Source of the DNA: an uncultured Planctomycetia bacterium | GTDB lineage: Bacteria; Omnitrophota; Gorgyraeia; 2-02-FULL-51-18; JAGOUK01 | NCBI GenBank assembly: GCA_964430735.1 | Contig: CAYSFB010000002.1 | Coordinates: 158,027-222,026 of the forward strand | DNA length: 64,000 nt | Direction: 5' to 3' | In this document: positions 1 through 64,000 of the stretch, piece after piece | How the letters are laid out: the number at the start of each line of letters is the position of its first letter | Position numbering within the stretch: position 1 is the first letter of the stretch | Notes under the pieces: model-generated | Told to the model about the DNA's origin: nothing | Database searches by the model: none | The model's input: only the letters and a program-made list of their open reading frames with translations | Made by a program: the position numbers and the translations under genes

Positions 1-174
1 TCGGGAGCCTGGGTCTCTGGATTCGACACCGAAGATCCCGCCGCCAAAAAATTTGGGTCCGTCCTGGCCGCGTGCAAGGCCGAATCTCCCGCCCCGGCCT
101 GCTCCGAAGCAATCGCCGGGTGGAACGCCTCCGTCCGAGGCGCCTCCGCCGAAGCGGCGAAAGCCAAAACCGGC

Positions 175-1071
175 TTGGAACTCTTCTATCTCAGCTTCCA
201 TCCGTTCCAGTGGGCGTGGATGCTGTACCTGGCGGGCTTCCTGTTCCTCGCCTTCGCCGGCCGGCCGGCCTTGAGGCGGACCGGCGTCGGTCTCGTGGTC
301 GCCGCCTGGCTCTTCCACACGCTGGGACTCGGATTGCGCACCGTCATCCTGGACCGCCCGCCCGTTTCCAACATGTACGAGTCGATGATCTTCATGAACT
401 GGGCGCTCATGCTGTTCGCATTCGGATTTGCCGCGCTCCGCCGCACCGCGGCGCCTCTGGCCGCCGGTGCGATCATCAGCGCGCTCATCGAGATCTACGC
501 CAACCTGCTTCCGATCGACCCGTCGATGGACGTGCTCGTTCCGGTGTTGAGATCCAATTATTGGCTCACTGTTCACGTGCTCACGATCGTGGCGAGCTAC
601 GGCGCGTTCGGCCTGGCGATGGCGCTCGGCCACCGCCACCTGATCGCCGACCGCATCCTCAAACGCTGGAACGACAAAGACGCCGACGCGTCCGCGCGGC
701 TGATCCTGCGCGTGATCGAATTCGGCGCGATCCTGATCGGGGTCGGAACGGTTTTGGGCGGGATTTGGGCAAACGAATCGTGGGGACGTTTCTGGGGATG
801 GGATCCGAAGGAAACGTGGGCGCTCATCACGCTCCTGGGTTACCTCGTGATGATCCATCTGCGGTATTTCAAGAAGATCAGTCCGTTCGGGCTCGCGATC
901 GGAACGATCGTCGGTTTTCAGCTCGTACTCTTCACCTGGTACGGCGTCAACTTCGTCCTCGGCCGCGGCCTCCACAGCTACGGCTCCGGCTCCGGCGGCA
1001 TGAACTGGATCCTCTACTACCTCGCCGCCGAAACCCTCTTCCTCCTCTGGGCCCTCACCCGCAAAAAATAA
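175..1071 (+). CDS. ccsA: cytochrome c-type biogenesis protein CcsA/ResC family (heme-handling membrane protein)
   Basis: Translation is polytopic and hydrophobic and contains the tryptophan-rich WWD-type motif WANESWGRFWGWDPKETWAL typical of CcsA/CcmC. Stop TAA at 1069-1071. Confidence 0.75.
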   Translation: MELFYLSFHPFQWAWMLYLAGFLFLAFAGRPALRRTGVGLVVAAWLFHTLGLGLRTVILDRPPVSNMYESMIFMNWALMLFAFGFAALRRTAAPLAAGAIISALIEIYANLLPIDPSMDVLVPVLRSNYWLTVHVLTIVASYGAFGLAMALGHRHLIADRILKRWNDKDADASARLILRVIEFGAILIGVGTVLGGIWANESWGRFWGWDPKETWALITLLGYLVMIHLRYFKKISPFGLAIGTIVGFQLVLFTWYGVNFVLGRGLHSYGSGSGGMNWILYYLAAETLFLLWALTRKK

Positions 1072-1099
1072 ATAGGGACACGTACTATTTAATTTTTTG
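1061..1099. repeat. left REP-like inverted repeat/hairpin of REPtron
   Basis: Perfect 22-bp core TAGGGACACGTACTATTTAATT at 1073-1094 is the reverse complement of 1781-1802. Confidence 0.7.
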
Positions 1100-1747
1100 C
1101 GGGCGTCCTCGCGGGCGCTTCGATATCGTTTGGTTCAAGATTTCTTCGATTTTCTTCACAAAAAGACCGTCCCCGCAGGGCCTGCCGGTTTTGGCAGATT
1201 TTTCAATCTCCTGAACACGCTCGTCGTCTGATTTTTTCAAATAACTTTTCCAATCACGGATCTCTTTATCCAAATAGCAAAGGGTCAAAAGCGGGTCTTT
1301 TCGGCCCAAAACCCGCGCGGACGCGCTGGACCAGGGATACTGTTCCGCCTGTTGTACGATACCGGCCTTTACAGGGTTGTTTTCGACGTATCGGACGGCC
1401 GCATGCAAATGCTTTTCATCCATCACGCAGCTGCCGAATCGCCCCTGCCACAAATATCCCTTCCACTTATTTCGCCGATTGATCATGAGCGAATACTTTT
1501 TATGCGTTGTCCCAAAAACATCGGCCAAGGCATCCGAGGTCTTGGGAACGGCCACGAAGTGGACGTGGTTATTCATCAGGCAATAAGCCCATATCTCAAC
1601 GGTCCGAGCCCGTCTCAGTTCATTAATCAATATGGAAATATAGGCCTTTTTGTCTGAGTCGGAGAAAAAAGTGGTCTGGTTGCGGTTGCCCCGCTGTGTA
1701 ACGTGATGAGGAAAATCTGGGACGATGACCCGGGCTTGTCTAGGCAT
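1085..1747 (-). CDS. REP-associated tyrosine transposase (IS200/IS605-like Y1 HUH transposase, TnpA_REP)
   Basis: 220 aa. HUH motif HVHFVAV. Conserved Y1-transposase-like N-terminus (PRQARVIVPDFPHHVTQRGN) and a YxxxQ-like region (GYLWQGRF). Flanked by inverted repeats. Confidence 0.75.
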   Translation of the reverse strand: MPRQARVIVPDFPHHVTQRGNRNQTTFFSDSDKKAYISILINELRRARTVEIWAYCLMNNHVHFVAVPKTSDALADVFGTTHKKYSLMINRRNKWKGYLWQGRFGSCVMDEKHLHAAVRYVENNPVKAGIVQQAEQYPWSSASARVLGRKDPLLTLCYLDKEIRDWKSYLKKSDDERVQEIEKSAKTGRPCGDGLFVKKIEEILNQTISKRPRGRPQKIK

Positions 1748-1776
1748 AACGTGGGCAGATTAGCACAAAAAATGTT

Positions 1777-1817
1777 CAAAAATTAAATAGTACGTGTCCC
1801 TATTTAATTTTTTTCTC
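1777..1817. repeat. right REP-like inverted repeat/hairpin of REPtron
   Basis: Inverted copy of the 1061-1099 sequence. It encodes the C-terminal KKIK plus the stop codon of tatC. Confidence 0.7.
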
Positions 1818-2525
1818 GAAGAGGCGGGCGACGATCAGGCTGCCTTCGAACAGGACGAGCATCGGGATGCCGAGCAGCATCTGGCTCGCCACGTCAGGCG
1901 GTGTCAGGATCGCGGCGATGACGGCGATCACGACCCAGACGTGGCGCCGGAAGCGCGCCAGCGTCGCCGTCCGGACCAGCCCCATCGCCACCGCCGCTAC
2001 GACCACCACCGGAAAATCAAACGCCACTCCCGACGCCAGCACGATATCCCCCGCAAACGCCGTATATTCCCGGATCGAGATCATGGGCTTGAGCGCATCG
2101 GTCGCGAAGCTCATCGTGAATTGAAGCGAAGTGGGGAGGATGAAGTAATACCCGAACGCGGCGCCGATCAGGAAGAGGCCGGCGGTTGCGGCGGCCCACG
2201 GCAGAACCGATTTTTTCTCGTGCGCGAACAGCGCCGGAGCGACGAACAGCCAGACCTGGGCCGCGATGACCGGCGAAGCGATCGCGACGCCGCAGACCAG
2301 CGACATCTGGATCCGGATCATGAACGCGTCGGACGGGGAAAAAAAGTAAAGCGGGCCTTCGATCGCCCGGCGCGCGGGCTCGGTGATCCAGGCGACCAAC
2401 CCTTCGGAAAAGAACCAGACGGCGGCCGAGGCGGCGGCCACGGAGCCGACGCTCCAGACGACCACGCGCCGCAAATCGTCGAGGTGGTCGCCGACCTTTT
2501 TCTTATTTGGATCGGGAATGGTCAT
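1800..2525 (-). CDS. tatC: twin-arginine translocase subunit TatC
   Basis: Six-TM profile. TatC N-terminal signature HLDDLRRVVVWSV. The first ATG is at 2525; the ORF track extends to an in-frame GTG at 2576, so the start is uncertain. Confidence 0.8.
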   Translation of the reverse strand: MTIPDPNKKKVGDHLDDLRRVVVWSVGSVAAASAAVWFFSEGLVAWITEPARRAIEGPLYFFSPSDAFMIRIQMSLVCGVAIASPVIAAQVWLFVAPALFAHEKKSVLPWAAATAGLFLIGAAFGYYFILPTSLQFTMSFATDALKPMISIREYTAFAGDIVLASGVAFDFPVVVVAAVAMGLVRTATLARFRRHVWVVIAVIAAILTPPDVASQMLLGIPMLVLFEGSLIVARLFEKKIK

Positions 2526-2703
2526 CGGGCGGGCGGGAATCGCCGGAATCGGTGTCCCGGACGTCGTTGAGCGCACGCTTGAAGTCGCGGACGCCTTTAC
2601 CGAGCGCTCGCGCGAGATCGGGGATGTTCTTGCCGCCGAACAGCACCAAAACCAGGAGGAGGATGACTCCCCACTCGCCCATGCCCGGAGCGCTCAAGCC
2701 CAT
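2503..2703 (-). CDS. tatA: twin-arginine translocase subunit TatA/E
   Basis: Short protein with a single N-terminal TM helix followed by an amphipathic helix: WGVILLLVLVLFGGKNIPDLARALGKGVRDFKRAL. Alternative ATG starts at 2682, 2703 and 2718. Confidence 0.75.
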   Translation of the reverse strand: MGLSAPGMGEWGVILLLVLVLFGGKNIPDLARALGKGVRDFKRALNDVRDTDSGDSRPPDDHSRSK

Positions 2704-2714
2704 AAATAAATGGA

Positions 2715-3269
2715 TCATGGATGCAGTATAGCAAGCGGAGGGTTTTTTTGATCGCGGTCGGACAGGATGTACGCGCATCCCGGATCGGGCCACTTCACGC
2801 CGATGAACGGATCGTTCCAAGCGATGCCGACCTCGTGTGCCGGCGAATAGTAGGCGCTCGTCTGATACAGGACGTCGGCACGGTCGCTCGTAACCAAAAA
2901 TCCGTGCGCGAATCCCGTCGGCACGTACAACATCTTCCGGTTCTCCGCCGAAAGGGTCTCGCCGAACCACTTGCCGTACGTCGGCGATCCCGCCCGCAGA
3001 TCGACCGCGACGTCGAAGATCTCGCCGACCACCACTTTCATGAGCTTGGCCTGCGCGAACGGTTCTTTCTGGTAATGGAGTCCGCGCAGAGTCCCGCGAA
3101 CGGATGAGCTGTGGTTGTCCTGGACGAAACGGTGGGAAATCCCCTGGGCGGCGAACAGGTCCTCCCGGTACGTTTCCGCAAAAAAACCGCGCGCGTCTTC
3201 AAACGCGCGCGGTTCGATCACCGTCAGTCCCGATAAGAACGTCGGCCGGAAGATCATCGTCTGAATCAA
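2715..3269 (-). CDS. rmlC: dTDP-4-dehydrorhamnose 3,5-epimerase
   Basis: 184 aa. Cupin-fold RmlC signatures are visible in the translation (RGLHYQ, KLMKVVVGEIFDVAVDLR, YVPTGFAHGF). Confidence 0.85.
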   Translation of the reverse strand: MIQTMIFRPTFLSGLTVIEPRAFEDARGFFAETYREDLFAAQGISHRFVQDNHSSSVRGTLRGLHYQKEPFAQAKLMKVVVGEIFDVAVDLRAGSPTYGKWFGETLSAENRKMLYVPTGFAHGFLVTSDRADVLYQTSAYYSPAHEVGIAWNDPFIGVKWPDPGCAYILSDRDQKNPPLAILHP

Positions 3270-3276
3270 GCCGGTC

Positions 3277-5631
3277 CTAATCGAGGTTGTTCTGCGAATC
3301 GTGATCGTCGTCGATCAGCCGATCCGGGAAGATGCTGCTCGACGCGTTGATTCCGTACGGAGTAAAAATCTCCGGCGTAATGATCGCGTCGATGCGGAAA
3401 ACCTCGGTCGAACCGGATTCGTCCACGGGCTCGCTCTGATGGTACGAGAAGATCGCCTCCAGATTGTACTGCCCGCCGACGACTTCCGAATTCGGATTCA
3501 TGAGATCGCGCAGTCCGGCGACCGAGAATCCGGGGGCGTCGATCACCCGTCCCAAGTTGTCGATCGGGATGAACATGCCGATGAGCCGCGATCCATTGGT
3601 GAACCGGTCTTCAAAAAACGCCGGATGGACGTCGTTGTTCGAGTTGCCGTCGGTGTTGAGCGGGTGGTTCAGGAAGTGATCCGCTCCGAACCACTCGTCG
3701 AGATCCGAAATGCCCTCGGTGTCCCCGGCAAAGTCCGCCGACTGCGGCATGTCGTCTACGCCGGTGCTGACGTTCGCCATGCCGATGTTCTGGATATAGC
3801 TGTAATTGCCGCCGCTCACGACCTGCTTGCCGTAACTGATGATCTCACCGCCCCACCCGGCACCCTGGATCTCGGTCAGCTCCTGGATGCGGCCTTGATA
3901 CCAAAGATCCGTCGTCTCCTCATGCGAATTATCCGTGTAGAACGACCTTTGTTGGAGCGTTGAGTAGTTCTCCGAGAACCGGATGCGGTCGCCGGCCGGG
4001 TTCTTGAATTCGGCATAAAAATTCACCGGGTGCACCGAGGGCATGCTGCCGCCGGAGCTCTCGTGGACGATGTACTGGTCCAGGTACAGGTCGGACAGGC
4101 GGTATCGGCTCCGGTCGTCGAATTCCTCCTTAGTCACCACGTTCAAATAGTCATTCCACGGCAGATTACGCAGCACGGTCTCCCCGTCCAAGTTCTCGCT
4201 GAACCGGACGCCGAACTCGACCGACGTGATGCCGTTCTGGTACGAGCCTTCACCGCCCGCGCGCAGCGTGAGCGAAAGGACCCGAACCAGATCGCTTCCG
4301 GCTTCGTGATAAACGTATTGGTCCGTGCGGACGCGGTTGCCGTGCACGTCGACGAAGACCTTGCCGGTCTGGGCGTCCACGCGCTTGTCTTCGGCCGCGA
4401 TCTCGCTCAAAAAGTCCTGATTGTCGAGAATACTGGCCAGCGACTGACGCAGTTGATCGCGCTCAGCCGAGCGGAGGTCGCGAAGCTGCTGCAGGTCGGA
4501 GCGGGCCGCCGCAACGTCCGTCGCAGTTTCGATCCTGCCCAGGATCTCGGTGCGGTCGCCGCTCACGATCCCGTTGTCGTATCCGGACCGGACACTGACC
4601 TGCTCGAAGTCAAAGCCGCCCGAATAATCCAACCCGTTGGAGAGCAAGTCGGCCTGCGACTGAATCAGCGCGAGCTCAAGGTCGTCCAGCGAATCCCCGT
4701 CTCCATCCTCGTCGTCCCGGACGTCCAAATCCTCCCCGAACGTATCGAGCAGCGCGTCGATCAGGCGGTTGACCGCGTCCTCATCACCTTCCCCAAGAGT
4801 CTGGAAAAAGGTCGAAAGAAATCCGGGCGGAAGCGCGCCGGTTTCGATGCCGCCCTGCGGATTACCGCCGTTGGCGAAGATTTTTTCGAATTCCGCGATC
4901 AGCGCTTCGCGCTCTTCCGGGGTCAATTCCTTGGATTCGGTCGTCGTGCCGTCGCCGGCGGCGGAAGAGGTGTGAAACGCCTCCACGAGCAGCGAGTTGA
5001 TTTCGTTCTCGATCGACGCGAAGTCGACCTTGCCCTTATCGACATAAAGATTGGTCATGATGCCCTGAAGCCCCTGGGCAAAACGAACGACGCTCAGATA
5101 AAACGTGGTGCCGCGCACCGCCGAAACGGCCGTAGGCGTCTTTACCTTAAAGGAGGAGCCGGGGCCGAGCTTATCGACGTCGGCCTTGAGCTTGCCGATA
5201 TTAAGCTTGAGAAGCGTTTGGCGCGTCCTGTCTCCATCCCGCTGAGCTTCCTCGATTGTGAGCTCGCTGTCCGGAAGGATCTGGATGCGGATCTTGCCGT
5301 CAAATTCGATGCGGGCGGAACCGTCGGGTCCGGTGCGGATGACATCAAGCGCGTTGAACCGGTCCCCTTTTTGCACAGCGGTCCACACGTCGGAGTCCGT
5401 GACACGGCGCTCGACCAATCCCGACACTTCAACGGCCGTGACCGACTGAAGATTCGCAGCGGGACGGGACGAAGGCAGCGCAGAAAGATTGGGAGATGCG
5501 GCGGAGGTGCCGGCACCCGTTGCGGCCGTCTGTGCCGTACCGGCGGGGGCAGCCCAAGCAGGAGCTGCGGCGTTCGAAAGCCCGACCAGCATCGCCAGAA
5601 CCAAAGCCGTATTTTTGTGATTAAAAAGCAT
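3277..5631 (-). CDS. large secreted protein with N-terminal FecR-like domain and acidic low-complexity linker
   Basis: Signal peptide MLFNHKNTALVLAMLVGLSNAAAPAWA. FecR-like beta-sandwich segment (RFNALDVIRTGPDGSARIEFDGKIRIQILPDSELTIEE). Long D/E-rich stretch. ATG at 5631 chosen; the track ORF extends to 5700. The opposite-strand ORF 4030..5718 is compositional junk. Confidence 0.6.
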   Translation of the reverse strand: MLFNHKNTALVLAMLVGLSNAAAPAWAAPAGTAQTAATGAGTSAASPNLSALPSSRPAANLQSVTAVEVSGLVERRVTDSDVWTAVQKGDRFNALDVIRTGPDGSARIEFDGKIRIQILPDSELTIEEAQRDGDRTRQTLLKLNIGKLKADVDKLGPGSSFKVKTPTAVSAVRGTTFYLSVVRFAQGLQGIMTNLYVDKGKVDFASIENEINSLLVEAFHTSSAAGDGTTTESKELTPEEREALIAEFEKIFANGGNPQGGIETGALPPGFLSTFFQTLGEGDEDAVNRLIDALLDTFGEDLDVRDDEDGDGDSLDDLELALIQSQADLLSNGLDYSGGFDFEQVSVRSGYDNGIVSGDRTEILGRIETATDVAAARSDLQQLRDLRSAERDQLRQSLASILDNQDFLSEIAAEDKRVDAQTGKVFVDVHGNRVRTDQYVYHEAGSDLVRVLSLTLRAGGEGSYQNGITSVEFGVRFSENLDGETVLRNLPWNDYLNVVTKEEFDDRSRYRLSDLYLDQYIVHESSGGSMPSVHPVNFYAEFKNPAGDRIRFSENYSTLQQRSFYTDNSHEETTDLWYQGRIQELTEIQGAGWGGEIISYGKQVVSGGNYSYIQNIGMANVSTGVDDMPQSADFAGDTEGISDLDEWFGADHFLNHPLNTDGNSNNDVHPAFFEDRFTNGSRLIGMFIPIDNLGRVIDAPGFSVAGLRDLMNPNSEVVGGQYNLEAIFSYHQSEPVDESGSTEVFRIDAIITPEIFTPYGINASSSIFPDRLIDDDHDSQNNLD

Positions 5632-5757
5632 CCGAATCCCCTGAATAGCCGGTTTAATAACGCTGAAAAAGTCTCTGTGGACGATTTGACAAATCGACAA
5701 ATTACCGAACGATTATAGTTCCCCCGGAGGCCGATGACAAGGTGAATTATGGAAAAA

Positions 5758-8700
5758 TTAGGCGGCCTTCGCGACGGCCTGAATCATCCGGCGCATAGCG
5801 TCGAGGAGCCGGCCGACGTTGAGGGGCCGGAATTCAGCTGCCTTTAGATCTTTATAGTAATCCTGCTGCGCCGCCGGATCGGCCGGAGGCAGCGTGAGCA
5901 TGCTGCGATAAAAAGTTTCTGCACCCTTCATAAAAAATCGACCGATCGCCGACAGGGTGATATCAGCCGCCGTTACGGCGTCCGGCGATCCGGCTTTGCT
6001 TTTTACGAAGGCGAGCTGTGTGCCTCTGCCGGCCGCGGCGGGATAGTTGACATAGGGCGAGTTCGAATCGGCTTTGCCGACGGGCGAAAAAACAATCCAT
6101 TTTTCGATTTCAGCCCGGTCAGCCGCCGACAAATCTTTTAACAACTCCTGCACGGCCCCGCCGCTCATCACCACCACACTGTATATTCCTTCGCGGCCGG
6201 CTTTGCGAATTTGTCCCAAAACTTCGGACCGTTGAACATAACCCCGGGCATTCTCATCCGCGCCCGGCTGAACCAACCCTGTAACACGGGTCGTGATCAA
6301 CCTCACCGAGCTCCCGCCCTTTTGACCCGATACCATCCGCCCAAGACTGGCTGCGTTGGCCCGGACCCCGTCCTGACCCCAGTCTCCGATATTCGCGATC
6401 AGCTGCATTCTGATTGCGGTATCACCGGCGCGTGCAAGAATTCCAAGCCAACGATCCAACTTGCGCCCCAACGCGCCGGCAAGCCGGGCACCGGACACCA
6501 GGCGGCCGGCCGTGAACTGCAACTCCGGTCCCGGTACAACCGACGCGGTCCGCGAGCGCTCCATGGACGGCACCACCAAACCAACCCGCCGCGTTCCGTC
6601 CACCGCCAAGCTCAAACGGCTGCCGGCCAAATACCGGCTCGCACCCTCGGCCGCATTCCGCATTCCAGGCCACAACTGGTCCGCCTCTTCAGCAGAAATC
6701 GATTTATCGGGAAGTGTGAGCGCCCCGGCCAAAAGCCGACGCCCGGCCACCGCCAGCCGGGCACCGTCGGGCTCTTTGTTCGACAGCCGGCTGCGAATCC
6801 GCATCAAGTAATCGCGAATGCCTTCCACATTTTGTTGGCGCGAGAGTTTGAACAAGTCCCCTTTTACACGAGAACTTGCCGGCAGCAATCGAGAAACCGA
6901 TCGGATCACATCCTGCAATGCCGCTTCGTCAATCCGGATCAAATGAGTCCTGGCCGGCTTCCTGCCGTCCGGAAGTTCCACACTTCCGCCGATCGAGCGC
7001 ATGTACGACTTGAACTCATCCACGCCGACACGCGAATCCGTTTCCAGCGAGATGGGTGACAGAATTCCGGTAAAAAACGGCTCGTAGGACCCGCCGTTGC
7101 CCGTGATCCGGATCCGGTCGAGCGGAATCTTCGACTGCGCCAGGAAAAAGCTGGATTCATGAAGGTACTTGAAGGCCGCCGTCACAGCCAGCAGGGCGTT
7201 CAAAACCTGCAAGTCGGCAGCGCCCGCCTGAACCCAATCGTCGAGCCTTTCGGCCGCCGGCTCTTCCTCCAACAGATACAGCGCAGATTCTCCTTGCGGG
7301 TGCTCGAACTGGTCTGGATAAATCCTCATTTTGCGCAGCTGCTCTGCCGTCAAACTCAGACTGTCCGGACCCTCCTGGCTCCGGGAGGGGTCGATGCGTC
7401 CATACCTTATAAAATGCGGAAAATATCGGCCGATAACCGATCGGTTGAGAGAATGTTCGGCCAGGAAAATGCCGACCCGCGCCCGCCACAAAGTAAGCGC
7501 CTGATCCTGGAAGAATGTCCGGACCATGCGGACGGGACCGGTCCCGTTTGAAGCGACGGCATTCTGCTCCTCTATGAAACGCAGATCCGGCTTGCCTCCC
7601 CCCGACAGGGACGAGAGTTTCTCAATCCGGGCAGTCAGAACCTCGTCGTACACGGCACGCTCTATCCGATCGGGTCCCATTAAGATCGTGCGCGCGTAGC
7701 GCTCCTTCCGGCCCTCCTCGGACAGATACCTCAGGGTGATGATCATCGTTTGAAGTTGTTCAAGAATCAAGTTCTGGGTCTGATCGGAGCTTTTTTCCGT
7801 CGTCTTCAACGCTTTAATTTCTTGGGCGGATTTTTCGATCTGACCCAGGAGCCGGTCGGCTGTTTGGTAGAGATTCCGCCTTTCCTCGTAGGACCAGGTG
7901 CGGAGTTTGTTGGTGTGGGTGATGGCGCGGTTGGAATCATACCAGAACTCATTCTGCGTCTTCCGGATATCCGACAGGATCAGCGCAGCGCTCCCGGCTG
8001 TTTCGCCGTCGGAACCGAGGAGACGCTCCAGCTCGCGGGCTGCCGCCTGATAACCGTACAGCGCCCCTCCGGGAGTCAGGGCCTGCGCGGTGAGTATGAC
8101 GGTCAGGTGCTGCGCGTTCGCGAGAGCCGTCGTGATCAATTCATCCGCTTGAGCACCTTCCGGAGCCGATACCTGCACAACATCCTTCACCAGGGCTTCA
8201 GGGTCCCATGAGGGCACTCCTTTTCCGTAGGCATGGCTGATCGCGGTCCGATTCAGCCGTACGAGCTGACGCTCATTCACAACTTCTCTCGCAGCGAGAA
8301 ACTCCAGGTCCCGGCGGAGTTGTGACGGCAGCCGATCGCGGCGGGCGGGCGGCAGCCGGCGGATCAGAGTCCGATCGGCCAAGATGACGTTCATCGCTTC
8401 GATCCCCGCCTCGTCGCCGGCGATCCAGTCCGGCGATCCGGGAACCAGGTTGTCGACTGACATCGCCCCATGCAACTTCCCGATCTTCCGGCTGGCCTTT
8501 TTGCCGCGCCCGAATTCCGAGCTGGCAAAAATCGGGTTAAGCACCTTCTCGGCCGCCTGCCGCTCCCGCGCCGGTTCGGGATCCTGAACGATATAAGGCT
8601 TTTTTTCGATGATCTTGATCCACTTTTGGACTTTTTGCGCGACGCCTGTCACCTCAACTCTCCAATCCGAACTGTCGCGGCGGCTCTCCGTAGACGCCGG

Positions 8701-11700
8701 AAATCCGTCGACAAGATCCGCCAGCTTCAACGCAGTCCCGGATTCGTTCGAACGTTTTGGCAGCAGATTTGCGGCGGCGCGCAGCGTCTCGGCCAATAGA
8801 TATTGGGCGGCCGGGCGGATCTCTTCGAGATCCTCTGACCGGACCGATCCCGGATATTCGCTCACAAGAGAACGGATGATATCAACGAGCTGGATCTGGA
8901 ATTCCTCATAAAAATCCTGGTCGTCATCATCCCGAGCCCAGGAGGAGATAAATTCCGTCGACGGATACTCCAGATTGAGCCATGCGCGGACCAGGTGATT
9001 GTAGGCGCTGACGGCTGAAGATGCGGCGATCTCCCTTTGAGCCAGCGCCAGCTGGACAACGGCCTTGATCATCCGTTCCTCCTCCTTGGCGTGGAGCGGC
9101 TGCGCGGCGCGGCTCTCATGGTAGGGGAAACGAAGGATGTCGGCCATCAGGTCATTCAGACGTTCGATCAGCTCGTCCTCAAACCCGCTCCGAGACGCAA
9201 GCCGGGCGCCGTCCGAAGCCCGATCGTCCGGATTCAGAATCTGCTGCAGGCGGGCGACCCATGCTTCATCATCTTCCGGCGCCTCGTACGGCTCTCGAAC
9301 CGACCAGTCAATGCCGTCGATCCAGTCACGGAAGTTCCGGCGCTGAGGCGCCGCAAGAATCCACACCGCTCCGAGAAGTCCCCACATCGCACCTTTGAGC
9401 GCCCCGCGCAGAAGCGTCATGCGTTCCGGCTCCGGCGTCCAGGGCTGCCCCAAATCCACGGCCGGTTCGGCGCCGAACAAACTTACAACCCGCAGCCGGA
9501 TGCTGTACCCGCCGTTTTCTTCGGGATAAAAATGGTGCGGCTCAAGCTTCAACGGCCCCGAGTTTCCTCTCACTTTTGTCATTTTTTCCCGCAGAATAAA
9601 ATCATCCATCGGCAGCCGGCCGGAATCATGGACCCCCATCTGATAGCCATCGATATTCGAAACAAGGAGCCTGGATCCCGCATCACTAAAACTCTCCGCG
9701 GCTTCTTCGGCTCCCACCGGAATCCTTCTGGAGAATATGACCGGTATTTGGATCTGAAAAACTCCGGGTGAACCGATTTCCGGTGTGATGACCTTCCGGC
9801 CGACGATCGGGTTCTCGCGGTTGCGCCGGACGAGCGCTTTTGCCAGACCTTCGGCAGCAGGTCCGGCGACCGACAACACCGCGGGCAAAGCCGTCCACCT
9901 GAAAAATCCCCTTCGACTCATCCTCCCGTCGGCCTCATCTTCATCGAACGACCCTACGCTGCCCGATGCAAGCCGTGCCCCGTCCAACGCTCCGGCCGTT
10001 TCTGCGAGACGCTGTGCCGCATCCGACAGGTCGGTGCCCTTGAATTTTTCTGACACCCGCTTAAGATCGCGCTTCACGTCCAAGGGTATGTCTCCCGCGA
10101 TAGATCGGACGGCAGGTTTCATTCTGCGCTCCATGATCTGCGTCACCACCTCCAACCACAGTCTCGCGTCCGAATCCGTCAAAGCCGCCTCGAGTCCGTC
10201 CGGCTGCGTTCTGGGCCGGCCGGTCTCGGAATGCATCAAGATGACGGGCAGCACGCGGGACCAGGCGTTGATCAAAAAAGGCACTCCCAGCGTGTCCTTC
10301 TCGTCCGCCAGAAGCGCCTGGAGCGCGTGATCCAAAATTCTTTTTTGCGTCCTCCGGATGCTCTGCTTCAGGTCGTCAAATTCCCGAAGCCCGGACATTT
10401 GGTCCAGAGCGGTGATCGCTTCGACAACGACTGGATGCAGCAAAATGACTTCGCTCCGCTTGTGGGTGCTGGCGTTTTTGAGATCGAGCCTCCGGACCAT
10501 GTCGCCGACCGCTTCAACCAACCGCGCGCGCGTCTCGGGCCGGACACCGGGCTTAAGGGACGTCGAGACCGCTAGGCTCACCACCCCTCTCGTCATGAGT
10601 CTGTCGGGCGACAGCGAAACGAGAATCCTCTGATCGGAATCCAAAAGAGCATCAGACCCGGACTCGGCTTCTGCCGGACCGAGCCGCAGCGCCTCGGCAA
10701 TCCAGCCACCGGCCTCCGAGCCGACCGGCACGCCTTCACGTCCGGGCCTGGGCGAGCGTGTCGTTGGATCAAAAAGGATATACCGAAGATAGTTCATCCA
10801 TTCGGCCCGCCGGTCCGGATAGTTCTCAAGATTCCAGTCTTCCGGCATGCCAATATAGCGGTTCTGCACCTCGCTGTTGAGGGAGTTGCGCGCCTTCGCG
10901 TGCTTCTCCACATAGCTCAATAGCTCGTCAGAATCAGGTCCGAGCGGCCGCAATCCGACTTCGAGCGCCGCCTCACCGGCTTCGCGCTGGATGTCCTCAC
11001 TGACGGCGCGCTTGCGGATCTCGTCAAGAATGCGAACCGTCTCGAGCAGCGTATTGGGCGGAAGCGCCACATCCGGATCAGAATAAAAGCGCTTCATCCC
11101 GCGGACCAATCTAAGAAGCGCCTCAGGACCTTCCTTGGATGCAGTTTCCGCTGACAGGCGTTGTTCGACAAGCCGGCGGAGTCGAAGAAGGGTTCCGAGA
11201 GTCGGCTTGGGGTGCAGAGCCACCGACTCGTCGGCGGCCGCATCCAATTCCTGATCGGTGACGCTCTTGATTTTTTCGCCGCGGAAACGGCGGCGCACCC
11301 TGTCTTCCCACAAGTCCGCCTTGGCCGCGACCGGCACGAGCCCCTCAAAGATCGCATGCAGCCGTCCGTCGGCGTCGGTCCAGCTGCGCGTCCGGCGAAT
11401 CTCCCGGATCCGCTCGACGGCGAGGCGGATTTTTTCTTCCGACTGGGACCGGCCTTCCTCATTAACTTTTTCCTGCAAGAGCCTCAGATGCAGCTCTAGC
11501 GCTTTTTCCTCACTCTTCTGAATCTCGCCGGATCCGTCACTGACGTACAACACTCCGCCGATCACACCGCCGCCGAATAACCGGATATCTTCCATCATCG
11601 CGGCGTTGCGCTGCTCCTCCGCCTTGGAAGCCGGCCGGACTTGAGAAATAAAATTCGCCTGCGCATAATCCGGAAGCATGGACGGTGCCTGAAGCCCCGA

Positions 11701-14700
11701 GGCGATGCGCGTGTCGGAAGCCGAGACCGTGAACGACCGTCTCGAAGCAGCTTCGCTTCCCATCAAGAGCCGAAGATCAGGGTCCCATTCCCCTGTCTCA
11801 GGATTCAGGTGCAGAGTATCCACGATCGGAGTTTGGGGATTCGAGATGCCCGACGCAATCAGGTAAAACGTTCCGCCCTTTTCGATGACATCCAAAACAC
11901 CCAGAGCGCCGAACTTCTGAGCTTGGGCCGCAAAATCGGCTTTGGCTTCGTCTTTATTGGCGCCAAGCTCGAGCCCCCTCAACGCATTCCATTGGTCGCG
12001 GAGGACTTGGCCCGCTTCCGCGTCAACCGGGATTTGCAACGCCGGACGGAACGGCGACCACATGTATCCATCCCGCAGCGCGACAGGATCCATCGTCGCG
12101 GCGCCCATCACGCGGCCAGTCGGAATGTGCACGAGAACCGCCGGAACAAACTGACCGATATAAAGGCCGAGCGGATCGGAATCGGACTTGGAAGCTCCGC
12201 CGATATTTACCCGGAAGCCGTTCTTGGCATCCGGCTGCGGCGCCGAACTCTTGCCCTCCATCCACCGGTTCCACCGCTCGGCATAACGCTCCTTCACAAA
12301 GGCCTGCGCATCCTGCAGGCGACGGAAGCGGCGTACCACCTGACCCTGCTCCTGGACATAAAACGAATATTGAACTGCATCGACTCTAGCGCCGCCGTAA
12401 TGCCAGAACTCCGTGTCTTCTTCGTCCGTCTCATACGTCCGGCCCAGCGCCAGGGACCCGATCCGCGTTCGCGAATCAGTGAGCGCCCTTCGGTAGGAGG
12501 CGAGCGAGCGAACAACTTTTTCGCCGTAGATGCCTCCCAGCGACTTTTCAAGGCTCCAGAGGGAACGGAATTTTTCCCATCGGTCGGCGAGCACCGCCAC
12601 GATCCGGTCGCTCATCTGCGGCAGAATGAAGGACCGGCGCGACACGGAAACGGTGTTGTGCGCCCCGGCATAACCTCCGAGCACCTCGCGGGCGCGCCAC
12701 GCACGGATGTATTCCTGCTCCCAAGGATGCTGGCGCTGGTTCGGGCGCTCCATGAGCCGCAAGCGTTCGATGTGCGCGTTCTCCCGCAGATCCGGCGTCG
12801 GCTCGACACGCCCGACCGCATCCTCGCCGGCCGCTTGCCGCGGCGACCAGGCAAGTCCGGCAAAAACGGCGCCCAGGAACAATCGCCGATTCACCTTCAA
12901 AGCCAGCCTCGCTCCGTCCGGCCGGATCCGGTCCCATAACGCCTTGAACCGCTCTTGGCGCGCGGCCCGGCGCGCCTGCACTCTCGAGTAAATATCTTTG
13001 ACCCGGCCGGCCACGAGTGTTTGGACTTCGGCGAATTCACCGCTTAATTCCACAATGGCGCCGACCGCGAATTCCTGCGCCACTAACCCAAGCCTGGAAT
13101 TCAACGCAACCCGGACCAGCATGGGCGCGGCCGTCGCACCCAGCTGCAGCATGACCGCATGGACAGCCACCCGCACGATCGCCCGCGCGCTGGCGTCCGT
13201 CAGCCCGCCTCCGTCCGCAATGTCCAGAAAGACCGGGAACAGCGCTTGTATCAGGCGGAGGTTTTCCGGCGCAACGGACAGATGGTTTATCGCCGCAGAA
13301 AGCAGCGCCTCTTTTGCCCATTCCAAATCCAAGTCCGGCCTCTGCCGCATGGCTGCGGCGGCCGCCAGCGCGCGCAGCGTCCGCATGGCTGCGACCGCTT
13401 CAGGATCCTTGGCGCCCATCCCTTTGAGAAATGCCCAGAGCTCGGAATTAATTTTTTCGCTTGTCCTCGGGTCCTCGATCAATTTATTGATGATCGCCGA
13501 CCAGTGAGCCCAATGAGTCTCTCCTGCTTCTGGAGAAAAACCTTCTCCGACGATTTCCTCGACCGCAGCGACAAAATGCTCCTTGATATCTCCTTCGACG
13601 GCCGCGCCGCCTCTCAATAAGGCGGGAATCCGGCTCCGAGCCGGTGCGGCCAGCTTCGCGATCTGGCTCCGCGCCGCCGGTCCGCCCGCACGCGTCAATG
13701 CCGAAAGCAGCGCAGCAGCGTCAGAAATCCGGCCAAGATTATCGACTGCGCCTGACGGAAGGCCCGCGTCCGCGATGGATTGGGTGACGATGGCGGACCA
13801 AGCCGACTGCGCCCGGCGGACCGCCTGCTCAGAACCGAGTTTGCGCAACAGGCCTGCCGCCTCGCCGAAGGCCAAGTCGCCGATCAACTGCTGGACGATT
13901 TGCAGATTCTGCTTCTGATCAATCCCGCCCTGCTCCAACTGCATGACCAATCCGGGCATCACATCGCGAACGAGTCCCGCTTTGATCTTCAAATCAATGT
14001 CCGGATCCGCCAGGATTCGGGCGAGCTCACTGACCAGAAAGGGATAATCCGGAACCGGAAGCGCCGGCGGATCGAAGAGCGGCCCGCGCTTTGCCGCGGG
14101 TTGTTGAGCGCCGGCGCGATTCGGCAGCAGCTGCGACAACCCGACCGCCAGTCCGCCGCCGACGAAGCCGCGCCGCGTGACGGAATCACCCGTCGGTTCA
14201 ACATCCGGTGTTGGTGCGGCCCAATCGTCCCTCTTGGCCTCAAAGAACTTGAGCCGGTCGCCGTCGATTCGACGGAACGCTGCGAAGTCCTCCTGATAGA
14301 ACTGCAGGGCCATCCGCGCAAAGCGCTCCTTCAAAAACATTCGCAGCCCTTTGCGTTTCATCTCGCTGAAGCCGCGACGGAGGAGCAGCCTCTCGATGGA
14401 CGCCAATCCGGTGGGACCTGCGACAAAAGTGTAGCCGGCATACAGATCCGGATTAGCGCGAAGATCTTTGGAGAATTCCTCGATCGCGCCCGCCACCTCG
14501 CGCGGCGAATACCCAACATCCATCAAATGCAACTCGATCCGGCCCTTGCCCGCCCGTTTTAAAAATAACGGGCCGTAACTGTGTCTCTCATAAAACCCAA
14601 GCAGCTGCCCGGCCTTCAGATTGACCTGTTGCAGCGCCCCCAGCAGCCGCGCCTGCCACGCACGCTTGGCGGTCTCGGCCATCCGGGATCCGGTTGTTTT

Positions 14701-17700
14701 GAGCAGCACATAGGCGTTCGATTCGCCCTCGATCAAGACATAGGGAGAAGTTATGATTCCTTCGGACGTCTTGCTGTAGAGCCGGAGCTCGCCTGCGACG
14801 GGAGCGATGAGTCGGCCGCCCGGAGCCAGCGCGCTCCAGACGGCATCCGGGACCTCCTTGACGGCGGCGGAGAGGACGATCGCGTCAAAAGCTCCGGGAT
14901 TTTGGGCGGCATACTGGATGCCGTCGTCCTGGACCAAGAGAACTTCCCGGCCGGATGCTTCGGGGAGGCTCCTAAGTTTCTCCAGGTTCGACCGTGCAAA
15001 CGCGGCCAGCTCGGGATCCAACTCAACCGCGACGGATTCACGGGCAAGCTGGCGCGCCCAGGCGGCCAAGTGTCCGGAGCCCGCGCCGATCTCGAGGAAA
15101 CGGTCTTCCGGCTTGAGCTGCAAGGCAGTCAGAATAAACGCCGAACGAGACGGCGCCGGCATCACCTGACCGTTCAAAGTCGCAATGGAGTCGTCCCGGT
15201 ACGCATCCGCGATCCGGTCCTTCGGAACAAAAAGATGCCGCGGCACCCGATCCATCGCATCCATCACTCGGTTCCAACTTTGAATGAAGGACTCGCTGCT
15301 TTCATAGAGCTGATCCAGCGGTTCCCGGAAGCGATCCGTGTTCATCACCGCGGACCAGACCGCCGATTTAAGATTTTCCTGCCCCTGGCGCTCATCCGCC
15401 CCGTCTCCCGCCGCCAGCCGCGCGCCCAGCTGCTTATAAATTGTCTCGAGGTTGTTCATCAGGGTTTTCCAAAATTCAGGGTCGTCGATTTGGTCACGGT
15501 CGATGCGGGCCTGCTTCTGCAACACATCGGCCAAGGCGCGGACCCTCATCGCCTCATCCAGGACCTCACCTTCACTCTTCAGGGGTCCGACACCCTGAAT
15601 CATTGCTGTAAAAAATTCCTCGTTCCCCATCAGAACGGCAAGCCGCCTCAAATCCTCCATCTCCTGAAGCCGGCGGTCGTCGGAAAGGCGCTCCAGGCGT
15701 TTGGCGAGCCAGTCATAGATTTTGAGAAGCGAATCGGAATACCGGGATCTCCGGGCGGTCTCCAGCGCCGGACGAAGTCCCCCCATTTCCCCGGCAATTT
15801 CGCTTGAAAAGATGCTGACATTTTCAAAGAATGAATGTTCCCGTGGATCGTCCAGTTCCCATTCCAGAGTCGTGATGTCCGAAGCCTCCAGCAAAATTCC
15901 TTTGAGCGCCTCGTGCCGCCGCTCGGGATTCTTAATTTGAACGGCCTTTTCGGCGGCGGCTTTAATCTTCTCAAAATCCTTCTCCAAATCCTCGATGCGC
16001 CGATTCCTGGCGAGCCACGGGCGCAGATACTGTTCGGCGAACTGCCTCCGGACGTTCGCGATTTGATCCGGCGTCAGCCCGCCTTCCTTTTTGTATCTTC
16101 CCAACCGCTTCTTGATGTCGCTGAAGACGGTCTCCGGGGAGAGCTGAGAATAAATGTAAAGAGGATGATCCGTCCGGTCATCAGCTTCGGAGCTGTATCG
16201 GTCCGCTTGTTGGATCAGCGACCGAAGCGCCTCCCGTTCCCGCTCCGTCAATCCATCGGCGGCCGCCAACCGGGCGCCTTTCAGCTCCTGAGCCGCCGCA
16301 TGAATCCTGGCCGGCAAACCTCTCTGCCGCGTCCCATCAGCTGCATCGGCGAGTCTGGATTCGGCAGGGGCAGACTGCTTCCAATCAACCAGGTAAGTCA
16401 CGTAACTGCCGGTTTCTGCGCGGTTCTCTGTGTAGTACAGAATCCTCGGATGGTCCGCGCTGGGGACCGGAAACCCTCCCGGCCAACTCCCGATGGACGG
16501 TTCGTGCAACTTCAGCTTTTCTCTAAGGTCCTGCAAAACGATGTCGTCCCCAAATTCGGGCCTGGCATTCCAGGCGACCAGCGCGCCATCGAGAGTCACG
16601 ATGGGGTTTTCTGCGGCGCCATCCAGACTCCGAGCAATCTCTTCTATGAACGTATTCCAGAAGCGGATTCCGTTTGCACCTCCGTCCTCGAGCTTTTTCA
16701 TCGTTTCGGCCAAATCGGACGTCCTGACCGATTCGGGTCGCAGCGGATAAGCAGGTGCGTTGACGGAAATAAATCGGACTGGTCCTTCGAACGCCGGTCG
16801 GCCTTCAGGATCCGTGGAGACGTTGGCGACCGCCGACTCAATTGTCTCGATGCCAGCGGCCTTCAGATTGACCCTGGCATTCGCGACGGCAAATGGATTG
16901 ATGTCCGAAATGCGGTAAACCAGTTCTTCTTCCCGCCCCGCCAGCCGGAGCGCTTCGTGCATAACCCAGGCTCCGATGCCGGTTCCGGTGCCCATGTCCC
17001 AAAGGCGGTCTCCGTCGTTGAACGAAAAACTGCCGACCTTCCTGGACAGGTCCGAAAAAAATGAGCTGTCGGCGCTGTCGTTCGCGGAATCGGCGGGCGA
17101 GTAAACGGTCGGGAAGAGAACGAAGATCGCGCGCGAGGAAGGGCCTTCTTTGGCCAGCATTTCTTTGGCCGCATCGTACATAGTAAGGGCGGGTTCGCCT
17201 TCCTGGTCCGCCTCCAGAAACGCCGACGGATCCACCCCGCTGACGTTTAATGTGGTGCCGTTGAGTTCTACATAGATAAACGGCGTCTGACGGGCTCCTT
17301 TCCACTTGCGTTCAAGCCGGGATGCCATTCCTCCGGCCTCGAGATGCTGTGCAAGCAGCTTGCGATTCGCATCGCGGGATTGGGCGAAGCTCTTCCACTC
17401 CGAGGCGGCCTCGGGATCTCCGACCCGCCGGAGGAGCTCGCCATCGATCGCGTAATCCGCCAGATCCAGATAAGAGTCCTTCTCCCCCTCCCGATCTTCA
17501 CGGAACGGATACACGGCCAGCGGAAGGCCGTTGTGCGAGTACACGCGGAACTTGACGCTTCGGCCGTCGAGGCGAGCCCATGCCGCCGGGTCCACCAGCT
17601 CCCGCAACAACAACGGACCGGTGATCATCTGCGAGGCGGCTTGCGTCTCCAGCTTCACCTCGTATTCGCGGACTTCGCCGCCGTCTTCGTCTTGGACCAC

Positions 17701-19614
17701 ATCCGCCGATGACACCGCGTCCAATCCCAACACTGCCCACAGCTCTCCAAGCGGCGTCCGATCCCGCCATGCGCGCAACAAGTCCGTCCGACCGTCTTTT
17801 TCCAAAATCGGAGAATCGCTTGCAGCGGCCAGCCGCGCAGCCTGGGTCATGCGCTCGGAGAACCCGTGGCCCATCCGCTGATCCGCAAACCGCGCTCCGG
17901 AGGTCTTGGCAAAGCTCTCGCGGGCAAATCGCGCGGCGGCGATTTCGGCGCGGAGGCCGCGCGGGATGCGCGTCTGGGCGACGTTTTGGGCGCGATAAGG
18001 GCCGGTGTCATTGGATGCCTTGGCGGCCAGGCGTTTTTCCTGCTGCCTCAGGTGCGACAGAAGCAGCTCCTCGTACTTCGCGTGATCGGTCGTGTCGGTG
18101 ACCACGGGCGTAAGAACGATGTACGACGTCCCTTCCCGCCTCAAAAGCTCCGTGAGGTGAGCCGTGTGATAGCCGCCGGCCACGAGCACTGCGGCCGAGA
18201 CGTTTTCGCGGTCCATGATCCGGCGGGCATTGTCGACAAAGGCCTCATCGCGCTGTCCCACAAGCTCATAGAACCGGCCGAAGTCGGCGCGGGCGGCTTC
18301 GAGATGATCTTCGGTGGGCACAAGACTCTCGAAGAATCCCAGGTCCGCCAGCTTGCGGTTCATAAAGGCCAGCCAGGACTCGGTCGGGAAGTCCTTTTCG
18401 TTGAACGTGAACGTGCCGAAATCCCGGGACGACATTTGAAGCTTGTAGGCGTTGCCGAGCAGGCCCAAGAACCGGTCGATCGCGCGGACCTTCCGCGCAT
18501 CATCGTCCGGAAGCAGCCGCTCGTAGACCTGGTCCTCAAGCCGCTCCGTCTCAGCGAGAAGGTCGTCCAGGCGGATGTCCAAAAATTCGGACAGATAAGC
18601 TTCGTACGCCCGCAATTCGGCGAACAGTTCCGTCTCGATGCGATGCCCTTCAGCCGTGCGCAACAGATCGCGAATGAGCAGATACTGAGATGCCTGAGAG
18701 GCCTTCAGGCGCTTGGACTGCTCCAGGAACCGCGACACGGCCTCGCGGTCGCCGCGGCCGGAGACCGCTTCGAGCAAGCGCGCCTGCTCCGCGTTGGCCC
18801 GGTCAAAGTCGATCGACCGCTCCCGCTCGAGCAGGACGCGCAGCTTGAGGATGCTTGGGTAGTCTTCGAGCTGCAGCCCCGCCCGGTCCACAAGCTCCAA
18901 AAGCGCCGTCAGCCCCGTCTTGAAGTCGACGGCCGCGTCCGAATCGGCCGAAAGACGGCTGCGCTCATAGTCCTTCAGCTCCTGCGGATACATCCGCACT
19001 TTGAGCCGGTCCAGCGAGGTCTTTGCCTGGTACAAGTAATGCAGAATGTCCTTGCGCCGGTCGACGAGCGCCGCGTAGGCCTTGACCGAGGCGTCGTAGA
19101 GATCTTGGTTTTCGGCGCCGGAGATTTTCATGGGGCGTTCGCTCGTCAGATTCAGATATTCTTCGCCGGAGATGATGCCGTCGTACAAGAAGCGGCGGGC
19201 GATGATCTTCCACTCCTTGAGCGGAGCAAGCTTGCGGACGGCGTCCAGCGATGCGTCGCGGGACCCGCCTTCCACCAGGACCACCGGCAAGTCGTACCGG
19301 CCGAGCAGGTCGTCGAGCGCCTTCGCCAGCGACTGCTGGCCCGAGAGATTCGCGTGGGCATCCTGGATGTGGATGATGAGACGGCCGTTCGTTCCGGCGT
19401 GAACCTCCTGCAGCGTGACCGCGTGCAGCGGGAGATCGAGACGGGAGGGGTCGGATACAAAGGGCGCGATGGCAAGGCGCGCGGCCGCGGCAGGAGCCGG
19501 CTGGATCGGCGGCACCCCTGGACCGGGCGATGCCCAGACGATGTCCTGCGCCGTCAAGCAGGCCAGCGTCAAACATGAAATAAGTTTAAGTTTATTCTTT
19601 AATATAGAGGGCAT
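5758..19614 (-). CDS. giant secreted multidomain protein (4618 aa), paralog of the 36639..50036 gene
   Basis: Uninterrupted 13.86-kb ORF. N-terminal signal peptide. The N-terminal ~600 aa are homologous to giant 2 (IHIQDAHANLSGQ / LVAGGYHTAHLTEL). Internal PCMT-like domain (FLEIGAGSGHLAAW...FDAIVLSAA...GGRLIAPV) near 14.7-15.3 kb. HemK-like methyltransferase motifs (DMGTGTG, NAPAYP) near 16.6-17.1 kb. Six copies of [DG]GARLA plus AAARLA and GARFAD variants. Confidence 0.85.
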   Translation of the reverse strand: MPSILKNKLKLISCLTLACLTAQDIVWASPGPGVPPIQPAPAAAARLAIAPFVSDPSRLDLPLHAVTLQEVHAGTNGRLIIHIQDAHANLSGQQSLAKALDDLLGRYDLPVVLVEGGSRDASLDAVRKLAPLKEWKIIARRFLYDGIISGEEYLNLTSERPMKISGAENQDLYDASVKAYAALVDRRKDILHYLYQAKTSLDRLKVRMYPQELKDYERSRLSADSDAAVDFKTGLTALLELVDRAGLQLEDYPSILKLRVLLERERSIDFDRANAEQARLLEAVSGRGDREAVSRFLEQSKRLKASQASQYLLIRDLLRTAEGHRIETELFAELRAYEAYLSEFLDIRLDDLLAETERLEDQVYERLLPDDDARKVRAIDRFLGLLGNAYKLQMSSRDFGTFTFNEKDFPTESWLAFMNRKLADLGFFESLVPTEDHLEAARADFGRFYELVGQRDEAFVDNARRIMDRENVSAAVLVAGGYHTAHLTELLRREGTSYIVLTPVVTDTTDHAKYEELLLSHLRQQEKRLAAKASNDTGPYRAQNVAQTRIPRGLRAEIAAARFARESFAKTSGARFADQRMGHGFSERMTQAARLAAASDSPILEKDGRTDLLRAWRDRTPLGELWAVLGLDAVSSADVVQDEDGGEVREYEVKLETQAASQMITGPLLLRELVDPAAWARLDGRSVKFRVYSHNGLPLAVYPFREDREGEKDSYLDLADYAIDGELLRRVGDPEAASEWKSFAQSRDANRKLLAQHLEAGGMASRLERKWKGARQTPFIYVELNGTTLNVSGVDPSAFLEADQEGEPALTMYDAAKEMLAKEGPSSRAIFVLFPTVYSPADSANDSADSSFFSDLSRKVGSFSFNDGDRLWDMGTGTGIGAWVMHEALRLAGREEELVYRISDINPFAVANARVNLKAAGIETIESAVANVSTDPEGRPAFEGPVRFISVNAPAYPLRPESVRTSDLAETMKKLEDGGANGIRFWNTFIEEIARSLDGAAENPIVTLDGALVAWNARPEFGDDIVLQDLREKLKLHEPSIGSWPGGFPVPSADHPRILYYTENRAETGSYVTYLVDWKQSAPAESRLADAADGTRQRGLPARIHAAAQELKGARLAAADGLTEREREALRSLIQQADRYSSEADDRTDHPLYIYSQLSPETVFSDIKKRLGRYKKEGGLTPDQIANVRRQFAEQYLRPWLARNRRIEDLEKDFEKIKAAAEKAVQIKNPERRHEALKGILLEASDITTLEWELDDPREHSFFENVSIFSSEIAGEMGGLRPALETARRSRYSDSLLKIYDWLAKRLERLSDDRRLQEMEDLRRLAVLMGNEEFFTAMIQGVGPLKSEGEVLDEAMRVRALADVLQKQARIDRDQIDDPEFWKTLMNNLETIYKQLGARLAAGDGADERQGQENLKSAVWSAVMNTDRFREPLDQLYESSESFIQSWNRVMDAMDRVPRHLFVPKDRIADAYRDDSIATLNGQVMPAPSRSAFILTALQLKPEDRFLEIGAGSGHLAAWARQLARESVAVELDPELAAFARSNLEKLRSLPEASGREVLLVQDDGIQYAAQNPGAFDAIVLSAAVKEVPDAVWSALAPGGRLIAPVAGELRLYSKTSEGIITSPYVLIEGESNAYVLLKTTGSRMAETAKRAWQARLLGALQQVNLKAGQLLGFYERHSYGPLFLKRAGKGRIELHLMDVGYSPREVAGAIEEFSKDLRANPDLYAGYTFVAGPTGLASIERLLLRRGFSEMKRKGLRMFLKERFARMALQFYQEDFAAFRRIDGDRLKFFEAKRDDWAAPTPDVEPTGDSVTRRGFVGGGLAVGLSQLLPNRAGAQQPAAKRGPLFDPPALPVPDYPFLVSELARILADPDIDLKIKAGLVRDVMPGLVMQLEQGGIDQKQNLQIVQQLIGDLAFGEAAGLLRKLGSEQAVRRAQSAWSAIVTQSIADAGLPSGAVDNLGRISDAAALLSALTRAGGPAARSQIAKLAAPARSRIPALLRGGAAVEGDIKEHFVAAVEEIVGEGFSPEAGETHWAHWSAIINKLIEDPRTSEKINSELWAFLKGMGAKDPEAVAAMRTLRALAAAAAMRQRPDLDLEWAKEALLSAAINHLSVAPENLRLIQALFPVFLDIADGGGLTDASARAIVRVAVHAVMLQLGATAAPMLVRVALNSRLGLVAQEFAVGAIVELSGEFAEVQTLVAGRVKDIYSRVQARRAARQERFKALWDRIRPDGARLALKVNRRLFLGAVFAGLAWSPRQAAGEDAVGRVEPTPDLRENAHIERLRLMERPNQRQHPWEQEYIRAWRAREVLGGYAGAHNTVSVSRRSFILPQMSDRIVAVLADRWEKFRSLWSLEKSLGGIYGEKVVRSLASYRRALTDSRTRIGSLALGRTYETDEEDTEFWHYGGARVDAVQYSFYVQEQGQVVRRFRRLQDAQAFVKERYAERWNRWMEGKSSAPQPDAKNGFRVNIGGASKSDSDPLGLYIGQFVPAVLVHIPTGRVMGAATMDPVALRDGYMWSPFRPALQIPVDAEAGQVLRDQWNALRGLELGANKDEAKADFAAQAQKFGALGVLDVIEKGGTFYLIASGISNPQTPIVDTLHLNPETGEWDPDLRLLMGSEAASRRSFTVSASDTRIASGLQAPSMLPDYAQANFISQVRPASKAEEQRNAAMMEDIRLFGGGVIGGVLYVSDGSGEIQKSEEKALELHLRLLQEKVNEEGRSQSEEKIRLAVERIREIRRTRSWTDADGRLHAIFEGLVPVAAKADLWEDRVRRRFRGEKIKSVTDQELDAAADESVALHPKPTLGTLLRLRRLVEQRLSAETASKEGPEALLRLVRGMKRFYSDPDVALPPNTLLETVRILDEIRKRAVSEDIQREAGEAALEVGLRPLGPDSDELLSYVEKHAKARNSLNSEVQNRYIGMPEDWNLENYPDRRAEWMNYLRYILFDPTTRSPRPGREGVPVGSEAGGWIAEALRLGPAEAESGSDALLDSDQRILVSLSPDRLMTRGVVSLAVSTSLKPGVRPETRARLVEAVGDMVRRLDLKNASTHKRSEVILLHPVVVEAITALDQMSGLREFDDLKQSIRRTQKRILDHALQALLADEKDTLGVPFLINAWSRVLPVILMHSETGRPRTQPDGLEAALTDSDARLWLEVVTQIMERRMKPAVRSIAGDIPLDVKRDLKRVSEKFKGTDLSDAAQRLAETAGALDGARLASGSVGSFDEDEADGRMSRRGFFRWTALPAVLSVAGPAAEGLAKALVRRNRENPIVGRKVITPEIGSPGVFQIQIPVIFSRRIPVGAEEAAESFSDAGSRLLVSNIDGYQMGVHDSGRLPMDDFILREKMTKVRGNSGPLKLEPHHFYPEENGGYSIRLRVVSLFGAEPAVDLGQPWTPEPERMTLLRGALKGAMWGLLGAVWILAAPQRRNFRDWIDGIDWSVREPYEAPEDDEAWVARLQQILNPDDRASDGARLASRSGFEDELIERLNDLMADILRFPYHESRAAQPLHAKEEERMIKAVVQLALAQREIAASSAVSAYNHLVRAWLNLEYPSTEFISSWARDDDDQDFYEEFQIQLVDIIRSLVSEYPGSVRSEDLEEIRPAAQYLLAETLRAAANLLPKRSNESGTALKLADLVDGFPASTESRRDSSDWRVEVTGVAQKVQKWIKIIEKKPYIVQDPEPARERQAAEKVLNPIFASSEFGRGKKASRKIGKLHGAMSVDNLVPGSPDWIAGDEAGIEAMNVILADRTLIRRLPPARRDRLPSQLRRDLEFLAAREVVNERQLVRLNRTAISHAYGKGVPSWDPEALVKDVVQVSAPEGAQADELITTALANAQHLTVILTAQALTPGGALYGYQAAARELERLLGSDGETAGSAALILSDIRKTQNEFWYDSNRAITHTNKLRTWSYEERRNLYQTADRLLGQIEKSAQEIKALKTTEKSSDQTQNLILEQLQTMIITLRYLSEEGRKERYARTILMGPDRIERAVYDEVLTARIEKLSSLSGGGKPDLRFIEEQNAVASNGTGPVRMVRTFFQDQALTLWRARVGIFLAEHSLNRSVIGRYFPHFIRYGRIDPSRSQEGPDSLSLTAEQLRKMRIYPDQFEHPQGESALYLLEEEPAAERLDDWVQAGAADLQVLNALLAVTAAFKYLHESSFFLAQSKIPLDRIRITGNGGSYEPFFTGILSPISLETDSRVGVDEFKSYMRSIGGSVELPDGRKPARTHLIRIDEAALQDVIRSVSRLLPASSRVKGDLFKLSRQQNVEGIRDYLMRIRSRLSNKEPDGARLAVAGRRLLAGALTLPDKSISAEEADQLWPGMRNAAEGASRYLAGSRLSLAVDGTRRVGLVVPSMERSRTASVVPGPELQFTAGRLVSGARLAGALGRKLDRWLGILARAGDTAIRMQLIANIGDWGQDGVRANAASLGRMVSGQKGGSSVRLITTRVTGLVQPGADENARGYVQRSEVLGQIRKAGREGIYSVVVMSGGAVQELLKDLSAADRAEIEKWIVFSPVGKADSNSPYVNYPAAAGRGTQLAFVKSKAGSPDAVTAADITLSAIGRFFMKGAETFYRSMLTLPPADPAAQQDYYKDLKAAEFRPLNVGRLLDAMRRMIQAVAKAA

Positions 19615-19771
19615 AACAAACCATCGGAATCCGTCGAGTTCCTCCCCAGCCGATTAAGCGATTTTAATCATTCTTAAGTTAAGTTTACCCGACCGGCGCC
19701 ATTTTTCAAGGGAATGGCGGAGATAGATTCTGGTGATAAAAATCCTGGTTTTGACCTATAATAACGGCTCA

Positions 19772-21031
19772 ATGAGACCATTTTTACCCCTTCTGCTTCT
19801 GACGTCCCTGGCCTTCGCTGGAACCCTTCCGGCCGCCGCGGATGAATCGCCGGCCAATACCGACCCCTTCATCTTCCTGCTCGACGGTGAGGCGTTGTTC
19901 GGTTACGCCGACATCGCCGGACCGACCGAGGGCGACTTCTCGACCTCCGAAAAGTGGCTCGCCTCCGCCGCGTACAAGGTCAACGAAAAAGACCGGCTCA
20001 TCGGCCTTTACAACGGCTCGTTCCGCAAAGACAACATCTTCATCCGCCAGGACGAAGGCAGCCAGTCCTCCAACCAGCTGCTCTCGCACAACCTGTCCGC
20101 TGCCTTCAAGAAATACTTCGGCGACGCCTTCGTCTTCAAGCCGGTCTTTTTCTACGACACCGTCTTCGTCAAAGAAACGGCGGATGAATCGATCGGTGAC
20201 GGCCTCTACGATTACGAAGACCTCGGCGGCGGGTTCGAGAACACCCACCTGTTCGCGAGCGCCGACGGCGAACTCAACCGCAAACTCACCTACGGGTTCA
20301 ACATCTTCAAACGGGAATACCCCAATTACCGGACGCTCGAGGCGCTTTCGAGCCGCCAGCCGCTCGAAGACAAGGAAAAAGACTTCACCGGCTATAAGAC
20401 CGACGCTTCCTACCGCGCCCCCTGGTGGTTCGAATCGACCGGACGTTTCGCGGGCATCGCGCTGTTTAAGGACTACACCGACAAGCTCACCATCGATTCC
20501 AACGGCATCCGCGAGGGAGACAACCGGCAGGACTTTTATTACGAGATCGAAGGGTCGATCGTGCGGCCGTTCACGGAAACGCTGAGCGCGGGCTTCGCGT
20601 CGGTTTGGAAGCAGAACTTTTCGAGCTTGGATTTTTACGACACGCGGAACACGCTGCCGCTGGCGGACGACCGCTTTTTCGAAAATTACTACGACTATCA
20701 CGCGTACGTTCTGCGTCCGTTCGTGACGGTCAAAGGTCCCAAGTTTTCGGAAGCATCTGAGGAGTCCAGCCTTCAGGTCAGCTATTCCTTCGAAAAAACC
20801 TTCTACCCCGGCCGCACCGCCCAGGATATCTCAGGCCTTCTGCTGAGCGAGGACCAGGAAGACCGCAACGGCAAAACGTCCGCCCAACTCACCGTTCCCC
20901 TTGGCAGACAATGGTCGTGGATCCTGTCCGGCAGCTACGAAAAACAGTCTTCCAACCAGAAGTTCGAGCGCACCTTCCTCTACTCCTACGAATCCTGGTC
21001 CGTCCTGTCGGGCGTCCGGTTCGAGCTTTAA
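19772..21031 (+). CDS. hypothetical secreted protein, possible outer-membrane beta-barrel
   Basis: Signal peptide MRPFLPLLLLTSLAFAGTLPAAA. Alternating amphipathic beta-strand-like composition rich in Y/F/G/N/D. The track ORF starts at 19733; an ATG with a signal peptide is at 19772. Confidence 0.45.
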   Translation: MRPFLPLLLLTSLAFAGTLPAAADESPANTDPFIFLLDGEALFGYADIAGPTEGDFSTSEKWLASAAYKVNEKDRLIGLYNGSFRKDNIFIRQDEGSQSSNQLLSHNLSAAFKKYFGDAFVFKPVFFYDTVFVKETADESIGDGLYDYEDLGGGFENTHLFASADGELNRKLTYGFNIFKREYPNYRTLEALSSRQPLEDKEKDFTGYKTDASYRAPWWFESTGRFAGIALFKDYTDKLTIDSNGIREGDNRQDFYYEIEGSIVRPFTETLSAGFASVWKQNFSSLDFYDTRNTLPLADDRFFENYYDYHAYVLRPFVTVKGPKFSEASEESSLQVSYSFEKTFYPGRTAQDISGLLLSEDQEDRNGKTSAQLTVPLGRQWSWILSGSYEKQSSNQKFERTFLYSYESWSVLSGVRFEL

Positions 21032-21039
21032 TCTAGAAC

Positions 21040-22779
21040 TTATTCGATCGTGATTTGGTAAGCGGCGGGACGCGTCATGTCCAGGTTGGCCAGCACGGCG
21101 CCGACCCGGGTCACGCGTTCGTAGGCGCTCAGGTCGGCCCGGCCCGTCTGTCCGGCGGCGATGTCGAGCGTTTGGGTGCGAATGCCCTCGCGGGACTCCA
21201 GATAGAGAGTCACGCGGAGCTTTTCGGAAGAGCCCGTATTCGCGATCCGGACGTTCTGCGCGCGGCCCGGTCCTGCGCTCATCAGGATCTGATGCGCGTC
21301 AAAGGCCAGCGGCTGGATGTCGGCTTCCCGGGTCCAGTCGCCCGCGATGTTCTCTGTCGTCTTCGCGGCCGTCGCGGTCCCCCAGGCGGACACCCAGTCG
21401 GTCTTCAGCACCGGTGCAAACTGGGTCAGCGTCCCCCTTGCGTTGTAAATGTAGAACTGCCCATCCGACCACACGCTCCGCGTGACCGCCGCCGTCTGCA
21501 GCTTGGTCCCCTCCGGATGCGATCCGTACTCTCCGCGGTATGTCCAGTTGAAGTAATCGTTGAGCAGGTCGTCAAAACGTTCGCCCGTCACCTCCGACAG
21601 CACGCGCGCAAAATCTCCGGGTCCCGCCCCCTGCTCCAGAAGCCTGAGGTCGCGCGACACCTGGACGATCGCGTCCGGACCGAAACGCTTGTCGAAGTAC
21701 ATCCAGAACAGCGCGTTCTCGTACCGCATCGTAAAAAAGCTCTCGTCGGGATATCTCAGGTAGTAATTCGCCCCGCCGCGCGAAAACTGCACCCGGCCGT
21801 CGACGATCTTGCGAAAACCTTCCGAAGCGAAGCCCGCGTCCGAGCCCGACTTGCACTCGAAGTAGCGCGCCAGCCCTTCCGTGTACCAGTCGCCGCCGCG
21901 GATCTCGTGCTCCGTCGAGCCAAGGTTCTCGTTGAAGCCGTGGACGATCGCATGCGTCATCTCGTGCATCACCGACGTCGCCAGGTACTGGTCGTCGGTG
22001 TAGGTGTTGCCGGCCGCGTTCTCGGGCACGCGGTTGATCCGGTTCCAGAATTCGAGGAATTTTTTGTAATTCGCGGGCAGGAGGAGCGCCGGGGTCTTTT
22101 CGCCGGTGGCTTCGTTGGTGCGGATCATGAACAGCGGGGCGCGGCGGAAGTCTTCGAGCTCGAAGCCGCCGAACGGCAGAAGCCCTCCGGCCTCGGTGTC
22201 GCCGATATACGCTTCGATCACCTTCGGCCGCGCGTCGGGGTTCTGCCCCAGCTTCATGTCCCGGGTCAGAACGTCATAAGCCTTCTGCATGTGGGTCAGC
22301 ACGCGGTGCGGATAGGTCCGGTCGTCGGACTTTTCGAGCGTGAAGTCGGTGAAGTGGACCTTGAGCAAGGTGCCGTTGGCGGCGCGGGCAGAAAGCACTT
22401 TTTCGAGCACCAGATTTTTGGAGCTGGGGATCATCTCGCCGTAACGGCTGATCACGCGGCCGTCGACTTTGACCTGCAAGGGACCCGCGTAACTCGCGGG
22501 CGAAGGAATGATTTGAAAGTTGCGGCCGTCACGGAGCGTCTCCAGCGACCATTGTCCCTGCCCCTGGAGATCGCGGACGGCGTGAAGATTGCCCTGAGGA
22601 TCCATCGATTGAAGTTCGATACGCGAACCGGACGGCAGCTTCTCGCCGGCGCTCAGGCGAACGACGAGAGGAGCCACGGTGAGTTGGAGCGGATGGTCCT
22701 GCTCGACACCCGGCACGGATGATGTTTGCGTGATCGTGGCCGCAACTATAAGGAAGGCTGCGGTCCATTGGAACTTCAT
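21040..22779 (-). CDS. secreted zinc metalloprotease-like protein (HEXXH...E gluzincin motif)
   Basis: Signal peptide MKFQWTAAFLIVAATITQTSS. HEMTH with a downstream TEGLARYFE (candidate third zinc ligand). AAGGAG ribosome-binding site 9 nt upstream of the ATG at 22779. The opposite-strand ORF 21055..22722 was rejected. Confidence 0.55.
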   Translation of the reverse strand: MKFQWTAAFLIVAATITQTSSVPGVEQDHPLQLTVAPLVVRLSAGEKLPSGSRIELQSMDPQGNLHAVRDLQGQGQWSLETLRDGRNFQIIPSPASYAGPLQVKVDGRVISRYGEMIPSSKNLVLEKVLSARAANGTLLKVHFTDFTLEKSDDRTYPHRVLTHMQKAYDVLTRDMKLGQNPDARPKVIEAYIGDTEAGGLLPFGGFELEDFRRAPLFMIRTNEATGEKTPALLLPANYKKFLEFWNRINRVPENAAGNTYTDDQYLATSVMHEMTHAIVHGFNENLGSTEHEIRGGDWYTEGLARYFECKSGSDAGFASEGFRKIVDGRVQFSRGGANYYLRYPDESFFTMRYENALFWMYFDKRFGPDAIVQVSRDLRLLEQGAGPGDFARVLSEVTGERFDDLLNDYFNWTYRGEYGSHPEGTKLQTAAVTRSVWSDGQFYIYNARGTLTQFAPVLKTDWVSAWGTATAAKTTENIAGDWTREADIQPLAFDAHQILMSAGPGRAQNVRIANTGSSEKLRVTLYLESREGIRTQTLDIAAGQTGRADLSAYERVTRVGAVLANLDMTRPAAYQITIE

Positions 22780-22915
22780 CGGCATACTCTCCTTTCTCAA
22801 GGGCGAGTATGCATTGCTTACAATTACAATTCAAGACTAACTAAGTTTATTTATTTCTTTCATTCTGCCGGAAGTTCAAATCCCAGGAGGTTTTCGCTTT
22901 TAAGGGCCTGTCGGG

Positions 22916-22921
22916 TATAAT
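22916..22921 (+). promoter_or_regulatory. candidate -10 box (TATAAT) for tRNA-Glu
   Basis: TATAAT lies 16 nt upstream of the tRNA 5' end. The -35 element is weak (TTCGCT with 17-nt spacing). Confidence 0.3.
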
Positions 22922-22937
22922 ACCCCCTCACGATTTT

Positions 22938-23013
22938 GGCCCCATCGTCTAGTGGCCTAGGACACTACCCTCTCACGGTAGGGACACGGGTTCGACTCCC
23001 GTTGGGGCTACCA
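22938..23013 (+). tRNA. tRNA-Glu (anticodon CUC)
   Basis: Cloverleaf folded by hand. Acceptor stem GGCCCCA/TGGGGCT. D-arm GTCTAGTGGCCTAGGAC (E. coli Glu-like). Anticodon stem CTACC/GGTAG with loop CTCTCAC. T-arm ACGGG TTCGACT CCCGT. Encoded CCA present. Confidence 0.85.
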
Positions 23014-23119
23014 AAATCTGTTTTAAACGGCGCATCTGCGTCGTTGCGCGTCGCTTGGATGCCGAAGAGCATTCCGCGCTCCGCGCGCCTAGCATCTGCA
23101 CCCTTTAAAACAGATTTTT
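23013..23119. repeat. AT-rich 15-bp perfect inverted repeat pair bracketing a 77-bp GC-rich core, immediately 3' of tRNA-Glu
   Basis: AAAATCTGTTTTAAA at 23013-23027 and TTTAAAACAGATTTT at 23105-23119. The core contains direct GCATCTGC repeats. Confidence 0.5.
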
Positions 23120-23171
23120 CACTCTGCGCGATGCACGCGGACGCGTGCCGCGCAACCTGGGAATATCTTTT

Positions 23172-23711
23172 ATGGCCAAATCCAAATCAAAAACAAAGCC
23201 TGTTGAACATCCGGTGGTGACGGTCATCATCGAGATTCCGAAGGGCAGCCGGAACAAGTACGAGTTCGACAAGAAGACCGGCGTGATTAAGTTCGACCGC
23301 ATGCTGTTCTCGGCCGTGCACTACCCTTCCGATTACGGGTTCATTCCGGAGACGCTGGCGCAGGACGGGGATCCGCTCGACGCGCTGGTGCTGGTGTGGG
23401 AACCGACCTTCCCGGGCTGCCTGATTCAGGCGCGGCCGATCGGCTTGTTCAAGATGTGGGACGAAAAGGGGCCTGACGAAAAAATCCTGTGCGTTCCGGT
23501 CCACGATCCGCTGTGGAACCACCTGACGACGCTCAAAGAATGCCCGCCGCATCTCCTCAAGGAAATCGAGCACTTTTTCAAAATCTATAAAGATCTCGAA
23601 GAGAAGAAAACAGGCGTCGAAGGCTGGCAGGGATTGGAAGCCGCGTTGCGGATTATCGAAGAATCACGGGTCCGTTACCGCCAATCCCTCAAAAAGAAGA
23701 AAAAAGCCTAG
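23172..23711 (+). CDS. ppa: inorganic pyrophosphatase
   Basis: Family I PPase signatures: EIPKGSRNKYE, DGDPLDALV and the PPase fold segment HYPSDYGFIPETLAQDGDPLD. ATG at 23172; the track ORF starts at a GTG at 23145. Confidence 0.85.
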   Translation: MAKSKSKTKPVEHPVVTVIIEIPKGSRNKYEFDKKTGVIKFDRMLFSAVHYPSDYGFIPETLAQDGDPLDALVLVWEPTFPGCLIQARPIGLFKMWDEKGPDEKILCVPVHDPLWNHLTTLKECPPHLLKEIEHFFKIYKDLEEKKTGVEGWQGLEAALRIIEESRVRYRQSLKKKKKA

Positions 23712-24997
23712 CGCTTCTTCTCGTCCCGGGCGGCGGTCAGCGCCGCGCCGCGGTCCAGCAAATACGCCAGATCGACCGGCTCCCCCGACCTCGCCGTCAG
23801 CGGCTCCACCGCCAGATCCAATTCGAACGGCAGATGCTTCGCCTCGTTGTACCATTCCGCGTCGCGCAACAGGCGGTGTTTGACCGTTTCGGTCGAATCG
23901 TGGTCGCAATGGACCGCCGCGACCGCAAAATCCTCCTCCCCGACTCTTGCCACGATGTCCGAATCCCGGAACGAATGCCTCAGAATCCTCGCCGCGGCCA
24001 GGACCGCCCGCTCCTGGGCTTCCGGTCCCTGCGACTCGGGAAGCTGCGCGAAGCCAGCGATCTTCACGTAATACATGACGAAGTCGCGCTGAAGCCGCTT
24101 ATAAACCTTGAGCTGATGCTCGACTAGAGCCAGAAACGCGGCGCGGTTATGGCAGCCGGTGAGCTCGTCTTTGAGACGCGCGGACCGGGCTTTTTTGAGC
24201 AGCGAATGCCGCTCGATCGCGTACCGGATCGCGCGGCTCAGGATCTGAAGGTTCATGTCGTTCTTATGGACGAAGTCCTGGGCCCCTTCGTGCAGCGCCT
24301 CTTCGGCCATCAATTCGTCCTGGTGTCCGGTCAGCAGCAGGATCGGCACGTCCACCGCGGATTTTTTGAGCTCGCGGAACGTCGCGATGCCCTGACTGTC
24401 CGGCAGACCAAGGTCCGACACGACGAGGTCGGGCGTTTTTTCCTTTAAAAAAGCGCACGCTTCCTTGAGCGTCTTGACGTGATGGACGGCGTACGACTGT
24501 TTGCGGTCGTGGCTGAGCATGGTCCGGATCAGGAGCGCGTCGTCCTCGTCGTTTTCGACAACCAGGATGACGTTGGACTTCCGATGCGGGGCGGTCTCGA
24601 ACGGAAGCCGCTCCTTGAGCTCCTTCAGAATGTCGTCCGGCCGGCACGGCTTGGTCAGGTAGGCGTCCGCGCCGATGACGCGGCCGATGACGCGGTCGGC
24701 GTCGCCCGACTTGGACGTGAACATCACGATCGGAATCTTGGCGACGGCGGGATTTTCGTGCGCGCGGATCGCCTTGCAGACGTCCTCCCCGCACATCTTG
24801 GGGAGCCGCAGGTCCAAAAAAATGATGTTCGGCTTGTGTTCGATCGCCGCGCGCAGCCCTTCCTCGCCGTCCTCGGCGACGATGAGGTCACACCCCTCGG
24901 GAAGGGCGTGGCGGAACAGCAGCGCGTCGTCCGGGTCGTCTTCGACCAGGAGGATTCTGGGTTTTTGGACCGTGCCGCCGGTTTTGAATTTTTTCAC
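23708..24997 (-). CDS. response regulator with two receiver domains and a degenerate GGDEF domain
   Basis: REC1 (ILLVEDDPDD...FLDLRLPKMCG). REC2 (VILVVENDEDD...VVSDLGLPD). GGDEF-like domain with LTGCHNRAAF but RVGEEDF in place of GG[DE]EF. GTG start at 24997 preceded by AAGGAG; it forms a GTGA overlap with the upstream gene's stop codon. Confidence 0.75.
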   Translation of the reverse strand: MKKFKTGGTVQKPRILLVEDDPDDALLFRHALPEGCDLIVAEDGEEGLRAAIEHKPNIIFLDLRLPKMCGEDVCKAIRAHENPAVAKIPIVMFTSKSGDADRVIGRVIGADAYLTKPCRPDDILKELKERLPFETAPHRKSNVILVVENDEDDALLIRTMLSHDRKQSYAVHHVKTLKEACAFLKEKTPDLVVSDLGLPDSQGIATFRELKKSAVDVPILLLTGHQDELMAEEALHEGAQDFVHKNDMNLQILSRAIRYAIERHSLLKKARSARLKDELTGCHNRAAFLALVEHQLKVYKRLQRDFVMYYVKIAGFAQLPESQGPEAQERAVLAAARILRHSFRDSDIVARVGEEDFAVAAVHCDHDSTETVKHRLLRDAEWYNEAKHLPFELDLAVEPLTARSGEPVDLAYLLDRGAALTAARDEKKR

Positions 24998-25476
24998 TGA
25001 CCCTTCTCCTTTTCTCTGGCGGATCCGGCTGGTTCGGGCGCGGGGTGCAGCGCATTTTTGAGCCAATAATCGCAGATCGTCCCGATCATCGACACCAGGG
25101 ACCTGAAGTCGTTCGGCTTCGTAAAGTACGAGTTGGCGCCCTCCAAATACGACCGGTTCACGTCCCCGTGATATTTGGACGTGGTCAGGACGAGCACGGG
25201 GATTTTTTTCAAATCGGAATGGTTTTTCAAATCGCGGAGCGCTTCCCGGCCGTCCTTGCGCGGCATCCGCAGGTCCATCAGGATGAACTTCGGATACGCC
25301 GGCCCGCCGTCGGAAACCGAGCCCAGCAGCTGGGGCATCAACCCCTCTCCGTCCAGCGCCCGGGTCAGATGCACCGGGTTCCCGGACTCCTCGAACGCGC
25401 GTTTGAGCAGCAAAAAATCGTCATCGTCGTCTTCGAACACCAGGACCCAGGGCGCGGGCTGCTTGATGACCATCAT
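24994..25476 (-). CDS. single-domain response regulator (CheY-like receiver)
   Basis: LVFEDDDDDFLLL...ILMDLRMPRKDG...VLVLTTS...YFTKP receiver signatures. Confidence 0.8.
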   Translation of the reverse strand: MMVIKQPAPWVLVFEDDDDDFLLLKRAFEESGNPVHLTRALDGEGLMPQLLGSVSDGGPAYPKFILMDLRMPRKDGREALRDLKNHSDLKKIPVLVLTTSKYHGDVNRSYLEGANSYFTKPNDFRSLVSMIGTICDYWLKNALHPAPEPAGSAREKEKGQ

Positions 25477-26849
25477 GCCGGCACCGCCAGAAGCTCCACG
25501 GTGAACCGCGCGCCCTTGCCCGGAAGGCTCTCGGCGCGGATCGATCCGCCGTGCCGCAGGACGATGCGCTGGCAGATCGCCAGACCCACGCCGGTCCCCT
25601 CGTAATCTTCGCGGCCGTGCAGCCGCTCGAACGGCTGAAAAATCCGGTCCGCGTATTTGGCGTTGAAGCCGATCCCCTGATCGGCCACTTCGACGGCCGC
25701 GTAATCCACGTGCGAGGACTTGACGGTCTTCACCTCGACGACGGGCGCTTCGCCCTTTTCGCAGAACTTGATCGCGTTCGACAGCAGGTTCTGAAAAAGC
25801 TGCCGCATCCGGTAGCGGTCGGCCCGGACCGTCGGCAACGGGCCGACCGCGATCTGCGCGCGCGTTCTGGAAATCGCCAACTCCAGGTCGCCGAGCACTT
25901 CGCGGACCACCGCGTTCAGATCGACTGCGGTCAGCTGGGGCTTTTCGCGCGAAACCCGCGAGTAAGCCAGCAGCGCTTCGATGAGATCCTGCATCCGCGT
26001 GACCGCCTTTTGCATCCGGGCCACGTAATCACGGCCTTTATCTCCGAGCTCCGAATGGCACTCGGCCTTGAGCAGATCGCCGAAGGCCATGACCTTGCGC
26101 AACGGCTCCTGAAGATCGTGCGACGCGACGTACGCAAACTGCTCGAGCTCCAGGTTGCTCTGCTTGAGCACTTCGGTGTGCCGCAACCCCTCCTCCGCCC
26201 GTTTCCGGTCGGTGATGTCTTCCGATATTCCCATGAGGTACAGCGGCCGGCCCTCGCGGTCGAGCACCGGGATCTTCTTGGTGTGCAGGATGCGGACGCC
26301 CTTGTGACGGGTTTGAATCGACTCCTCCTGGATTTCGACCAGCTTGCCGGCGGTCAGCGTCTCGCGGTCCTTTTTGATGAAAAAGTCCGCCTCGTCCTTC
26401 GGAAAAAAATCGTAGTCGTTCTTGCCGAGCAGCTCCGAGCGCTCATACCCCAGCAGCTCTTCGCCCGCGCGGTTGAACCGCACGAAGCGCAGGTCTTTGG
26501 CGTCCTTGAGAAAAATCATGTCGGGGATGTTTTCGATGATGGAATCGAGATAGGAGTTGAGTTCACGCAGCTCACCCTCGATGCGTTTGCGCTCGAGGAT
26601 CTGGGCGCGCAGGGCCTCGTTGGCGGCGGTAAGTTCGCGGGTGCGCTCTCGGACGCGCATCTCGAGATCGCTTTTGACTTTGGAAATGGTTTGATCGGTG
26701 CGGTTGAGCGCGGCCATGTGCTTTTCGCGGTCCGCTTCGAGTTCGCGGATGCGTTCGAGCATCGATTCGGGGGAAGGATTATTGGACTTGTCCCAAGGCC
26801 AGCTGGGCAACGGCGCGGTCTCCTTTGAATAAAGCCGGAGTCCGGACAA
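25473..26849 (-). CDS. PAS-domain sensor histidine kinase
   Basis: Coiled-coil N-terminus. PAS segment. HisKA H-box FAYVASHDLQEPLRKV. HATPase_c segment (LLSNAIKF...DQGIGF...GTGVGLAICQRIV). Confidence 0.85.
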   Translation of the reverse strand: MSGLRLYSKETAPLPSWPWDKSNNPSPESMLERIRELEADREKHMAALNRTDQTISKVKSDLEMRVRERTRELTAANEALRAQILERKRIEGELRELNSYLDSIIENIPDMIFLKDAKDLRFVRFNRAGEELLGYERSELLGKNDYDFFPKDEADFFIKKDRETLTAGKLVEIQEESIQTRHKGVRILHTKKIPVLDREGRPLYLMGISEDITDRKRAEEGLRHTEVLKQSNLELEQFAYVASHDLQEPLRKVMAFGDLLKAECHSELGDKGRDYVARMQKAVTRMQDLIEALLAYSRVSREKPQLTAVDLNAVVREVLGDLELAISRTRAQIAVGPLPTVRADRYRMRQLFQNLLSNAIKFCEKGEAPVVEVKTVKSSHVDYAAVEVADQGIGFNAKYADRIFQPFERLHGREDYEGTGVGLAICQRIVLRHGGSIRAESLPGKGARFTVELLAVPA

Positions 26850-26873
26850 CGGCCTTATTATAACCCTGGCGGG

Positions 26874-27764
26874 TTAACGGCGGACGGAGGCGCGTTTTTT
26901 TTCGTACATCGCCTTGTCGGCGGCCTCGAGCAGGGCTTCGAGGGTCGCGGGAGCGGCCGGATCAAAATAAACGGCGCCGAAGCTGAAGGAGAGCGCATCC
27001 CCGGGCGGCAAGGCGGCGTTGTGCCGGACAAGCCGTTCCGTCAGACGGGACTCAAGGAGCGGGAGCTGGCTGTTCTGCAGATCCATCGCCATCACGACGA
27101 ATTCGTCGCCGCCCATCCGGGCGAGGATGTCCGACGTGCGGAACGAAGCCGTCAGGACGGCCGCCGTCGCCGTGAGCAGCCGGTCTCCCGCGGCATGCCC
27201 GTCGCGGTCGTTCACTTTTTTGAGGCCGTCGACGTCGATCGAAAAGATGCCGAACCCCCGCTGGCTGCGCGAGGCGAGCTTCAAGTGCTGGCCCGCCAGC
27301 GTCAAAAACCCGCGCCGGTTGTAGAGTCCGGTCAGAGGGTCGACGAGCGAGAGCCGCTGCAGCTCGATCTGGAGCCGGCTGCGCTCGAGATTGTAATGCA
27401 GGATGCGGGAAAGGAATTTGCCGTCGACCTGACCCTTGATCACATAGTCCTGCGCGCCCGATTTGAGCGCGTCAAGCGCGACCGTTTCGTCGTCCGTCGC
27501 GGACAGGATCACGACGGGCACGAACGGCGCGCTGCTTTTGACCCGGCCGAAGGTATCCAGGCCGCGGCTGTCGGACAGATTCAAATCGAGCAGCACGATA
27601 TCCACGGGTTGGCGGCCCAGTGCCTCCAATCCTGCGGCGAGAGTGGAAGCGTGGATCGTTTCGAACCGGTTCTTCAGATCATTCTTGAGACGGTTCTGAA
27701 CGACCAGCGCGTAATCGGCGTCGTCTTCGATCAGCAGTATTTTGACGGATTCCGGAGCGCTCAT
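26874..27764 (-). CDS. response regulator-diguanylate cyclase (REC-GGDEF)
   Basis: REC (ILLIEDDADYA...LLDLNLSDSRG). GGDEF domain with an intact RxxD I-site and RMGGDEF active-site motif. Upstream LTGLYNRRGF. Confidence 0.85.
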   Translation of the reverse strand: MSAPESVKILLIEDDADYALVVQNRLKNDLKNRFETIHASTLAAGLEALGRQPVDIVLLDLNLSDSRGLDTFGRVKSSAPFVPVVILSATDDETVALDALKSGAQDYVIKGQVDGKFLSRILHYNLERSRLQIELQRLSLVDPLTGLYNRRGFLTLAGQHLKLASRSQRGFGIFSIDVDGLKKVNDRDGHAAGDRLLTATAAVLTASFRTSDILARMGGDEFVVMAMDLQNSQLPLLESRLTERLVRHNAALPPGDALSFSFGAVYFDPAAPATLEALLEAADKAMYEKKRASVRR

Positions 27765-28960
27765 GGGGCGTCAGCTCCTTTGGGGGTTTCTTCCTGTTCG
27801 ATCAATGTGAGTCCGTACTCGGCGGTCATCCGGCCGGCGGATTCACGGCTTAAAAAGGCATCGATTTTTTCGCGGATCCGGTCATACACGGCGCGGGCCG
27901 CCTGACGATCGGCCTCCGGCAAAAGGACCCAGACGCGGCCGGCGTCCCGGACAAACGCGTCCTCCTGCCGGCGCAGACAGTCTTTGATCAAAGGGTCCAG
28001 GCGCTCCAGAATTTTTTCGTGCTCTTCGGGCCGGAGGGCAGGCGCGGCGCCGGTGCGGCGGATCTCGGCGGTCACCAGACCCATCACGGTCCCGCGCGCG
28101 GACGCGCGGTCCTTCATCCGGCGCAGGATATCGTCCACCGCCTCCTGAGCGGAACGCAGCGGAATGCGGACTTCGAAGCGGCTTCCCTCGCCGGGCCGGC
28201 TCGAGGCTTCGATCGATCCCCCGTGTATTTCTGCCAGGCCTTTGCAGATCGCGAGACCCAGGCCGGCGCCCTTGTCCGGAGTCGCCCGGTTCCGGCTGAA
28301 CTGTTCGAACTTCGAAAATACCCTCGGGAGGTCGCCGGCCGCGATCCCGATTCCCGTGTCCTGCACGACGACCTTCGCCGTGCGCCCCTCGATGGTCAGG
28401 TCGAGGTCGATCCGGCCCGAGTCCGTAAACTTGACCGCGTTCGACAGCAGGTTCGTCAGGATTTGTTCGAATTTGTCGCGGTCGACATACCCCTTGAGCG
28501 TGTCGGGCGCGGTGATCCGGAACGCGAGTTTCTTTTTTTCCGCGGCGGCTTTGAAGGCCTGTGCGGTGTCGCGCACGCAAACGGCCAGATCGGCCGCTTC
28601 GAGTTTGAGCCGCGTCTTACCGGACTCGATCTTGGACAGGTCCAGAAGGTCGGAGACCAGTCGCGACAACCGGTCGGTTCCGCGGATGGCGAGGGCGAGC
28701 GTCTGCGCCTGCACGGGCGACACCGGGCCGTGGACCCCGTCGGCGATTTGGGCGACGGCCTCGCGGATGATGGCCAGCGGTGTGCGCAGCTCGTGGGACA
28801 CCGTCGACACAAACTCGGATTTGAGCGCATCGAGCTTCTGAAGTTCGCGGTTCTGGCGCTCGAGCTCCCGGTAGAGGTGCTTGATCCCCTGGTTCGTCTT
28901 GTCGGCGGCCCAGCGCACGTCTTCGAGTTCGCGCCGCAGCGCGGCCAATTCGTCCGTCAC
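27761..28960 (-). CDS. sensor histidine kinase with C-terminal extension
   Basis: H-box FVSTVSHELRTPLAII. HATPase_c (LLSNAVKF...DTGIGI...GAGLGLAICKGL). Extra ~140-aa C-terminal domain of unknown function. Confidence 0.85.
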   Translation of the reverse strand: MTDELAALRRELEDVRWAADKTNQGIKHLYRELERQNRELQKLDALKSEFVSTVSHELRTPLAIIREAVAQIADGVHGPVSPVQAQTLALAIRGTDRLSRLVSDLLDLSKIESGKTRLKLEAADLAVCVRDTAQAFKAAAEKKKLAFRITAPDTLKGYVDRDKFEQILTNLLSNAVKFTDSGRIDLDLTIEGRTAKVVVQDTGIGIAAGDLPRVFSKFEQFSRNRATPDKGAGLGLAICKGLAEIHGGSIEASSRPGEGSRFEVRIPLRSAQEAVDDILRRMKDRASARGTVMGLVTAEIRRTGAAPALRPEEHEKILERLDPLIKDCLRRQEDAFVRDAGRVWVLLPEADRQAARAVYDRIREKIDAFLSRESAGRMTAEYGLTLIEQEETPKGADAP

Positions 28961-29334
28961 GATTTTTGATCCAGAAATTCCGCCAGCGCTTCCAGCAGCG
29001 GCAGTCCGTCGGCCGTCTTGACGACATAATCATCGGCGCCCGCCTTGCGCGCGCGGCCGGCATCCAGCGCGTCGACGAGGCCCGTGATCATCACGATTTT
29101 GGCGTCCGGACGCCGCGCCCGGATCATCCGGCAGACTTCGAACCCGTCCCCTCCCGGCAGCACCGTGTCGACGATCGCGAGGTCGATCGCATGCGACTCG
29201 GCCGCGGCCCGCGCCGCCTCCGGCGTCGCCGCTTCGATGGGCTCGCCGCGTCCGGACTGGCGCAGCAGACGGTTCATGATTTTGCGGTCCTGGTCGTTGT
29301 CGTCCACCAGCAGGATGATCGGAAGCTTTTTCAT
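28957..29334 (-). CDS. single-domain response regulator (receiver)
   Basis: ILLVDDNDQD...IVDTVLPGGDG...IVMITG receiver signatures. ATG at 29334 forms an ATGA overlap with the upstream gene's stop codon. Confidence 0.8.
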   Translation of the reverse strand: MKKLPIILLVDDNDQDRKIMNRLLRQSGRGEPIEAATPEAARAAAESHAIDLAIVDTVLPGGDGFEVCRMIRARRPDAKIVMITGLVDALDAGRARKAGADDYVVKTADGLPLLEALAEFLDQKS

Positions 29335-29774
29335 TCGGCTCTCCCCGGCAGGAGGCTCACGCTCTGCCAATAGGCGCAAAAGCCCCCCACCATGCGGACA
29401 AAGTCCGGATAATCCGCCGGCTTGGGCAGATAACTCGCCGCGCCCGCCTGATAGGCCCGGTGCACGTCACCGGCGTTGCGCGACGTCGTCATGATCACGA
29501 TCGGGATCTCGCGCAAATTCAAGTCAGACTTCATCGCCGCGATGACCGCGAAGCCGTCCACGCGCGGCATGTTCAAGTCCAGCAGCACCACGTCCGGACG
29601 GACGAACGGCTCGGCGGCTTCGCCGCTCGGACGGCCGTATAAAAAGTCCAGGGCCTCCTGGCCGTTGCGGACCGTCCGGATCACCGCTGGAGCGCCCGAC
29701 TTTTCGAACGCACGCAGCGCGATCTTGACGTCGGCTTCGCTGTCTTCGGCCAGCAGAATCTTCAAAGGGTTCAT
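29331..29774 (-). CDS. single-domain response regulator (receiver)
   Basis: ILLAEDSEAD...VLLDLNMPRVDG...IVIMTTS...YLPKP. ATG start MNPLK overlaps the upstream histidine-kinase stop (ATGA). The track ORF extends further upstream in frame, but that N-terminal extension overlaps the kinase gene. Confidence 0.8.
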   Translation of the reverse strand: MNPLKILLAEDSEADVKIALRAFEKSGAPAVIRTVRNGQEALDFLYGRPSGEAAEPFVRPDVVLLDLNMPRVDGFAVIAAMKSDLNLREIPIVIMTTSRNAGDVHRAYQAGAASYLPKPADYPDFVRMVGGFCAYWQSVSLLPGRAE

Positions 29775-31726
29775 TTGAGCTGGGCTCCGGGAGTTTTGGG
29801 CAGGATCACGCGGAACGTCGCGCCCTGCCCCGATTGCGATTCGACGCGCACGCGGCCGCCGTGGTCCTCGACGACGCGTTTGACGATGCTGAGTCCGACG
29901 CCGGTCCCTTCGTATGCGTCGTCGGCGTGCAGACGCTTGAAGATCCCGAAGATCTGGTCGTGGTATTTGGGTTCGATGCCGATGCCGTTGTCTTTGACGA
30001 ACAGCTCCCAGCGGTCGCCCCGGTCGGCCCAGCCGATTTCGACCTTGGGCCAGGTCGGCACGCGGCCGGCGGCGTTCTGCTGCTTGGAAGAAAATTTGAC
30101 CGCATTCAAGATCAGGTTCAGGAATACTTCGGTGAGTTTGACCCGGTCGCACAGGATCACCGGCAGGTCCGGCGCGACGATCACCCGCGCGCCGGCCGAC
30201 TCGACGTCGAAGCGGATCCGGTCCAGCACGTCCCGGACGATGTCGCCGACCGACGCCGGCGCAAACGGGTTGCGCACGCGCGAAATGCGCGACAGCGTGA
30301 GCAGGTCATCGATGAGCCGGTTCATCCGGAGCGCGCCTTTGCGGATTTCTTCGAGATGGTCCCGGCCCTGCGCATCCAGTTTGGGTCCGCAGTCCTCCTG
30401 CAGGAATGCGGCAAACGACGCGATCGCGCGCAGCGGCGCGCGCAAGTCGTGGCTGGCGGTATAGACGAAGCCGTCGAGTTCGGCGTTGGCTTTTTCGAGA
30501 TACCGGCGCTGCTCTTCGAACTTGGCCTCCGCGATGCGGCGTTGCCGCACTTCTTCCTCGAGGGTCTGATTGGCTTTTTCCAGCTGGGAGGTGCGCTGCT
30601 GGACCGTTTCGGAGATGATGCGGGACTGGTGGATGAGCGAACGCAAAAAATACGCGAGCAACGCCGTAAACCCCGCCACCGCGGACGACGCCGCCCAGGG
30701 CAGCCAGCCCTTGCGGTTGACGTCCCATTCCGGCAGATAGAGCGATACGGCTTCCAGACGCGCGTCAGCGGCGCCGATCGGGCTGCGGTAGGAAAAATGA
30801 GGGTAGTGGCGGATCTCTTCGGTGTTCAGCGGCTGCTCCGGCTCCGGCCGGCGCCGCGAGCCGAAATAACCCACCACGCGCACCGCGTCGGGCGCCGTGC
30901 GCTCGAACAGATACAGGTCGGACGGCGACGGCGCCAGGCTGCCGAGCGCGCGGTCGAGGAGGGCGGATAAATCGGACTGCGGATGAATCAGGATTTCTTT
31001 TTCGACGGCGCGGATCCGATCATGCGCGTCGTACTCGAAGTTTTTCTGCGCGATCCGCCGATCGGCGTAATCCAGCGCCAGATGGATGTGAAAAGCGATC
31101 AGCATCCCGAGACACATGAGAAGGACGATCGGCAGGTTCGGATTCGTCCGCTTCCATCCGGCCTGGACAAACGCCGCTCCCGAAGTCAAAAAAATCACCG
31201 CTCCGATGAACGGGATCGGCGCTTCCATGATCCCGACTGCGAACCGCTGTCCGCCCCACAGATACCCGGCAATGGCCGCGGCCGCGATCGAGGCGGTCAG
31301 CGAACCCGACCAGCCGAGCAGTTGCTGCCGGGTCTTTCCCTCGGGCAGTGCCAGCGAGGCGAACCCCGCCGCGACGGTCCAAAATGCCAGATGCGTTCCG
31401 TTCAGCCAATCGCCCGGAAAGGAAGCCAATGCGCCGAAAATGCAGGCGGCCGCGCCGAGCACCGAACTCATCCGCGTCCGGGCGAGACCTGCGAATAAAA
31501 AGGCGCTGCCGGCTCCGACGAGAGCGGCGGCGGCGTTGACCGGCATGGCGACAAAAGACGCGTGGATGCGGGTGAGGAGGGTGTTGTGGATGAGCCATCC
31601 GATGAGGACGAGGGCGGCCGCGGCAAAAATAAAGCCGCCGGCCAGGACGAATGCCGCGCGGTCACGGGACGGAAGTGCGTTGGAACCGGGCCCGGAGGCG
31701 GCGCCGGCGTGCGGAATCGTTTGCAT
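29771..31726 (-). CDS. membrane-anchored sensor histidine kinase
   Basis: ~350-aa N-terminal polytopic membrane region. Coiled coil. H-box YTASHDLRAPLRAI. HATPase_c (ILNAVKF...DNGIGI...GTGVGLSIVKRVV). Confidence 0.85.
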   Translation of the reverse strand: MQTIPHAGAASGPGSNALPSRDRAAFVLAGGFIFAAAALVLIGWLIHNTLLTRIHASFVAMPVNAAAALVGAGSAFLFAGLARTRMSSVLGAAACIFGALASFPGDWLNGTHLAFWTVAAGFASLALPEGKTRQQLLGWSGSLTASIAAAAIAGYLWGGQRFAVGIMEAPIPFIGAVIFLTSGAAFVQAGWKRTNPNLPIVLLMCLGMLIAFHIHLALDYADRRIAQKNFEYDAHDRIRAVEKEILIHPQSDLSALLDRALGSLAPSPSDLYLFERTAPDAVRVVGYFGSRRRPEPEQPLNTEEIRHYPHFSYRSPIGAADARLEAVSLYLPEWDVNRKGWLPWAASSAVAGFTALLAYFLRSLIHQSRIISETVQQRTSQLEKANQTLEEEVRQRRIAEAKFEEQRRYLEKANAELDGFVYTASHDLRAPLRAIASFAAFLQEDCGPKLDAQGRDHLEEIRKGALRMNRLIDDLLTLSRISRVRNPFAPASVGDIVRDVLDRIRFDVESAGARVIVAPDLPVILCDRVKLTEVFLNLILNAVKFSSKQQNAAGRVPTWPKVEIGWADRGDRWELFVKDNGIGIEPKYHDQIFGIFKRLHADDAYEGTGVGLSIVKRVVEDHGGRVRVESQSGQGATFRVILPKTPGAQLK

Positions 31727-31767
31727 CTGGATTTTTATTATACCCGATCCCTCTGTATAATGGATTC

Positions 31768-32469
31768 ATGTACAAGAAACACCTGCTGGTGATCGATGAT
31801 GAGGCGGACCTTTTGACCCTGCTGGAATCGCGCTTGCGCCATTCCGGCTACGACGTATCCACAGCCCTCACCGCCGCGGAAGGCCTGGCCGCCGCGGTCC
31901 GGAACAAACCGGACCTCATCCTGCTCGATATCTCGCTCCCCGACGGGGATGGATTCGACGTCTGCAAATCCCTGCGTGGACAGGCCTCCACCCGGCGCAT
32001 CCCCGTCATCATGCTCACGGCCCGCGGCGCAGCGACGGACGAAGTGCTGGGCCTCGAGCTCGGCGCGGACGATTATGTGACCAAGCCCTACGATTACCGT
32101 GTGCTCGAAACGCGCATCAAGCGGCTGCTGCAAAAAGGTATCGAAACGGCGGACCAGGTCCGAACCACCGGCGACGCGATCGAGTCGGGCGACCTGACGA
32201 TCGACCTGCGCGGCCGCCGCGTTTATCTGTCCGGAAACGAGCTCGGCCTCACACAGCTCGAGTTCCGAATCCTCTCTACGCTCGCTTCGGATCCCCGGCG
32301 CATTTTTTCGCGTGAAGAGCTCATCAAGACCACCTGGAAGGACGACAAAAAAGACACGTCCCGCGCGATCAAGGTGAACAACCACATCAACAACCTGAGA
32401 AACAAGCTCGGGTCCGCCGCCGACCGCGTCGAGACAGTCCACGGCTCCGGCTACCGTTTCCGCGCTTAA
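31768..32469 (+). CDS. OmpR-family two-component response regulator (REC plus winged-helix DNA-binding domain)
   Basis: LLVIDDEADL...ILLDISLPDGDG...IIMLTARG. C-terminal trans_reg_C segment (LTQLEFRILSTLASDPRRIFSREELIKTTW...GSGYRFRA). ATG at 31768. Confidence 0.85.
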   Translation: MYKKHLLVIDDEADLLTLLESRLRHSGYDVSTALTAAEGLAAAVRNKPDLILLDISLPDGDGFDVCKSLRGQASTRRIPVIMLTARGAATDEVLGLELGADDYVTKPYDYRVLETRIKRLLQKGIETADQVRTTGDAIESGDLTIDLRGRRVYLSGNELGLTQLEFRILSTLASDPRRIFSREELIKTTWKDDKKDTSRAIKVNNHINNLRNKLGSAADRVETVHGSGYRFRA

Positions 32470-32476
32470 TTCCGCC

Positions 32477-33637
32477 GTGTCGGATTCCCTTTTTTCCCGC
32501 CGGACCGACTGGCCCGAACATTCCAACCGGATCTCGCAGCTCGCGGACAAGCTCCGCGCCGAAGCGGCCGACTTCATCGACCTGACCGAGTCCAACCCGA
32601 CCCGCTGCGGGTTCGCCGGCTTCGGTCAGAACTGGCCGGCCGCGCTCGCCGATGCCGCCAACCTCCGGTACGCGCCCGACCCCATCGGCCTCCGCTCCGC
32701 GCGCGAAGCGGTCGCCGGTTATTACGCGGCCAAGGGCGTGAAGCTCGACCCTGATCAAATCGTCCTGACTTCCGGCACCAGCGAAGCCTACAATTTTGTC
32801 TTCCGGCTCCTCACCCATCCGGGCCAGGCCGTCATGACGCCCGCGCCGAGCTACCCGCTCATCGACCTGCTCCTGGACCTCAACGACATCCGGCAGCACC
32901 GCTATCCCTTAAGTTACGACAACGGCTGGTCCTTCGACGCGGCCAACGCCCGGCAGGCGCGCCAGCCCCAGACGCGCGCGCTCATCGCCATTCATCCCAA
33001 CAACCCGACGGGGCACGCCTTCAGCTCTGCTGAGCGGGACGCGCTGGTCGATTTTACGATCTCCGAAAAAATGGCCCTCGTCGTCGACGAAGTCTTCCTG
33101 GACTACGGCCCGGACCCCGCCGCCACCTTCGCGGCCGAAAACCGTGTCCTGACCTTCACGCTGAGCGGCATCTCCAAAGTCCTCGCCCTGCCTCAGATGA
33201 AACTCTCCTGGATCGTCGTCACGGGCCCCGAAGCCGAGCGCCGCGAAGCCCTGAGACGGCTCGCCGTCATCGCCGACACCTTCCTGTCGGTGAGCACGCC
33301 GGCGCAACACGCCCTCCCCGGCTGGCTCCAGGCCGCGCCCGAAGTCCATCGGCAGATCCGGGACCGCGTCGCCGGCAACCGCCGCGCGCTCGAGGCGCTT
33401 TTTAAAAACCGCGCCCCGGCCGACCTTCTCGCCGGCTCCGGCGCCTGGACCGCGGTCCTGCGCTTCCCCGAGGAGACCGACGACGAGTCGGCAGCTTACG
33501 ACCTCCTGAACCGCCGCCACGTCCTGGCGCATCCGGGCTACCTCTTCGACTTCCCGTCCGGCTCGCATCTGGTCCTGTCCCTCCTCCCGGAACCCGAAGT
33601 TTTTGCCGAGGGCGCGCGCCGTCTCTTTTTGATATAA
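32477..33637 (+). CDS. pyridoxal-phosphate-dependent aminotransferase, class I/II fold (alanine/aspartate transaminase-like)
   Basis: DFIDLTESNP...GLRSAREAVAGYY...VLTSGTSEAYNFVF...IHPNNPTGHAF...LVVDEVFLDY...SGISKVLALPQMKLSWIV (the lysine in SGISK is the candidate PLP site). GTG start at 32477; the exact start is uncertain. Confidence 0.75.
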   Translation: MSDSLFSRRTDWPEHSNRISQLADKLRAEAADFIDLTESNPTRCGFAGFGQNWPAALADAANLRYAPDPIGLRSAREAVAGYYAAKGVKLDPDQIVLTSGTSEAYNFVFRLLTHPGQAVMTPAPSYPLIDLLLDLNDIRQHRYPLSYDNGWSFDAANARQARQPQTRALIAIHPNNPTGHAFSSAERDALVDFTISEKMALVVDEVFLDYGPDPAATFAAENRVLTFTLSGISKVLALPQMKLSWIVVTGPEAERREALRRLAVIADTFLSVSTPAQHALPGWLQAAPEVHRQIRDRVAGNRRALEALFKNRAPADLLAGSGAWTAVLRFPEETDDESAAYDLLNRRHVLAHPGYLFDFPSGSHLVLSLLPEPEVFAEGARRLFLI

Positions 33638-33647
33638 TTCTGCACCT

Positions 33648-36557
33648 ATGCAAAAACATAAACCCGAATCCCGGCCCTCGACCATCTGGAAATTCATCGA
33701 CTCCAACGGCACGTTTCAACTCGAGAACCCCGGCCGCTTCAGCCGGCTCTACTTCCCCCTCGCCAACGAGGCGGGCATGCTCGCCAGCATCACGCCCAAA
33801 CTCAAGGGCGACACCAAAAAGGGCCAGGACGCGTTTCTGACGCTGCCGGTCTCTTCCGAGGACCTGCACAATTCCAAGGCGAACCGCAACTTCTGGGTCA
33901 TCCAGGACGGCAAGCACATCTGGTCCGCCACCGGCGTCGCGAAAAATAAAAAAGACTACTCCGACCGCGTCTCCGTCGAAGCCGGCCAGCTCTGGCACGA
34001 GCTCACCCGCGAGAACCATACGCTCAAACTCAAATCGGTCATCACGAACTTCGTCCCCTCCTCGGGCGAACACGTCGAAATCATGCGCGTCGCGATCCAC
34101 AACACCGGCTCCGCCGAGACCGAAGTCTCCGCCTGGGTTGCCGTCCCGATGTACGCGCGCTCCGCGGACAACCTTCGCGACCACCGCCACGTGACATCCC
34201 TGCTTCACCGCATCGAAGAGCATCACAACGGCGTGCTCGTGACGCCGACCATGACTTTCGACGAACGCGGACACCAGATCAATCACCTGACCTACGCGGT
34301 GCTCGCGGCCGACGGCCAGGGCCGCGCGCCCGAGAAGATCGTCCCGACCGTCGAGGCCTTCATCGGCGAGGGCGGCAGCTACGAGTACCCCAAGAGTCTG
34401 TTCGAAGCCGAGCGTCACGACGAAGCCGCGTACCGCGAACACATCCAGGGCAAAGAAGCCATGGGCGCGCTGCGCTTCCCCAAGGTCCGGATCAAGCCCG
34501 GCGCCAAAGCCGAATTCATCGTTCTCCTCGGCATCGCAGAGGACAAGACCGAGATCGCCAAGTGGCTGCACCGCTTCGCCGCCTCCGACAAAGTCGAGAC
34601 CTCGCTCGCCGAGACGAAGAAGTTCTGGCAGGAAAAGTCCTCCCAGGTCGTCTTCAACACCGCCGACCCCGTTTTTAACGGATGGCTCCGCTGGGTCGGC
34701 CTTCAGCCCGTGTTCCGCAAAATCTTCGGCTGCTCCTTCCTCCCGGACTTCGACTACGGCCGCGGCGGACGCGGTTGGCGCGACCTGTGGCAGGACTGCC
34801 TGGCGCTCCTCCTCACGCATCCGGAAGAAACGCGCTCGATGCTGCTGCACAATTACGGCGGCGTGCGCATCGACGGCTCCAACGCGACGATCATCTCCGC
34901 GGGCGACTACCGTTTTGTGGCCGACCGCAACTCGATCACCCGCGTCTGGATGGACCACGGCGTCTGGCCGTTCGTGACGACCGAACTGTATCTGCATGAG
35001 TCGGGCGATATGGACTTTTTGCTCAAAAAAGCGCCGTATTTCCGCGACACCCAGCAGTCCCGCGCCGCCAAGAAGGACACGGACTGGACCCCCGAGTACG
35101 GGACCAAGCTCAAAACGAAGTCCGGCAAGGTGTATCAGGGCACGCTCATCGAGCACATCCTCGTCCAGCACCTCGTCCAGTTCTTCAACGTCGGCCCGCA
35201 CAACCACATCAAGCTCGAGTGCGCCGACTGGAACGACGGTCTCGACATGGCCGCCGAAAAGGGCGAATCCGTCGCATTCACGGCGTTCTACGCCGGCAAC
35301 CTGCGCCGCATCGCCTCGGTCCTCGACTATCTGGCCCAGGTCAAGAACCTGAAGACGCTGGAACTGGCGAATGAGCTCGGCATCCTGCTCGATTCCGCCG
35401 GCAAGGGCAAACTCCCCTCGTATCACAATGCCGCCTACAAGCGCGAAACGCTTGAGCGCTACTTCAAGGCCGTGCAGCCGGAAATCAGCGGCAAGGTCCG
35501 CAAGTTCTCCGTCGCCGCGCTGGTCAAGGACCTGAACGCCAAGGCCGACTACCTCACCCGCCACGTGCGCGTGAAGGAGTGGATCAAGGTGAAGTCGGGA
35601 CACGAATTCTTCAACGGGTATTACGACAACCAGGCGCGGCGGGTCGAAGGCGACCACGCCAACGGCGTGCGCATGACGCTCACGGGCCAGGTCTTCGCGG
35701 CGATGAGCGGCGTGGCCGACCATCATCAGGTCTCGCAGATCGTGAAGTCCGTGCGCAAATACCTCATCGACCCGAATCTGGGCGGCGTGCGCCTCAACAC
35801 CGACTTCAAAGAAATCCAACCGGACCTCGGCCGTGCGTTCTCCTTCGCCTACGGCGAAAAAGAAAACGGCGCCTTCTTCAATCACATGCAGGTGATGTAC
35901 GCCAACGCGCTGTATAAGCGCGGCTTCGTGCAGGAAGGTTATGAAGTGCTGCGCGGGATTTTCCGGATGGCGGTGAGCGTCGAAAACAGCAAGATCTACC
36001 CGGGTCTCCCCGAGTATTTCAACTCCGAAGGCCGCGGAATGTACCATTACCTCACCGGTTCGGCGAGCTGGTACTTCATGACGCTGCTCACGGAGAGCTT
36101 CGGCGTCAAAGGCCACTACGGCGACCTCCTGATCGAGCCCAAGCTGACGGCCGCGCAATTTGAAGGCGCGGACGCCATCTCGGTCATCGCGCCCTTCGCC
36201 GACCGCAAGCTCAAAATCGTCTACAAGAACCCCAAGAAGCTCTGCTACGGCCAATACCGGATCTCCGGCGCGACGCTGAACGGGGAAAAAGTTCATTCGG
36301 AACTTTCCGCCCACGACGCCTGGCTCATCGCCCGCGCGACGCTCGAAAAGCTTCCGGCCAACGGCCTCCACACGCTCGAGTTCACGCTCGACGTGAAGGC
36401 CCGCTCGCCCCAGGAACCGGCGCCCGTCTACACGAGCCCGGTCCTGCTCGCGAACCTGCGGCAGAAGGATTCCGATTCGGCCCCCAAAAAGGGCTTCAAG
36501 GAACGCCGCCTACTCCGTCTTCCGAAGCTGACCAAGCTCTCGTTCAAGCACCTCTAA
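33648..36557 (+). CDS. GH94-like glycoside phosphorylase family protein (cellobiose/chitobiose phosphorylase-like, (alpha/alpha)6 barrel)
   Basis: 969 aa with mixed composition, unlike the junk ORF on the opposite strand (33402..36371). N-terminal beta-sandwich resembles a cellobiose-phosphorylase N-terminus. ECADWNDGLD resembles the GH94 catalytic-Asp region. Family assignment is from recall, not from a search. Confidence 0.5.
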   Translation: MQKHKPESRPSTIWKFIDSNGTFQLENPGRFSRLYFPLANEAGMLASITPKLKGDTKKGQDAFLTLPVSSEDLHNSKANRNFWVIQDGKHIWSATGVAKNKKDYSDRVSVEAGQLWHELTRENHTLKLKSVITNFVPSSGEHVEIMRVAIHNTGSAETEVSAWVAVPMYARSADNLRDHRHVTSLLHRIEEHHNGVLVTPTMTFDERGHQINHLTYAVLAADGQGRAPEKIVPTVEAFIGEGGSYEYPKSLFEAERHDEAAYREHIQGKEAMGALRFPKVRIKPGAKAEFIVLLGIAEDKTEIAKWLHRFAASDKVETSLAETKKFWQEKSSQVVFNTADPVFNGWLRWVGLQPVFRKIFGCSFLPDFDYGRGGRGWRDLWQDCLALLLTHPEETRSMLLHNYGGVRIDGSNATIISAGDYRFVADRNSITRVWMDHGVWPFVTTELYLHESGDMDFLLKKAPYFRDTQQSRAAKKDTDWTPEYGTKLKTKSGKVYQGTLIEHILVQHLVQFFNVGPHNHIKLECADWNDGLDMAAEKGESVAFTAFYAGNLRRIASVLDYLAQVKNLKTLELANELGILLDSAGKGKLPSYHNAAYKRETLERYFKAVQPEISGKVRKFSVAALVKDLNAKADYLTRHVRVKEWIKVKSGHEFFNGYYDNQARRVEGDHANGVRMTLTGQVFAAMSGVADHHQVSQIVKSVRKYLIDPNLGGVRLNTDFKEIQPDLGRAFSFAYGEKENGAFFNHMQVMYANALYKRGFVQEGYEVLRGIFRMAVSVENSKIYPGLPEYFNSEGRGMYHYLTGSASWYFMTLLTESFGVKGHYGDLLIEPKLTAAQFEGADAISVIAPFADRKLKIVYKNPKKLCYGQYRISGATLNGEKVHSELSAHDAWLIARATLEKLPANGLHTLEFTLDVKARSPQEPAPVYTSPVLLANLRQKDSDSAPKKGFKERRLLRLPKLTKLSFKHL

Positions 36558-36583
36558 ACGAATCCTGACCAAAAAGCAAAAAA

Positions 36584-36616
36584 CCCCGGGAGAAATTTTC
36601 TCCCGGGGTTTTTTGT
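36584..36616. terminator. bidirectional rho-independent terminator between convergent genes
   Basis: CCCCGGGAGA-AATTTT-TCTCCCGGGG hairpin followed by a TTTTTTG run and preceded by AAAAA. Confidence 0.8.
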
Positions 36617-36638
36617 TTGATGCCGAAACGGATCGGGC

Positions 36639-39600
36639 TTACGCCGACTGGTCGATCGCGTCGTCCGCCATCTGAAAAAGTTCAAAAAGATCCGTCACGC
36701 TCAAAAACGCGGACGCGCGGTATTCCCGGAGCAGCAGCATCTGGGCGGGATCCGAAGGGTCCACTTCGGCCATCGCCAAACCCGCCGCCTGTGTGGGCGC
36801 GCGGCGGAACAGCATCTGCGAACCGCGGCTTTCGCGCCACAACGCGACGCCGTTGCGTACTCCCCTGAGCCGGGCCAGTTCGGCTTCGGTCAACACCGCC
36901 AGCGTGAACGGAATGTGCCGGCCGGCCTTCACTTCGGCCAGCATGCCGGTGTCGCCCGCTTCGAGCGCCGCTTCGTTTTCGACCGCCGCCAGATGCGCAT
37001 GGATCGGGTTGTCGAGTCCGCGGATGCCTTCGGCGCTCAAGTCCCCGTACTGTCCTTCGAATTGGACGTACACACCGAGAACCTTCGCCATCTTCTGGAC
37101 GGAACGGAAGACCCGTTGCATCTGCTCTTCGTTCAAGCCGCGCAGGATCGCGCCGTCCGCGTGCAGGATGACCGGCTGGCCGGCCGTGGACTTCAGATTG
37201 GGAATCAGATCTTTCTGGAGGGCCTGCCGGGCCATCTGGGCATTCCAAGGCTTCTGGATCGCGGGCATCAGCGCCGCGCCGTCCGAGCCCTTGGCATCGC
37301 CGGCATACGCCAGCGTGTTCCAGGCGAGGGCGTCGGCGAATTTCCACCGGATCGCGCCGTTGCGCATCGCCAGAATCCGGGTCAGCAAAGTGAAGATTCC
37401 GCTTGAAGCGTCGAATTCGGCCATATCGAATTCCGCTTCTTCCTCGCCCCGGAGAGCCGGCGCCGCGCCCCGGACAAATCCTTCGATCGCCTCGGTCTGC
37501 AGGCTGGCTCCCGACAACCGCGCGCCGGTCTTGGAAGGCGCCGGGGTGGTCAGATTGATTGCCACTCCTGATTGATCATCCATCAATTGATTGATGTAGT
37601 TCAGTTTGGTATCCGCCGCTATTTGCCGGCGAAGCGAATCCGCAATCCAGAGATTCAAAATCAACTTACCGTTCTTTTCTGTCAGGCCAAGCCCCAGAAT
37701 CGGGTCTTCCGGCGCATCATAGGTCTTCCCGGAAAGCGAGGACAACGGCTCTTTGGCATCTGCCGGCAAGTGGTCGACTTTGAGTTTTTTTTCCTTGCTG
37801 TCCCAGGCAATCGAACTGATGATATGAATTCCCTCATTGCGGGCAATCACCCACGTTCCATCTTCCCAGGACATGATTTGCAGCATGGACTGCTCTTGTC
37901 CTTTTGGAGACACCTGAACCATCTTTAATTTCTTGTCGGAAGCACCCGCCGCCGAATCGAACAGCTCAAAGTTCGCTAGCTGCGGGGTGGCTTGATGTTG
38001 CGTCACGAACACGGCCAGGGCCGAAGCCATGGTCAACTGCGCCATGCGCGCACCGCCGGCGGATTTAAGATCTTGGAGAGATTCCGCAATTTGCGCGGCC
38101 GTGACAGCTGCGTCGATGGCGGGCATTGGACGGATATTCAGCGTATGACTCTTATCGGAGGCATAAACACCGATCATTGCTTTGTGGCTGCCAACCTCGC
38201 GAAGACGCTCATGAACCGGCTTGCGATCAAGAAAAAGGCGGAACGCGGCCGCCAAATCCCATCCGCTGATCCTGGGATCGATGTACACGGCGTCGAACTC
38301 ACCCCATTCTTCGCGACTCTGGGCAATCCAAGCTGGAAGGATGTCTTCGAACCGGTCGCCGCCCTCGTAGCCCCTGGGCATGCGGTGGCGATGCATTTGG
38401 AGCAACGCCTGCAGCGTGTGGAGTCCGGGCGCCCCGAAGGCCTGGGGCAGGTTATAGACGGTGCGGATGCCAAGAGTTTGGAGCTCACGGAGCATATCCG
38501 CTGCCGGTTCCAGCGGCTGATTGTTCGGATGAATCCACCGGTCTTGGCGATGCAGTTCAGAAACCTGTTGAGAAAAAATATCGGTCGAAAGCCCGCCTTC
38601 CATATCGTATGAGGCGAGGATCAGATTTCCGTGATCATCTGAGTCCACGACACTCCACATCGGAGCATCCTGGACGGTCGGATCGGCCGCGATCATGCTG
38701 CCGACCGCCGGACGATCATCCTCAGCCACCAACCGGAACTTGCTGCGATCAAGCGTCACCGTAGTTTTCTCGACGCGCTGCGCTTCGCGCAGATGCTCCA
38801 AATACAGGTTCGCTTGGTCGATGAGCCCGCCCAGAAGCTTCTGAGCCGCCGGGAGAGCATATGTATTGCCATCCAAGTCATTTGCGTCCGACCGCAGATG
38901 GTCTGTTTGGCTTTTTGCTGTTTCCAGGAGTGAGAGATACGAAAGAACCCGGCTTTCTTGAGGATCAAAAAAGCTGCGCGCCAAGCCTTCCGCAGCGGCT
39001 CTGGCCTTGCCCAGCGTTTGCCGCACTGCATCGATCTGAACTTGGATTTGATTTTTCTTCTGCAAATCCGCTGCCCCTTGATCGACCAGCTGTTCTTCGC
39101 GGTTCAGCGCGACCTGGGCGATCTTAAGGGCCTCCGCCGCTCCGTCAAAATCCGCCAGCCGCGCGGCCGCAGGCCCGAATTCCGCGGTCCATTCGGCGGT
39201 CACCGATCCACCCGGGGCGATGACCTTGTCCGACGTCCCGGCGCGGGACGTGGTGGGCTCGACCGCCACGATGTCCGCCGGAAACACGGTCGGATTCTGA
39301 GGAACGAACAGGTGCACGTTGGAGTAGCCTTTCTGCGTGAGAACGAATTTTTCTCCCGTCTGCGGGTTCGTGAATTCAGAGACGGTCACGCCATCCGCCG
39401 ATTCGAGATCCGTGAACGTGGCGTCGATTTTTTCTTTTTCCAGCTTCCGGGGCGCGGCCAGATAGTCCTGGGCGGTGCCGGTCACGGGAATCACCTTGAG
39501 AGTCGACAGGCCGCTCGGGATGGTTTCGCGGACCCCGCGGGCCGGGATCCGGGCTTCGACCTGGGTCGGATTCAGCATTAAAAACCAGGGATGGTGGCCG

Positions 39601-42600
39601 AAGCCCATCTGGAACGAAACGCCTCCCGTGTTCTCGATCCGGGTTTTGACGTTGAGCGAGCCGTCCTTGCCCAGTGTATAGGTCAGATAAACACGGCCGG
39701 AGCCCTTGTACTGGGCATCCTTGAACTCGAAGATCGGATCCTGGGCCGTATCCGCGACGAGCGTGATCGATGTCGCGTCATCGCTCGACGAATGCCCCGC
39801 GTACTCCCATCGCATTTTGTCGAAATACCCGTGGATCGCGAACTGATCCGGGCCTTGGGCAGCCGGCACATAACGGATGTGCCGGTTCCTCTTGATGTCC
39901 GGCGTGATGGATCGACGGCCGACCCAGGGCGCCATGAAGGGCGCTCCCCCGCGCATGAGCGGGTTGTCCTTGCCGAACGGCTGAGAAGCGTCCTTGATCA
40001 AACGGACCGCTTCGCCGTTCTCGTCCTGACCTTCGAACCAAATCCGTTGACGGAGCGCGCCGTCCACGCCGGCCGTTTTCCAGCCCGCGATGTTGCCGCC
40101 CAGAGCCGACACCTGAAGCTCGCCTTTGCCGTCGGCGGCGGTGAGCTTGTAGACGGGATAGCCGTCGACCAGTCGCACCGTCACGTTCTGACGCTCACGA
40201 GGATGGATGTTCCGTTCCCTTGCGATTTGAACCAAAAGACGGAACGCGGACGCGGCCCATTCCAGCTGCTTCCAGCCGCCTCTGTCGCGAAGAGCTGCTT
40301 CGAACCGGTGCGTGTGAGCGGAAGTCGCGCCGAACAGATGACGACGCACCACGAGCACTTGCGCCAGATGGACGTTGGCCGCTGTGCGGTCTGTGCCCCA
40401 GAGAGACGCGGCAGCCGCTTCATTGATGTTCTCCCAGTCGCGGACGAGGGTCATGTACGCGGTCCGGCCCAAAGAATCGACCGACGCAGGAAGGCTGCCC
40501 AGCGCGAGCACGTCCAGCCAAGTCAGACCTTCGATGAAGCGGCGGTGGGCCGCAGCTTCTTCGGCAGAAAGCGTGACCACCGAACTGCGCTGGACGTAGT
40601 AACGGTCGATCCTGGGAAGGATCACCGTCTCGTAGCGCTTGATCCAGTCCCGGTTCTGACCGGGTTCCAAGGCCCCCAACATCTCGGCCTCAAAATCGAT
40701 CGGCTTCCGATCCGCCAACCGCGCGCCGGATAGCATTTGTTGCGCAGTGAGTGGCTCACCGGCAGTTTCAAAATACTTCTCAACCACTGACCACATTGCT
40801 TTTTTATCCCAAGGAGATTTAGGGACATAAATCATTTCTCTAGCCGGGGTCACAAACAACTGATCATCGGGACCAATAGTGAATGGCTTTTTATCTCCGT
40901 CGCCCGCGACAGTGAATAGCTTGCTGTTTTCACTTGTTATCCTTATCGGCCAGGGCCGAGTAATGAGCGACTGTAGATCGGTTGCTTGTCCGATAGTACC
41001 GACTCCTTGCGCCTGGATGACGGCCAACAATAACCGCTCGGCTTCGATGCCGGTCAAGCGGGCCAGCACGTGATTAGGAGGATATGCGGGAGCCTTTAGC
41101 ATTCCAGCCAGCCGAGCGCCGAAACGGCCTGCATATTTCGGGTTGGTAAAGGCATCGTCCGGAATTCCGTCGAACGGATCCCATTCTTCTTCCGTCTGCT
41201 TCACTGGCATCAAGATACCGGACGGGTAGACGATACGAACGCTCAAAGAACCCTTGGGTTTTGACAACCGCTTGTAGGAAATGGTCACGACGCGGCCTTC
41301 CCCGTCATAAAAAGAGACAGGGTCCTTTCGAACCATGACGCTCGGCTGCGCATCATCCCAGTAAGGAAGTTTGGTCACCTTTAAAAAGGAGGGGGTCTTG
41401 GAATCAACCTGTTTGGAGGAAACAGCGATGCCGAGACTTGCGTCCACGACGAGGGCCTTGCGCTTTTTGTCATATCGCATCACCATGACCTCGCGCCCCT
41501 TCTTGGGACCTTTGTCGATCACCAGAAGAATGCGCTCATCGCCGGTAATTGTGATGTTCTTCGTTTGTACCGCCTTCGCTTTCGCCAACCGCGCGCCGGT
41601 CGACGGAACGTGCCGGGGACCGGCCGGTCGCACAGCATCCTCCGAGTTCGGGTCTTGGGATAGAAACGGATCGGGAGCGTCGGGCACCACCCGGTCATTG
41701 TCATCCGAATCGTCGTCCCCGCCCAGGAACGCCAACAGAATCGAATCGGGGATCCGTTTCTTCATAAAATTATTCTTGATGGGAGGCGAATGGGTCCGGA
41801 TAAATTGACCCGCCCTGGAAGAGCCATCTGTTATCACAAGAACGGATCGATCGGCCGATTTCTTTTCGAAGTCTGGCGTCAGATTCCAGACGGCCGTCGA
41901 GATCCCTGCCGTGGCCCGCATAAACCCTTCCGAATGCCAGTGGTCCGCCGCGTAAGCCAGATGCGTAACATAGGCGTCTCCGGAGGTCAGCAAGACGTCC
42001 AGAACGGGTATTTTCCCCTGGCCGACCCACAATATTTTTTGTTTTTCATTGGCATAAATTTCTAGCAAGTTGTCATTGACCGCATGTTCCTCTTCCGAGG
42101 CTAGAAAGAACAGGATCTTTGATCCGGTTCTGGATCTCGCCTGCTTTAATAATCGGAACCACTGAAGATAAGACAGGACGTTGCGTAATTCCGCACGGTC
42201 CGTCCGGGGGAGTCCCAAGAGATCCGGTAACGACTGGGTGACCCCGTCGTCATTCACATACCCCGAAACGATCTTGGCATAATCATCCCATTGGATTCCA
42301 GATTCCGCTGATTGAAGATACATCCAAACATATTTCAAATATTTATCCCACGTCAGGATCCAGATCTTGCGTCCCGACTCCCCCATCCGCTCCATCGTTT
42401 TGAGCTGCATGTGGTCCATAGCCGACATTCCGCCGCCGGCGCCCATCTCGATATCGCTCATTGAGGCATCCAAATCCTCCGAAAGAAGCACATGCTGATG
42501 GTGATGTGACAAATCTACCAAGGAATCAATGGCACTGCTCCATACCGCAGACTCTGACTCCGTTGATGGGCGGATGCTTTCTTTCAACCCCTCTATAATT

Positions 42601-45600
42601 TCTTGATAATCGGGACGGGGCTCTGATTCAGGCTGATTGAGCAGCATGTCTTCAACAGTCTCGCTCCCAAGATATTGATGATCCATCAACAGGTTATCCC
42701 ATTCCCGCAAGACAATCCCCGCTTCGGCCCTTAGCCGGGGCGACTGCTGAAGAAGCTTTTGGTCTATGACGAACTTTTCAAACTGAGTTTTGACAGGAAC
42801 AAACGGGTCGCCTTCCCGGGGCCGGCTCATCTGATTGATCTCGTAGAAGTCCAGACCGTAAATGACGGTCCCGGCAAATACCCGATAAAACCCAATCCAA
42901 TCTGGATCCGAGTTTTTTCCAGTATTCTTGACCATCAGCCACACAAGCAAGGAATATCCAATTTCGCCGAAGTCACCGCCCTCCAATTCAATCTCGTACT
43001 GAAGGGACATGAATAAATCGCTCAGCGCTTCAAAATACTCCTTGGTATCGGGATGTGCGATATGCTGAACCTTTTCATCAAGAAACTCGAACATAAAACT
43101 TCCCAGCAGATCGATCAGCTGTTCATTATTGAGCCCGGCCAAATACTGGACTCTTCCCGACGTTATCTTTAAATATTTCTCATACCGTTTCGGAAGCGGA
43201 AACGGATTCATTTGCGGCTCCCGTTCATTCAGACGGCGAATGATATGGGCAGCATATTCACTCACCTCTAATTGCACAGCATCCGTTGAATCTGGGAATG
43301 AAATAAAAACTTTTTCCGTCTTCGCCAACCGCGCGCCGGCATCGAGATTTCTCATAGCGTCGATCTCTTGCAAAGCTAGATCGATGTTATCGCAAGCATA
43401 TTTGAGCTGGTGCCATCTGAAGTCAGGGAGCTCCTGCCAATTGGGGGCATCGGCACTCAGTTGTGTTGGGATCGCCGACAATTTTTCTCGAATGTAGTAA
43501 ATGCCTGGCGGAACCGTCCGGCTGTCACCCTGAAAGTGAGCATTGCTCCTGACAATACGGATCGCCTCCGGAAGAATCACGCGTAATGCCTGCTCGACGG
43601 TGCTAGAGAACTGCTTATTGGGGTAGGCATATCCAGCATCATAATCCAAACCTATTTGTACTTGAATCTGCTCGAGCCTGGGCAACAAATTGTTTAATGC
43701 GACTCCCATCGCTCCTTGTTGCGCCATCTGCGCACCGGAAGAGCCGCGCTCGTCCAGGGTGGCTGGGATTTCGGGACGAACCTGATCGGCGATGGGGCCC
43801 TGCTCGCTGGCGATGTTCTGCGTGCCGTCGTCGGCAGCCAAGCGTGCGCCAAGCTGTTGAAAAAAATCGTTTTGAGAAAATGGAATTACGTCGTTTTCGG
43901 CCGCCACCAACAGGACATTATTTCCGTTATCGCGCAATTCAAGCCGCAGGACGTCAGGAAACATTCTCGGCCTGTATTGCGTAAGATTTCGGGTGTAAGT
44001 AATACGTTCTCCCGGATCCAGCGGAATGCGGAATATAAATTGACGGTCCGACCGGTCGGGATACGCCTTCAGTTCGTCTCCGTTGAACGAATACGGCTTG
44101 ACCAGCAGATAAAGGACCCTTGCTTTGGCATCCAAGACGGTTTTATCAACCAGAACCTTGTTTTGAGGATAGGTGCTTCTGTCGTTTGCTCTGAACGCGT
44201 TTTTAAAAAGCCGGTCGATGGCAGCACCGACCTCTTCTTGCAGGCCCGAGGACGCCGCCTGCTTTTTGACCTCATCGGCCGCGGCGCCGTCGATCGCGGC
44301 ACGGATGGCTTGGGCGATCAAGACGGATCGGACGACCATTCCGGGAACCGCGGAGTCCACCGAACTCGCAAAATTAATGGCCCCGACGGGATAGACCCGC
44401 GGATCGATGCCGCTCGACAGGTTGTCCGGACCCAGTTCAAACTCGGCGGCGACGACCGGGTTATCGCCCTTCCTTAATTTGAGCATCCTGCCTGCGATGA
44501 GCGCCTGATTGACGGGATCCTTGCTCCTCAAGGAATCGCGATCGTATCCGGTCGCCAAAATGATCGGGCCGTCCACGGTCGTGGATTCCGAACGATCCCT
44601 GGAGCCAAGCGGTATGATCTTGGTCCGGACGCGCGGGTTCGTGTCCGATGGGGTGATCTCGACGGTCTCGAGCTTGACGGCCTTGGTGTCGAACGGCGCT
44701 CCGAGAGCATGGAGCACGACGCGGCCGTTTCGGATCCCCCGCTCAATCGCGGAAAATGTATCGGGGGTGATCGTCGTCCCGTAATCCCGTTTCCATTCTT
44801 CAATGCTGGTGTCGCCGGCCTGGCGGTCCGTGATGAGCCGCTGCGCGGACTCGACGCCGGCATGTCCTGCCGGAACCTGCAGTTGTCCGGGCTTAAGCAG
44901 CCCTACCGTATAGAGATGAACCGTAGCTTCGGGACGTGCGTCCAAAATTTCGGTAACCGCTTTGGCGGCGGCCTCGCCGCCCCCGACCACCGCAACCGAG
45001 ACCGGACCCGTGTACCCTTCCATGACCGTCCGGTACAGAGGCGTGCCCATCAGAGTCTCGGAAATGATGAGTTGAGGCAGGCGCGCGACGTCGATCTTGG
45101 AATCGGGGCTTCCGGGCTTGGCCTTGGATTTGCGCGCGAGCTCCAGCGACAATTGAATGAGACGGTCCGCGGCGGTCAACTCCTCGTGGGATGTCACCAG
45201 AACGTATTCGTTTTTATTCCGCTGGACAAAGTCCTTGAGCCCGGTCGGCATCCGCATGTGCTCTGACCGCCTGCCGGTCATCCCGGTTGCGGGGACAAGC
45301 GTGCGGGCCTTGATGAGATGGCCTTGCGAGGTCCTGATCCAGTACAGGCCGTCGTTCTTTTTCTCGATCGAAGCGACGTCCGCCCCTTCAACGACGATTC
45401 CGCCCCGGTCCTGGATCATGCCGGCAGCGTGGGAAAGATATTGAAAAAATTCGTTGCGTGCCAAAGGCGACTGAACGTCCTTCGGGTCGGCCGCATTCTT
45501 CGGCTGCGTCGAAGCGAATTGGCGCGAAGCGGCGCGTCCGACAACATCGCGCGCGCGGATTCCGCGCTCACGGTAAACGGCCAGCTGTGTCTCAAGCGCC

Positions 45601-48600
45601 GCCGCCTGGACGAGGTCCTTGCCTGACTTGCCCGCTCGCACAAGCGAGCTCTGCTCCGCATTGGTCCGCATCCAGTGAGTGTCGTGCGCCTTCGCGTCCG
45701 AAAAACCGCCTCCCACATAATCGCTCACGATCACGGTCTTAAGCTTGGCGTCCACCGCGTGCAGTCCCGCGGATAAGCCCGCAGGTCCCGCGCCGATCAC
45801 GGCCACGTCGGCAACGTCATCCCCCCAGCGGGCGTACTCGATCCGGCTCAAGTCCTGGGGCGTGTGAAGAAACCGGCGGGTCCTCAAAATCCCGTCCGCC
45901 ATCAAAAAAGGGCTCTCCGATTGCTGCGCCAGAAGCGCATATTCCTTATCTGTCACCACACGCGTCCCGGTCGCCTCATCCGCCGACCGCTCCTCGTCTG
46001 ACGCCAGCCGCGCGCCGTTCAAGTAATCGAATATTTCCCCGTTTGCGGCTTCGACCTTATTGATGGCCGCTTCTAATCTTGTGGTAGACGCCTGCGGGTA
46101 GTCCACTTTCGAAGCTTTGCTCATTTGAAAAAGCATGGCGTGAGCTTCCCTGCTGCCTTTAATCAGGCTATCCAGGCGCTTTTTCAGCTTCTCAAGCTCC
46201 AACAGCGAATGAATATCATCGTTCCGATTGACCCACCGAATTATCTTTTGGAGCTGCAACACGAGCGGTTTGATGAGGACGTTGGCGTTGAATGACTGCG
46301 GGTTCTCGGTTACACCCGGTTGATTCAGGGTGATTTTATACCCCTCAAGAAGCTTGCCGGCTTCCGAGTATTCGGCCTCAGCAGAAGTCAGTTTGGACAG
46401 AACCGCGGATTTAATGTCTTCCGAAGCGCTCCCCTGCTCCGCCAGCTGCGCGCCGGCGCCGATCTGGTCCCGCACCCGTACGGCGTGGCGCAAGGCTTCC
46501 CTCAAAGAAACTTCAGCTGTCATGTATTCGGACGCGATTCCAGCTCCGAATTCGGGCCCGTCGGGAGCGCTCATGATGGTTTTCTGGACTTGTTTCAGCA
46601 GCGCGGCGTTCCTCTCGACCGTGGCGATCACCGCATCGATGTTCCGGCGCACCGCATCGGCCACCGACGCCTCGTCCAGGCTGCCTTCCGGCAGCCACTC
46701 GCGGACCGATGCGTCCAGAGCGCGCAATTCCTGGGTAGGAGACAGAGACTGGACGCTGCCTTCGAACGGCATGACAAAACTCAAATTCGGAAGATCGGGA
46801 GCGGCCTTCAGCGCTTCGCCGACCTGGTTCCGCACCTGACGGACCCCCGCCTCTAGCCGGGCGTCCGCCAGCCGCGCGCCGGACAGTTTGAAGTCGAGGT
46901 TCCGGATGAAGAGGCCCCAGGCGAGCTGGGCGGCGGCTTCGGCGTTCTCGTCCTTGCCCGTATAGACTTCGCCCAGGTGAGCAAGCTCAACAGCCCTGGT
47001 TCTGAAGAGAGCCTCCGATAACTGGATGGTCCCTTGATTCTGAGCGTACGATTCCAAAAATGCCATAAGCTGCTCAGCGATTCCGTTCACAAGGGGATTA
47101 TCGGATCTGGACTCGCTCGAGTTTTCCGCTATCTGCCGCTTTGTTTTAACGGCCGTGTCCCTCATCTCGGCGATCGTGACCTCCACGCGCTTGATCTGCG
47201 CCAGACGGGCACCGGACGACTGGACCCGGGTGACCTTGGCTCCGGAGGCTTCGACCAGGGATTTCATCGCGTCGGACTGGGATTTGGGAACCCAGAACTT
47301 GAGGACGCGGTCGGTCACGGGCTCTTCCGTACCGATGTTGGAGACCGAGAAAAGGACATCCGAGTTGGCTTCCAAGGGTTCCAGACGGATGATCCAGCGG
47401 TTCCGGGCCTCGTGATGGATATAGCGCAGTTTGTATTCGTATTTTTTTCCGTTCGTTTCGAGCGTAACGCGGCGGTCTGCATGAACCGGGATCTCAATTT
47501 TCTGGAGAGGCAGGTCCGCACCCCCGTCACGAACGGCGATTCCGGCGCCGGGCATCAGATGGGCGACGACGGCCTTCCTGGAGGACTCCACATCCACCTC
47601 AACCCCGCCCCGTACTTCGCGGGCAGCCAGACGGGCACCGCCAGTCTGAAGACGGATCTTATTAAGGACGTTCTTGAGATGAGATACCCCCTCATAGTCA
47701 GATCCGGGATAATGGGCCAGGATATCTATTGCAAGTAGCCAGATTTGCTCTCGCAGCTTCTTGGAGCTGCGAACATCCGTCCAGCGGTCCAGCACTTTCG
47801 ATATGGATCCCATTTCATATGAAACCGCAATAGCTGTTCCTCTTCCTGAGGTCGTCACATAATTAGACATCCACCTCTTCCTCAAGAGAGCCTTGTAAAG
47901 TTCAAGTATGTGAATTTTGTTGGTGGTTTTTTTGGCCCGGCCTAGAGCTTCGATAGCCTGCCCTCCGTACAGCGGGCTCTTCAGATACTTTGTCAGGATA
48001 TCTATAACTTCTTTCCTGTCGGGTCCAATGGCTGCGGCGGCCTCAATGGCTGCCTTCCGCACATCAGGCTCCACATTCCAGCCGTCAATGATCTTGATCA
48101 AGCTCGGCAGCGCCTTATCCGCCCGGCGAGAGTAGGATGCGATCTCTTCCAGGTCATTTATCATCGACTGATGAACACTACGGTCGAAGTCAGAATGATG
48201 AAGTCCGTCCTTCACTTTGCTTTCGAGAGAATTTACCAGATCTTTCGGCGCGGATTTTACTGCCATCCGCGCGCCGGCATTGGAGCCGCGTTCGTCCATA
48301 GTGGTGGGTGGGACTTCGGGGCGGACCTGATCGGCGATGGGGCCCTGCTCGCTGGCCAAATTGCCGGGGCGATCGCCTTCCTGAATAGCCAACCGGGCCG
48401 CCGCCACGAGGGCTTCCTGCATCACGGGCGTCGTGCGGACGAAGTAGGGGTCGCTGATATTGCGCGCGGAGACTGGAACACGGGCGCTAAAAGCCGGCTG
48501 AATATGAGCGGGGCCCTTTAACAGGATCCGCTCATACCGGGCAAAGTCCGTCTCGTGATAGACGTTCGGGATGATCGAAACATACGAGATTCCGCGGGAC

Positions 48601-50036
48601 TTAAAAAGTTCCTTGAGATGCTTCGCGTGGAAGCCGCCGGTCACGAGGATGGCGGTCCTCATCTCTTTTTCGGCGATCCTGGAGGAGAGATTCTTCACGA
48701 AGGCCTGGTCGCGGTCGAAGGAGCTCTCGTAAAACGCGCGGGCGTCCTGAACGGCCTGGGTCAAAAACGGCTCGCTGCGCAGGGCGTTGTCGTAGTGCTT
48801 CTTGAGTTCGAGGATCTTTTTATTGATGAAGCCGGTCTGAATCTGCACGTCGATGAGTTCCGGACGGGCCTGGATGTGAAGGTACTCGTCAGGGCCGATC
48901 TGGAGCGAAAGGAGCTTCTTTTCAAGTTCGATGCCGCGGCTCAGGAGAACCAACGCCGTCTGATCGGACGTCGTCGCGAGCGTTTTAAAGAGAAGGTCTT
49001 CGAGCTCATCGATTTCTCTCAGAGCCTTGTCGGCCTTGAGAGAATGGGACGCTTGGATGTAGGCGATGTATTTGAAAAGTTCGGGATAACGGCGGCCGGC
49101 GTCGGAACCGGCGAGTTTTTCTTCCAAATAAAGGAAAAAGGTCCGGGTGTCCTCCGCGGAAGCGCGGTTCACCTTTTGAAGCGGCTTCTTAAGGGAAGCG
49201 ATCTCCTGCCGATCGGCTTCCGGAAGCGTGCGAATCGCGGCTTCTTCCTGAAGGGACGCGGCGGCAAAGTCGATTGAGGATTCCTTGAATTGAAGATCTT
49301 TTAAGGTTTTAAGTTCGGAAAAAAGAGAAAGGTCGATTCCGGTTTCGCGGGCCGCCGCATCCAGCAGCGCAAAATACTGGGTGAGCCCGATTTCCTGCGA
49401 CTCGTATTGCGCCTTGGCGCGGTCGAGTTTTTTCAACGCGTCGGAATAAAAAACGTCCTTCATCGCCGCTGTCGAGCGGTCGATCCGGTCGAGCAATGCG
49501 AGCGCTTTTTCGCGGCTTGCCGCCGCCTTACGGTACGCCTCAAGCGCCTTGTCATAAAGAGGCTTGTCCTCGACGCCCCACAGCGTGAACGGACGGTTCG
49601 ACGCCAAATTCGCCAACTCGCTCCCCTTCACCAGTCCCTTGTTCAGGAAGTTCTCCGCCGCGCCGACCAGCGCTTCCCGGGACAGGGAGTCGCGCAAAAA
49701 CGCGATCGACAGATCCCCGCTCTCGCCTTCCACAAAGACATGCGTGACCGGCTCTTTTTCGAGAATGCGGTCGATGGCTTTGGCGAGGTTCTTTTGGCCG
49801 GAAGGATTGGTGTGCGCGTCCTGGATCAAAATGATTTTTGGGGCCGCGGCTTCGCCGCGATGGGAATCTTCGACGGTGCCGACCGAGGCCGGCAACTCAA
49901 ATGAGACGATGGGGTGGGTCAGGTTCTGGATGAGCGCGGCAGCTTCGGGTGCTGCAAGAGCGGCTTCCTGCGTGCACATAAGAAAAGTCAACAAGAACGC
50001 GACAGGACGCAAAACAAAAGCGCGAGAAGCCTGCAT
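36639..50036 (-). CDS. giant secreted multidomain protein (4465 aa), paralog of the 5758..19614 gene
   Basis: Uninterrupted 13.4-kb ORF. ATG at 50036 with an AAGGAG ribosome-binding site. Signal peptide. N-terminal domain homologous to giant 1 (ILIQDAHTNPSGQ / LVTGGFHAKHLKEL). FAD Rossmann motifs (VIGAGPAGLSAG and VVGGGEAAAKA) near 45.0-45.9 kb. Aldose-1-epimerase-like domain (GGNIAGW...HGYFDK...FGHHPWF) near 39.3-40.3 kb. Eleven or more GARLA copies plus GARMA, GAQLA and GAQMA variants. Confidence 0.85.
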   Translation of the reverse strand: MQASRAFVLRPVAFLLTFLMCTQEAALAAPEAAALIQNLTHPIVSFELPASVGTVEDSHRGEAAAPKIILIQDAHTNPSGQKNLAKAIDRILEKEPVTHVFVEGESGDLSIAFLRDSLSREALVGAAENFLNKGLVKGSELANLASNRPFTLWGVEDKPLYDKALEAYRKAAASREKALALLDRIDRSTAAMKDVFYSDALKKLDRAKAQYESQEIGLTQYFALLDAAARETGIDLSLFSELKTLKDLQFKESSIDFAAASLQEEAAIRTLPEADRQEIASLKKPLQKVNRASAEDTRTFFLYLEEKLAGSDAGRRYPELFKYIAYIQASHSLKADKALREIDELEDLLFKTLATTSDQTALVLLSRGIELEKKLLSLQIGPDEYLHIQARPELIDVQIQTGFINKKILELKKHYDNALRSEPFLTQAVQDARAFYESSFDRDQAFVKNLSSRIAEKEMRTAILVTGGFHAKHLKELFKSRGISYVSIIPNVYHETDFARYERILLKGPAHIQPAFSARVPVSARNISDPYFVRTTPVMQEALVAAARLAIQEGDRPGNLASEQGPIADQVRPEVPPTTMDERGSNAGARMAVKSAPKDLVNSLESKVKDGLHHSDFDRSVHQSMINDLEEIASYSRRADKALPSLIKIIDGWNVEPDVRKAAIEAAAAIGPDRKEVIDILTKYLKSPLYGGQAIEALGRAKKTTNKIHILELYKALLRKRWMSNYVTTSGRGTAIAVSYEMGSISKVLDRWTDVRSSKKLREQIWLLAIDILAHYPGSDYEGVSHLKNVLNKIRLQTGGARLAAREVRGGVEVDVESSRKAVVAHLMPGAGIAVRDGGADLPLQKIEIPVHADRRVTLETNGKKYEYKLRYIHHEARNRWIIRLEPLEANSDVLFSVSNIGTEEPVTDRVLKFWVPKSQSDAMKSLVEASGAKVTRVQSSGARLAQIKRVEVTIAEMRDTAVKTKRQIAENSSESRSDNPLVNGIAEQLMAFLESYAQNQGTIQLSEALFRTRAVELAHLGEVYTGKDENAEAAAQLAWGLFIRNLDFKLSGARLADARLEAGVRQVRNQVGEALKAAPDLPNLSFVMPFEGSVQSLSPTQELRALDASVREWLPEGSLDEASVADAVRRNIDAVIATVERNAALLKQVQKTIMSAPDGPEFGAGIASEYMTAEVSLREALRHAVRVRDQIGAGAQLAEQGSASEDIKSAVLSKLTSAEAEYSEAGKLLEGYKITLNQPGVTENPQSFNANVLIKPLVLQLQKIIRWVNRNDDIHSLLELEKLKKRLDSLIKGSREAHAMLFQMSKASKVDYPQASTTRLEAAINKVEAANGEIFDYLNGARLASDEERSADEATGTRVVTDKEYALLAQQSESPFLMADGILRTRRFLHTPQDLSRIEYARWGDDVADVAVIGAGPAGLSAGLHAVDAKLKTVIVSDYVGGGFSDAKAHDTHWMRTNAEQSSLVRAGKSGKDLVQAAALETQLAVYRERGIRARDVVGRAASRQFASTQPKNAADPKDVQSPLARNEFFQYLSHAAGMIQDRGGIVVEGADVASIEKKNDGLYWIRTSQGHLIKARTLVPATGMTGRRSEHMRMPTGLKDFVQRNKNEYVLVTSHEELTAADRLIQLSLELARKSKAKPGSPDSKIDVARLPQLIISETLMGTPLYRTVMEGYTGPVSVAVVGGGEAAAKAVTEILDARPEATVHLYTVGLLKPGQLQVPAGHAGVESAQRLITDRQAGDTSIEEWKRDYGTTITPDTFSAIERGIRNGRVVLHALGAPFDTKAVKLETVEITPSDTNPRVRTKIIPLGSRDRSESTTVDGPIILATGYDRDSLRSKDPVNQALIAGRMLKLRKGDNPVVAAEFELGPDNLSSGIDPRVYPVGAINFASSVDSAVPGMVVRSVLIAQAIRAAIDGAAADEVKKQAASSGLQEEVGAAIDRLFKNAFRANDRSTYPQNKVLVDKTVLDAKARVLYLLVKPYSFNGDELKAYPDRSDRQFIFRIPLDPGERITYTRNLTQYRPRMFPDVLRLELRDNGNNVLLVAAENDVIPFSQNDFFQQLGARLAADDGTQNIASEQGPIADQVRPEIPATLDERGSSGAQMAQQGAMGVALNNLLPRLEQIQVQIGLDYDAGYAYPNKQFSSTVEQALRVILPEAIRIVRSNAHFQGDSRTVPPGIYYIREKLSAIPTQLSADAPNWQELPDFRWHQLKYACDNIDLALQEIDAMRNLDAGARLAKTEKVFISFPDSTDAVQLEVSEYAAHIIRRLNEREPQMNPFPLPKRYEKYLKITSGRVQYLAGLNNEQLIDLLGSFMFEFLDEKVQHIAHPDTKEYFEALSDLFMSLQYEIELEGGDFGEIGYSLLVWLMVKNTGKNSDPDWIGFYRVFAGTVIYGLDFYEINQMSRPREGDPFVPVKTQFEKFVIDQKLLQQSPRLRAEAGIVLREWDNLLMDHQYLGSETVEDMLLNQPESEPRPDYQEIIEGLKESIRPSTESESAVWSSAIDSLVDLSHHHQHVLLSEDLDASMSDIEMGAGGGMSAMDHMQLKTMERMGESGRKIWILTWDKYLKYVWMYLQSAESGIQWDDYAKIVSGYVNDDGVTQSLPDLLGLPRTDRAELRNVLSYLQWFRLLKQARSRTGSKILFFLASEEEHAVNDNLLEIYANEKQKILWVGQGKIPVLDVLLTSGDAYVTHLAYAADHWHSEGFMRATAGISTAVWNLTPDFEKKSADRSVLVITDGSSRAGQFIRTHSPPIKNNFMKKRIPDSILLAFLGGDDDSDDNDRVVPDAPDPFLSQDPNSEDAVRPAGPRHVPSTGARLAKAKAVQTKNITITGDERILLVIDKGPKKGREVMVMRYDKKRKALVVDASLGIAVSSKQVDSKTPSFLKVTKLPYWDDAQPSVMVRKDPVSFYDGEGRVVTISYKRLSKPKGSLSVRIVYPSGILMPVKQTEEEWDPFDGIPDDAFTNPKYAGRFGARLAGMLKAPAYPPNHVLARLTGIEAERLLLAVIQAQGVGTIGQATDLQSLITRPWPIRITSENSKLFTVAGDGDKKPFTIGPDDQLFVTPAREMIYVPKSPWDKKAMWSVVEKYFETAGEPLTAQQMLSGARLADRKPIDFEAEMLGALEPGQNRDWIKRYETVILPRIDRYYVQRSSVVTLSAEEAAAHRRFIEGLTWLDVLALGSLPASVDSLGRTAYMTLVRDWENINEAAAASLWGTDRTAANVHLAQVLVVRRHLFGATSAHTHRFEAALRDRGGWKQLEWAASAFRLLVQIARERNIHPRERQNVTVRLVDGYPVYKLTAADGKGELQVSALGGNIAGWKTAGVDGALRQRIWFEGQDENGEAVRLIKDASQPFGKDNPLMRGGAPFMAPWVGRRSITPDIKRNRHIRYVPAAQGPDQFAIHGYFDKMRWEYAGHSSSDDATSITLVADTAQDPIFEFKDAQYKGSGRVYLTYTLGKDGSLNVKTRIENTGGVSFQMGFGHHPWFLMLNPTQVEARIPARGVRETIPSGLSTLKVIPVTGTAQDYLAAPRKLEKEKIDATFTDLESADGVTVSEFTNPQTGEKFVLTQKGYSNVHLFVPQNPTVFPADIVAVEPTTSRAGTSDKVIAPGGSVTAEWTAEFGPAAARLADFDGAAEALKIAQVALNREEQLVDQGAADLQKKNQIQVQIDAVRQTLGKARAAAEGLARSFFDPQESRVLSYLSLLETAKSQTDHLRSDANDLDGNTYALPAAQKLLGGLIDQANLYLEHLREAQRVEKTTVTLDRSKFRLVAEDDRPAVGSMIAADPTVQDAPMWSVVDSDDHGNLILASYDMEGGLSTDIFSQQVSELHRQDRWIHPNNQPLEPAADMLRELQTLGIRTVYNLPQAFGAPGLHTLQALLQMHRHRMPRGYEGGDRFEDILPAWIAQSREEWGEFDAVYIDPRISGWDLAAAFRLFLDRKPVHERLREVGSHKAMIGVYASDKSHTLNIRPMPAIDAAVTAAQIAESLQDLKSAGGARMAQLTMASALAVFVTQHQATPQLANFELFDSAAGASDKKLKMVQVSPKGQEQSMLQIMSWEDGTWVIARNEGIHIISSIAWDSKEKKLKVDHLPADAKEPLSSLSGKTYDAPEDPILGLGLTEKNGKLILNLWIADSLRRQIAADTKLNYINQLMDDQSGVAINLTTPAPSKTGARLSGASLQTEAIEGFVRGAAPALRGEEEAEFDMAEFDASSGIFTLLTRILAMRNGAIRWKFADALAWNTLAYAGDAKGSDGAALMPAIQKPWNAQMARQALQKDLIPNLKSTAGQPVILHADGAILRGLNEEQMQRVFRSVQKMAKVLGVYVQFEGQYGDLSAEGIRGLDNPIHAHLAAVENEAALEAGDTGMLAEVKAGRHIPFTLAVLTEAELARLRGVRNGVALWRESRGSQMLFRRAPTQAAGLAMAEVDPSDPAQMLLLREYRASAFLSVTDLFELFQMADDAIDQSA
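43721..43810. repeat. intragenic direct repeat, copy A (pairs with 48281..48356)
   Basis: An ~85-bp segment including CTGATCGGCGATGGGGCCCTGCTCGCTGGC recurs with few mismatches. It encodes the duplicated peptide ASEQGPIADQVRPE preceded by a GARMA or GAQMA motif. Confidence 0.7.
48281..48356. repeat. intragenic direct repeat, copy B (pairs with 43721..43810)
   Basis: See copy A. Confidence 0.7.
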
Positions 50037-50188
50037 GCTCGGAAGTCTCCTTGGAGTCGGCGATATCTAATTGAAGGAGCAGAAAGAAATAGTGAGCGAA
50101 GTATGCCCGATCCACAGGGGTGTATCAAGACGGGATCGAGCGATATATTTGAATTTTTTATCGGTTAATTTAAGCTTCCGCGCGGGCG

Positions 50189-51046
50189 CTAGAAGCTGGA
50201 GAGATACCGAGGCAGCGGAACGTTCTTTTTAACCGCTTCAGCAGCCAAAGACAGCAGCTTTTCACGGGTTTTAAGGTCCGAAATACCGCCTTTTTCGGGA
50301 AGCTTGGGGATCGCGGGAGACGAGAATTTGCGGTTGTATCGGCTCAGCTGGCCGGGACTGGCCTGAAGGTTCCGGTAGTGCTCCGCGGCGGTCTTCAGAA
50401 CGTTCAAAAAGTTAAATCGCTTCTTGGTGTCCACATAGCCGCCCCAATATCCGCCGACAATCCCCATGAGAAGCCCGCGGACTTCGACGGACGGCGCCTT
50501 GGCAGAAGGCGAAACGCTTTGGTCAAAAATCAGGTTAAAATCCTCAGTCAATCCCCTGCCTTGCATCTGCTTCCACACATACACCGCCAGCGGGACGAGC
50601 CGCGCGTAGTCGGACAGGGAAAACTGCGGATCGCCGGTCAAATCGTACAGCGGCTTGATGTCGTTGGGCCCGAGCGGACCGGAAGCGGGAATATTCGTAC
50701 CGCTCCAGAGATTGTGCGCGGCGAGCGTCTCGGGCCGGGCGCGCAATGCGCGCAAAAGCTCGGCTGTTTTGCGAGTCAGTTCGAGGAAACGGTCCTGGTC
50801 TTCGCCGCGGTAAATGAGGTCGCCGTACTGCTTGCCGACCAACTCCAACGTGGATCCGTCCGCAGGCCCCGAGGCGGGCACGTTCATGTTAAAAATTGCG
50901 TTCACGTCGTCCACCATTCCCGTGGACTGGATTTTGTGCAGGTAGGCCTCGACTTCGGGATCGGCAGCCAGGGCGGACGAAGCGGAAGCGAGCCAGAAAG
51001 AGGCGGCCAAGGTGATCGCAAAGTAAAGGCTGGGGGTACGCTTCAT
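50189..51046 (-). CDS. hypothetical secreted protein immediately upstream of giant gene 2
   Basis: Signal peptide MKRTPSLYFAITLAASFWLASASSALA at the ATG at 51046. The track ORF continues upstream to 51181 but would overlap a tRNA gene. No recognisable motifs. Confidence 0.5.
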   Translation of the reverse strand: MKRTPSLYFAITLAASFWLASASSALAADPEVEAYLHKIQSTGMVDDVNAIFNMNVPASGPADGSTLELVGKQYGDLIYRGEDQDRFLELTRKTAELLRALRARPETLAAHNLWSGTNIPASGPLGPNDIKPLYDLTGDPQFSLSDYARLVPLAVYVWKQMQGRGLTEDFNLIFDQSVSPSAKAPSVEVRGLLMGIVGGYWGGYVDTKKRFNFLNVLKTAAEHYRNLQASPGQLSRYNRKFSSPAIPKLPEKGGISDLKTREKLLSLAAEAVKKNVPLPRYLSSF

Positions 51047-51124
51047 CGATGATGACTCCGGTTGATGCTGCGTTCGAATGCCGTAAACAAAAATCGCCCC
51101 GCCGGTCCGGCGGAGCGATTCAAG

Positions 51125-51209
51125 TGGTGCAGGAGGAGGGATTTGAACCCTCAATCCGTAAGGAACATGATCCTTAGTCATGCGCGTATGCCAATTCCGC
51201 CACTCCTGC
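51125..51209 (-). tRNA. tRNA-Leu (type II, long variable arm), apparent anticodon AAG
   Basis: Minus-strand sequence GCAGGAGTGGCGGAATTGGCATACGCGCATGACTAAGGATCATGTTCCTTACGGATTGAGGGTTCAAATCCCTCCTCCTGCACCA. Acceptor 7 bp. Anticodon stem CATGA/TCATG with loop CTAAGGA (U33, G37). 13-nt variable arm. T-arm GAGGG TTCAAAT CCCTC. Encoded CCA present. Confidence 0.75.
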
Positions 51210-51354
51210 GAAGAACCTTAAAACTGCCGGTCCGGGCGGGACCAAGAGGCGATATTATAGCCCAAAACGGCCGGAATCAAGACTTTCATCTTTCAAAAAA
51301 ATCCGGGCCGGCCGCTGCCTTGACTTTGATGGAATCGGACGGAGAATAGACCGC

Positions 51355-52272
51355 ATGAAGCCTTCCGATCCGCTCCTCCAGGCGCTCCAATCAATTCCCG
51401 CGCCGACGCTCGCCGCCGCTCTTGATGCCGCGTCCTGCGCGATCGTGATTGCCGATGCCCGCAAATCGGATTTTCCGCTCATCTATGTCAGCCGGGCCTT
51501 CGAAACGATCACCGGTTATACGGCCCGGGAATCGATCGGCCGGAATTGCCGATTCCTCCAGGGACGCGACCGGAACCAGCCCGAACTGAAGATCATTCAC
51601 AAGGCGATCCAAAGTCGGCGGGCCTGTCAGGTGGTGCTTGCCAATTATCGGAAAGACGGAACTCGTTTTTGGAATGAGCTGCGCCTGGCCCCCGTCTTTG
51701 ACGAAGCTCGACGCCTGACCCATTACGTCGGAATCCAGACCGACGTGACCTTCCAGCGCGAGGCCGAGACCGCGCTCAAGGAACATCAGAAGGATCTGGA
51801 ACGGCTTGTGCGGGAAAGGACTGACGAGCTCGACCGCAAAAATGCCGCGCTCACCGAAGTGTTGGGACGCCTGGAGCTTGAGAAGCGCTCCCTCGAGCGC
51901 CGGCTGACAGCCAATGTGGACCGCCTCATCCTTCCGCTCATGAAAAAAATCGGGCGGGGTTCCGGCCCCGAAGGCCGTCCGGCGCTCGCCGCGCTGGAGG
52001 CCTCCCTGCAGGAACTCACATCTCCGTTCGGCGAAGGCTTGAGCCGTCCTCTGTACCGGCTTTCGGCCCGCGAAATCGAGATCTGCGGGTTTATCCGGCG
52101 GGGATTGGGGACCAAAGAAATCGCGCAGCTGCTCAAGTCATCCGAAGCGACGGTCGAGAACCAGCGCAACTCGATCCGGAAGAAGCTCGGCATCTCGCGC
52201 AAGTCGGTCAACCTTTCGGTCTTTCTCCGCGGATTCGCCGATCCGGGCGCCTCTCAGAACACCTATTTATGA
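51355..52272 (+). CDS. LOV-domain blue-light photoreceptor fused to LuxR-type HTH (EL222-like light-regulated transcription factor)
   Basis: Canonical LOV flavin-cysteine motif GRNCRFLQG plus FWNELRLAPV and NYRKDG. ~100-aa coiled-coil linker. C-terminal LuxR HTH (LSAREIEICGFIRRGLGTKEIAQLLKSSEATVENQRNSIRKKLGI). Confidence 0.85.
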   Translation: MKPSDPLLQALQSIPAPTLAAALDAASCAIVIADARKSDFPLIYVSRAFETITGYTARESIGRNCRFLQGRDRNQPELKIIHKAIQSRRACQVVLANYRKDGTRFWNELRLAPVFDEARRLTHYVGIQTDVTFQREAETALKEHQKDLERLVRERTDELDRKNAALTEVLGRLELEKRSLERRLTANVDRLILPLMKKIGRGSGPEGRPALAALEASLQELTSPFGEGLSRPLYRLSAREIEICGFIRRGLGTKEIAQLLKSSEATVENQRNSIRKKLGISRKSVNLSVFLRGFADPGASQNTYL

Positions 52273-52351
52273 TAGGTGTTTTATAGGTATTTTGAGGCGG
52301 TTGCCGTTGCGCCTTCTCCGCTGTATTCTCCTCTTATCGGAGGAAGCGGAT

Positions 52352-53179
52352 GTGAGCACCTATGGATGGGTTCGAAAAGGACTGGGGATCGGATGCGCCG
52401 GAGGGATCTTTGCCCTCACCGGACTGGCGCTCATGCTCGAACTTCCCCAAAGCTTCGCCGTTCTCAATCGGGCATCGGGTGCAGCCGCCTGTTTCGCCGT
52501 TTCCGCCGCCCTGGTCCTGATCTCCGCTCTCTACACCCTCCCTTTCGACATCCTGAGCCACGCCGCCGGCCGCCGGTTCGGTAGAGTCCGGCACGGATTC
52601 CGCACCTTCGGAGCGGCCTGGATCCGCGGGGTCGCACTGCAGGCGCTGCTCCTGCCCGCGTTTATGACCCTGATTCACCTGTCGGGCCGCTTCGCGGGGG
52701 ATGTCGGCGCCATGACCGCTTTTACGGCCATTCTGATTTATATGTACCTGTCGCGGACGGAGCTCTCTCGCTTCATCGAGGGGTATCAATTCCGCATCTT
52801 CACATTTAAAAATATCGGCGCGCTCAAAAAGGGCCCTGAGCGTGCACGGCTCATCGTCACGATCCTGTGGAACCAATCCGCCTTTGCCTGCGCGCTGCTC
52901 GTCCCTGGGGCCGGTACCGAGACCGTCGGTCCGCTCGTCGTAACGGTCTTCGCGTTCACCTGCTTTTCACTGCTGGGATGGCTCTTTTTACCCTGGATCG
53001 GCCGCCGTCACGACCTCGCCACGGCGCTCCTGGCGCTGGACCTTTCATGGGCCGGCTCGAACCTGATCACGCGCTCCGTCTGCACCAATGTCGGCATCCC
53101 CCGCAAATGGCTGGCCTGCGAGCCGTCGGAATTTTTCGAGAATAAGAACACGTCCGCCTTCCGCCGGATCGCGCAATGA
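52352..53179 (+). CDS. hypothetical polytopic membrane protein
   Basis: Multiple hydrophobic helices. GTG at 52352 preceded by GGAGGA; the track ORF starts at a TTG at 52292. Stop overlaps the next gene's ATG (ATGA). Confidence 0.5.
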   Translation: MSTYGWVRKGLGIGCAGGIFALTGLALMLELPQSFAVLNRASGAAACFAVSAALVLISALYTLPFDILSHAAGRRFGRVRHGFRTFGAAWIRGVALQALLLPAFMTLIHLSGRFAGDVGAMTAFTAILIYMYLSRTELSRFIEGYQFRIFTFKNIGALKKGPERARLIVTILWNQSAFACALLVPGAGTETVGPLVVTVFAFTCFSLLGWLFLPWIGRRHDLATALLALDLSWAGSNLITRSVCTNVGIPRKWLACEPSEFFENKNTSAFRRIAQ

Positions 53180-54648
53180 CTCCCCTTCGCCGCGTCCTCG
53201 TCACCGGTTCGACGGGCTATATCGGCGGCCGCCTGGTGCCGGCTCTGCTCGAGCGCGGCCTGCGCGTGCGCGCGCTCGTCCGATCCGAAAAAAAAGCGCG
53301 CACCCGTTCGTGGGCGTCCCATCCCGGACTCGAATTGGTCGGCGGGAACGTGCTGGACAAAGATTCACTCACCGCCGCCTGCCGCGGCTGCGAAGCCGTG
53401 TATTACCTGGTGCATTCGATGCTGCCCGGAACGCGCGATTACCGGAGTTCCGATCTGGAGGCGGCTCAAATCATGAGAGATGCGGCGGCGGCCGCGGGCG
53501 TCCAACGCATCATCTATCTGGGCGGCCTCGGCGAAGACCGGCCGGACTTGAGCCGGCATCTCCGCTCCCGGCGCGAGGTCGAACAGGTGCTCGCTTCGGG
53601 GACGGTCCCGGTGACCGTGCTGCGCGCCGCAATGATCATCGGCTCCGGCAGCGCGTCGTTCGAAATTCTGCGGTATCTGGTCGACCGGCTGCCGTTCATG
53701 ATCACGCCCAAGTGGGTCAGCACGCCCTGCCAGCCGATCGCGATCCGAAACGTCCTCGAATATCTCGCGTCGTGCCTCGACCGGCCCGAAACGGCCGGTC
53801 AAAAGTTCGACATCGGAGGCCCCGACCGGCTCACCTATCTGGACCTCATGCGCATCTACGCCGAGGAAGCCGGCCTGCCGCGCCGGCGAATCATTCCCGT
53901 TCCGGTGCTCACTCCGCGCCTGAGCTCGTATTGGATCCATTTGGTCACGCCCGTGCCCTCCTCCATCGCGCGTCCGCTCGCCGAAGGACTCAAGAATCCG
54001 GTCATCTGCCGCGAAACCCGGATCCGCTCGATCATCCCGACGGAGCTCATTTCGGTGCGCGAAGCGATCCGCCTGGCCCTGCGCAAGACGCTTGCGGACG
54101 AGGTCGTGACCCGCTGGACCGACGCGGGCGGATCGGCCGGCGTCGAGGCGATCGCTCCGGGAGATCCCGAATGGGCCGGAGGAACCGTGCTCAAGGACGA
54201 GCGGTCCGTCATCACCGCCGCGGACCCAAAAAAATTATGGGGAGTTGTGGAATCCATCGGCGGCGACAGCGGCTGGTATCACGCGGATTTTTTATGGCGG
54301 ATACGCGGCGCCATCGACCGGCTTTTTGGCGGTGTGGGATTGCGGCGCGGACGGCGAAGCGCGCACGAGCTGCATCCCGGCGACGCGCTGGACTTCTGGC
54401 GCGTGATCGAATGCGACCGTGAGCGCCGGCTCACCCTCCGGGCCGAAATGAAGCTGCCCGGCGAAGCGGTGCTTCAGTTCGAGCTCACCCCTTTGTCCGG
54501 CGGGCGCGTCCGGCTCGATCAGCGGGCTCTATTCAAACCCAAGGGTCTTTGGGGGATCCTGTACTGGCTCGGGGTGATGCCGCTCCACGCGTATGTGTTC
54601 GGCGGCATGCTTCAGCGGATCGTCCGACGCGCCCAAGCCGTTCCGTAG
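53176..54648 (+). CDS. NAD(P)-binding SDR/NmrA-like epimerase-dehydratase family protein with C-terminal DUF2867-like domain
   Basis: Rossmann VLVTGSTGYIGGRLV. Extended ~180-aa C-terminal domain (WYHADFLWRIRGAIDRL...). Domain naming is from recall. Confidence 0.6.
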   Translation: MTPLRRVLVTGSTGYIGGRLVPALLERGLRVRALVRSEKKARTRSWASHPGLELVGGNVLDKDSLTAACRGCEAVYYLVHSMLPGTRDYRSSDLEAAQIMRDAAAAAGVQRIIYLGGLGEDRPDLSRHLRSRREVEQVLASGTVPVTVLRAAMIIGSGSASFEILRYLVDRLPFMITPKWVSTPCQPIAIRNVLEYLASCLDRPETAGQKFDIGGPDRLTYLDLMRIYAEEAGLPRRRIIPVPVLTPRLSSYWIHLVTPVPSSIARPLAEGLKNPVICRETRIRSIIPTELISVREAIRLALRKTLADEVVTRWTDAGGSAGVEAIAPGDPEWAGGTVLKDERSVITAADPKKLWGVVESIGGDSGWYHADFLWRIRGAIDRLFGGVGLRRGRRSAHELHPGDALDFWRVIECDRERRLTLRAEMKLPGEAVLQFELTPLSGGRVRLDQRALFKPKGLWGILYWLGVMPLHAYVFGGMLQRIVRRAQAVP

Positions 54649-54653
54649 GCCCC

Positions 54654-55550
54654 ATGAGACGACTGGGCTACCCCTGCATCAACCGTACGATCCATGCGCT
54701 GGCGGACCGGACGTTCCGGCTGGCCTCGTATTCGGATGAACGGCTCCTGGATACCGCACGCACCAATCTCGAGGCGCTGGAACGATTGGTGGTCTTTAAC
54801 GAGACGCACGATCTGCGGTTCGTTCGAATTTCATCCCAAACCGTGCCGTTTGCCTCCCACCCGGTCTGCCGGATCGATTGGCTGACGCCGCTCCGCCCGC
54901 TCCTCGAGCGCATCGGAACCCGGATGACCGACGCCGGAATGCGCGTATCGATGCACCCCGACCAGTTTGTTCTGATCAATTCACCCGACGACCGCATCGT
55001 CGCCGCAAGTCTGGCCGAGCTCGATTATCACGACCGGTTGCTCACGGCGATGGGTCTGGGCCGGGATGCCAAGATCCAGATTCATGTCGGCGGGGTTTAC
55101 GGAGACAAGGCGGCCGCGGTCGGAAGATTCATCGAGCGCTTCGGGACGCTGCCCGAGGGCGTCCGAAGACGGCTCGTCATCGAGAACGACGAACGGTTGT
55201 TTGGAGTCCAGGACTGCCTGCTGATCTCGGCGCAGACAGGCGTGCCGGTCCTGCTGGACACCTTTCACCACGAATTGAAGGATGACGGAATGACCACGCG
55301 CGAAGCGTTTGAAGCCTGCCGGGTCACCTGGAAGCGGGCGGACGGACTCCCGATGCTCGACTACAGTTCACAAAAACCGGGCGGAAGGTTCGGGGAACAC
55401 GCGCTCACGATCGACGCGAAACACTTCGCGCAGATCATGGCACGGCTTCAGGGATGCGGATTCGATGTTATTTTGGAGATCAAGGACAAGGAAAAGAGCG
55501 CGCTTACCGCGCGGGCGATCCTGGAGAGGATGCGGAAAGACGCGCCTTGA
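54654..55550 (+). CDS. uvdE: UV damage endonuclease UvdE
   Basis: MRRLGYPCIN start. TIM-barrel UvdE signatures: FRLASY, LRFVRISSQTVPFASHP, MHPDQFVLINSP, IQIHVGG, LVIENDERLF. ATG at 54654. Confidence 0.8.
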   Translation: MRRLGYPCINRTIHALADRTFRLASYSDERLLDTARTNLEALERLVVFNETHDLRFVRISSQTVPFASHPVCRIDWLTPLRPLLERIGTRMTDAGMRVSMHPDQFVLINSPDDRIVAASLAELDYHDRLLTAMGLGRDAKIQIHVGGVYGDKAAAVGRFIERFGTLPEGVRRRLVIENDERLFGVQDCLLISAQTGVPVLLDTFHHELKDDGMTTREAFEACRVTWKRADGLPMLDYSSQKPGGRFGEHALTIDAKHFAQIMARLQGCGFDVILEIKDKEKSALTARAILERMRKDAP

Positions 55551-57306
55551 GTTTGGCCTGTTCGGTCCGGAGCTCTTCCGGCAGCCGGTTTCCCGTCTGG
55601 TCAAAAAATACGTCCTGATCCGCAACCTCAGCCAGCCATCCGTCCCGCTCGATGTCGAGCAGGGCGGCGAGCTCCGAGGCGGTCAGCGACAGTCCATTCA
55701 GGTTGAGGTCCTCCGGCTTGGGCAGAAGCCCGATCGGCGTGCGTTCCGCCTCGACCGTCCCCTCCACCCGCCTCAGGATCCATTCAAGCACGCGCAGGTT
55801 GTCGCCGAAGCCCGGCCAGATCACTTTTCCGCGCGCATCCTGCTCGAACCAGTTGACGTGAAAAACCTTCGGGGGTTTGGCGATCCGCTTGCCCATATCC
55901 AGCCAATGCCGGAAGTAGTCCCCGACGTGATATCCGATGAACGGTCGCATCGCCATCGGATCACGCCGCACCACGCCGACTTTTCCCGTCGCCGCGGCAG
56001 TCGTCTCGGAGCCCATCGTGGCGCCGGTGTACACGCCGTGCTGCCAGTCAAACGCTTCGTAGACGAGCGGATCGACATGCGCCCGCCGTCCGCCGAAAAT
56101 GATCGCCGAAATCGGCACCCCCTGCGGGTCCTCCCAATGCGGCGACAGCGTCGGACATTGCGAGGTCGGAGCCGTAAAACGCGAATTGGGGTGGGCCGCT
56201 TTGTCCTTAGAAGCCGGCGTCCAGGGATTGCCGCGCCAATCGGTCGCCTGCGCAGGCGGATCGCCCAAGCCCTCCCACCAGACTTCCTTGCCGGGCGTGA
56301 GCGCCACGTTCGTAAAAATCGTGTTCTTCTGAACCGTTGCCAGCGCCACGGGATTCGTCGCAGGTCCGGTTCCCGGCGCCACGCCGAAGAACCCGGCCTC
56401 CGGATTCACCGCCCACAGCCGGCCGTCCGGGCCGACGCGCAGCCAGGCGATGTCGTCGCCGACCGTAAACGTCTCATAGCCCTTCAGCGCGGGCGGCGGC
56501 TGAATCATCGCGAGGTTGGTTTTGCCGCACTGGCTCGGAAACGCCGCGCAGACATAGTGAGTTTTTCCCTGCGGCGTTTTGATGCCGAGGATGAGCATGT
56601 GTTCGGCCATCCAGCCCTCGCGGCGGCCGAGGAACGACGCGATGCGCAGGGCCAGGCACTTTTTGCCGAGAAGCGCGTTGCCGCCGTACGCGGACCCGAC
56701 GCTCCACACGGCGTTGTCTTCTGGAAAGTGGCAAACCAGCCGCTTCGTTTCATCCAGTTCGGCCATGCCATGGAAGCACTTCGTAAAATCGGCGGATTTG
56801 CCCAGCTGGTCGAGCGCGATGCGGCCCATCCGGGCCATGATGCGCATGCTGAGCGCGACATAAATGGAATCGGTGAGCTGGACTCCGACCTTGCTGAACG
56901 GCGACCGCGCCGGACCCATGATAAAGGGCACGACATAGAGCGTCCGTCCGCGCATCGATCCGCGCAGAATATCCGAACACTTGCGATACCCTTCGGCGGG
57001 GGCCATCCAGTTGTTGGTCGGACCGGCGTCGGACGCCGATTGCGTGCAAATGAAGGTCAGATGCTCGGTGCGGGCGACGTCGTTGGCCTTGGAGCGGTGA
57101 TAAAAGCTCCCGGGATGCCGCACCGGGTCCAGGCGTTCGAAGATACCGCCGGCGACCGCTTCGTTCTCAAACGCGCGGCGCTCGTCTTCGGAACCGTCGC
57201 ACCAGTGAATGCGGTCGGGCTGGCACAGCGCGGCGGCTTCACGCACCCATTGGAGCAGATGCGAATTGTTCGTCAGCTGGGAATTGGTTTCCGGAAGTGC
57301 GGGCAT
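55504..57306 (-). CDS. pckG: phosphoenolpyruvate carboxykinase (GTP)
   Basis: 600 aa. PEPCK-GTP signatures: FPSQCGKTNLAMIQPP kinase-1a motif and YVVPFIMGP. The 3' end overlaps the uvdE 3' end by ~47 bp (convergent). Confidence 0.85.
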   Translation of the reverse strand: MPALPETNSQLTNNSHLLQWVREAAALCQPDRIHWCDGSEDERRAFENEAVAGGIFERLDPVRHPGSFYHRSKANDVARTEHLTFICTQSASDAGPTNNWMAPAEGYRKCSDILRGSMRGRTLYVVPFIMGPARSPFSKVGVQLTDSIYVALSMRIMARMGRIALDQLGKSADFTKCFHGMAELDETKRLVCHFPEDNAVWSVGSAYGGNALLGKKCLALRIASFLGRREGWMAEHMLILGIKTPQGKTHYVCAAFPSQCGKTNLAMIQPPPALKGYETFTVGDDIAWLRVGPDGRLWAVNPEAGFFGVAPGTGPATNPVALATVQKNTIFTNVALTPGKEVWWEGLGDPPAQATDWRGNPWTPASKDKAAHPNSRFTAPTSQCPTLSPHWEDPQGVPISAIIFGGRRAHVDPLVYEAFDWQHGVYTGATMGSETTAAATGKVGVVRRDPMAMRPFIGYHVGDYFRHWLDMGKRIAKPPKVFHVNWFEQDARGKVIWPGFGDNLRVLEWILRRVEGTVEAERTPIGLLPKPEDLNLNGLSLTASELAALLDIERDGWLAEVADQDVFFDQTGNRLPEELRTEQAKLKARLSASSPGSPAR

Positions 57307-57315
57307 AAATCTATT

Positions 57316-58188
57316 CTACCAGCGAATGCGTCCGCCGGCTTCGACCCGCTTCTCGGCGGCGTCCCTCGCAACCCGGACAAAGAGCTCTCCGTTACCGGAA
57401 AATATTTCGCGGGTGACCACGAGTTCGGTCCCGAGCGGCTTGCCGCTTTGGGACCGGAGACTCACGGTGAGCGTCCCTGCTGCGCCGACCCGGAACTCCC
57501 CTCCAAACCTGAGCACGCTCCGGCGCGAACCGGGCCGGTCCAGTTCGAACGACAGCGCCAGATCCCGCCCGACCTTCCAGGCGCCAAACAGCGTCACGGT
57601 TTGCGTTCCCTTGCGTCCTCCCCGGCCGCGGACACGGCCCGAGGCCTCCGCCCCGACCTGGAACCGCATCTCGCCTTTTTTCGCGAGGATGCTCGGTGTC
57701 TGGAATGCACCCCGGAACCGGAACGCGGAATCCGAGTCTCCTCCGAGCGAATAAATGAGATGCCGCCGGTCGGCGATATTCCAATCGCCCTTGAAGACGA
57801 GCTCGTGGGTGCCGCGCTGTCCCCGCCGGCCGCCCCAGGAATAGACGATGTCGTGACCGTCGTTGAGCTTCCAGGTGCTTTTAAAGGTGAGTGTGTTCGG
57901 CCGGCCGGCGGAGCGTTCGATCTCGAAGACGAGCCGGTTCTGTCCGTCGGTTTTCCATCGGCCGGTGAGTTTGACGGTGCGGGTGACGACGGTCTGATCG
58001 TCCTGCGCGGCCGTCCACGCGGCGACGAGCGCGTCCGGCTCGGCCGCGATGATCGGCATCCGGTAGCGGATTTCTTCGGAGCGGCCTGACGCGCGGTATC
58101 CGAGCTCGTGATTCGGCAGAAGCTCCCAGGAACCTTTGAGCGTTTCGCCGTTTTCGATGAGTTCGTTGAACCGCGTCAGACGCGCCAT
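57316..58188 (-). CDS. hypothetical protein with ~40-aa internal beta-strand repeats
   Basis: Repeating units GRWKTDGQNRLVFEIE, STWKLNDGHDIVYSWG, GDWNIADRRHLIYSLG, GAWKVGRDLALSFELD. ATG at 58188 overlaps the upstream radical-SAM stop codon (ATGA). Confidence 0.5.
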   Translation of the reverse strand: MARLTRFNELIENGETLKGSWELLPNHELGYRASGRSEEIRYRMPIIAAEPDALVAAWTAAQDDQTVVTRTVKLTGRWKTDGQNRLVFEIERSAGRPNTLTFKSTWKLNDGHDIVYSWGGRRGQRGTHELVFKGDWNIADRRHLIYSLGGDSDSAFRFRGAFQTPSILAKKGEMRFQVGAEASGRVRGRGGRKGTQTVTLFGAWKVGRDLALSFELDRPGSRRSVLRFGGEFRVGAAGTLTVSLRSQSGKPLGTELVVTREIFSGNGELFVRVARDAAEKRVEAGGRIRW

Positions 58189-59504
58189 CACTTTCCTCCC
58201 GGCTTCGGATTGAAGTACCCGCACCGCAGCTTCGGAAACGCCTTCCGAACCCGCTCGATCGCCTGCTCCATCCCCAGAAGCTCCGGCACGTCGCCCTCGA
58301 GGCCGAGCTCGCGGAAATACCGGATCGGATCGTAATTGAGGTTGCGCCACTGGATCATATCGACGCCCGTATCGCCGATGAACTTCACGAGCGCGTCCGA
58401 TTCCCCGCGGCTGTCGGTGAATCCGGGCATGGAAAGGTAATTCAGGGACACGTATCCGCCATGCCGTTTGGCCGTGCGCACCGATTCGGTCACGTCCGCG
58501 AACGAATACCCCTTGGGCTGGTAATACCGCGAATAATACGGGTCGCGCACGCTGTTGAGACTCACGCGCACGTGGGTCAGCCCTGCGTCAAAAAGGCGTG
58601 CGAGCGCCTCGGGCCGGCTCGCGTTGGAATTGACGTTGATGAAACCCTTGGGGCTCTCTTTTCGAATCAGCCGGATCGCTTTTTCGATGACGTCGGCGGC
58701 GAGCGTCGGCTCGCCTTCGCAGCCCTGGCCGAAGCTGACGACGGGATTGGATTCGTTGGTGAAGTGGTGGAGCGCCAGCTCCGCGATCTCTTCGGGATCG
58801 GGCTTGAACTTGATGCGCGTCTGTGTCGACGGGAAGTCGCGGTTTTCGGGCTGGAGCGAGATGCATCCCTGGCACTGCGCGTTGCAAACGGGGGAGGTCG
58901 GGACGGGCGCTTCGATTCGGCCGAGGAAGAAGTTCTTGGCGTTGGCGCAGCCGTTCACCGTCGCGCAGTTTTCCAGATGCGCGACCAGCCGGTTTTTTGG
59001 AAAAAGCTTTTTCACGCGGTCAACACCGGCGAACACGCCTTCCGGCGAAAGGTATTTTTCGTCGTGGCGCACGTCGCTGTCGACCTTTACCGCCGCGACA
59101 TAGAAGTGCCCCTCGGAAAAAAAGCACGCGCCGTACGCGAACAGCGGCATCGCCTTCGTGCTCTCCGCCGCCTGGACATAGGCCGCGTTATGCGTCAGCG
59201 TGTAACCGGGAGGCACGAATGCCGCCACCGCGAACACCGGCTCCTCGGTCTCGGAATACGGATCGCTGTCGAGCGTCACGCGCTCCCCCGTTTCCGGGTC
59301 GAACCCGACCGGCGAGCGGTCCGGCAGCATAAAAAGTTCGCTCGAATCCGGCAGCTGCACCAGCGGCGCGTCGTCGAGGCCGAAGAACAGCCCCGCCTTC
59401 ATCCCCGCCGGCCTCAAACCCGGAAAGTTATAGACCTTCCCATGCTTGTCGGCAAAAACGAGCTCAAATGGTTTGGTGGACTTTTTTGCAGCGGAGGGTT
59501 TCAT
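58188..59504 (-). CDS. radical SAM domain protein
   Basis: CX3CX2C cluster motif (CNAQCQGC) followed by a glycine-rich SAM-binding segment (SFGQGCEGEPTL). ~200-aa N-terminal domain of unknown function. Confidence 0.65.
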   Translation of the reverse strand: MKPSAAKKSTKPFELVFADKHGKVYNFPGLRPAGMKAGLFFGLDDAPLVQLPDSSELFMLPDRSPVGFDPETGERVTLDSDPYSETEEPVFAVAAFVPPGYTLTHNAAYVQAAESTKAMPLFAYGACFFSEGHFYVAAVKVDSDVRHDEKYLSPEGVFAGVDRVKKLFPKNRLVAHLENCATVNGCANAKNFFLGRIEAPVPTSPVCNAQCQGCISLQPENRDFPSTQTRIKFKPDPEEIAELALHHFTNESNPVVSFGQGCEGEPTLAADVIEKAIRLIRKESPKGFINVNSNASRPEALARLFDAGLTHVRVSLNSVRDPYYSRYYQPKGYSFADVTESVRTAKRHGGYVSLNYLSMPGFTDSRGESDALVKFIGDTGVDMIQWRNLNYDPIRYFRELGLEGDVPELLGMEQAIERVRKAFPKLRCGYFNPKPGGK

Positions 59505-59526
59505 CGGGGTACTTTACATCAAACGA

Positions 59527-59775
59527 CTATGCTTGGGCTACCCGATGCAGGACTTCCGAGACAAATGACTGGTATTTGACCCCAAGCAATCTGGCTTTTT
59601 GCTTGATGCCGTTCAAATCCTGTTTGCTGATCCGGATATGGAGCACGGAATCTTTTTTTCGAGCTTCGATCGCGCGGACGATCTCGGTCATCGCCTTGGG
59701 ATCCGACGGCACATACCGATCGATCTCAGATTCGATCCGACGCTCTTCCGCCGTGAGCTTTATTTTTTTCATCAC
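59527..59775 (-). CDS. brnA: BrnA-like antitoxin (ribbon-helix-helix family)
   Basis: 82-aa protein directly downstream of, and overlapping by 4 nt, a BrnT-like toxin gene. C-terminal RHH-like segment (KQKARLLGVKYQSFVSEVLHRVA). Confidence 0.6.
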   Translation of the reverse strand: MMKKIKLTAEERRIESEIDRYVPSDPKAMTEIVRAIEARKKDSVLHIRISKQDLNGIKQKARLLGVKYQSFVSEVLHRVAQA

Positions 59776-60029
59776 ATCTCCCTCTTGAGATACTTGCGGG
59801 TCATCTTACGACTCGGATACGCGGTTTTGAGCAAAAAACTCCCGTCCCGGATGATGCAAGGCACTGCCCAACAGTACCCATCCCTCAAATAGATGAGTAT
59901 TTGCTGGTTCGACCGGGTGGGGTGCTGAATAATGTCCATGAGCTTGTCATGGATGATCTCATCGAACGATACACCCCGAACCTCTTTTAGCCACTGGCTC
60001 TTTTTCGGATCCCACGCCAAGGCCCTCAT
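59772..60029 (-). CDS. brnT: BrnT-like toxin (DUF497 / RelE-fold ribonuclease toxin)
   Basis: 85 aa. N-terminal W-DP-K-N-like motif (ALAWDPKKSQWLKEVRGVSFDE) characteristic of BrnT. Confidence 0.6.
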   Translation of the reverse strand: MRALAWDPKKSQWLKEVRGVSFDEIIHDKLMDIIQHPTRSNQQILIYLRDGYCWAVPCIIRDGSFLLKTAYPSRKMTRKYLKREM

Positions 60030-60031
60030 AT

Positions 60032-60055
60032 AAGTATACCATTATGTATATACTT
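60032..60055. promoter_or_regulatory. imperfect palindrome immediately upstream of brnT start; candidate operator
   Basis: AAGTATACCATTATGTATATACTT overlaps an AT-rich -10-like region. Typical autoregulation site for RHH antitoxins. Confidence 0.35.
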
Positions 60056-60163
60056 TTTATGGTTCATATGAGCCCCTCCTCCTATCTATATAGACGGACG
60101 AGCGGGCCAAATTTATTCAGATTTTGAGGCGGATTTGAAGATTTTGTGAGCGCTAACGAAAAG

Positions 60164-60406
60164 CTACGCGATCGGGGTCAACGATTCAGCAGGTTCGTCC
60201 ATCACAAGTTCGGCTGCGGGCACACCCGGCATACCTTCGCTGACAGCCGCTTCGATCGGCAGACCGTCGGCGCCGAGAACGGGCGGTACGATCGCAGCCG
60301 TATCGGCGGGTTTGTTGCGCTTGTCCTGGCGTTTCTGCATCTTGCTCAGGCGCTGCTGGCGTCTCGCCTCGTCGCGGGACCGTTTGTTGCGGTTAAACTT
60401 GGACAT
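60164..60406 (-). CDS. small basic hypothetical protein
   Basis: 80 aa with a K/R-rich N-terminus. Strong AAGGAG ribosome-binding site 8 nt upstream of the ATG at 60406. Confidence 0.5.
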   Translation of the reverse strand: MSKFNRNKRSRDEARRQQRLSKMQKRQDKRNKPADTAAIVPPVLGADGLPIEAAVSEGMPGVPAAELVMDEPAESLTPIA

Positions 60407-60430
60407 GGTGCGGTACTCCTTGGTAAATGA

Positions 60431-61327
60431 TCAGATCCTGGCGTCCAGTACCTGCTGCCGCGTCGCACGCTGCAGCGCCCATGTCCACCCCAACTTGCTC
60501 GAAACAAAAATGAACCACTTGCTCGGATCCCAGTGATACCACCGCACGCCGTTGCGGTAGTCGTTCGGGAACCGGTGATGAAAACTGTGATACCCCTCGC
60601 CGCCGGTGAGGAGCGCGCCGATCCAGTTGTCGCGCGCCGACGTCTCGCCGTCGTAGGTCGCATGCCCGAACGTGTGCGCGAACGAATTGATGAAGAACGT
60701 CACCTGGAAGATCACGAACATCCGGCCCGCGACGCCGAACAGCAGCGCCTCCCAGACATTGCCGTACGCAAGACCGATGAGCGCGGGCATCACGACGCCG
60801 AATCCGAGCGCCCACCACTGGAAATGCTTGTGCTGGTGCATCACGAGCTTCGACTTCTCCAGGTCCTTTACATTCGAAAAATCGATGGAGCGGATATAAA
60901 AAAGAATCCAGCCCATGTGCGCGTAGAAAAAACCTTTTTTGATGTTGTAGGGATCGCGCTCGGTGTCGGTGAACTGGTGGTGCGTCCGGTGCAGTGAGGC
61001 CCATTTGAGCGCCGACTGCTGGAACGTGGCGGCGCCCAAAGCGAGCATGACAAACTGGTAGAGGGGGCCGGCCTTGTAGGTCTTGTGCGCGTAGAGCCGG
61101 TGGTAACCGGCCGTGATCGCGGTGACCGTGGCGGCGCACATCCCGAAGAAAAGCCAGGCCGTTTCCGGCCTTATTCCATAAAGAATGAGGTGCAGAGGGC
61201 AGGCGACGACCGCGATCAGAGAGATCGCGACCAAAAAAATGATGCTCGGCCACCGGTTGTGCCGGATTCCGATCGTACAGTCTTTGTCCGGCGGGCTCGA
61301 TTGATTTTGGGCATGAAAAGTCGTCAT
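60431..61327 (-). CDS. desC: acyl-CoA/acyl-lipid delta-9 fatty acid desaturase
   Basis: Three histidine boxes: HRLYAHKT, HRTHHQF, HNNHHRF-like HSFHHRFP. Four TM helices. Confidence 0.85.
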   Translation of the reverse strand: MTTFHAQNQSSPPDKDCTIGIRHNRWPSIIFLVAISLIAVVACPLHLILYGIRPETAWLFFGMCAATVTAITAGYHRLYAHKTYKAGPLYQFVMLALGAATFQQSALKWASLHRTHHQFTDTERDPYNIKKGFFYAHMGWILFYIRSIDFSNVKDLEKSKLVMHQHKHFQWWALGFGVVMPALIGLAYGNVWEALLFGVAGRMFVIFQVTFFINSFAHTFGHATYDGETSARDNWIGALLTGGEGYHSFHHRFPNDYRNGVRWYHWDPSKWFIFVSSKLGWTWALQRATRQQVLDARI

Positions 61328-61395
61328 GATAGGCCACTATAGGCCGATTCCAGACACCTGTATATGAATATAACGGCAGGTCGGGAGAAGGAGCG

Positions 61396-61593
61396 CTATT
61401 CGTCTTCCTGCTTCACGTCGTAGGAGACTTCGCCTTCCCAGTCGATTTCGACCTCGACTTCGATGGGCTTGCAGCACGTCTCACAATCGATCGTGTAGGA
61501 CTGATGGCTCCCCCCGCTGCGATCGACGCTGAGGGTATTCGACGAACGGCAATAGGGGCAGAAAAATTCGTAATCGTCTTCCAGGTCGGACAT
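61396..61593 (-). CDS. CPXCG-type zinc-ribbon small protein
   Basis: 65 aa. CPYC...CETCC cysteine pairs. Confidence 0.55.
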   Translation of the reverse strand: MSDLEDDYEFFCPYCRSSNTLSVDRSGGSHQSYTIDCETCCKPIEVEVEIDWEGEVSYDVKQEDE

Positions 61594-61617
61594 GGCTTCC
61601 TCCGCTTCCCTTGGCTT

Positions 61618-62130
61618 TTAAGTTCGGACGATCTGCGCGTAAGTCCGATCTTCCCGGTCGGCCACGGTGAAGCCCAGCGCCTTCTCGAGCTTGAGGATCG
61701 CGGCCCGCGGCCCTTCGATCTCCGAAAAAAATCCATGTCCTTTGAGCTGATCGACCGTGACCAGGCAGCTTTTGAGCCGATATGTCTCGCGAATCTTGTC
61801 GTAACGCAGCTTGGGCTCGAACCCCAAGCGTGCGAGGATGGGCCGGATCGCATCCGGGTCGACGGCCGTCTCGATCTCGAGCCGCCGCTTCACCGCGCCC
61901 TTGGACGCCGGTCCTTTGTAAGTGAGCAGCGCCTGTTTCGGCCCTGTCTGCCGCACCCGGAGCGCGCACCCGCGCTTCTTGAGCCCGAGCACCGCATGAT
62001 CGTACAGCTCGTTGCGCTCCGAATCGACCGCGAGCCGCTTCGCCCCCAGCTGCTTGAGCCGCGCGCGCAAAGCCTTGGGATCCCGGAGCCGGTACTTGAT
62101 CTCGATTTCGAAGATGCCGTGTTTGGTCAT
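61618..62130 (-). CDS. CYTH-domain protein (class IV adenylate cyclase / triphosphatase-like)
   Basis: N-terminal EIEIKYRL (ExExK CYTH signature). ~170 aa. Confidence 0.75.
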   Translation of the reverse strand: MTKHGIFEIEIKYRLRDPKALRARLKQLGAKRLAVDSERNELYDHAVLGLKKRGCALRVRQTGPKQALLTYKGPASKGAVKRRLEIETAVDPDAIRPILARLGFEPKLRYDKIRETYRLKSCLVTVDQLKGHGFFSEIEGPRAAILKLEKALGFTVADREDRTYAQIVRT

Positions 62131-62146
62131 AGGCCTGATTTTAGCA

Positions 62147-63709
62147 CTAAGACGCGATCATGAGCCCCTCAAAAGCCGCCAACCCCGCCTTCGCCCCCTC
62201 GCCCATCGCGATGATGATCTGCTTGTAGGGCACATTCGTCACGTCGCCGGCGGCGTAGATCCCTTGGACGTTCGTGCGGCATTTGGCGTCGACCAGGATT
62301 TCGCCGAACTTGCTCGTCTCGACGACGCCTTTCATGAAGGCGCTGTTGGGCAACAGCCCGATCTGCACGAAGATGCCGTCCAAAGACTGAACCTTGAGCT
62401 CCCCGGTCGCGCGGTCCTCATACTCCAACCCCGTGACCTTGGCTCCGTCCCCGATCACACGATTCGTGCGCGCGTTCTTGATGATCCGCACATGAGGCAG
62501 CGATAACAATTTATTCACCAGCACCGCATCGGCCTTGAGCTCCGGCATGAATTCGAACACCGTCACCGACTTCACGATCCCGGCCAGATCGATGGCCGCC
62601 TCGATGCCGGAATTGCCGCCGCCGACCACCGCGATGTCCTTGCCTTTGTAGTAAGGCCCGTCGCAATGCGGGCAAAACGCCACCCCGCGGCCGAGATATT
62701 CTTTTTCGCCGGGAACGCCCAGCTCGCGCCACTTGGCGCCGGTCGCGACGACCAGCGCGCGGGCCGCAAGCTCCTCGCCGGAAGTCAGCTTGAGCTTGCG
62801 CGCGTCCACGGCGCCGCCCTCGACCGTCTCGACGCGGCGGTGTTCCAGCACGTCGATCGGGTATTCGGCCAGATGCTTCCCGAGCGCCGCCGACAACTGC
62901 GGGCCCTCGGTGTACGGCACCGAGATGAAGTTCTCGATCCCCTTGGTATCCATCATCTGCCCGCCGATACGCTCGGCCAGGATGGCCGTCTTGAGGCCTT
63001 TGCGGGCCGTATAGATGGCCGCCGTGACGCCCGCCGGGCCTCCGCCGACCACGACCACGTCGTAACGGCCCAGATCCCCCGACCCCGCAGCGCCGGCCGG
63101 CGCTTCGGTCGATCCGAATTCTTTTTCCAACCGCTCGATCAGGTCGATGAGCGCGGCCTTGCCCGAACTCACGAGCTTCTCGCCGCGCAGCACGCTCGGC
63201 ACGCCCTGGATCTTGAGCCGCTCGACTTCGCCCGGGATGAACTCGCCGTCGACCATCTCGTGCGTAAAGTCCGGGTGCAGCACGGCCATCAGATTGAGGG
63301 CCTGCACGACGGCCGGACAGTTTTCGCACGAGAGGGAGACGACGGTCCTGAGCCGCACCGGGCCCTTAAGACGCGCGATGCGGCCGATGATCGCCGGGTC
63401 CGGCATCTTTCCCTTGCGGTCCGCATTCAGAATCGCCAGAACGAGCGAACTGAACTCATGCCCGCCGGGAATGCCGGTGAAGACGATCCCGCTCGCTTTG
63501 CCGCCGGTCCAGACGGCAAAACGCGGATTTTCGGACGGAAGCCCGGAAGGCTCGACGCGAACCATGCCGGAAGCGGCCGACACGTCCGTGAGCATGTCCA
63601 CGAGCTCCTGCTGCTTGGCGTGCCCGGACGCGTCGTAACGGAGCGTCACAGGTTGTTCCAATTTGGCAAAAACTTCACGGAGCTGCTGCTTGATGGTGGC
63701 GTCCAGCAT
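62147..63709 (-). CDS. ahpF: alkyl hydroperoxide reductase subunit F
   Basis: 520 aa. N-terminal thioredoxin-like CxxC (CENCP). FAD motif [10 protein letters not shown]. Redox CxxC (CPHCDG). NAD motif [10 protein letters not shown]. Confidence 0.9.
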
Positions 63710-63740
63710 GGTTCGGGTTCCTTCTATTCGGTTCCTGAGT

Positions 63741-64000
63741 TTAGATCTTTCCGACCAGGTCCAGACCGGGCTTGAGCGTGCTCGCGCCGGGCTTCCACTT
63801 GGCGGGGCAGACCTCGTCCGGATGGCTGGCGATGAATTGTGCCGCCTGCACCTTGCGCATGAGCTCGTCCGCGTTGCGGCCGATCCCGTTGTCCTGAACC
63901 TCGGCGAGCTTGATCTTGCCTTCAGGGTTCACGAGGAAGGTCCCGCGGTACGCCAAACCCGCCTCTTCGATATGCACGCCGAACGCGCGCGTCAGATGAC
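63741..64000 (-). CDS. ahpC: peroxiredoxin AhpC (partial; N-terminus beyond window end)
   Basis: C-terminal AhpC sequence ...VCPAKWKPGASTLKPGLDLVGKI. The ORF runs off the window. Confidence 0.85.
   Translation of the reverse strand, partial: HLTRAFGVHIEEAGLAYRGTFLVNPEGKIKLAEVQDNGIGRNADELMRKVQAAQFIASHPDEVCPAKWKPGASTLKPGLDLVGKI

Follow-up and report, generated by a model that had tools for sequence, protein, structure and literature searches.

A strict GARLA pentapeptide separates protein-sized cassettes in giant Omnitrophota proteins with a putative TIKI-like N-terminal domain

The window analysed here, a 64-kb stretch (64,000 nucleotides) of Omnitrophota DNA, encodes two giant proteins of about 4,500 residues, in each of which mutually unrelated, protein-sized cassettes are set apart by a nearly invariant pentapeptide, G-A-R-L-A (Table 1). 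Both giants are genes of the cellular chromosome, lying among housekeeping and regulatory genes. They are paralogous only in their N-terminal domains (30% identity); beyond the N-terminal ~550 aa, no BLAST-detectable similarity connects them, in keeping with the initial annotation, which had described the motif as recurring in otherwise unrelated sequence. Self-similarity was likewise not found inside either giant. An Rfam search returned only two tRNAs from the window and nothing from four loci.

Table 1. Positions of the two giants, their domains and their motif sites in the window (aa numbers refer to the respective protein).
Feature	Window position	Strand	Remark
Giant 2, 4465 aa	36639-50036	-	Signal peptide, N-terminal TIKI-like domain (putative), ~14 motif-separated cassettes, conserved C-terminal module
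Giant 2 N-terminal domain, aa ~45-505	48522-49904	-	Putative TIKI/TraB/ChaN/erythromycin-esterase-like fold, ~300-aa helical insert
Giant 2 AARLA, aa 546	48387-48401	-	With GARMA 588, first sites, in disordered linker past N-terminal domain
Giant 2 GARMA, aa 588	48261-48275	-	Among first sites, same disordered linker as AARLA aa 546
Giant 2 GARLA, aa 800	47625-47639	-	Opens cassette 83% identical to P0023 aa 1913-2055
Giant 2 GARLA, aa 942	47199-47213	-	
Giant 2 GARLA, aa 1053	46866-46880	-	
Giant 2 GAQLA, aa 1195	46440-46454	-	Variant
Giant 2 GARLA, aa 1341	46002-46016	-	FAD-oxidoreductase domain begins 69 aa downstream
Giant 2 GARLA, aa 2063	43836-43850	-	First of paired site, 38-aa spacer to GAQMA
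Giant 2 GAQMA, aa 2101	43722-43736	-	Second of pair with GARLA aa 2063
Giant 2 GARLA, aa 2234	43323-43337	-	Closes cassette common to P0023 aa 954-1093
Giant 2 GARLA, aa 2814	41583-41597	-	
Giant 2 GARLA, aa 2973	41106-41120	-	Opens cassette common to P0024 aa 908-1054
Giant 2 GARLA, aa 3104	40713-40727	-	Closes P0024-shared cassette; right edge of low-GC block
Giant 2 AARLA, aa 3624	39153-39167	-	Variant
Giant 2 GARMA, aa 3995	38040-38054	-	Variant
Giant 2 GARLS, aa 4171	37512-37526	-	Opens C-terminal module, 90% identical to that of the ortholog
Giant 2 conserved C-terminal tail	36642-36761	-	...LFELFQMADDAIDQSA, followed by stop
Giant 1, 4618 aa	5758-19614	-	Architecture as giant 2
Giant 1 N-terminal domain, aa ~51-520	18055-19464	-	Homologous to that of giant 2
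Giant 1 first sites: AARFA 560, GARFA 573, AARLA 592	17827-17937	-	Past N-terminal domain
Giant 1 GARLA, aa 1113	16264-16278	-	Closes cassette aa 592-1113, common to L036 aa 2268-2742
Giant 1 GARLA, aa 1397	15412-15426	-	PCMT methyltransferase domain begins ~50 aa downstream
Giant 1 GARLA, aa 2234	12901-12915	-	Tat-like signal at +8: NRRLFLGAVFAGLAWSP (window 12820-12891)
Giant 1 GARLA, aa 3212	9967-9981	-	Tat-like signal at +21: SRRGFFRWTALPAVLSVAG (window 9835-9918)
Giant 1 GARLA, aa 3469	9196-9210	-	
Giant 1 GARLA, aa 4284	6751-6765	-	
Giant 1 GARLA, aa 4375	6478-6492	-	Opens C-terminal module
Giant 1 conserved C-terminal tail	5761-5880	-	...LLDAMRRMIQAVAKAA, followed by stop

Exact GARLA occurs seven times in giant 1 and nine times in giant 2, far above the respective means of 0.05 and 0.03 in 2000 residue shuffles, where the maximum count was 2; for both giants together, 16 copies compare with ~0.08 expected. 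It is the most frequent 5-mer in each protein. All 16 copies lie in the reading frame of the giants, and the six-frame translation of the window contains a single other one. The earlier counts of about 13 copies in giant 2 and about 6-8 in giant 1 are correct once variants are included, and the variation of codons among copies noted at the time is real, though the codons are skewed toward GGC GCG CGG YTG GCG when compared with codon usage elsewhere in the giants.

The motif also recurs in homologues from other Omnitrophota genomes. The two giants belong to a family from this phylum, 1.5-7.5 kaa in length, that is defined by the conserved N-terminal domain. The general form [GA]-A-R-[LMF]-[AST], with 5-31 copies per protein, is restricted, within the N-terminal-domain tree, to a single major clade and is confined to proteins with this domain or their tandem neighbours. 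Across 21 related giants (71,088 aa; genomes of 46-65% GC) there are 116 exact GARLA against 0.3 expected, and P0024 (7482 aa) has 31 copies against 0.02 expected. At the DNA level, 114 copies are encoded by 77 distinct 15-mers, all of them in frame. The substitutions that are tolerated are all conservative (G/A, L/M/F, A/S/T), and the Arg is essentially invariant (116/118). In 147 motif instances from 20 or more proteins, the information content is ~0.1 bit for the majority of flanking positions and up to 0.4 for the two next to the motif, against 2.7-4.0 bits within the motif itself, which bears out the initial impression that the flanks are not conserved. Together with the lack of self-similarity in the giants and of any Pfam family over the sites, this low flank information argues against the motif being part of a known repeat domain.

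The low-GC genome JBLINS encodes seven paralogs that are nested among motif-bearing relatives and have 0-3 degenerate sites each; a joint loss of this kind is more easily explained by one trans-acting factor than by seven proteases in cis. A search of the GARLA-less giants for an alternative separator, with exact k-mers and k-mers in a reduced alphabet, both for individual proteins and for the pool, yielded only a faint SRMS in one genome. Several complete giants end in a motif-like sequence 9-13 residues from the C-terminus (...GARMALQAA and ...AARMSERSA, each followed by the stop), and in related giants the C-terminal tail that is conserved family-wide is itself motif-like (again ...GARMALQAA). 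Giant 2 was not found as an exact protein record, a search for homologs of its C-terminal module gave none, and a metagenome scan gave no close relatives of its N-terminal domain. Since a scan of a viral contig collection found no family member, the family is not a phage feature.

The boundaries of homology between different giants coincide with the motif. Homology starts and stops at motifs, and common cassettes occupy differing ranks. Thus, aa 536-1437 of L017 and aa 1655-2557 of L021 are 46% identical and motif-bounded (at 537/1433 and 1656/2553), with identity at background level immediately beyond the bounding motifs, and the cassette at aa 592-1113 of giant 1 corresponds to aa 2268-2742 of L036. 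When aa 2063-3262 of giant 2 were compared with 1.84 billion proteins, two matches were obtained, each spanning exactly one motif-bounded cassette, and both giants retrieved in this way, via cassette homology alone, also have the N-terminal domain. P0023 is the positional ortholog of giant 2, with neighbouring genes 81-92% identical. The N-terminal domains of the pair are 58% identical, yet most cassettes have been replaced; only four are held in common, at different ranks and in non-collinear order. The Pfam domains recognized in the giants (PCMT, FAD oxidoreductase, aldose epimerase, DnaJ, GT2 and methyltransferases) each lie inside one cassette; no motif was found inside a Pfam domain match, and the four domains with offsets worked out start ~25-70 aa past a motif. 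The median cassette length is ~250 aa, and paired motif sites enclose spacers of 13-57 aa. Among the ORFs of the loci, stand-alone cassette homologs amounted to N-terminal-domain paralogs and one PCMT match. For a run of three cassettes (giant 2 aa 930-1360), single-sequence AlphaFold prediction reached a pLDDT of 42 and says nothing on where domains begin or end. The coincidence of homology edges with the motif, the differing ranks of cassettes and the absence of the motif from Pfam domains strongly support what had been offered earlier as one of several options, a module-boundary marker: the motif, in general [GA]-A-R-[LMF]-[AST], delimits autonomous protein-sized cassettes as a short linear separator. 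To judge from the sequences, the cassettes behave as independent evolutionary units, and their rapid turnover suggests an interface under diversifying selection.

The N-terminal domain has an alpha/beta fold with a central parallel beta-sheet core, which is split by a ~300-aa helical insert. Five residues (D73, H75, E103, R442 and H470 in giant 2 numbering) are invariant in 79/79 sequences. The 2His/2Glu catalytic set of RRSP, with its conserved basic residue, comprises E3900, H3902, E3930, R4001 and H4030, and the comparison residues of Bcr135 are H85 and E113 (PMC6254334). The invariant acid-x-His ... Glu ... Arg ... GGxH of the giants matches these in residue order and 28-aa spacings, with the difference that the first acid is Asp rather than Glu. 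From fold and residue pattern, we place the domain putatively in the TIKI/TraB/ChaN/erythromycin-esterase superfamily, from which it differs further in its helical insert and in its sub-threshold scores to family HMMs. With core-only sequences, Pfam gave sub-threshold hits to PF04187 (ChaN/Tiki; 2/15, E = 0.0025) and PF01963 (TraB; 1/15, E = 0.009). The full domain had no match to PF01963, PF04187 or PF05139, the domain had none in NCBIfam, PDB-sequence profile searches with the full and core-only domain found none, and Foldseek against the PDB gave nothing significant. Within the insert, 11/24 N-terminal domains show weak matches to the PAH peptide-binding helical domain. TIKI and RRSP are site-specific endopeptidases (PMC6254334). 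However, since the superfamily also includes esterases and a haem-binding protein, the fold alone is no proof of protease activity. The catalytic set is equally invariant in motif-less clades, namely the fused giants of clade I and the stand-alone genes of clade II, and any activity of the domain therefore cannot be tied exclusively to GARLA. In 26/27 giants, the first motif lies 73-185 aa past the GGxH motif.

The surroundings of the motif share a general character. The flanks on both sides are polar and hydrophobic-poor (p down to 1e-20), and the linker with the first sites has a pLDDT below 50. The acidic low-complexity linker said to follow the motif proves a real but modest tendency, acidic residues making up 16.2% of positions past the motif and 13.2% of random ones (p = 1e-7). 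Canonical Tat signals begin 3-10 aa past the motif at L021:2842, L057:649, L070:3925, giant 1:2234 and P0024:2532 (one example being GARLAQGKTRRDFLQGLAGLGAIAL), and another lies 21 aa past giant 1:3212. In a count of windows, 5/227 at motifs had such a signal, compared with 0.8% of those placed at random, and 2/4 strict Tat motifs lie within 8% of the sequence (p = 0.036); cases behind this enrichment are few. The giants themselves begin with a Sec-type signal peptide, which contrasts with these Tat signals and with the cytoplasm-type cassettes (J domain, SAM methyltransferases, GT2) that imply cytoplasmic folding. Besides the signal peptide, giants 1 and 2 have only 1-4 weak hydrophobic segments. 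Cysteine is nearly absent: giant 1 has it in the signal peptide only, giant 2 has two residues and P0024 none in 7482 aa.

No gene was found to be conserved beside the giants across loci. A BLAST comparison of ORFs flanking 80 loci found no conservation of the HEXXH protease neighbour, the FecR protein, the putative outer-membrane protein or the small upstream gene. Processing by the HEXXH protease (window 21040-22800), about which the initial annotation had speculated, is thus unsupported: a gene on the opposite strand separates it from giant 1, and it has no homolog next to any of 80 related loci or among the called genes around the ortholog of giant 2. That ortholog adjoins a trypsin-fold gene, upstream, and a PDZ gene; both were ruled out as conserved partners, being absent elsewhere. 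A conserved 'SSDSASGISKGARLASA' upstream of four giants proved an artefact, the antisense frame of nuoH. Neither type I secretion genes nor recombinases were found in association with the giants.

The polar, flexible context of the motif, the Tat signals just past it, the N-terminal domain of a protease superfamily and the first motif right after that domain together point to a processing site. A repeated proteolytic site of a polyprotein, one of the initial suggestions, is thereby the best-supported mechanism, with cleavage as the part that we infer; we put about equal weight for and against the cassette array being polyprotein-like, with the motif as a separator and processing site that the protein's own N-terminal domain perhaps cuts. 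A crosslinking or modification site, also among the initial suggestions, finds neither support nor contradiction in these data. Each giant consists of a Sec-type signal peptide, a putative TIKI-fold hydrolase domain, a linker with the first motif, a variable array of unrelated motif-bounded cassettes and a conserved C-terminal module. Endoproteolysis at the motif would turn one ORF into many separate polypeptides and make the giant a polyprotein, comparable in function to a MARTX toxin or a viral polyprotein; the best candidate protease would be the TIKI-like domain of the giant itself, and the obvious candidate bonds would follow Arg or Leu (GAR/LA or GARL/A). More tentatively, and with the balance tipped against it in our estimate, a TIKI-fold endopeptidase might cut GARLA to free up to ~30 proteins, including enzymes, J-domain proteins and even Tat-exported proteins, from an array that turns over much faster than the genome around it and is possibly an effector arsenal of host-dependent Omnitrophota.

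It is unlikely that the motif instead stays uncleaved and serves for docking, bound by a partner, for example a chaperone, part of a secretion or sorting apparatus or the N-terminal helical insert, with the giant remaining whole and its cassettes being recognized singly. As an isolated stretch of five residues within linkers that are polar and accessible, the motif looks like a typical binding motif, the motif-like C-terminal sequences resemble a recognition tag, and the weak PAH matches and the near absence of Cys, which suits a single chain exported unfolded, are in line with this. Yet it leaves unexplained the N-terminal-type Tat signals right past the motif, the complete enzyme-like cassettes with a catalytic domain near their start and the paired, closely spaced sites, and no candidate partner gene is conserved nearby. 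A protease encoded elsewhere and acting in trans, for example an Arg-specific serine protease cutting GAR/LA, with the N-terminal domain doing something else, for instance acting on the C-terminal tail or a non-protein substrate, is rather improbable. The absence of the trypsin-like gene from the window and all 80 loci, the lack of a conserved protease neighbour, the restriction of the motif to N-terminal-domain proteins or their tandem neighbours and the position of the first site directly past that domain speak against it. On the other side stand the invariance of the catalytic set in motif-less clades, the near-invariant Arg, as for Arg-specific proteases, the trypsin-fold gene beside the ortholog and the concerted decay of the motif in seven paralogs of one genome, as expected from one changed trans factor.

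The motif could be the by-product of a ~15-nt DNA site or microhomology for in-frame shuffling, given that motifs are where cassettes are swapped, that their order differs in close relatives, that the codon skew (chi-square up to 102) exceeds codon-pair context too, that a 54-nt, 93%-identical repeat joins two junction spacers of giant 2 and that its low-GC block ends at a motif. This is highly improbable in the face of the diversity of 15-mers and the confinement of all copies to the coding frame and strand; moreover, the conservative amino-acid substitutions include first-codon-position changes, the ortholog has GARMA where giant 2 has GARLA, and no recombinase accompanies the giants. Exchange assisted by microhomology may be a side effect and not what selection maintains. 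Scarcely credible is a protease-free, co-translational separation, in which nascent GARLA and its preferred codons would cause ribosome pausing or peptide-bond skipping like that of the 2A peptides of eukaryotic viruses. The strict dependence on reading frame and the non-random codons, with CGG strongly over-used, would fit it, but a pentapeptide is small for a nascent-chain effector, the motif accepts L/M/F and A/S/T variants as well as a wide range of codons, and we know of no bacterial mechanism of this kind.

A polyprotein-like array with processing sites finds partial parallels in known systems. Viral polyproteins, as in picornaviruses, potyviruses and nidoviruses, yield many mature proteins from one ORF through a short, conserved and otherwise context-free cleavage motif recognized by a protease from the same ORF. 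The giants likewise have one ORF with a short conserved motif at cassette boundaries; however, they are chromosomal and absent from viral contigs, their candidate protease has a different fold, and their cassettes are shuffled rather than fixed in order. Like MARTX toxins, the secreted multifunctional autoprocessing RTX toxins of Vibrio and relatives, the giants are single, very large polypeptides, with conserved ends around a central modular array of unrelated enzymatic domains, and variable in content, MARTX strains differing in effectors and giant orthologs in cassettes. In contrast to the loose Leu-containing linkers that separate MARTX effectors, the separator of the giants is a strict pentapeptide. 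An in-protein protease domain cuts the MARTX inter-effector regions and thereby frees the effectors (PMC6315884), and one of these, RRSP, has the TIKI fold (PMC6254334), as the N-terminal domain of the giants putatively does. Yet Pfam finds neither RTX/glycine-rich or haemolysin-type repeats nor a C80 cysteine protease domain in either giant, both of which are essentially Cys-free; the candidate protease is N-terminal and of another fold, cleavage is inferred, there are up to 31 cassettes against at most 5 MARTX effectors, no type I secretion genes lie nearby, and the phylum is a different one. The described Omnitrophota giants, of archaeovorin and dockerin types, have 20-85 kaa, combine a C39 or S8 peptidase with SecA-like and adhesion domains and are rich in transmembrane helices (10.1101/2023.11.21.568195; PMC10066038). 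The present family shares with them the phylum and very long, poorly annotated, fast-evolving ORFs, but differs in its length of 1.5-7.5 kaa, its TIKI-like N-terminal domain, its enzyme cassettes and its few transmembrane helices; Pfam detected none of their hallmark domains in giants 1 and 2 (4618 and 4465 aa). A separator motif is not mentioned in West-Roberts et al. 2023, Seymour et al. 2023 or the 2026 complete-genome preprint.

Whether such giants act as a single chain or as cut pieces is a question for Omnitrophota and other ultra-small host-dependent bacteria, and the main paper on these giants reports that per-product analysis was blocked by missing information on cleavage points. The motif provides the first concrete candidates for processing points in Omnitrophota giants that can be put to the test, and its sequence-defined boundaries allow cassette-wise structure prediction and annotation in a widespread family of 1.5-7.5 kaa. 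The cleavage reading predicts protein termini at GAR/LA or GARL/A, and its candidate enzyme has five named residues. If true, it would add a new protease specificity to the TIKI superfamily, in the form of a compact new protease/site pair, and would amount to operon-like organization at the protein level, a 'one ORF, many proteins' strategy undescribed in cellular prokaryotes at such a scale.

The window is a segment of bacterial chromosome (~60% GC) whose genes include tatC, rmlC, inorganic pyrophosphatase, PEPCK and numerous two-component genes, and it encodes two giant proteins, giant 1 and giant 2. The pentapeptide GARLA is the top-ranked 5-mer of each: giant 1 has 7 exact copies and giant 2 has 9, as against means of 0.05 and 0.03 (maximum 2) upon residue shuffling, far above what composition alone would yield. 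With conservative variants (AARFA, GARFA and AARLA in giant 1; GARMA, GAQLA, GAQMA, GARLS and AARLA in giant 2), the sites number ~10 and ~16, respectively. All GARLA copies of both giants lie in the coding frame, and a six-frame search of the window recovers a single copy elsewhere. The giants are 30% identical across a ~500-aa N-terminal domain; beyond it, we detected neither similarity between them nor internal repeats. Shuffling statistics, frame restriction and this lack of other similarity together confirm the initial annotation, which had reported that GARLA recurs in both giants amid unrelated sequence.

Features of the window and the two giants related to giant 2 by cassette homology
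Feature	Window coordinates (nt)	Strand	Length	Remarks
FecR-domain protein	3277-5700	minus	807 aa	flanks giant 1
Giant 1	5758-19614	minus	4618 aa	
Giant 1 C-terminal tail	5761-5880			
Giant 1 Tat-like element	~14150-14230			aa ~1795
Protein without Pfam match	19733-21031	plus	432 aa	flanks giant 1; possible outer-membrane barrel
HEMTH metalloprotease-like protein	21040-22800	minus	586 aa	flanks giant 1; weak flagellinolysin/MXAN_6640 similarity
tRNA-Glu (ctc)	22938-23013			
Giant 2	36639-50036	minus	4465 aa	
Giant 2 C-terminal tail	36642-36761			
Giant 2 low-GC cassette block	~40700-44200			aa ~1945-3112
Direct repeat, copy at aa 2063-2101 junction of giant 2	43758-43811		54 nt	
Direct repeat, copy directly after N-terminal domain	48303-48356		54 nt	
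tRNA-Leu (aag)	51125-51209			
P0023			3047 aa	8 GARMA
P0024			7482 aa	31 sites vs 0.02 expected

Homologs of the N-terminal domain come almost exclusively from Candidatus Omnitrophota. Scanning one genome per species gave 578 confirmed loci, none from a close relative of the source genome (top identity 37-41%), and 80 of these were kept. Their ORFs were extended, many giants ending only at the 10-kb flank limit, and the motif proved abundant in numerous extended ORFs, with exact GARLA counts of 11 each at loci L024, L036 and L055, 10 at L021 and 7 (plus 6 GARLS) at L025; the motif-rich genomes span 46 to 65% GC. A pooled set of 21 proteins (71,088 aa) holds 116 exact copies against 0.3 expected, and tolerated substitution there is limited to position 1 (G>A), position 4 (L>M>F) and position 5 (A>S>T). 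In a logo of 147 instances, the information is confined to the five residues (2.7-4.0 bits each), the flanks carrying mostly ~0.1 bit (maximum 0.4), and no Pfam model covering the motif was found. Judged by these uninformative flanks and restricted substitutions, GARLA is a genuine, isolated short linear motif that lies outside any repeat domain. At the 80 loci, it is absent outside the giants save for tandem neighboring giants and one artefact: a conserved GARLASA near four giants is the spurious product of the antisense frame of nuoH. In four genomes (L025:5911, L030:4291, L033:6201, L069:876), nuoH itself is situated ~3.5 kb upstream of the giant, and nuoA comes after the giant in L030, so that the giant seems to be located within or beside the nuo cluster in those genomes.

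Comparison of the giants reveals what the motif delimits. Similarity beyond the N-terminal domain is very scarce in all-against-all BLAST searches, and where it is present, its limits are the motifs. The segment at aa 536-1437 of L017 matches aa 1655-2557 of L021 at 46% identity (motifs at 537/1433 and 1656/2553), and the giant 1 cassette at aa 592-1113 matches aa 2268-2742 of L036; in both pairs, identity drops to background directly past the motif, and the rank of the cassette differs between the arrays. An exhaustive HMMER search with aa 2063-3262 of giant 2 against 1.84 billion representative proteins returned two matches only, P0023 and P0024, each spanning exactly one motif-bounded cassette; both are themselves giants that carry the motif as well as the N-terminal domain. 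By position, P0023 is orthologous to giant 2: the downstream gene order on its contig, L081, is that found at giant 2, with neighbors 81-92% identical. This synteny also extends across a small upstream gene and ends at tRNA-Leu, past which lie trypsin-like and PDZ genes in L081 and a PAS-LuxR gene in the window. The C-terminal modules of the two orthologs are 90% identical and their N-terminal domains just 58%. The majority of their cassettes are not common to both; one P0023 cassette is 83% identical to its giant 2 counterpart at a different rank, and the aldose-epimerase cassette is about eleventh in giant 2 and first in P0023. Database searches for the exact giant 2 protein, for its C-terminal module, for close metagenome relatives of its N-terminal domain and among viral contigs gave no match.

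The median cassette is ~250 aa long, and 25 short spacers of 13-57 aa separate paired sites. Each Pfam domain (PCMT, FAD oxidoreductase, aldose epimerase, HEAT, DnaJ, GT2, methyltransferases) is confined to one cassette, with domain starts ~25-70 aa past the motif in the four cases compared (PCMT, FAD oxidoreductase, DnaJ and one methyltransferase). The limits of homology and the confinement of the Pfam domains thus uphold the earlier proposal of a module-boundary marker. Traces of cassette exchange are also seen in the DNA of giant 2. A low-GC block (0.44-0.56, ~50%, against ~60% around it), whose right edge is the GARLA at aa 3104, suggests that several cassettes were gained together, recently, from a lower-GC donor. 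A direct repeat, 93% identical between its copies, encodes ASEQGPIADQVRPE, a spacer between paired motif sites, and is probably a recombination footprint that carried the linker following the N-terminal domain into the middle of the array. An internal cassette of L055 (aa 2206-2256) gives a weak match to ChaN/Tiki (PF04187, E = 3e-4) and may represent a second TIKI-like domain inside an array. Single-sequence AlphaFold models of three consecutive cassettes were of too low confidence to inform (pLDDT 42).

The N-terminal domain, run with a 24-sequence alignment, yields a confident AlphaFold model (pLDDT 81.5; aa 45-505 mostly >90) in which a small alpha/beta core is interrupted by a ~300-aa helical insert. 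Known structures considered alongside it are RRSP (5w6l), ChaN (2g5g), a TraB-family protein (8bqs), Bcr135/136 (2rad, 2qgm), EreC (6xcq) and HopBA1 (5t09), all of the TIKI/TraB/erythromycin-esterase superfamily. Five residues, D73, H75, E103, R442 and H470, are invariant in 79/79 N-terminal domains and follow the order of the RRSP catalytic set, E3900/H3902/E3930/R4001/H4030 (PMC6254334); the H-to-E spacing of 28 residues equals that in RRSP and in Bcr135 (H85/E113), and the R-to-H spacing is 28 as against 29 in RRSP (PMC6254334). Sequence-based methods did not reach significance for the superfamily, core-only sequences giving Pfam matches to ChaN/Tiki and TraB below threshold. Thus, model and residue pattern support a TIKI-type fold, while formal family membership is unproven. 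Site-specific endopeptidases (TIKI, RRSP) are among the members of the superfamily, but so are esterases and a haem-binding protein.

A neighbor-joining tree of 79 N-terminal domains shows three groups. Clade III contains essentially every motif-bearing giant. Clade I consists of fused giants in which no recurrent motif was found. In clade II, the domain is a stand-alone gene of ~520 aa, followed by two to four same-strand genes for proteins of 1000-2500 aa that lack the motif and each carry their own Sec-type signal peptide and conserved C-terminal tail (L023, L026, L027, L034, L035, L037, L051, L068, L072, L080). This arrangement resembles an unfused form of the giant system, with no homology demonstrated between cassettes and separate genes; that the separate genes go without the motif while the fused cassettes have it fits a separator function. 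A conserved tail is common to all complete family members, with or without the motif (C-termini L003-L077). In clade III, it takes the form [GA]AR[ML][AS]x5-8[AS]A at the stop codon, its motif-like part, [GA]AR[ML][AS], often lying 9-13 residues from the end, which suggests that internal motifs and tail are read by one machinery; clade I tails end in QEAVATSL and those of clade II partner proteins in Y..TLNKI. The tail may serve as a C-terminal signal for sorting, secretion or processing.

The sequence around the motif is that of an exposed linker in composition: within 20 residues on either side, hydrophobic residues are depleted and disorder-promoting ones enriched, and downstream, as the initial annotation had noted, acidic residues are enriched (p = 1e-7 to 1e-20 throughout). 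The AlphaFold model covering aa 1-587 of giant 2 gives pLDDT <50 for the linker with the first site (AARLA 546), and GARMA 588 comes directly after this linker; the first site lies 73-185 residues past the GGxH motif of the N-terminal domain in 26/27 motif-bearing giants. Textbook twin-arginine signal peptides (GARLAQGKTRRDFLQGLAGLGAIAL, GARMAGMSRRDFLLLGMGAAAG, GARLAGEDPSRRDFLRRMVGIL, GARLALKVNRRLFLGAVFAGLAW, GARMAENKPDRRKFLAVAGIATAAV) begin 3-10 residues past several motifs, one of these examples coming from P0024, and a sixth Tat-like case, in giant 1, begins 21 residues past the motif. Tat-type signals occur in 5/227 motif windows versus 0.8% of random windows, and 2/4 strict Tat motifs fall within the 8% of sequence just past motifs (p = 0.036). 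Since Tat signals are N-terminal elements, their presence directly behind a separator, thousands of residues into a chain, is the strongest sequence hint of a new N-terminus, albeit in small numbers. The Tat-like VTRRGFVGGGLAVGLSQLLPNRAGA at aa ~1795 of giant 1 lies in the middle of the cassette at aa 1397-2233, with no recognizable motif before it; either this is a boundary without GARLA, or some Tat-like elements mark no new N-terminus.

Taken together, a translated pentapeptide under strict conservation marks off protein-sized cassettes that are shuffled and evolve independently, and the predicted TIKI-fold domain is the sole constant catalytic module of the motif-bearing Omnitrophota giants. 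We infer that the pentapeptide would be an endoproteolytic processing site and the giant a polyprotein, a reading to which we give about an even chance. The cut may be made by the N-terminal domain itself, on its own chain; this fuller version we hold tentatively, as somewhat doubtful. Its catalytic set is equally invariant in the motif-free clades I and II, a caveat that lends weight to an unlinked protease acting in trans. So does the JBLINS01 MAG (41% GC), in which seven paralogs (L004, L008, L010, L014, L015, L038, L040), scattered through clade III among motif-bearing relatives, retain 0-3 degenerate sites each (SSRMA, GSRLA and ASRMT among them). Decay there seems genome-wide rather than gene by gene, and is better matched by an altered trans factor, or by relaxed constraint under AT pressure. 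The candidates at hand for such a protease are not conserved at related loci, however. The HEXXH neighbor to which the initial annotation had attributed processing (the HEMTH protein) is found near no related locus, the FecR and 432-aa neighbors of giant 1 are likewise absent beside related giants, and the trypsin-fold gene by the giant 2 ortholog occurs solely on that contig. We regard a trans protease as unlikely, and a docking motif that stays uncleaved as slightly less so.

Two further readings were weighed. The 114 motif copies are encoded by 77 distinct 15-mers, which, with strict frame dependence and conservative amino-acid substitutions, points to selection on the translated peptide, in line with the earlier remark that codons differ among copies; a recombination junction acting chiefly at the DNA level is improbable on this evidence. 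Yet motif codons are significantly skewed to GGC GCG CGG YTG GCG relative to usage in the remainder of these proteins (Arg CGG, 67 observed vs 23.5 expected, chi-square 102, in the window giants and L006-L071), and codon-pair context accounts for this just partly. One possible cause of the skew is microhomology-assisted cassette exchange; another is a translational effect of the kind that a co-translational separator, a reading we consider very improbable, would entail.

There is a tension as to the compartment. Cysteine is restricted to aa 14 and 19 of giant 1, both in the signal peptide, and to aa 21 and 2215 of giant 2; P0024 has none, and motif-bearing giants average 0.14% against 0.59% in neighboring genes. 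Scarcity of cysteine is a usual trait of proteins that are exported or translocated in unfolded form, and together with the Sec-type signal peptides with which the giants start, it suggests that they are exported, arguing for export of the precursor. The Tat signals, and cassettes of cytoplasmic type (J domain, SAM methyltransferases, GT2), point instead to folding in a cytoplasm. The cytoplasm in question could belong to the producer or, speculatively, to a host or prey cell, an option prompted by the analogy with MARTX toxins (PMC6315884) and by the host-dependent lifestyle proposed for Omnitrophota (PMC10066038). In its workings the giant system would resemble MARTX toxins and viral polyproteins, yet it is a member of neither group: the giants lack RTX repeats and the cysteine protease domain, their candidate protease has a different fold, and, unlike a viral polyprotein, each is a cellular gene. 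A full-text search of the literature found no description of the GARLA motif, nor is it described in two papers on Omnitrophota giant proteins, one of which states explicitly that the cleavage points are unknown. The motif makes cleavage of the giants amenable to specific experiments.

Follow-up and report, generated by a model that had tools for sequence, protein, structure and literature searches.

Four genes lie on the same strand between positions 51355 and 55550 of the window, by which we mean the whole 64-kb stretch of DNA analysed. An independent public gene call returned the same four products, of 305, 275, 490, and 298 aa, in agreement with the reading frames of the initial annotation. 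The genes and the features identified within and between them are as follows.

51320–51347, + strand: the LOV-LuxR gene's own promoter, TTGACT-16 nt-GAGAAT (promoter scan)
51355–52272, + strand: LOV-LuxR one-component regulator, 305 aa (LOV domain, long helix, helical hairpin, GerE-HTH)
51400–51744, + strand: LOV core and N-cap, residues 16–130 (PAS_9, YtvA_fam, and short-LOV PDB matches)
51748–51960, + strand: single 71-residue helix, residues 132–202 (AlphaFold model and heptad analysis)
51976–52044, + strand: short helical hairpin joining the long helix to the HTH, residues 208–230 (part of the conserved output cassette)
52060–52239, + strand: LuxR/GerE four-helix HTH, residues 236–295 (GerE match and model helices)
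52258–52280, no strand: perfect palindrome AACACCTAT-ttatg-ATAGGTGTT, two inverted half-sites, predicted operator
52283–52288, + strand: third half-site ATAGGT, direct repeat of the right arm
52301–52329, + strand: predicted operator-dependent promoter, -35 TTGCCG (52301–52306), 17-nt spacer, -10 TATTCT (52324–52329)
52352–53179, + strand: first gene of the predicted regulated unit, a 275-aa polytopic membrane protein with several hydrophobic segments and no assigned function
53176–54648, + strand: second gene, an atypical NmrA/NDUFA9-like SDR fused to DUF2867, 490 aa (Pfam)
54654–55550, + strand: third gene, UV-damage endonuclease UvdE, 298 aa (PF03851, TIGR00629, 3tc3)

Translation of bases 51538–51564 confirmed the LOV motif GRNCRFLQG, with the codon of the photoactive Cys65 at 51547–51549, and Pfam assigned residues 29–132 to PAS_9 (E-value 2.8e-20). 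The proposed C-terminal LuxR HTH was also recovered, as a GerE match at residues 236–283 (35 bits against a cut-off of 23.5), with helices at residues 238–248, 253–260, 264–277, and 287–295 of the predicted model. In all 34 family members aligned, N64, C65, R66, L68, Q69, N97, N107, and Q128 were invariant; the window protein carries His82 at the position occupied in most family members and in other LOV domains by the second phosphate-binding Arg. The invariant residues of the HTH in the same alignment were T266, E268, N269, Q270, R271, R275, K277, and L278, and the recognition-helix motif T-V-E-N-Q-R-N-x-I-R-K-K-L was nearly invariant across the family.

The two domains had been described as separated by an unusual coiled-coil linker of about 100 aa. 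This region comprises the helix 132–202 (pLDDT 75–97 in the AlphaFold model) and the hairpin 208–230, and the heptad a/d core is clean only for approximately residues 149–191. The helix contains the invariant polar core residues T156 (in the E-R-T motif), N163, K177, and N187, as well as an invariant P194. Its length is strictly kept, with zero indels in the 34 family sequences, and in REC-linked relatives and the paralogue it differs by exactly seven residues, or one heptad. Nor is the linker an oddity of this protein: at a threshold of E ≤ 1e-30, the C-terminal 160 residues (helix, hairpin, and GerE) found matches in 3,926 representative clusters, in every case at the C-terminus, behind PAS, GAF, or REC sensors. 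The cassette is marked by the motifs E-R-T...K-N-x-A-L and N-V-D...P in the helix, followed by the hairpin and GerE, and its sampled carriers have PAS arrays, REC-PAS, GAF, or CHASE8-PAS sensors. A LOV signature was present in only one of the 150 best representatives; the light-sensing version is a rare specialisation, so far labelled in Omnitrophota only. LOV-LuxR is thus a LOV domain joined to the heptad helix of a widespread PAS/GAF/REC-GerE output cassette.

The idea that the LOV gene heads a single operon did not hold. This gene has its own promoter, which stops 7 nt 5′ of the ATG, so that its mRNA would be leaderless or nearly so; the same geometry is repeated in the related loci L001, L003, and L013. 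The predicted regulated unit is membrane protein–SDR/DUF2867–uvdE, with the LOV gene separately promoted, and read-through from the LOV-LuxR promoter into the operon may occur. A search for a LuxR-box palindrome had been suggested for 52273–52351 and for the region upstream of 51355. Neither the operator search nor a PWM scan of the window found a palindromic site of this kind upstream of 51355 or an operator at the gene's own promoter. At the 3′ side, a palindrome and a half-site were found at 52258–52288, partly inside the LOV gene, with the palindrome overlapping its final codons and TGA stop. The palindrome (I3 in the repeat finder; 9-nt arms, 100% identity) was the sole match in 64 kb at ≤3 mismatches, with 0.06 expected. 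The third half-site lies 11 bp from the right arm, centre to centre (direct repeat D1, period 11), and the -35 TTGCCG, part of a promoter of the sigma-70 type, starts exactly 12 nt past it.

Thirteen other loci carry the same operator-promoter next to a LOV-LuxR homologue, with protein identities ranging from ~45% to 82%. The composite element palindrome-N3-half-site-N12-TTGnnn-N17- -10 could be aligned without gaps over 17 sites from the 13 loci, each of which adjoins, or lies within ~1 kb of, a LOV-LuxR family member. The third half-site has an identical offset in the related sites, the geometry N12/TTGnnn/N17/(G/T)ATnnT is fixed in 16 of the 17, and alignment positions T45, T46, G47, A69, T70, and T73 vary little or not at all. 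With a PWM built without the window's own site, the window operator scored 54.8 bits versus 7.3 for the runner-up, an unrelated position. The palindrome arms are conserved in sequence and the 5-nt spacer varies freely, as is characteristic of DNA recognised by a protein. Transcription is placed by inference as starting near 52336; the half-site centres, at roughly -72, -61, and -50, are therefore estimates.

The membrane protein starts at a GTG codon, with the SD sequence GGAGGA (52339–52344) 7 nt before it. It matched no Pfam family above threshold, had sub-threshold similarity to Peptidase_M48_N, and lacked HExxH; its low-confidence model had no fold match. The family comprises only twelve clusters among 5.8 billion proteins; for six of them the longest contig equals in length that of a LOV-LuxR match, and five of these six were confirmed as the gene adjoining LOV-LuxR. 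The SDR/DUF2867 product matched NmrA/NAD_binding_10 and DUF2867 (E-value 1.3e-36) in Pfam; its similarity to PDB entries was limited to the SDR half, and the structure search found no solved relative of DUF2867. Of the regulator's partners it recurs most often, being downstream of the operator in 7 of the 14 loci. UvdE matched PF03851 (E-value 1.7e-59), TIGR00629 (175 bits; cut-off 124), and, over its full length, the solved UVDE 3tc3 (E-value 4e-72). The reported ATGA overlap at 53176, between the membrane-protein stop and the SDR/DUF2867 start, and the 5-nt gap before uvdE are both present, and uvdE is likely to be co-transcribed with the two genes upstream. The description of a mainly DNA-repair operon proved too narrow: the conserved core is membrane protein and SDR/DUF2867, whereas uvdE, an accessory member, occurs in two of five close loci and is missing from L001, L003, and L005. 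A GT2 glycosyltransferase closes the operon in three of the five close loci, those without uvdE. The same gene order, with uvdE after SDR/DUF2867, recurs in L013.

Judged from gene content, the predicted operator-controlled genes are repeatedly those of UV or photo-oxidative damage. Downstream of the operator are UvdE (window and L013), a photolyase (L007), the photolyase-related DPRP (L012), a spore-photoproduct-lyase-like (SPL-like) radical-SAM lyase (L011), DNA-alkylation repair (L006 and L015), and glutathione peroxidase (L007 and L010). L010 also has an amine oxidase, DUF1365/CMAS, a desaturase, and DUF1295, among them furan-fatty-acid-type lipid genes. Ferritin and rubrerythrin genes occur near LOV-LuxR loci.

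Taken together, these data make it reasonably probable that LOV-LuxR is a blue-light transcription factor that switches on the membrane protein–SDR/DUF2867–UvdE operon via the operator. The LOV domain would bind flavin and form a Cys65–flavin adduct in blue light. The protein would be a parallel dimer joined via the long heptad helix leaving the LOV core, and the light signal would travel along this helix, in the fashion of YtvA and YF1, and re-orient the GerE HTH domains at the two C-termini. The dimer is predicted to occupy the palindrome ACACCTAW-N5-WTAGGTGT, and a further subunit or dimer would take the third half-site ATAGGT one helical turn downstream. The half-sites lie directly against a promoter whose -35 (TTGCCG) is weak, which argues for activation rather than repression, the bound protein presumably recruiting RNA polymerase and switching on the tightly packed operon. 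EL222 acts as an activator from a site that overlaps the -35 or lies upstream of it, and as a repressor from one between the -35 and -10 (PMC5001607, PMC9614035). With the operon triggered by light, visible light would stand in for UV and photo-oxidative damage; with a light sensor fused to a DNA-binding domain beside the operator and a UV-repair operon, the host probably takes visible light as an advance signal of harm from the sun. The blue-light control of uvdE put forward earlier thus gains strong comparative support from the operator-promoter here and in 13 related loci and the recurrent photodamage genes, with a regulon wider than repair.

Binding to the operator, the dimeric state, and the light-on polarity are themselves predictions, and the polarity might be reversed, with a dark dimer binding and either activating or blocking the promoter until blue light releases it. 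YF1 is light-repressed, and linker length or register can invert the response of coiled-coil LOV proteins (PMC9614035); the sequence is compatible with either sign, and in L007 and L010 some operators extend over the region upstream of the LOV gene itself. We nevertheless regard this as unlikely, considering that UvdE, photolyase, the SPL-like lyase, glutathione peroxidase, and the furan-fatty-acid-type genes are required under illumination rather than in darkness and that an operator 5′ of a weak -35 is the arrangement expected of an activator (PMC5001607). Alternatively, the flavin-PAS domain might respond to redox state or oxygen instead of light, with the regulon serving against oxidative stress in general. 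Dark or anoxic habitats are home to many Omnitrophota, and life without light would suit such a sensor, as would glutathione peroxidase in the regulon and the nearby ferritin/rubrerythrin genes; EL222 is also modulated by flavin redox state (PMC11928941). However, redox PAS-flavin proteins need no adduct Cys, which is invariant here with the full GxNCRFLQ motif in 34/34 sequences, and photolyase, DPRP, the SPL-like lyase, and UvdE are specific for UV lesions, which makes a redox sensor improbable.

It is equally improbable that uvdE is a recent, independently expressed passenger and that the operator controls only the membrane protein and SDR/DUF2867. Its absence from three of five close operons and its 47-nt overlap with the convergent PEPCK gene, suggestive of recent rearrangement, fit this view. 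Against it stand the short gap in the window and the 4-nt overlap with the upstream gene in L013, the position directly after SDR/DUF2867 in two genomes, and the scans, which found no promoter-like site on this strand in 52352–54654 and no other operator anywhere in the window. That the palindrome is only the intrinsic terminator of the LOV gene, with the proximity of LOV-LuxR to uvdE carrying no regulatory meaning, appears very improbable. Its RNA does fold (-15.6 kcal/mol; z -3.3), a U-rich stretch follows it in the window, and several sites lie just 3′ of the stop codon of a same-strand upstream gene. Yet the arm sequence itself, beyond pairing, is kept across proteins of 45–80% identity, the third half-site repeats it, and the -35 and -10 follow at a constant distance. 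The relatives' sites have no U-tail, those of L010 and L014 fold no better than some of their own shuffles (45/200 and 6/200, respectively), and the full sites of L007, L010, L012, and L014 face divergent genes, with no upstream gene to terminate.

Like LOV-LuxR, EL222 of Erythrobacter litoralis (3p7n, 8a5r), a one-component blue-light DNA binder (PMC5001607, PMC9614035), begins with a LOV domain that carries the adduct Cys and ends with a LuxR/GerE HTH. The initial assignment to the EL222 architecture stands only as regards the order of the domains; in LOV domain and helix, LOV-LuxR instead resembles the coiled-coil dimeric class. EL222 has a short J-alpha, its dark LOV sheet caps the HTH, and light drives a monomer-to-dimer switch (PMC4844311), whereas LOV-LuxR has the 71-residue heptad helix and hairpin between its domains. 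The sequence match is confined to the LOV part (residues 15–133; E-value 4e-26), superposition on the whole model gives ~40 Å rmsd, and the three-half-site operator differs from that of EL222. The LOV core, N-cap, and J-alpha are best matched by solved photoactive proteins, namely YtvA and the Pseudomonas short LOV proteins PpSB1/2, PF5, and SBW25 (E-value ~1e-34; 1.2–2 Å over ~140 residues), and the top full-length Foldseek matches are the LOV-histidine kinases SB2F1 and YF1. By analogy, parallel coiled-coil signalling is expected, with a GerE HTH as output in place of the kinase, STAS, or absent effector of the coiled-coil LOV sensors. The same C-terminal 160 residues occur in uncharacterised PAS/GAF/REC-helix-hairpin-GerE regulators.

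Rhodobacter sigmaE-ChrR governs a light and singlet-oxygen regulon, and to our knowledge UvdE, the M48_N-like membrane protein, and fasciclin have not been described in this or the LitR/CarH regulons. The short LOV of Pseudomonas exerts its effect indirectly, through sequestration of the LitR repressor (PMC9758184), unlike LOV-LuxR, where sensor and DNA binder are fused. The experimentally determined light-induced Pseudomonas regulon includes phrB, an SDR, an FAD oxidoreductase, and ufaM, and the predicted LOV-LuxR target set is partly common with it; L007 and L010 share photolyase, short-chain dehydrogenase, FAD oxidoreductase, and UfaM/CMAS with this LitR/CarH and short-LOV regulon (PMC9758184). 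The regulator is different, namely MerR/B12 (LitR/CarH) or an ECF sigma factor (sigmaE-ChrR) versus LOV-GerE, and so is the operator. In fungi (Cryptococcus, Neurospora, and Phycomyces), the White Collar complex directly photo-induces UVE1 and thereby confers UV tolerance (PMC3764193). As proposed for LOV-LuxR and uvdE, a LOV-containing regulator controls a UvdE homologue with light as a proxy for UV; this control is experimentally proven for White Collar and predicted for LOV-LuxR. White Collar is, however, eukaryotic, has a GATA zinc-finger DNA-binding partner, and acts at an unrelated promoter, and the resemblance between the two systems is convergent, not homologous.

Four same-strand ORFs were found in the window where the initial annotation had placed them, and the public gene calls agree (305, 275, 490, and 298 aa). 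An ATGA overlap (53176-79) joins the genes of the membrane protein and the SDR protein, and a 5-nt gap (54649-53) precedes uvdE. The cluster is bordered upstream by a divergent tRNA gene with its own terminator and downstream by a convergent gene for GTP-PEPCK, the 3' end of which shares 47 nt with that of uvdE. The proposal that the LOV-LuxR gene heads a single cluster with uvdE holds with respect to same-strand adjacency; however, the regulator gene has its own promoter.

Features of the LOV-LuxR locus in the window
51125-51209 (-), tRNA-Leu(AAG), upstream border of the cluster
51320-51347 (+), LOV gene's own promoter, TTGACT-16-GAGAAT
51355-52272 (+), LOV-LuxR regulator gene
52258-52280, operator palindrome
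52283-52288, third half-site, ATAGGT
52301-06, -35 element of the membrane-protein operon, TTGCCG
52324-29, -10 element of the membrane-protein operon, TATTCT
52339-44, Shine-Dalgarno sequence of the membrane-protein gene, GGAGGA
52352-53179 (+), membrane-protein gene, start codon GTG
53176-54648 (+), SDR/DUF2867 gene
54654-55550 (+), uvdE
55504-55550, overlap of the 3' ends of uvdE (+) and the GTP-PEPCK gene (-), downstream border of the cluster

In the window and in the related loci L001, L003, and L013, the -10 element of the LOV gene ends 7-8 nt before the ATG, so that the regulator mRNA is probably leaderless or nearly so. Synteny between the window and its close relatives takes in tRNA-Leu, PEPCK, and a GH94 gene; tRNA-Leu(AAG) occupies the minus strand in L003 (7782-7864) and L013 (4320-4402) as well, and the equivalent position in L001 holds a plus-strand tRNA-Arg(ACG). 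A local rearrangement is indicated in L013, where the LOV gene is preceded, not followed, by PEPCK and a 301-aa ORF. In L003 the operon ends in a GT2 gene, and a 68-nt gap is found where the window has the uvdE/GTP-PEPCK overlap. The window also contains two giant minus-strand ORFs, at 36639-50036 (4,465 aa; FAD oxidoreductase domain at 1410-1618, aldose epimerase at 3393-3581, HEAT) and 5758-19614 (4,618 aa; PCMT methyltransferase at 1447-1616). The motif G-A-[RQ]-[LM]-[AS] ("GARLA") occurs 14 times in the former and 7 times in the latter, at irregular spacings of 38-978 aa with unrelated enzyme domains between successive copies, and resembles a marker of domain boundaries or processing sites in polyprotein-like giants.

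A search for the LuxR box expected at 52273-52351 recovered such an element starting slightly earlier, at 52258. In AACACCTAT-ttatg-ATAGGTGTT, which overlaps the stop codon of the LOV gene, two 9-bp arms form a perfect inverted repeat; the third half-site lies 11 bp from the right arm. With up to 3 mismatches allowed, the whole 64 kb contains a single match to the operator pattern (0.06 expected). All 13 further non-redundant loci examined carry the same element beside their LOV-LuxR gene or no more than about 1 kb from it. An alignment of 17 sites, taken from 13 of the 14 loci, runs over 80 nt essentially without gaps; L008, where the promoter geometry was unclear, was left out. Invariant or nearly invariant columns comprised both arms, the third half-site, a TTG exactly 12 nt on, and (G/T)ATnnT 17 nt later, and the 5-nt spacer of the palindrome varied freely. 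With a weight matrix derived from the other 11 loci, excluding the window, the window site scored 54.8 bits against 7.3 for the next-best unrelated position (background mean -42.8, sd 10.8). If transcription starts near 52336, as estimated, the half-site centers lie at approximately -72, -61, and -50. The second box looked for, upstream of 51355, did not appear in the matrix scan of the window; operators upstream of the LOV gene, candidate autoregulatory sites, exist in L007, L008, L010, and L012. A metagenome-wide scan for the exact pattern (CACCTAWNNNNNATAGGTGTNNNWTRGKT) returned one unrelated AT-rich 1.1-kb contig, with its palindrome between convergent genes, and added no regulon members.

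The genes that directly follow full operators form the following predicted regulon.

Genes linked to the predicted operator in the window and related loci
Window, L013, L001, L003, L005: membrane-protein operon directly under the operator
L007: adh_short, glutathione peroxidase, several more genes, DUF1722, SDR/DUF2867, photolyase; small signal-peptide ORF on the divergent strand, ~7747-7866 (-)
L010: glutathione peroxidase, SDR/DUF2867, amine oxidase, DUF1365/CMAS, desaturase, DUF1295, CMAS; small signal-peptide ORF on the divergent strand, ~6240-6340 (-)
L011: fasciclin (3127-3597), several genes, radical SAM, SPL-like lyase, B12-binding protein; second site upstream of MscS and the LOV gene
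L006, L009, L015: fasciclin (5579-6034, 5379-5852, and 5298-5771, respectively), LOV gene, SMR transporter; 42-43-aa ORFs after fasciclin; DNA-alkylation repair next in L006 and L015
L012: on the divergent strand, DUF4397, amine oxidase, photolyase-related DPRP
L014: fasciclin (9050-9514), adh_short; small signal-peptide ORF on the divergent strand, 7715-7873 (-)

Linked DNA-lesion repair genes were present in 7 of the 14 loci, as were SDR/DUF2867 genes (7/14), and in five the operator is followed first by a gene for a fasciclin-domain protein. Another recurrent occupant of the first position under the operator is a small ORF of 39-58 aa. The divergent-strand ORFs of this kind start with a signal-peptide-like segment, followed in two cases by Cys/Gly-rich sequence, and the one in L010 is absent from the gene calls of the public record.

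The assignment of the last gene of the window operon to uvdE was confirmed by PF03851 (E 1.7e-59), TIGR00629 (175.1 bits; cut-off 124.45), and the solved UVDE structures 3tc3 (E 4e-72 over residues 3-295) and 2j6v (E 1.3e-58). The third product of the cluster is an NmrA/NAD_binding_10 SDR fused to DUF2867, for which no solved relative was detected by sequence; the literature search returned nothing relevant on DUF2867, and none in a light context. The membrane protein has several hydrophobic segments and a sub-threshold similarity to Peptidase_M48_N, with no Pfam or NCBIfam family above threshold; AlphaFold modelled it with low confidence (pLDDT 64.5), and no PDB entry reached E < 0.1 in Foldseek. 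In the closest relative, L013 (80% identity), the operon encodes the membrane protein, an alpha/beta-hydrolase, SDR/DUF2867, UvdE, and GT2. The window operon contains neither the hydrolase nor GT2, both of which it appears to have lost. The window membrane protein also has a unique tail, CEPSEFFENKNTSAFRRIAQ (53120-53179); its orthologues in L013, L001, L003, and L005 end in CEAPRRD, ahead of the hydrolase gene. Thus, the window operon is probably a reduced derivative. UvdE is absent from the operons of L001, L003, and L005. In the window, uvdE lies on the same strand with coupled junctions, the weight matrix detects no second operator, and the gene order is repeated in L013; judged by gene content, uvdE is likely to be an accessory but recurrent operon member.

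In the regulator, re-reading of bases 51538-51564 gave GRNCRFLQG, so the LOV motif and its photoactive Cys are present as originally described. The protein combines a PAS fold (PAS_9/LOV, residues 29-132, E 2.8e-20, Pfam) with the GxNCRFLQ signature of LOV photosensors. Its layout of LOV, long linker, and GerE recurs in approximately 35 full-length homologues (283-343 aa, 43-82% identity), and all those carrying a taxonomic label belong to Candidatus Omnitrophota. Residues N64, C65, R66, L68, Q69, N97, N107, and Q128 are invariant in a 34-member alignment; R66, Q69, N97, N107, and Q128, together with the second phosphate-binding Arg position, presumably contact the flavin. At the latter position, where other LOV domains have an Arg that holds the flavin phosphate, most family members also have Arg (I-R-K-A-L), but the window protein has His82 (codon 51598-51600) and some relatives have H, K, A, or S; the substitution may affect cofactor affinity or photocycle kinetics. 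By sequence (E ~1e-34) and by fold, the LOV core with its N-cap and emerging helix is nearest to Pseudomonas short-LOV proteins and YtvA (Foldseek: 1.2-2 A over 130-145 residues to PpSB1/2, PF5, and SBW25), and the best full-length structural matches are the LOV/coiled-coil/kinase proteins SB2F1 and YF1.

The C-terminal LuxR HTH was likewise recovered (GerE, PF00196, residues 236-283; 35.0 bits, cut-off 23.5). The AlphaFold monomer model (mean pLDDT 84.5) comprises the LOV domain (16-130), a continuous helix (132-202), a hairpin (208-230), and a four-helix GerE domain (238-295). The coiled-coil linker of about 100 aa in the initial annotation is therefore real only in part, as a 71-residue helix with a heptad a/d core at residues 149-191 (V152, L159, L166, L170, I173, I180, V184, and L191), in which T156 of an E-R-T motif, N163, K177, and N187 are invariant polar residues at core positions. 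The helix carries no indel in 34/34 family sequences, and the protein is predicted to form a parallel homodimer through it. The N-cap and J-alpha flank the LOV core, and J-alpha continues as the heptad coiled coil, as in coiled-coil-coupled LOV proteins. The linker is not unusual to this protein: a profile of the C-terminal 160 residues matched 3,926 representative clusters (E <= 1e-30), always C-terminally and in proteins of at least 170 aa, and the members sampled carried PAS arrays or REC-PAS, GAF, or CHASE8-PAS sensors. A LOV signature was found in one of the 150 best representatives. The output cassette is 37% identical in P0121 and P0122, response-regulator paralogues of the REC/helix/hairpin/GerE type, which have a 7-residue (one-heptad) insertion directly after the E-R-T motif relative to the LOV protein. 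By its sequence, this difference appears to illustrate how the length of a signalling helix can vary in nature with its register preserved.

The most likely model for the window operon is one of activation by light. A coiled-coil dimer would sense blue light through a Cys65-flavin adduct; the signal would run along the helix to the GerE domains; the protein would bind the three-half-site operator and activate the adjacent weak -35 promoter, thereby switching on the membrane protein, SDR/DUF2867, and UvdE. We infer binding, activation, polarity, dimer state, and co-transcription alike. The regulator is read as an activator because of the operator position relative to the -35 element; EL222 activates from sites upstream of or overlapping the -35 element and represses from sites between -35 and -10 (PMC5001607, PMC9614035). 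The light-on reading follows from the nature of the target genes. Since the sign of the response is not fixed by sequence (PMC9614035), light might instead switch the promoter off, which we regard as a minor possibility. That the flavin-PAS domain senses redox rather than light is improbable, given that the Cys is invariant in the family and the targets are UV-specific. Expression of uvdE independently of the operator is unlikely in view of the tight gene junctions and the arrangement repeated in L013. The palindrome was also considered as a terminator: a hairpin could form, but the relatives have no U-tail, the sequence of the arms is conserved and not merely their pairing, and sites also face divergent genes; this explanation was rejected.

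The originally proposed blue-light control of UV repair is thus partly supported, and it is strengthened in its core by the conserved operator-promoter unit and the coherent predicted regulon, although uvdE is only an accessory part of it. On balance, we lean slightly towards a joint reading in which Omnitrophota have a regulon devoted to blue light, under a class of LOV transcription factor not described before. Its sensor would be a constitutive coiled-coil dimer, rather than a monomer-dimer switch of the EL222 type, and would read an operator of three half-sites that is joined to the target promoters at constant spacing. The regulon would couple UV-lesion repair (UvdE, photolyase, and SPL-like lyase) with membrane-lipid remodelling and bring in a set of lineage-specific proteins, made up of the M48_N-like membrane protein, SDR/DUF2867, fasciclin, and secreted peptides of small size.

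Light responses are not known for Omnitrophota, which are uncultivated bacteria of ultra-small size; the literature search turned up no paper on photolyase in Omnitrophota, nor any on LOV and LuxR in Omnitrophica. The predicted regulon indicates that some Omnitrophota, at least, may live in and respond to light. A natural LOV-HTH photoreceptor thereby gains a defined predicted operator and a predicted regulon, and DUF2867-SDR proteins and a membrane-protein family known only from these bacteria gain a testable light-damage context. Because the coiled-coil-coupled class is joined to a very widespread output cassette, it could explain signalling in thousands of PAS/GAF/REC-GerE regulators. The protein is also a possible new one-component optogenetic switch with a 31-bp operator; if the model is true, protein, operator, and promoter would together serve as a compact and orthogonal optogenetic part, ready for use.

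Among known systems, EL222, handled in the literature found as a structural and optogenetic model, shares with the window protein the order of LOV and LuxR-type HTH in one chain, and to that extent the "EL222 architecture" first assigned to the regulator stands. The structures differ, however: EL222 (~220 aa) has a short J-alpha, an HTH packed on the LOV beta-sheet, and a monomeric dark state, whereas the window protein has 305 aa with the 71-residue helix and hairpin. EL222 ranks 42-43 in Foldseek at an rmsd of 40-42 A, and its phmmer match is confined to the LOV part. An EL222-like mechanism was considered and rejected for these structural reasons; in its predicted mode of action the regulator is closer to sensors of the YtvA/YF1 type, here coupled to an output cassette of the generic PAS/GAF/REC-GerE kind. 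It also differs from systems of the LitR/CarH or sigmaE type, in which control lies with a MerR/B12-binding repressor or an ECF sigma/anti-sigma pair rather than with a LOV-GerE protein. In target-gene content, the predicted regulon (L007 and L010) partly overlaps the experimentally established light-induced regulon of Pseudomonas, which comprises phrB, an SDR, an FAD oxidoreductase, and ufaM (PMC9758184). In fungi, the LOV-containing White Collar complex has been shown experimentally to induce a UvdE homologue (PMC3764193). The logic of a LOV transcription factor acting on UvdE would be common to both, and the system predicted here would be a bacterial counterpart from unrelated parts; since the DNA-binding parts are unrelated, the likeness appears to be convergent.
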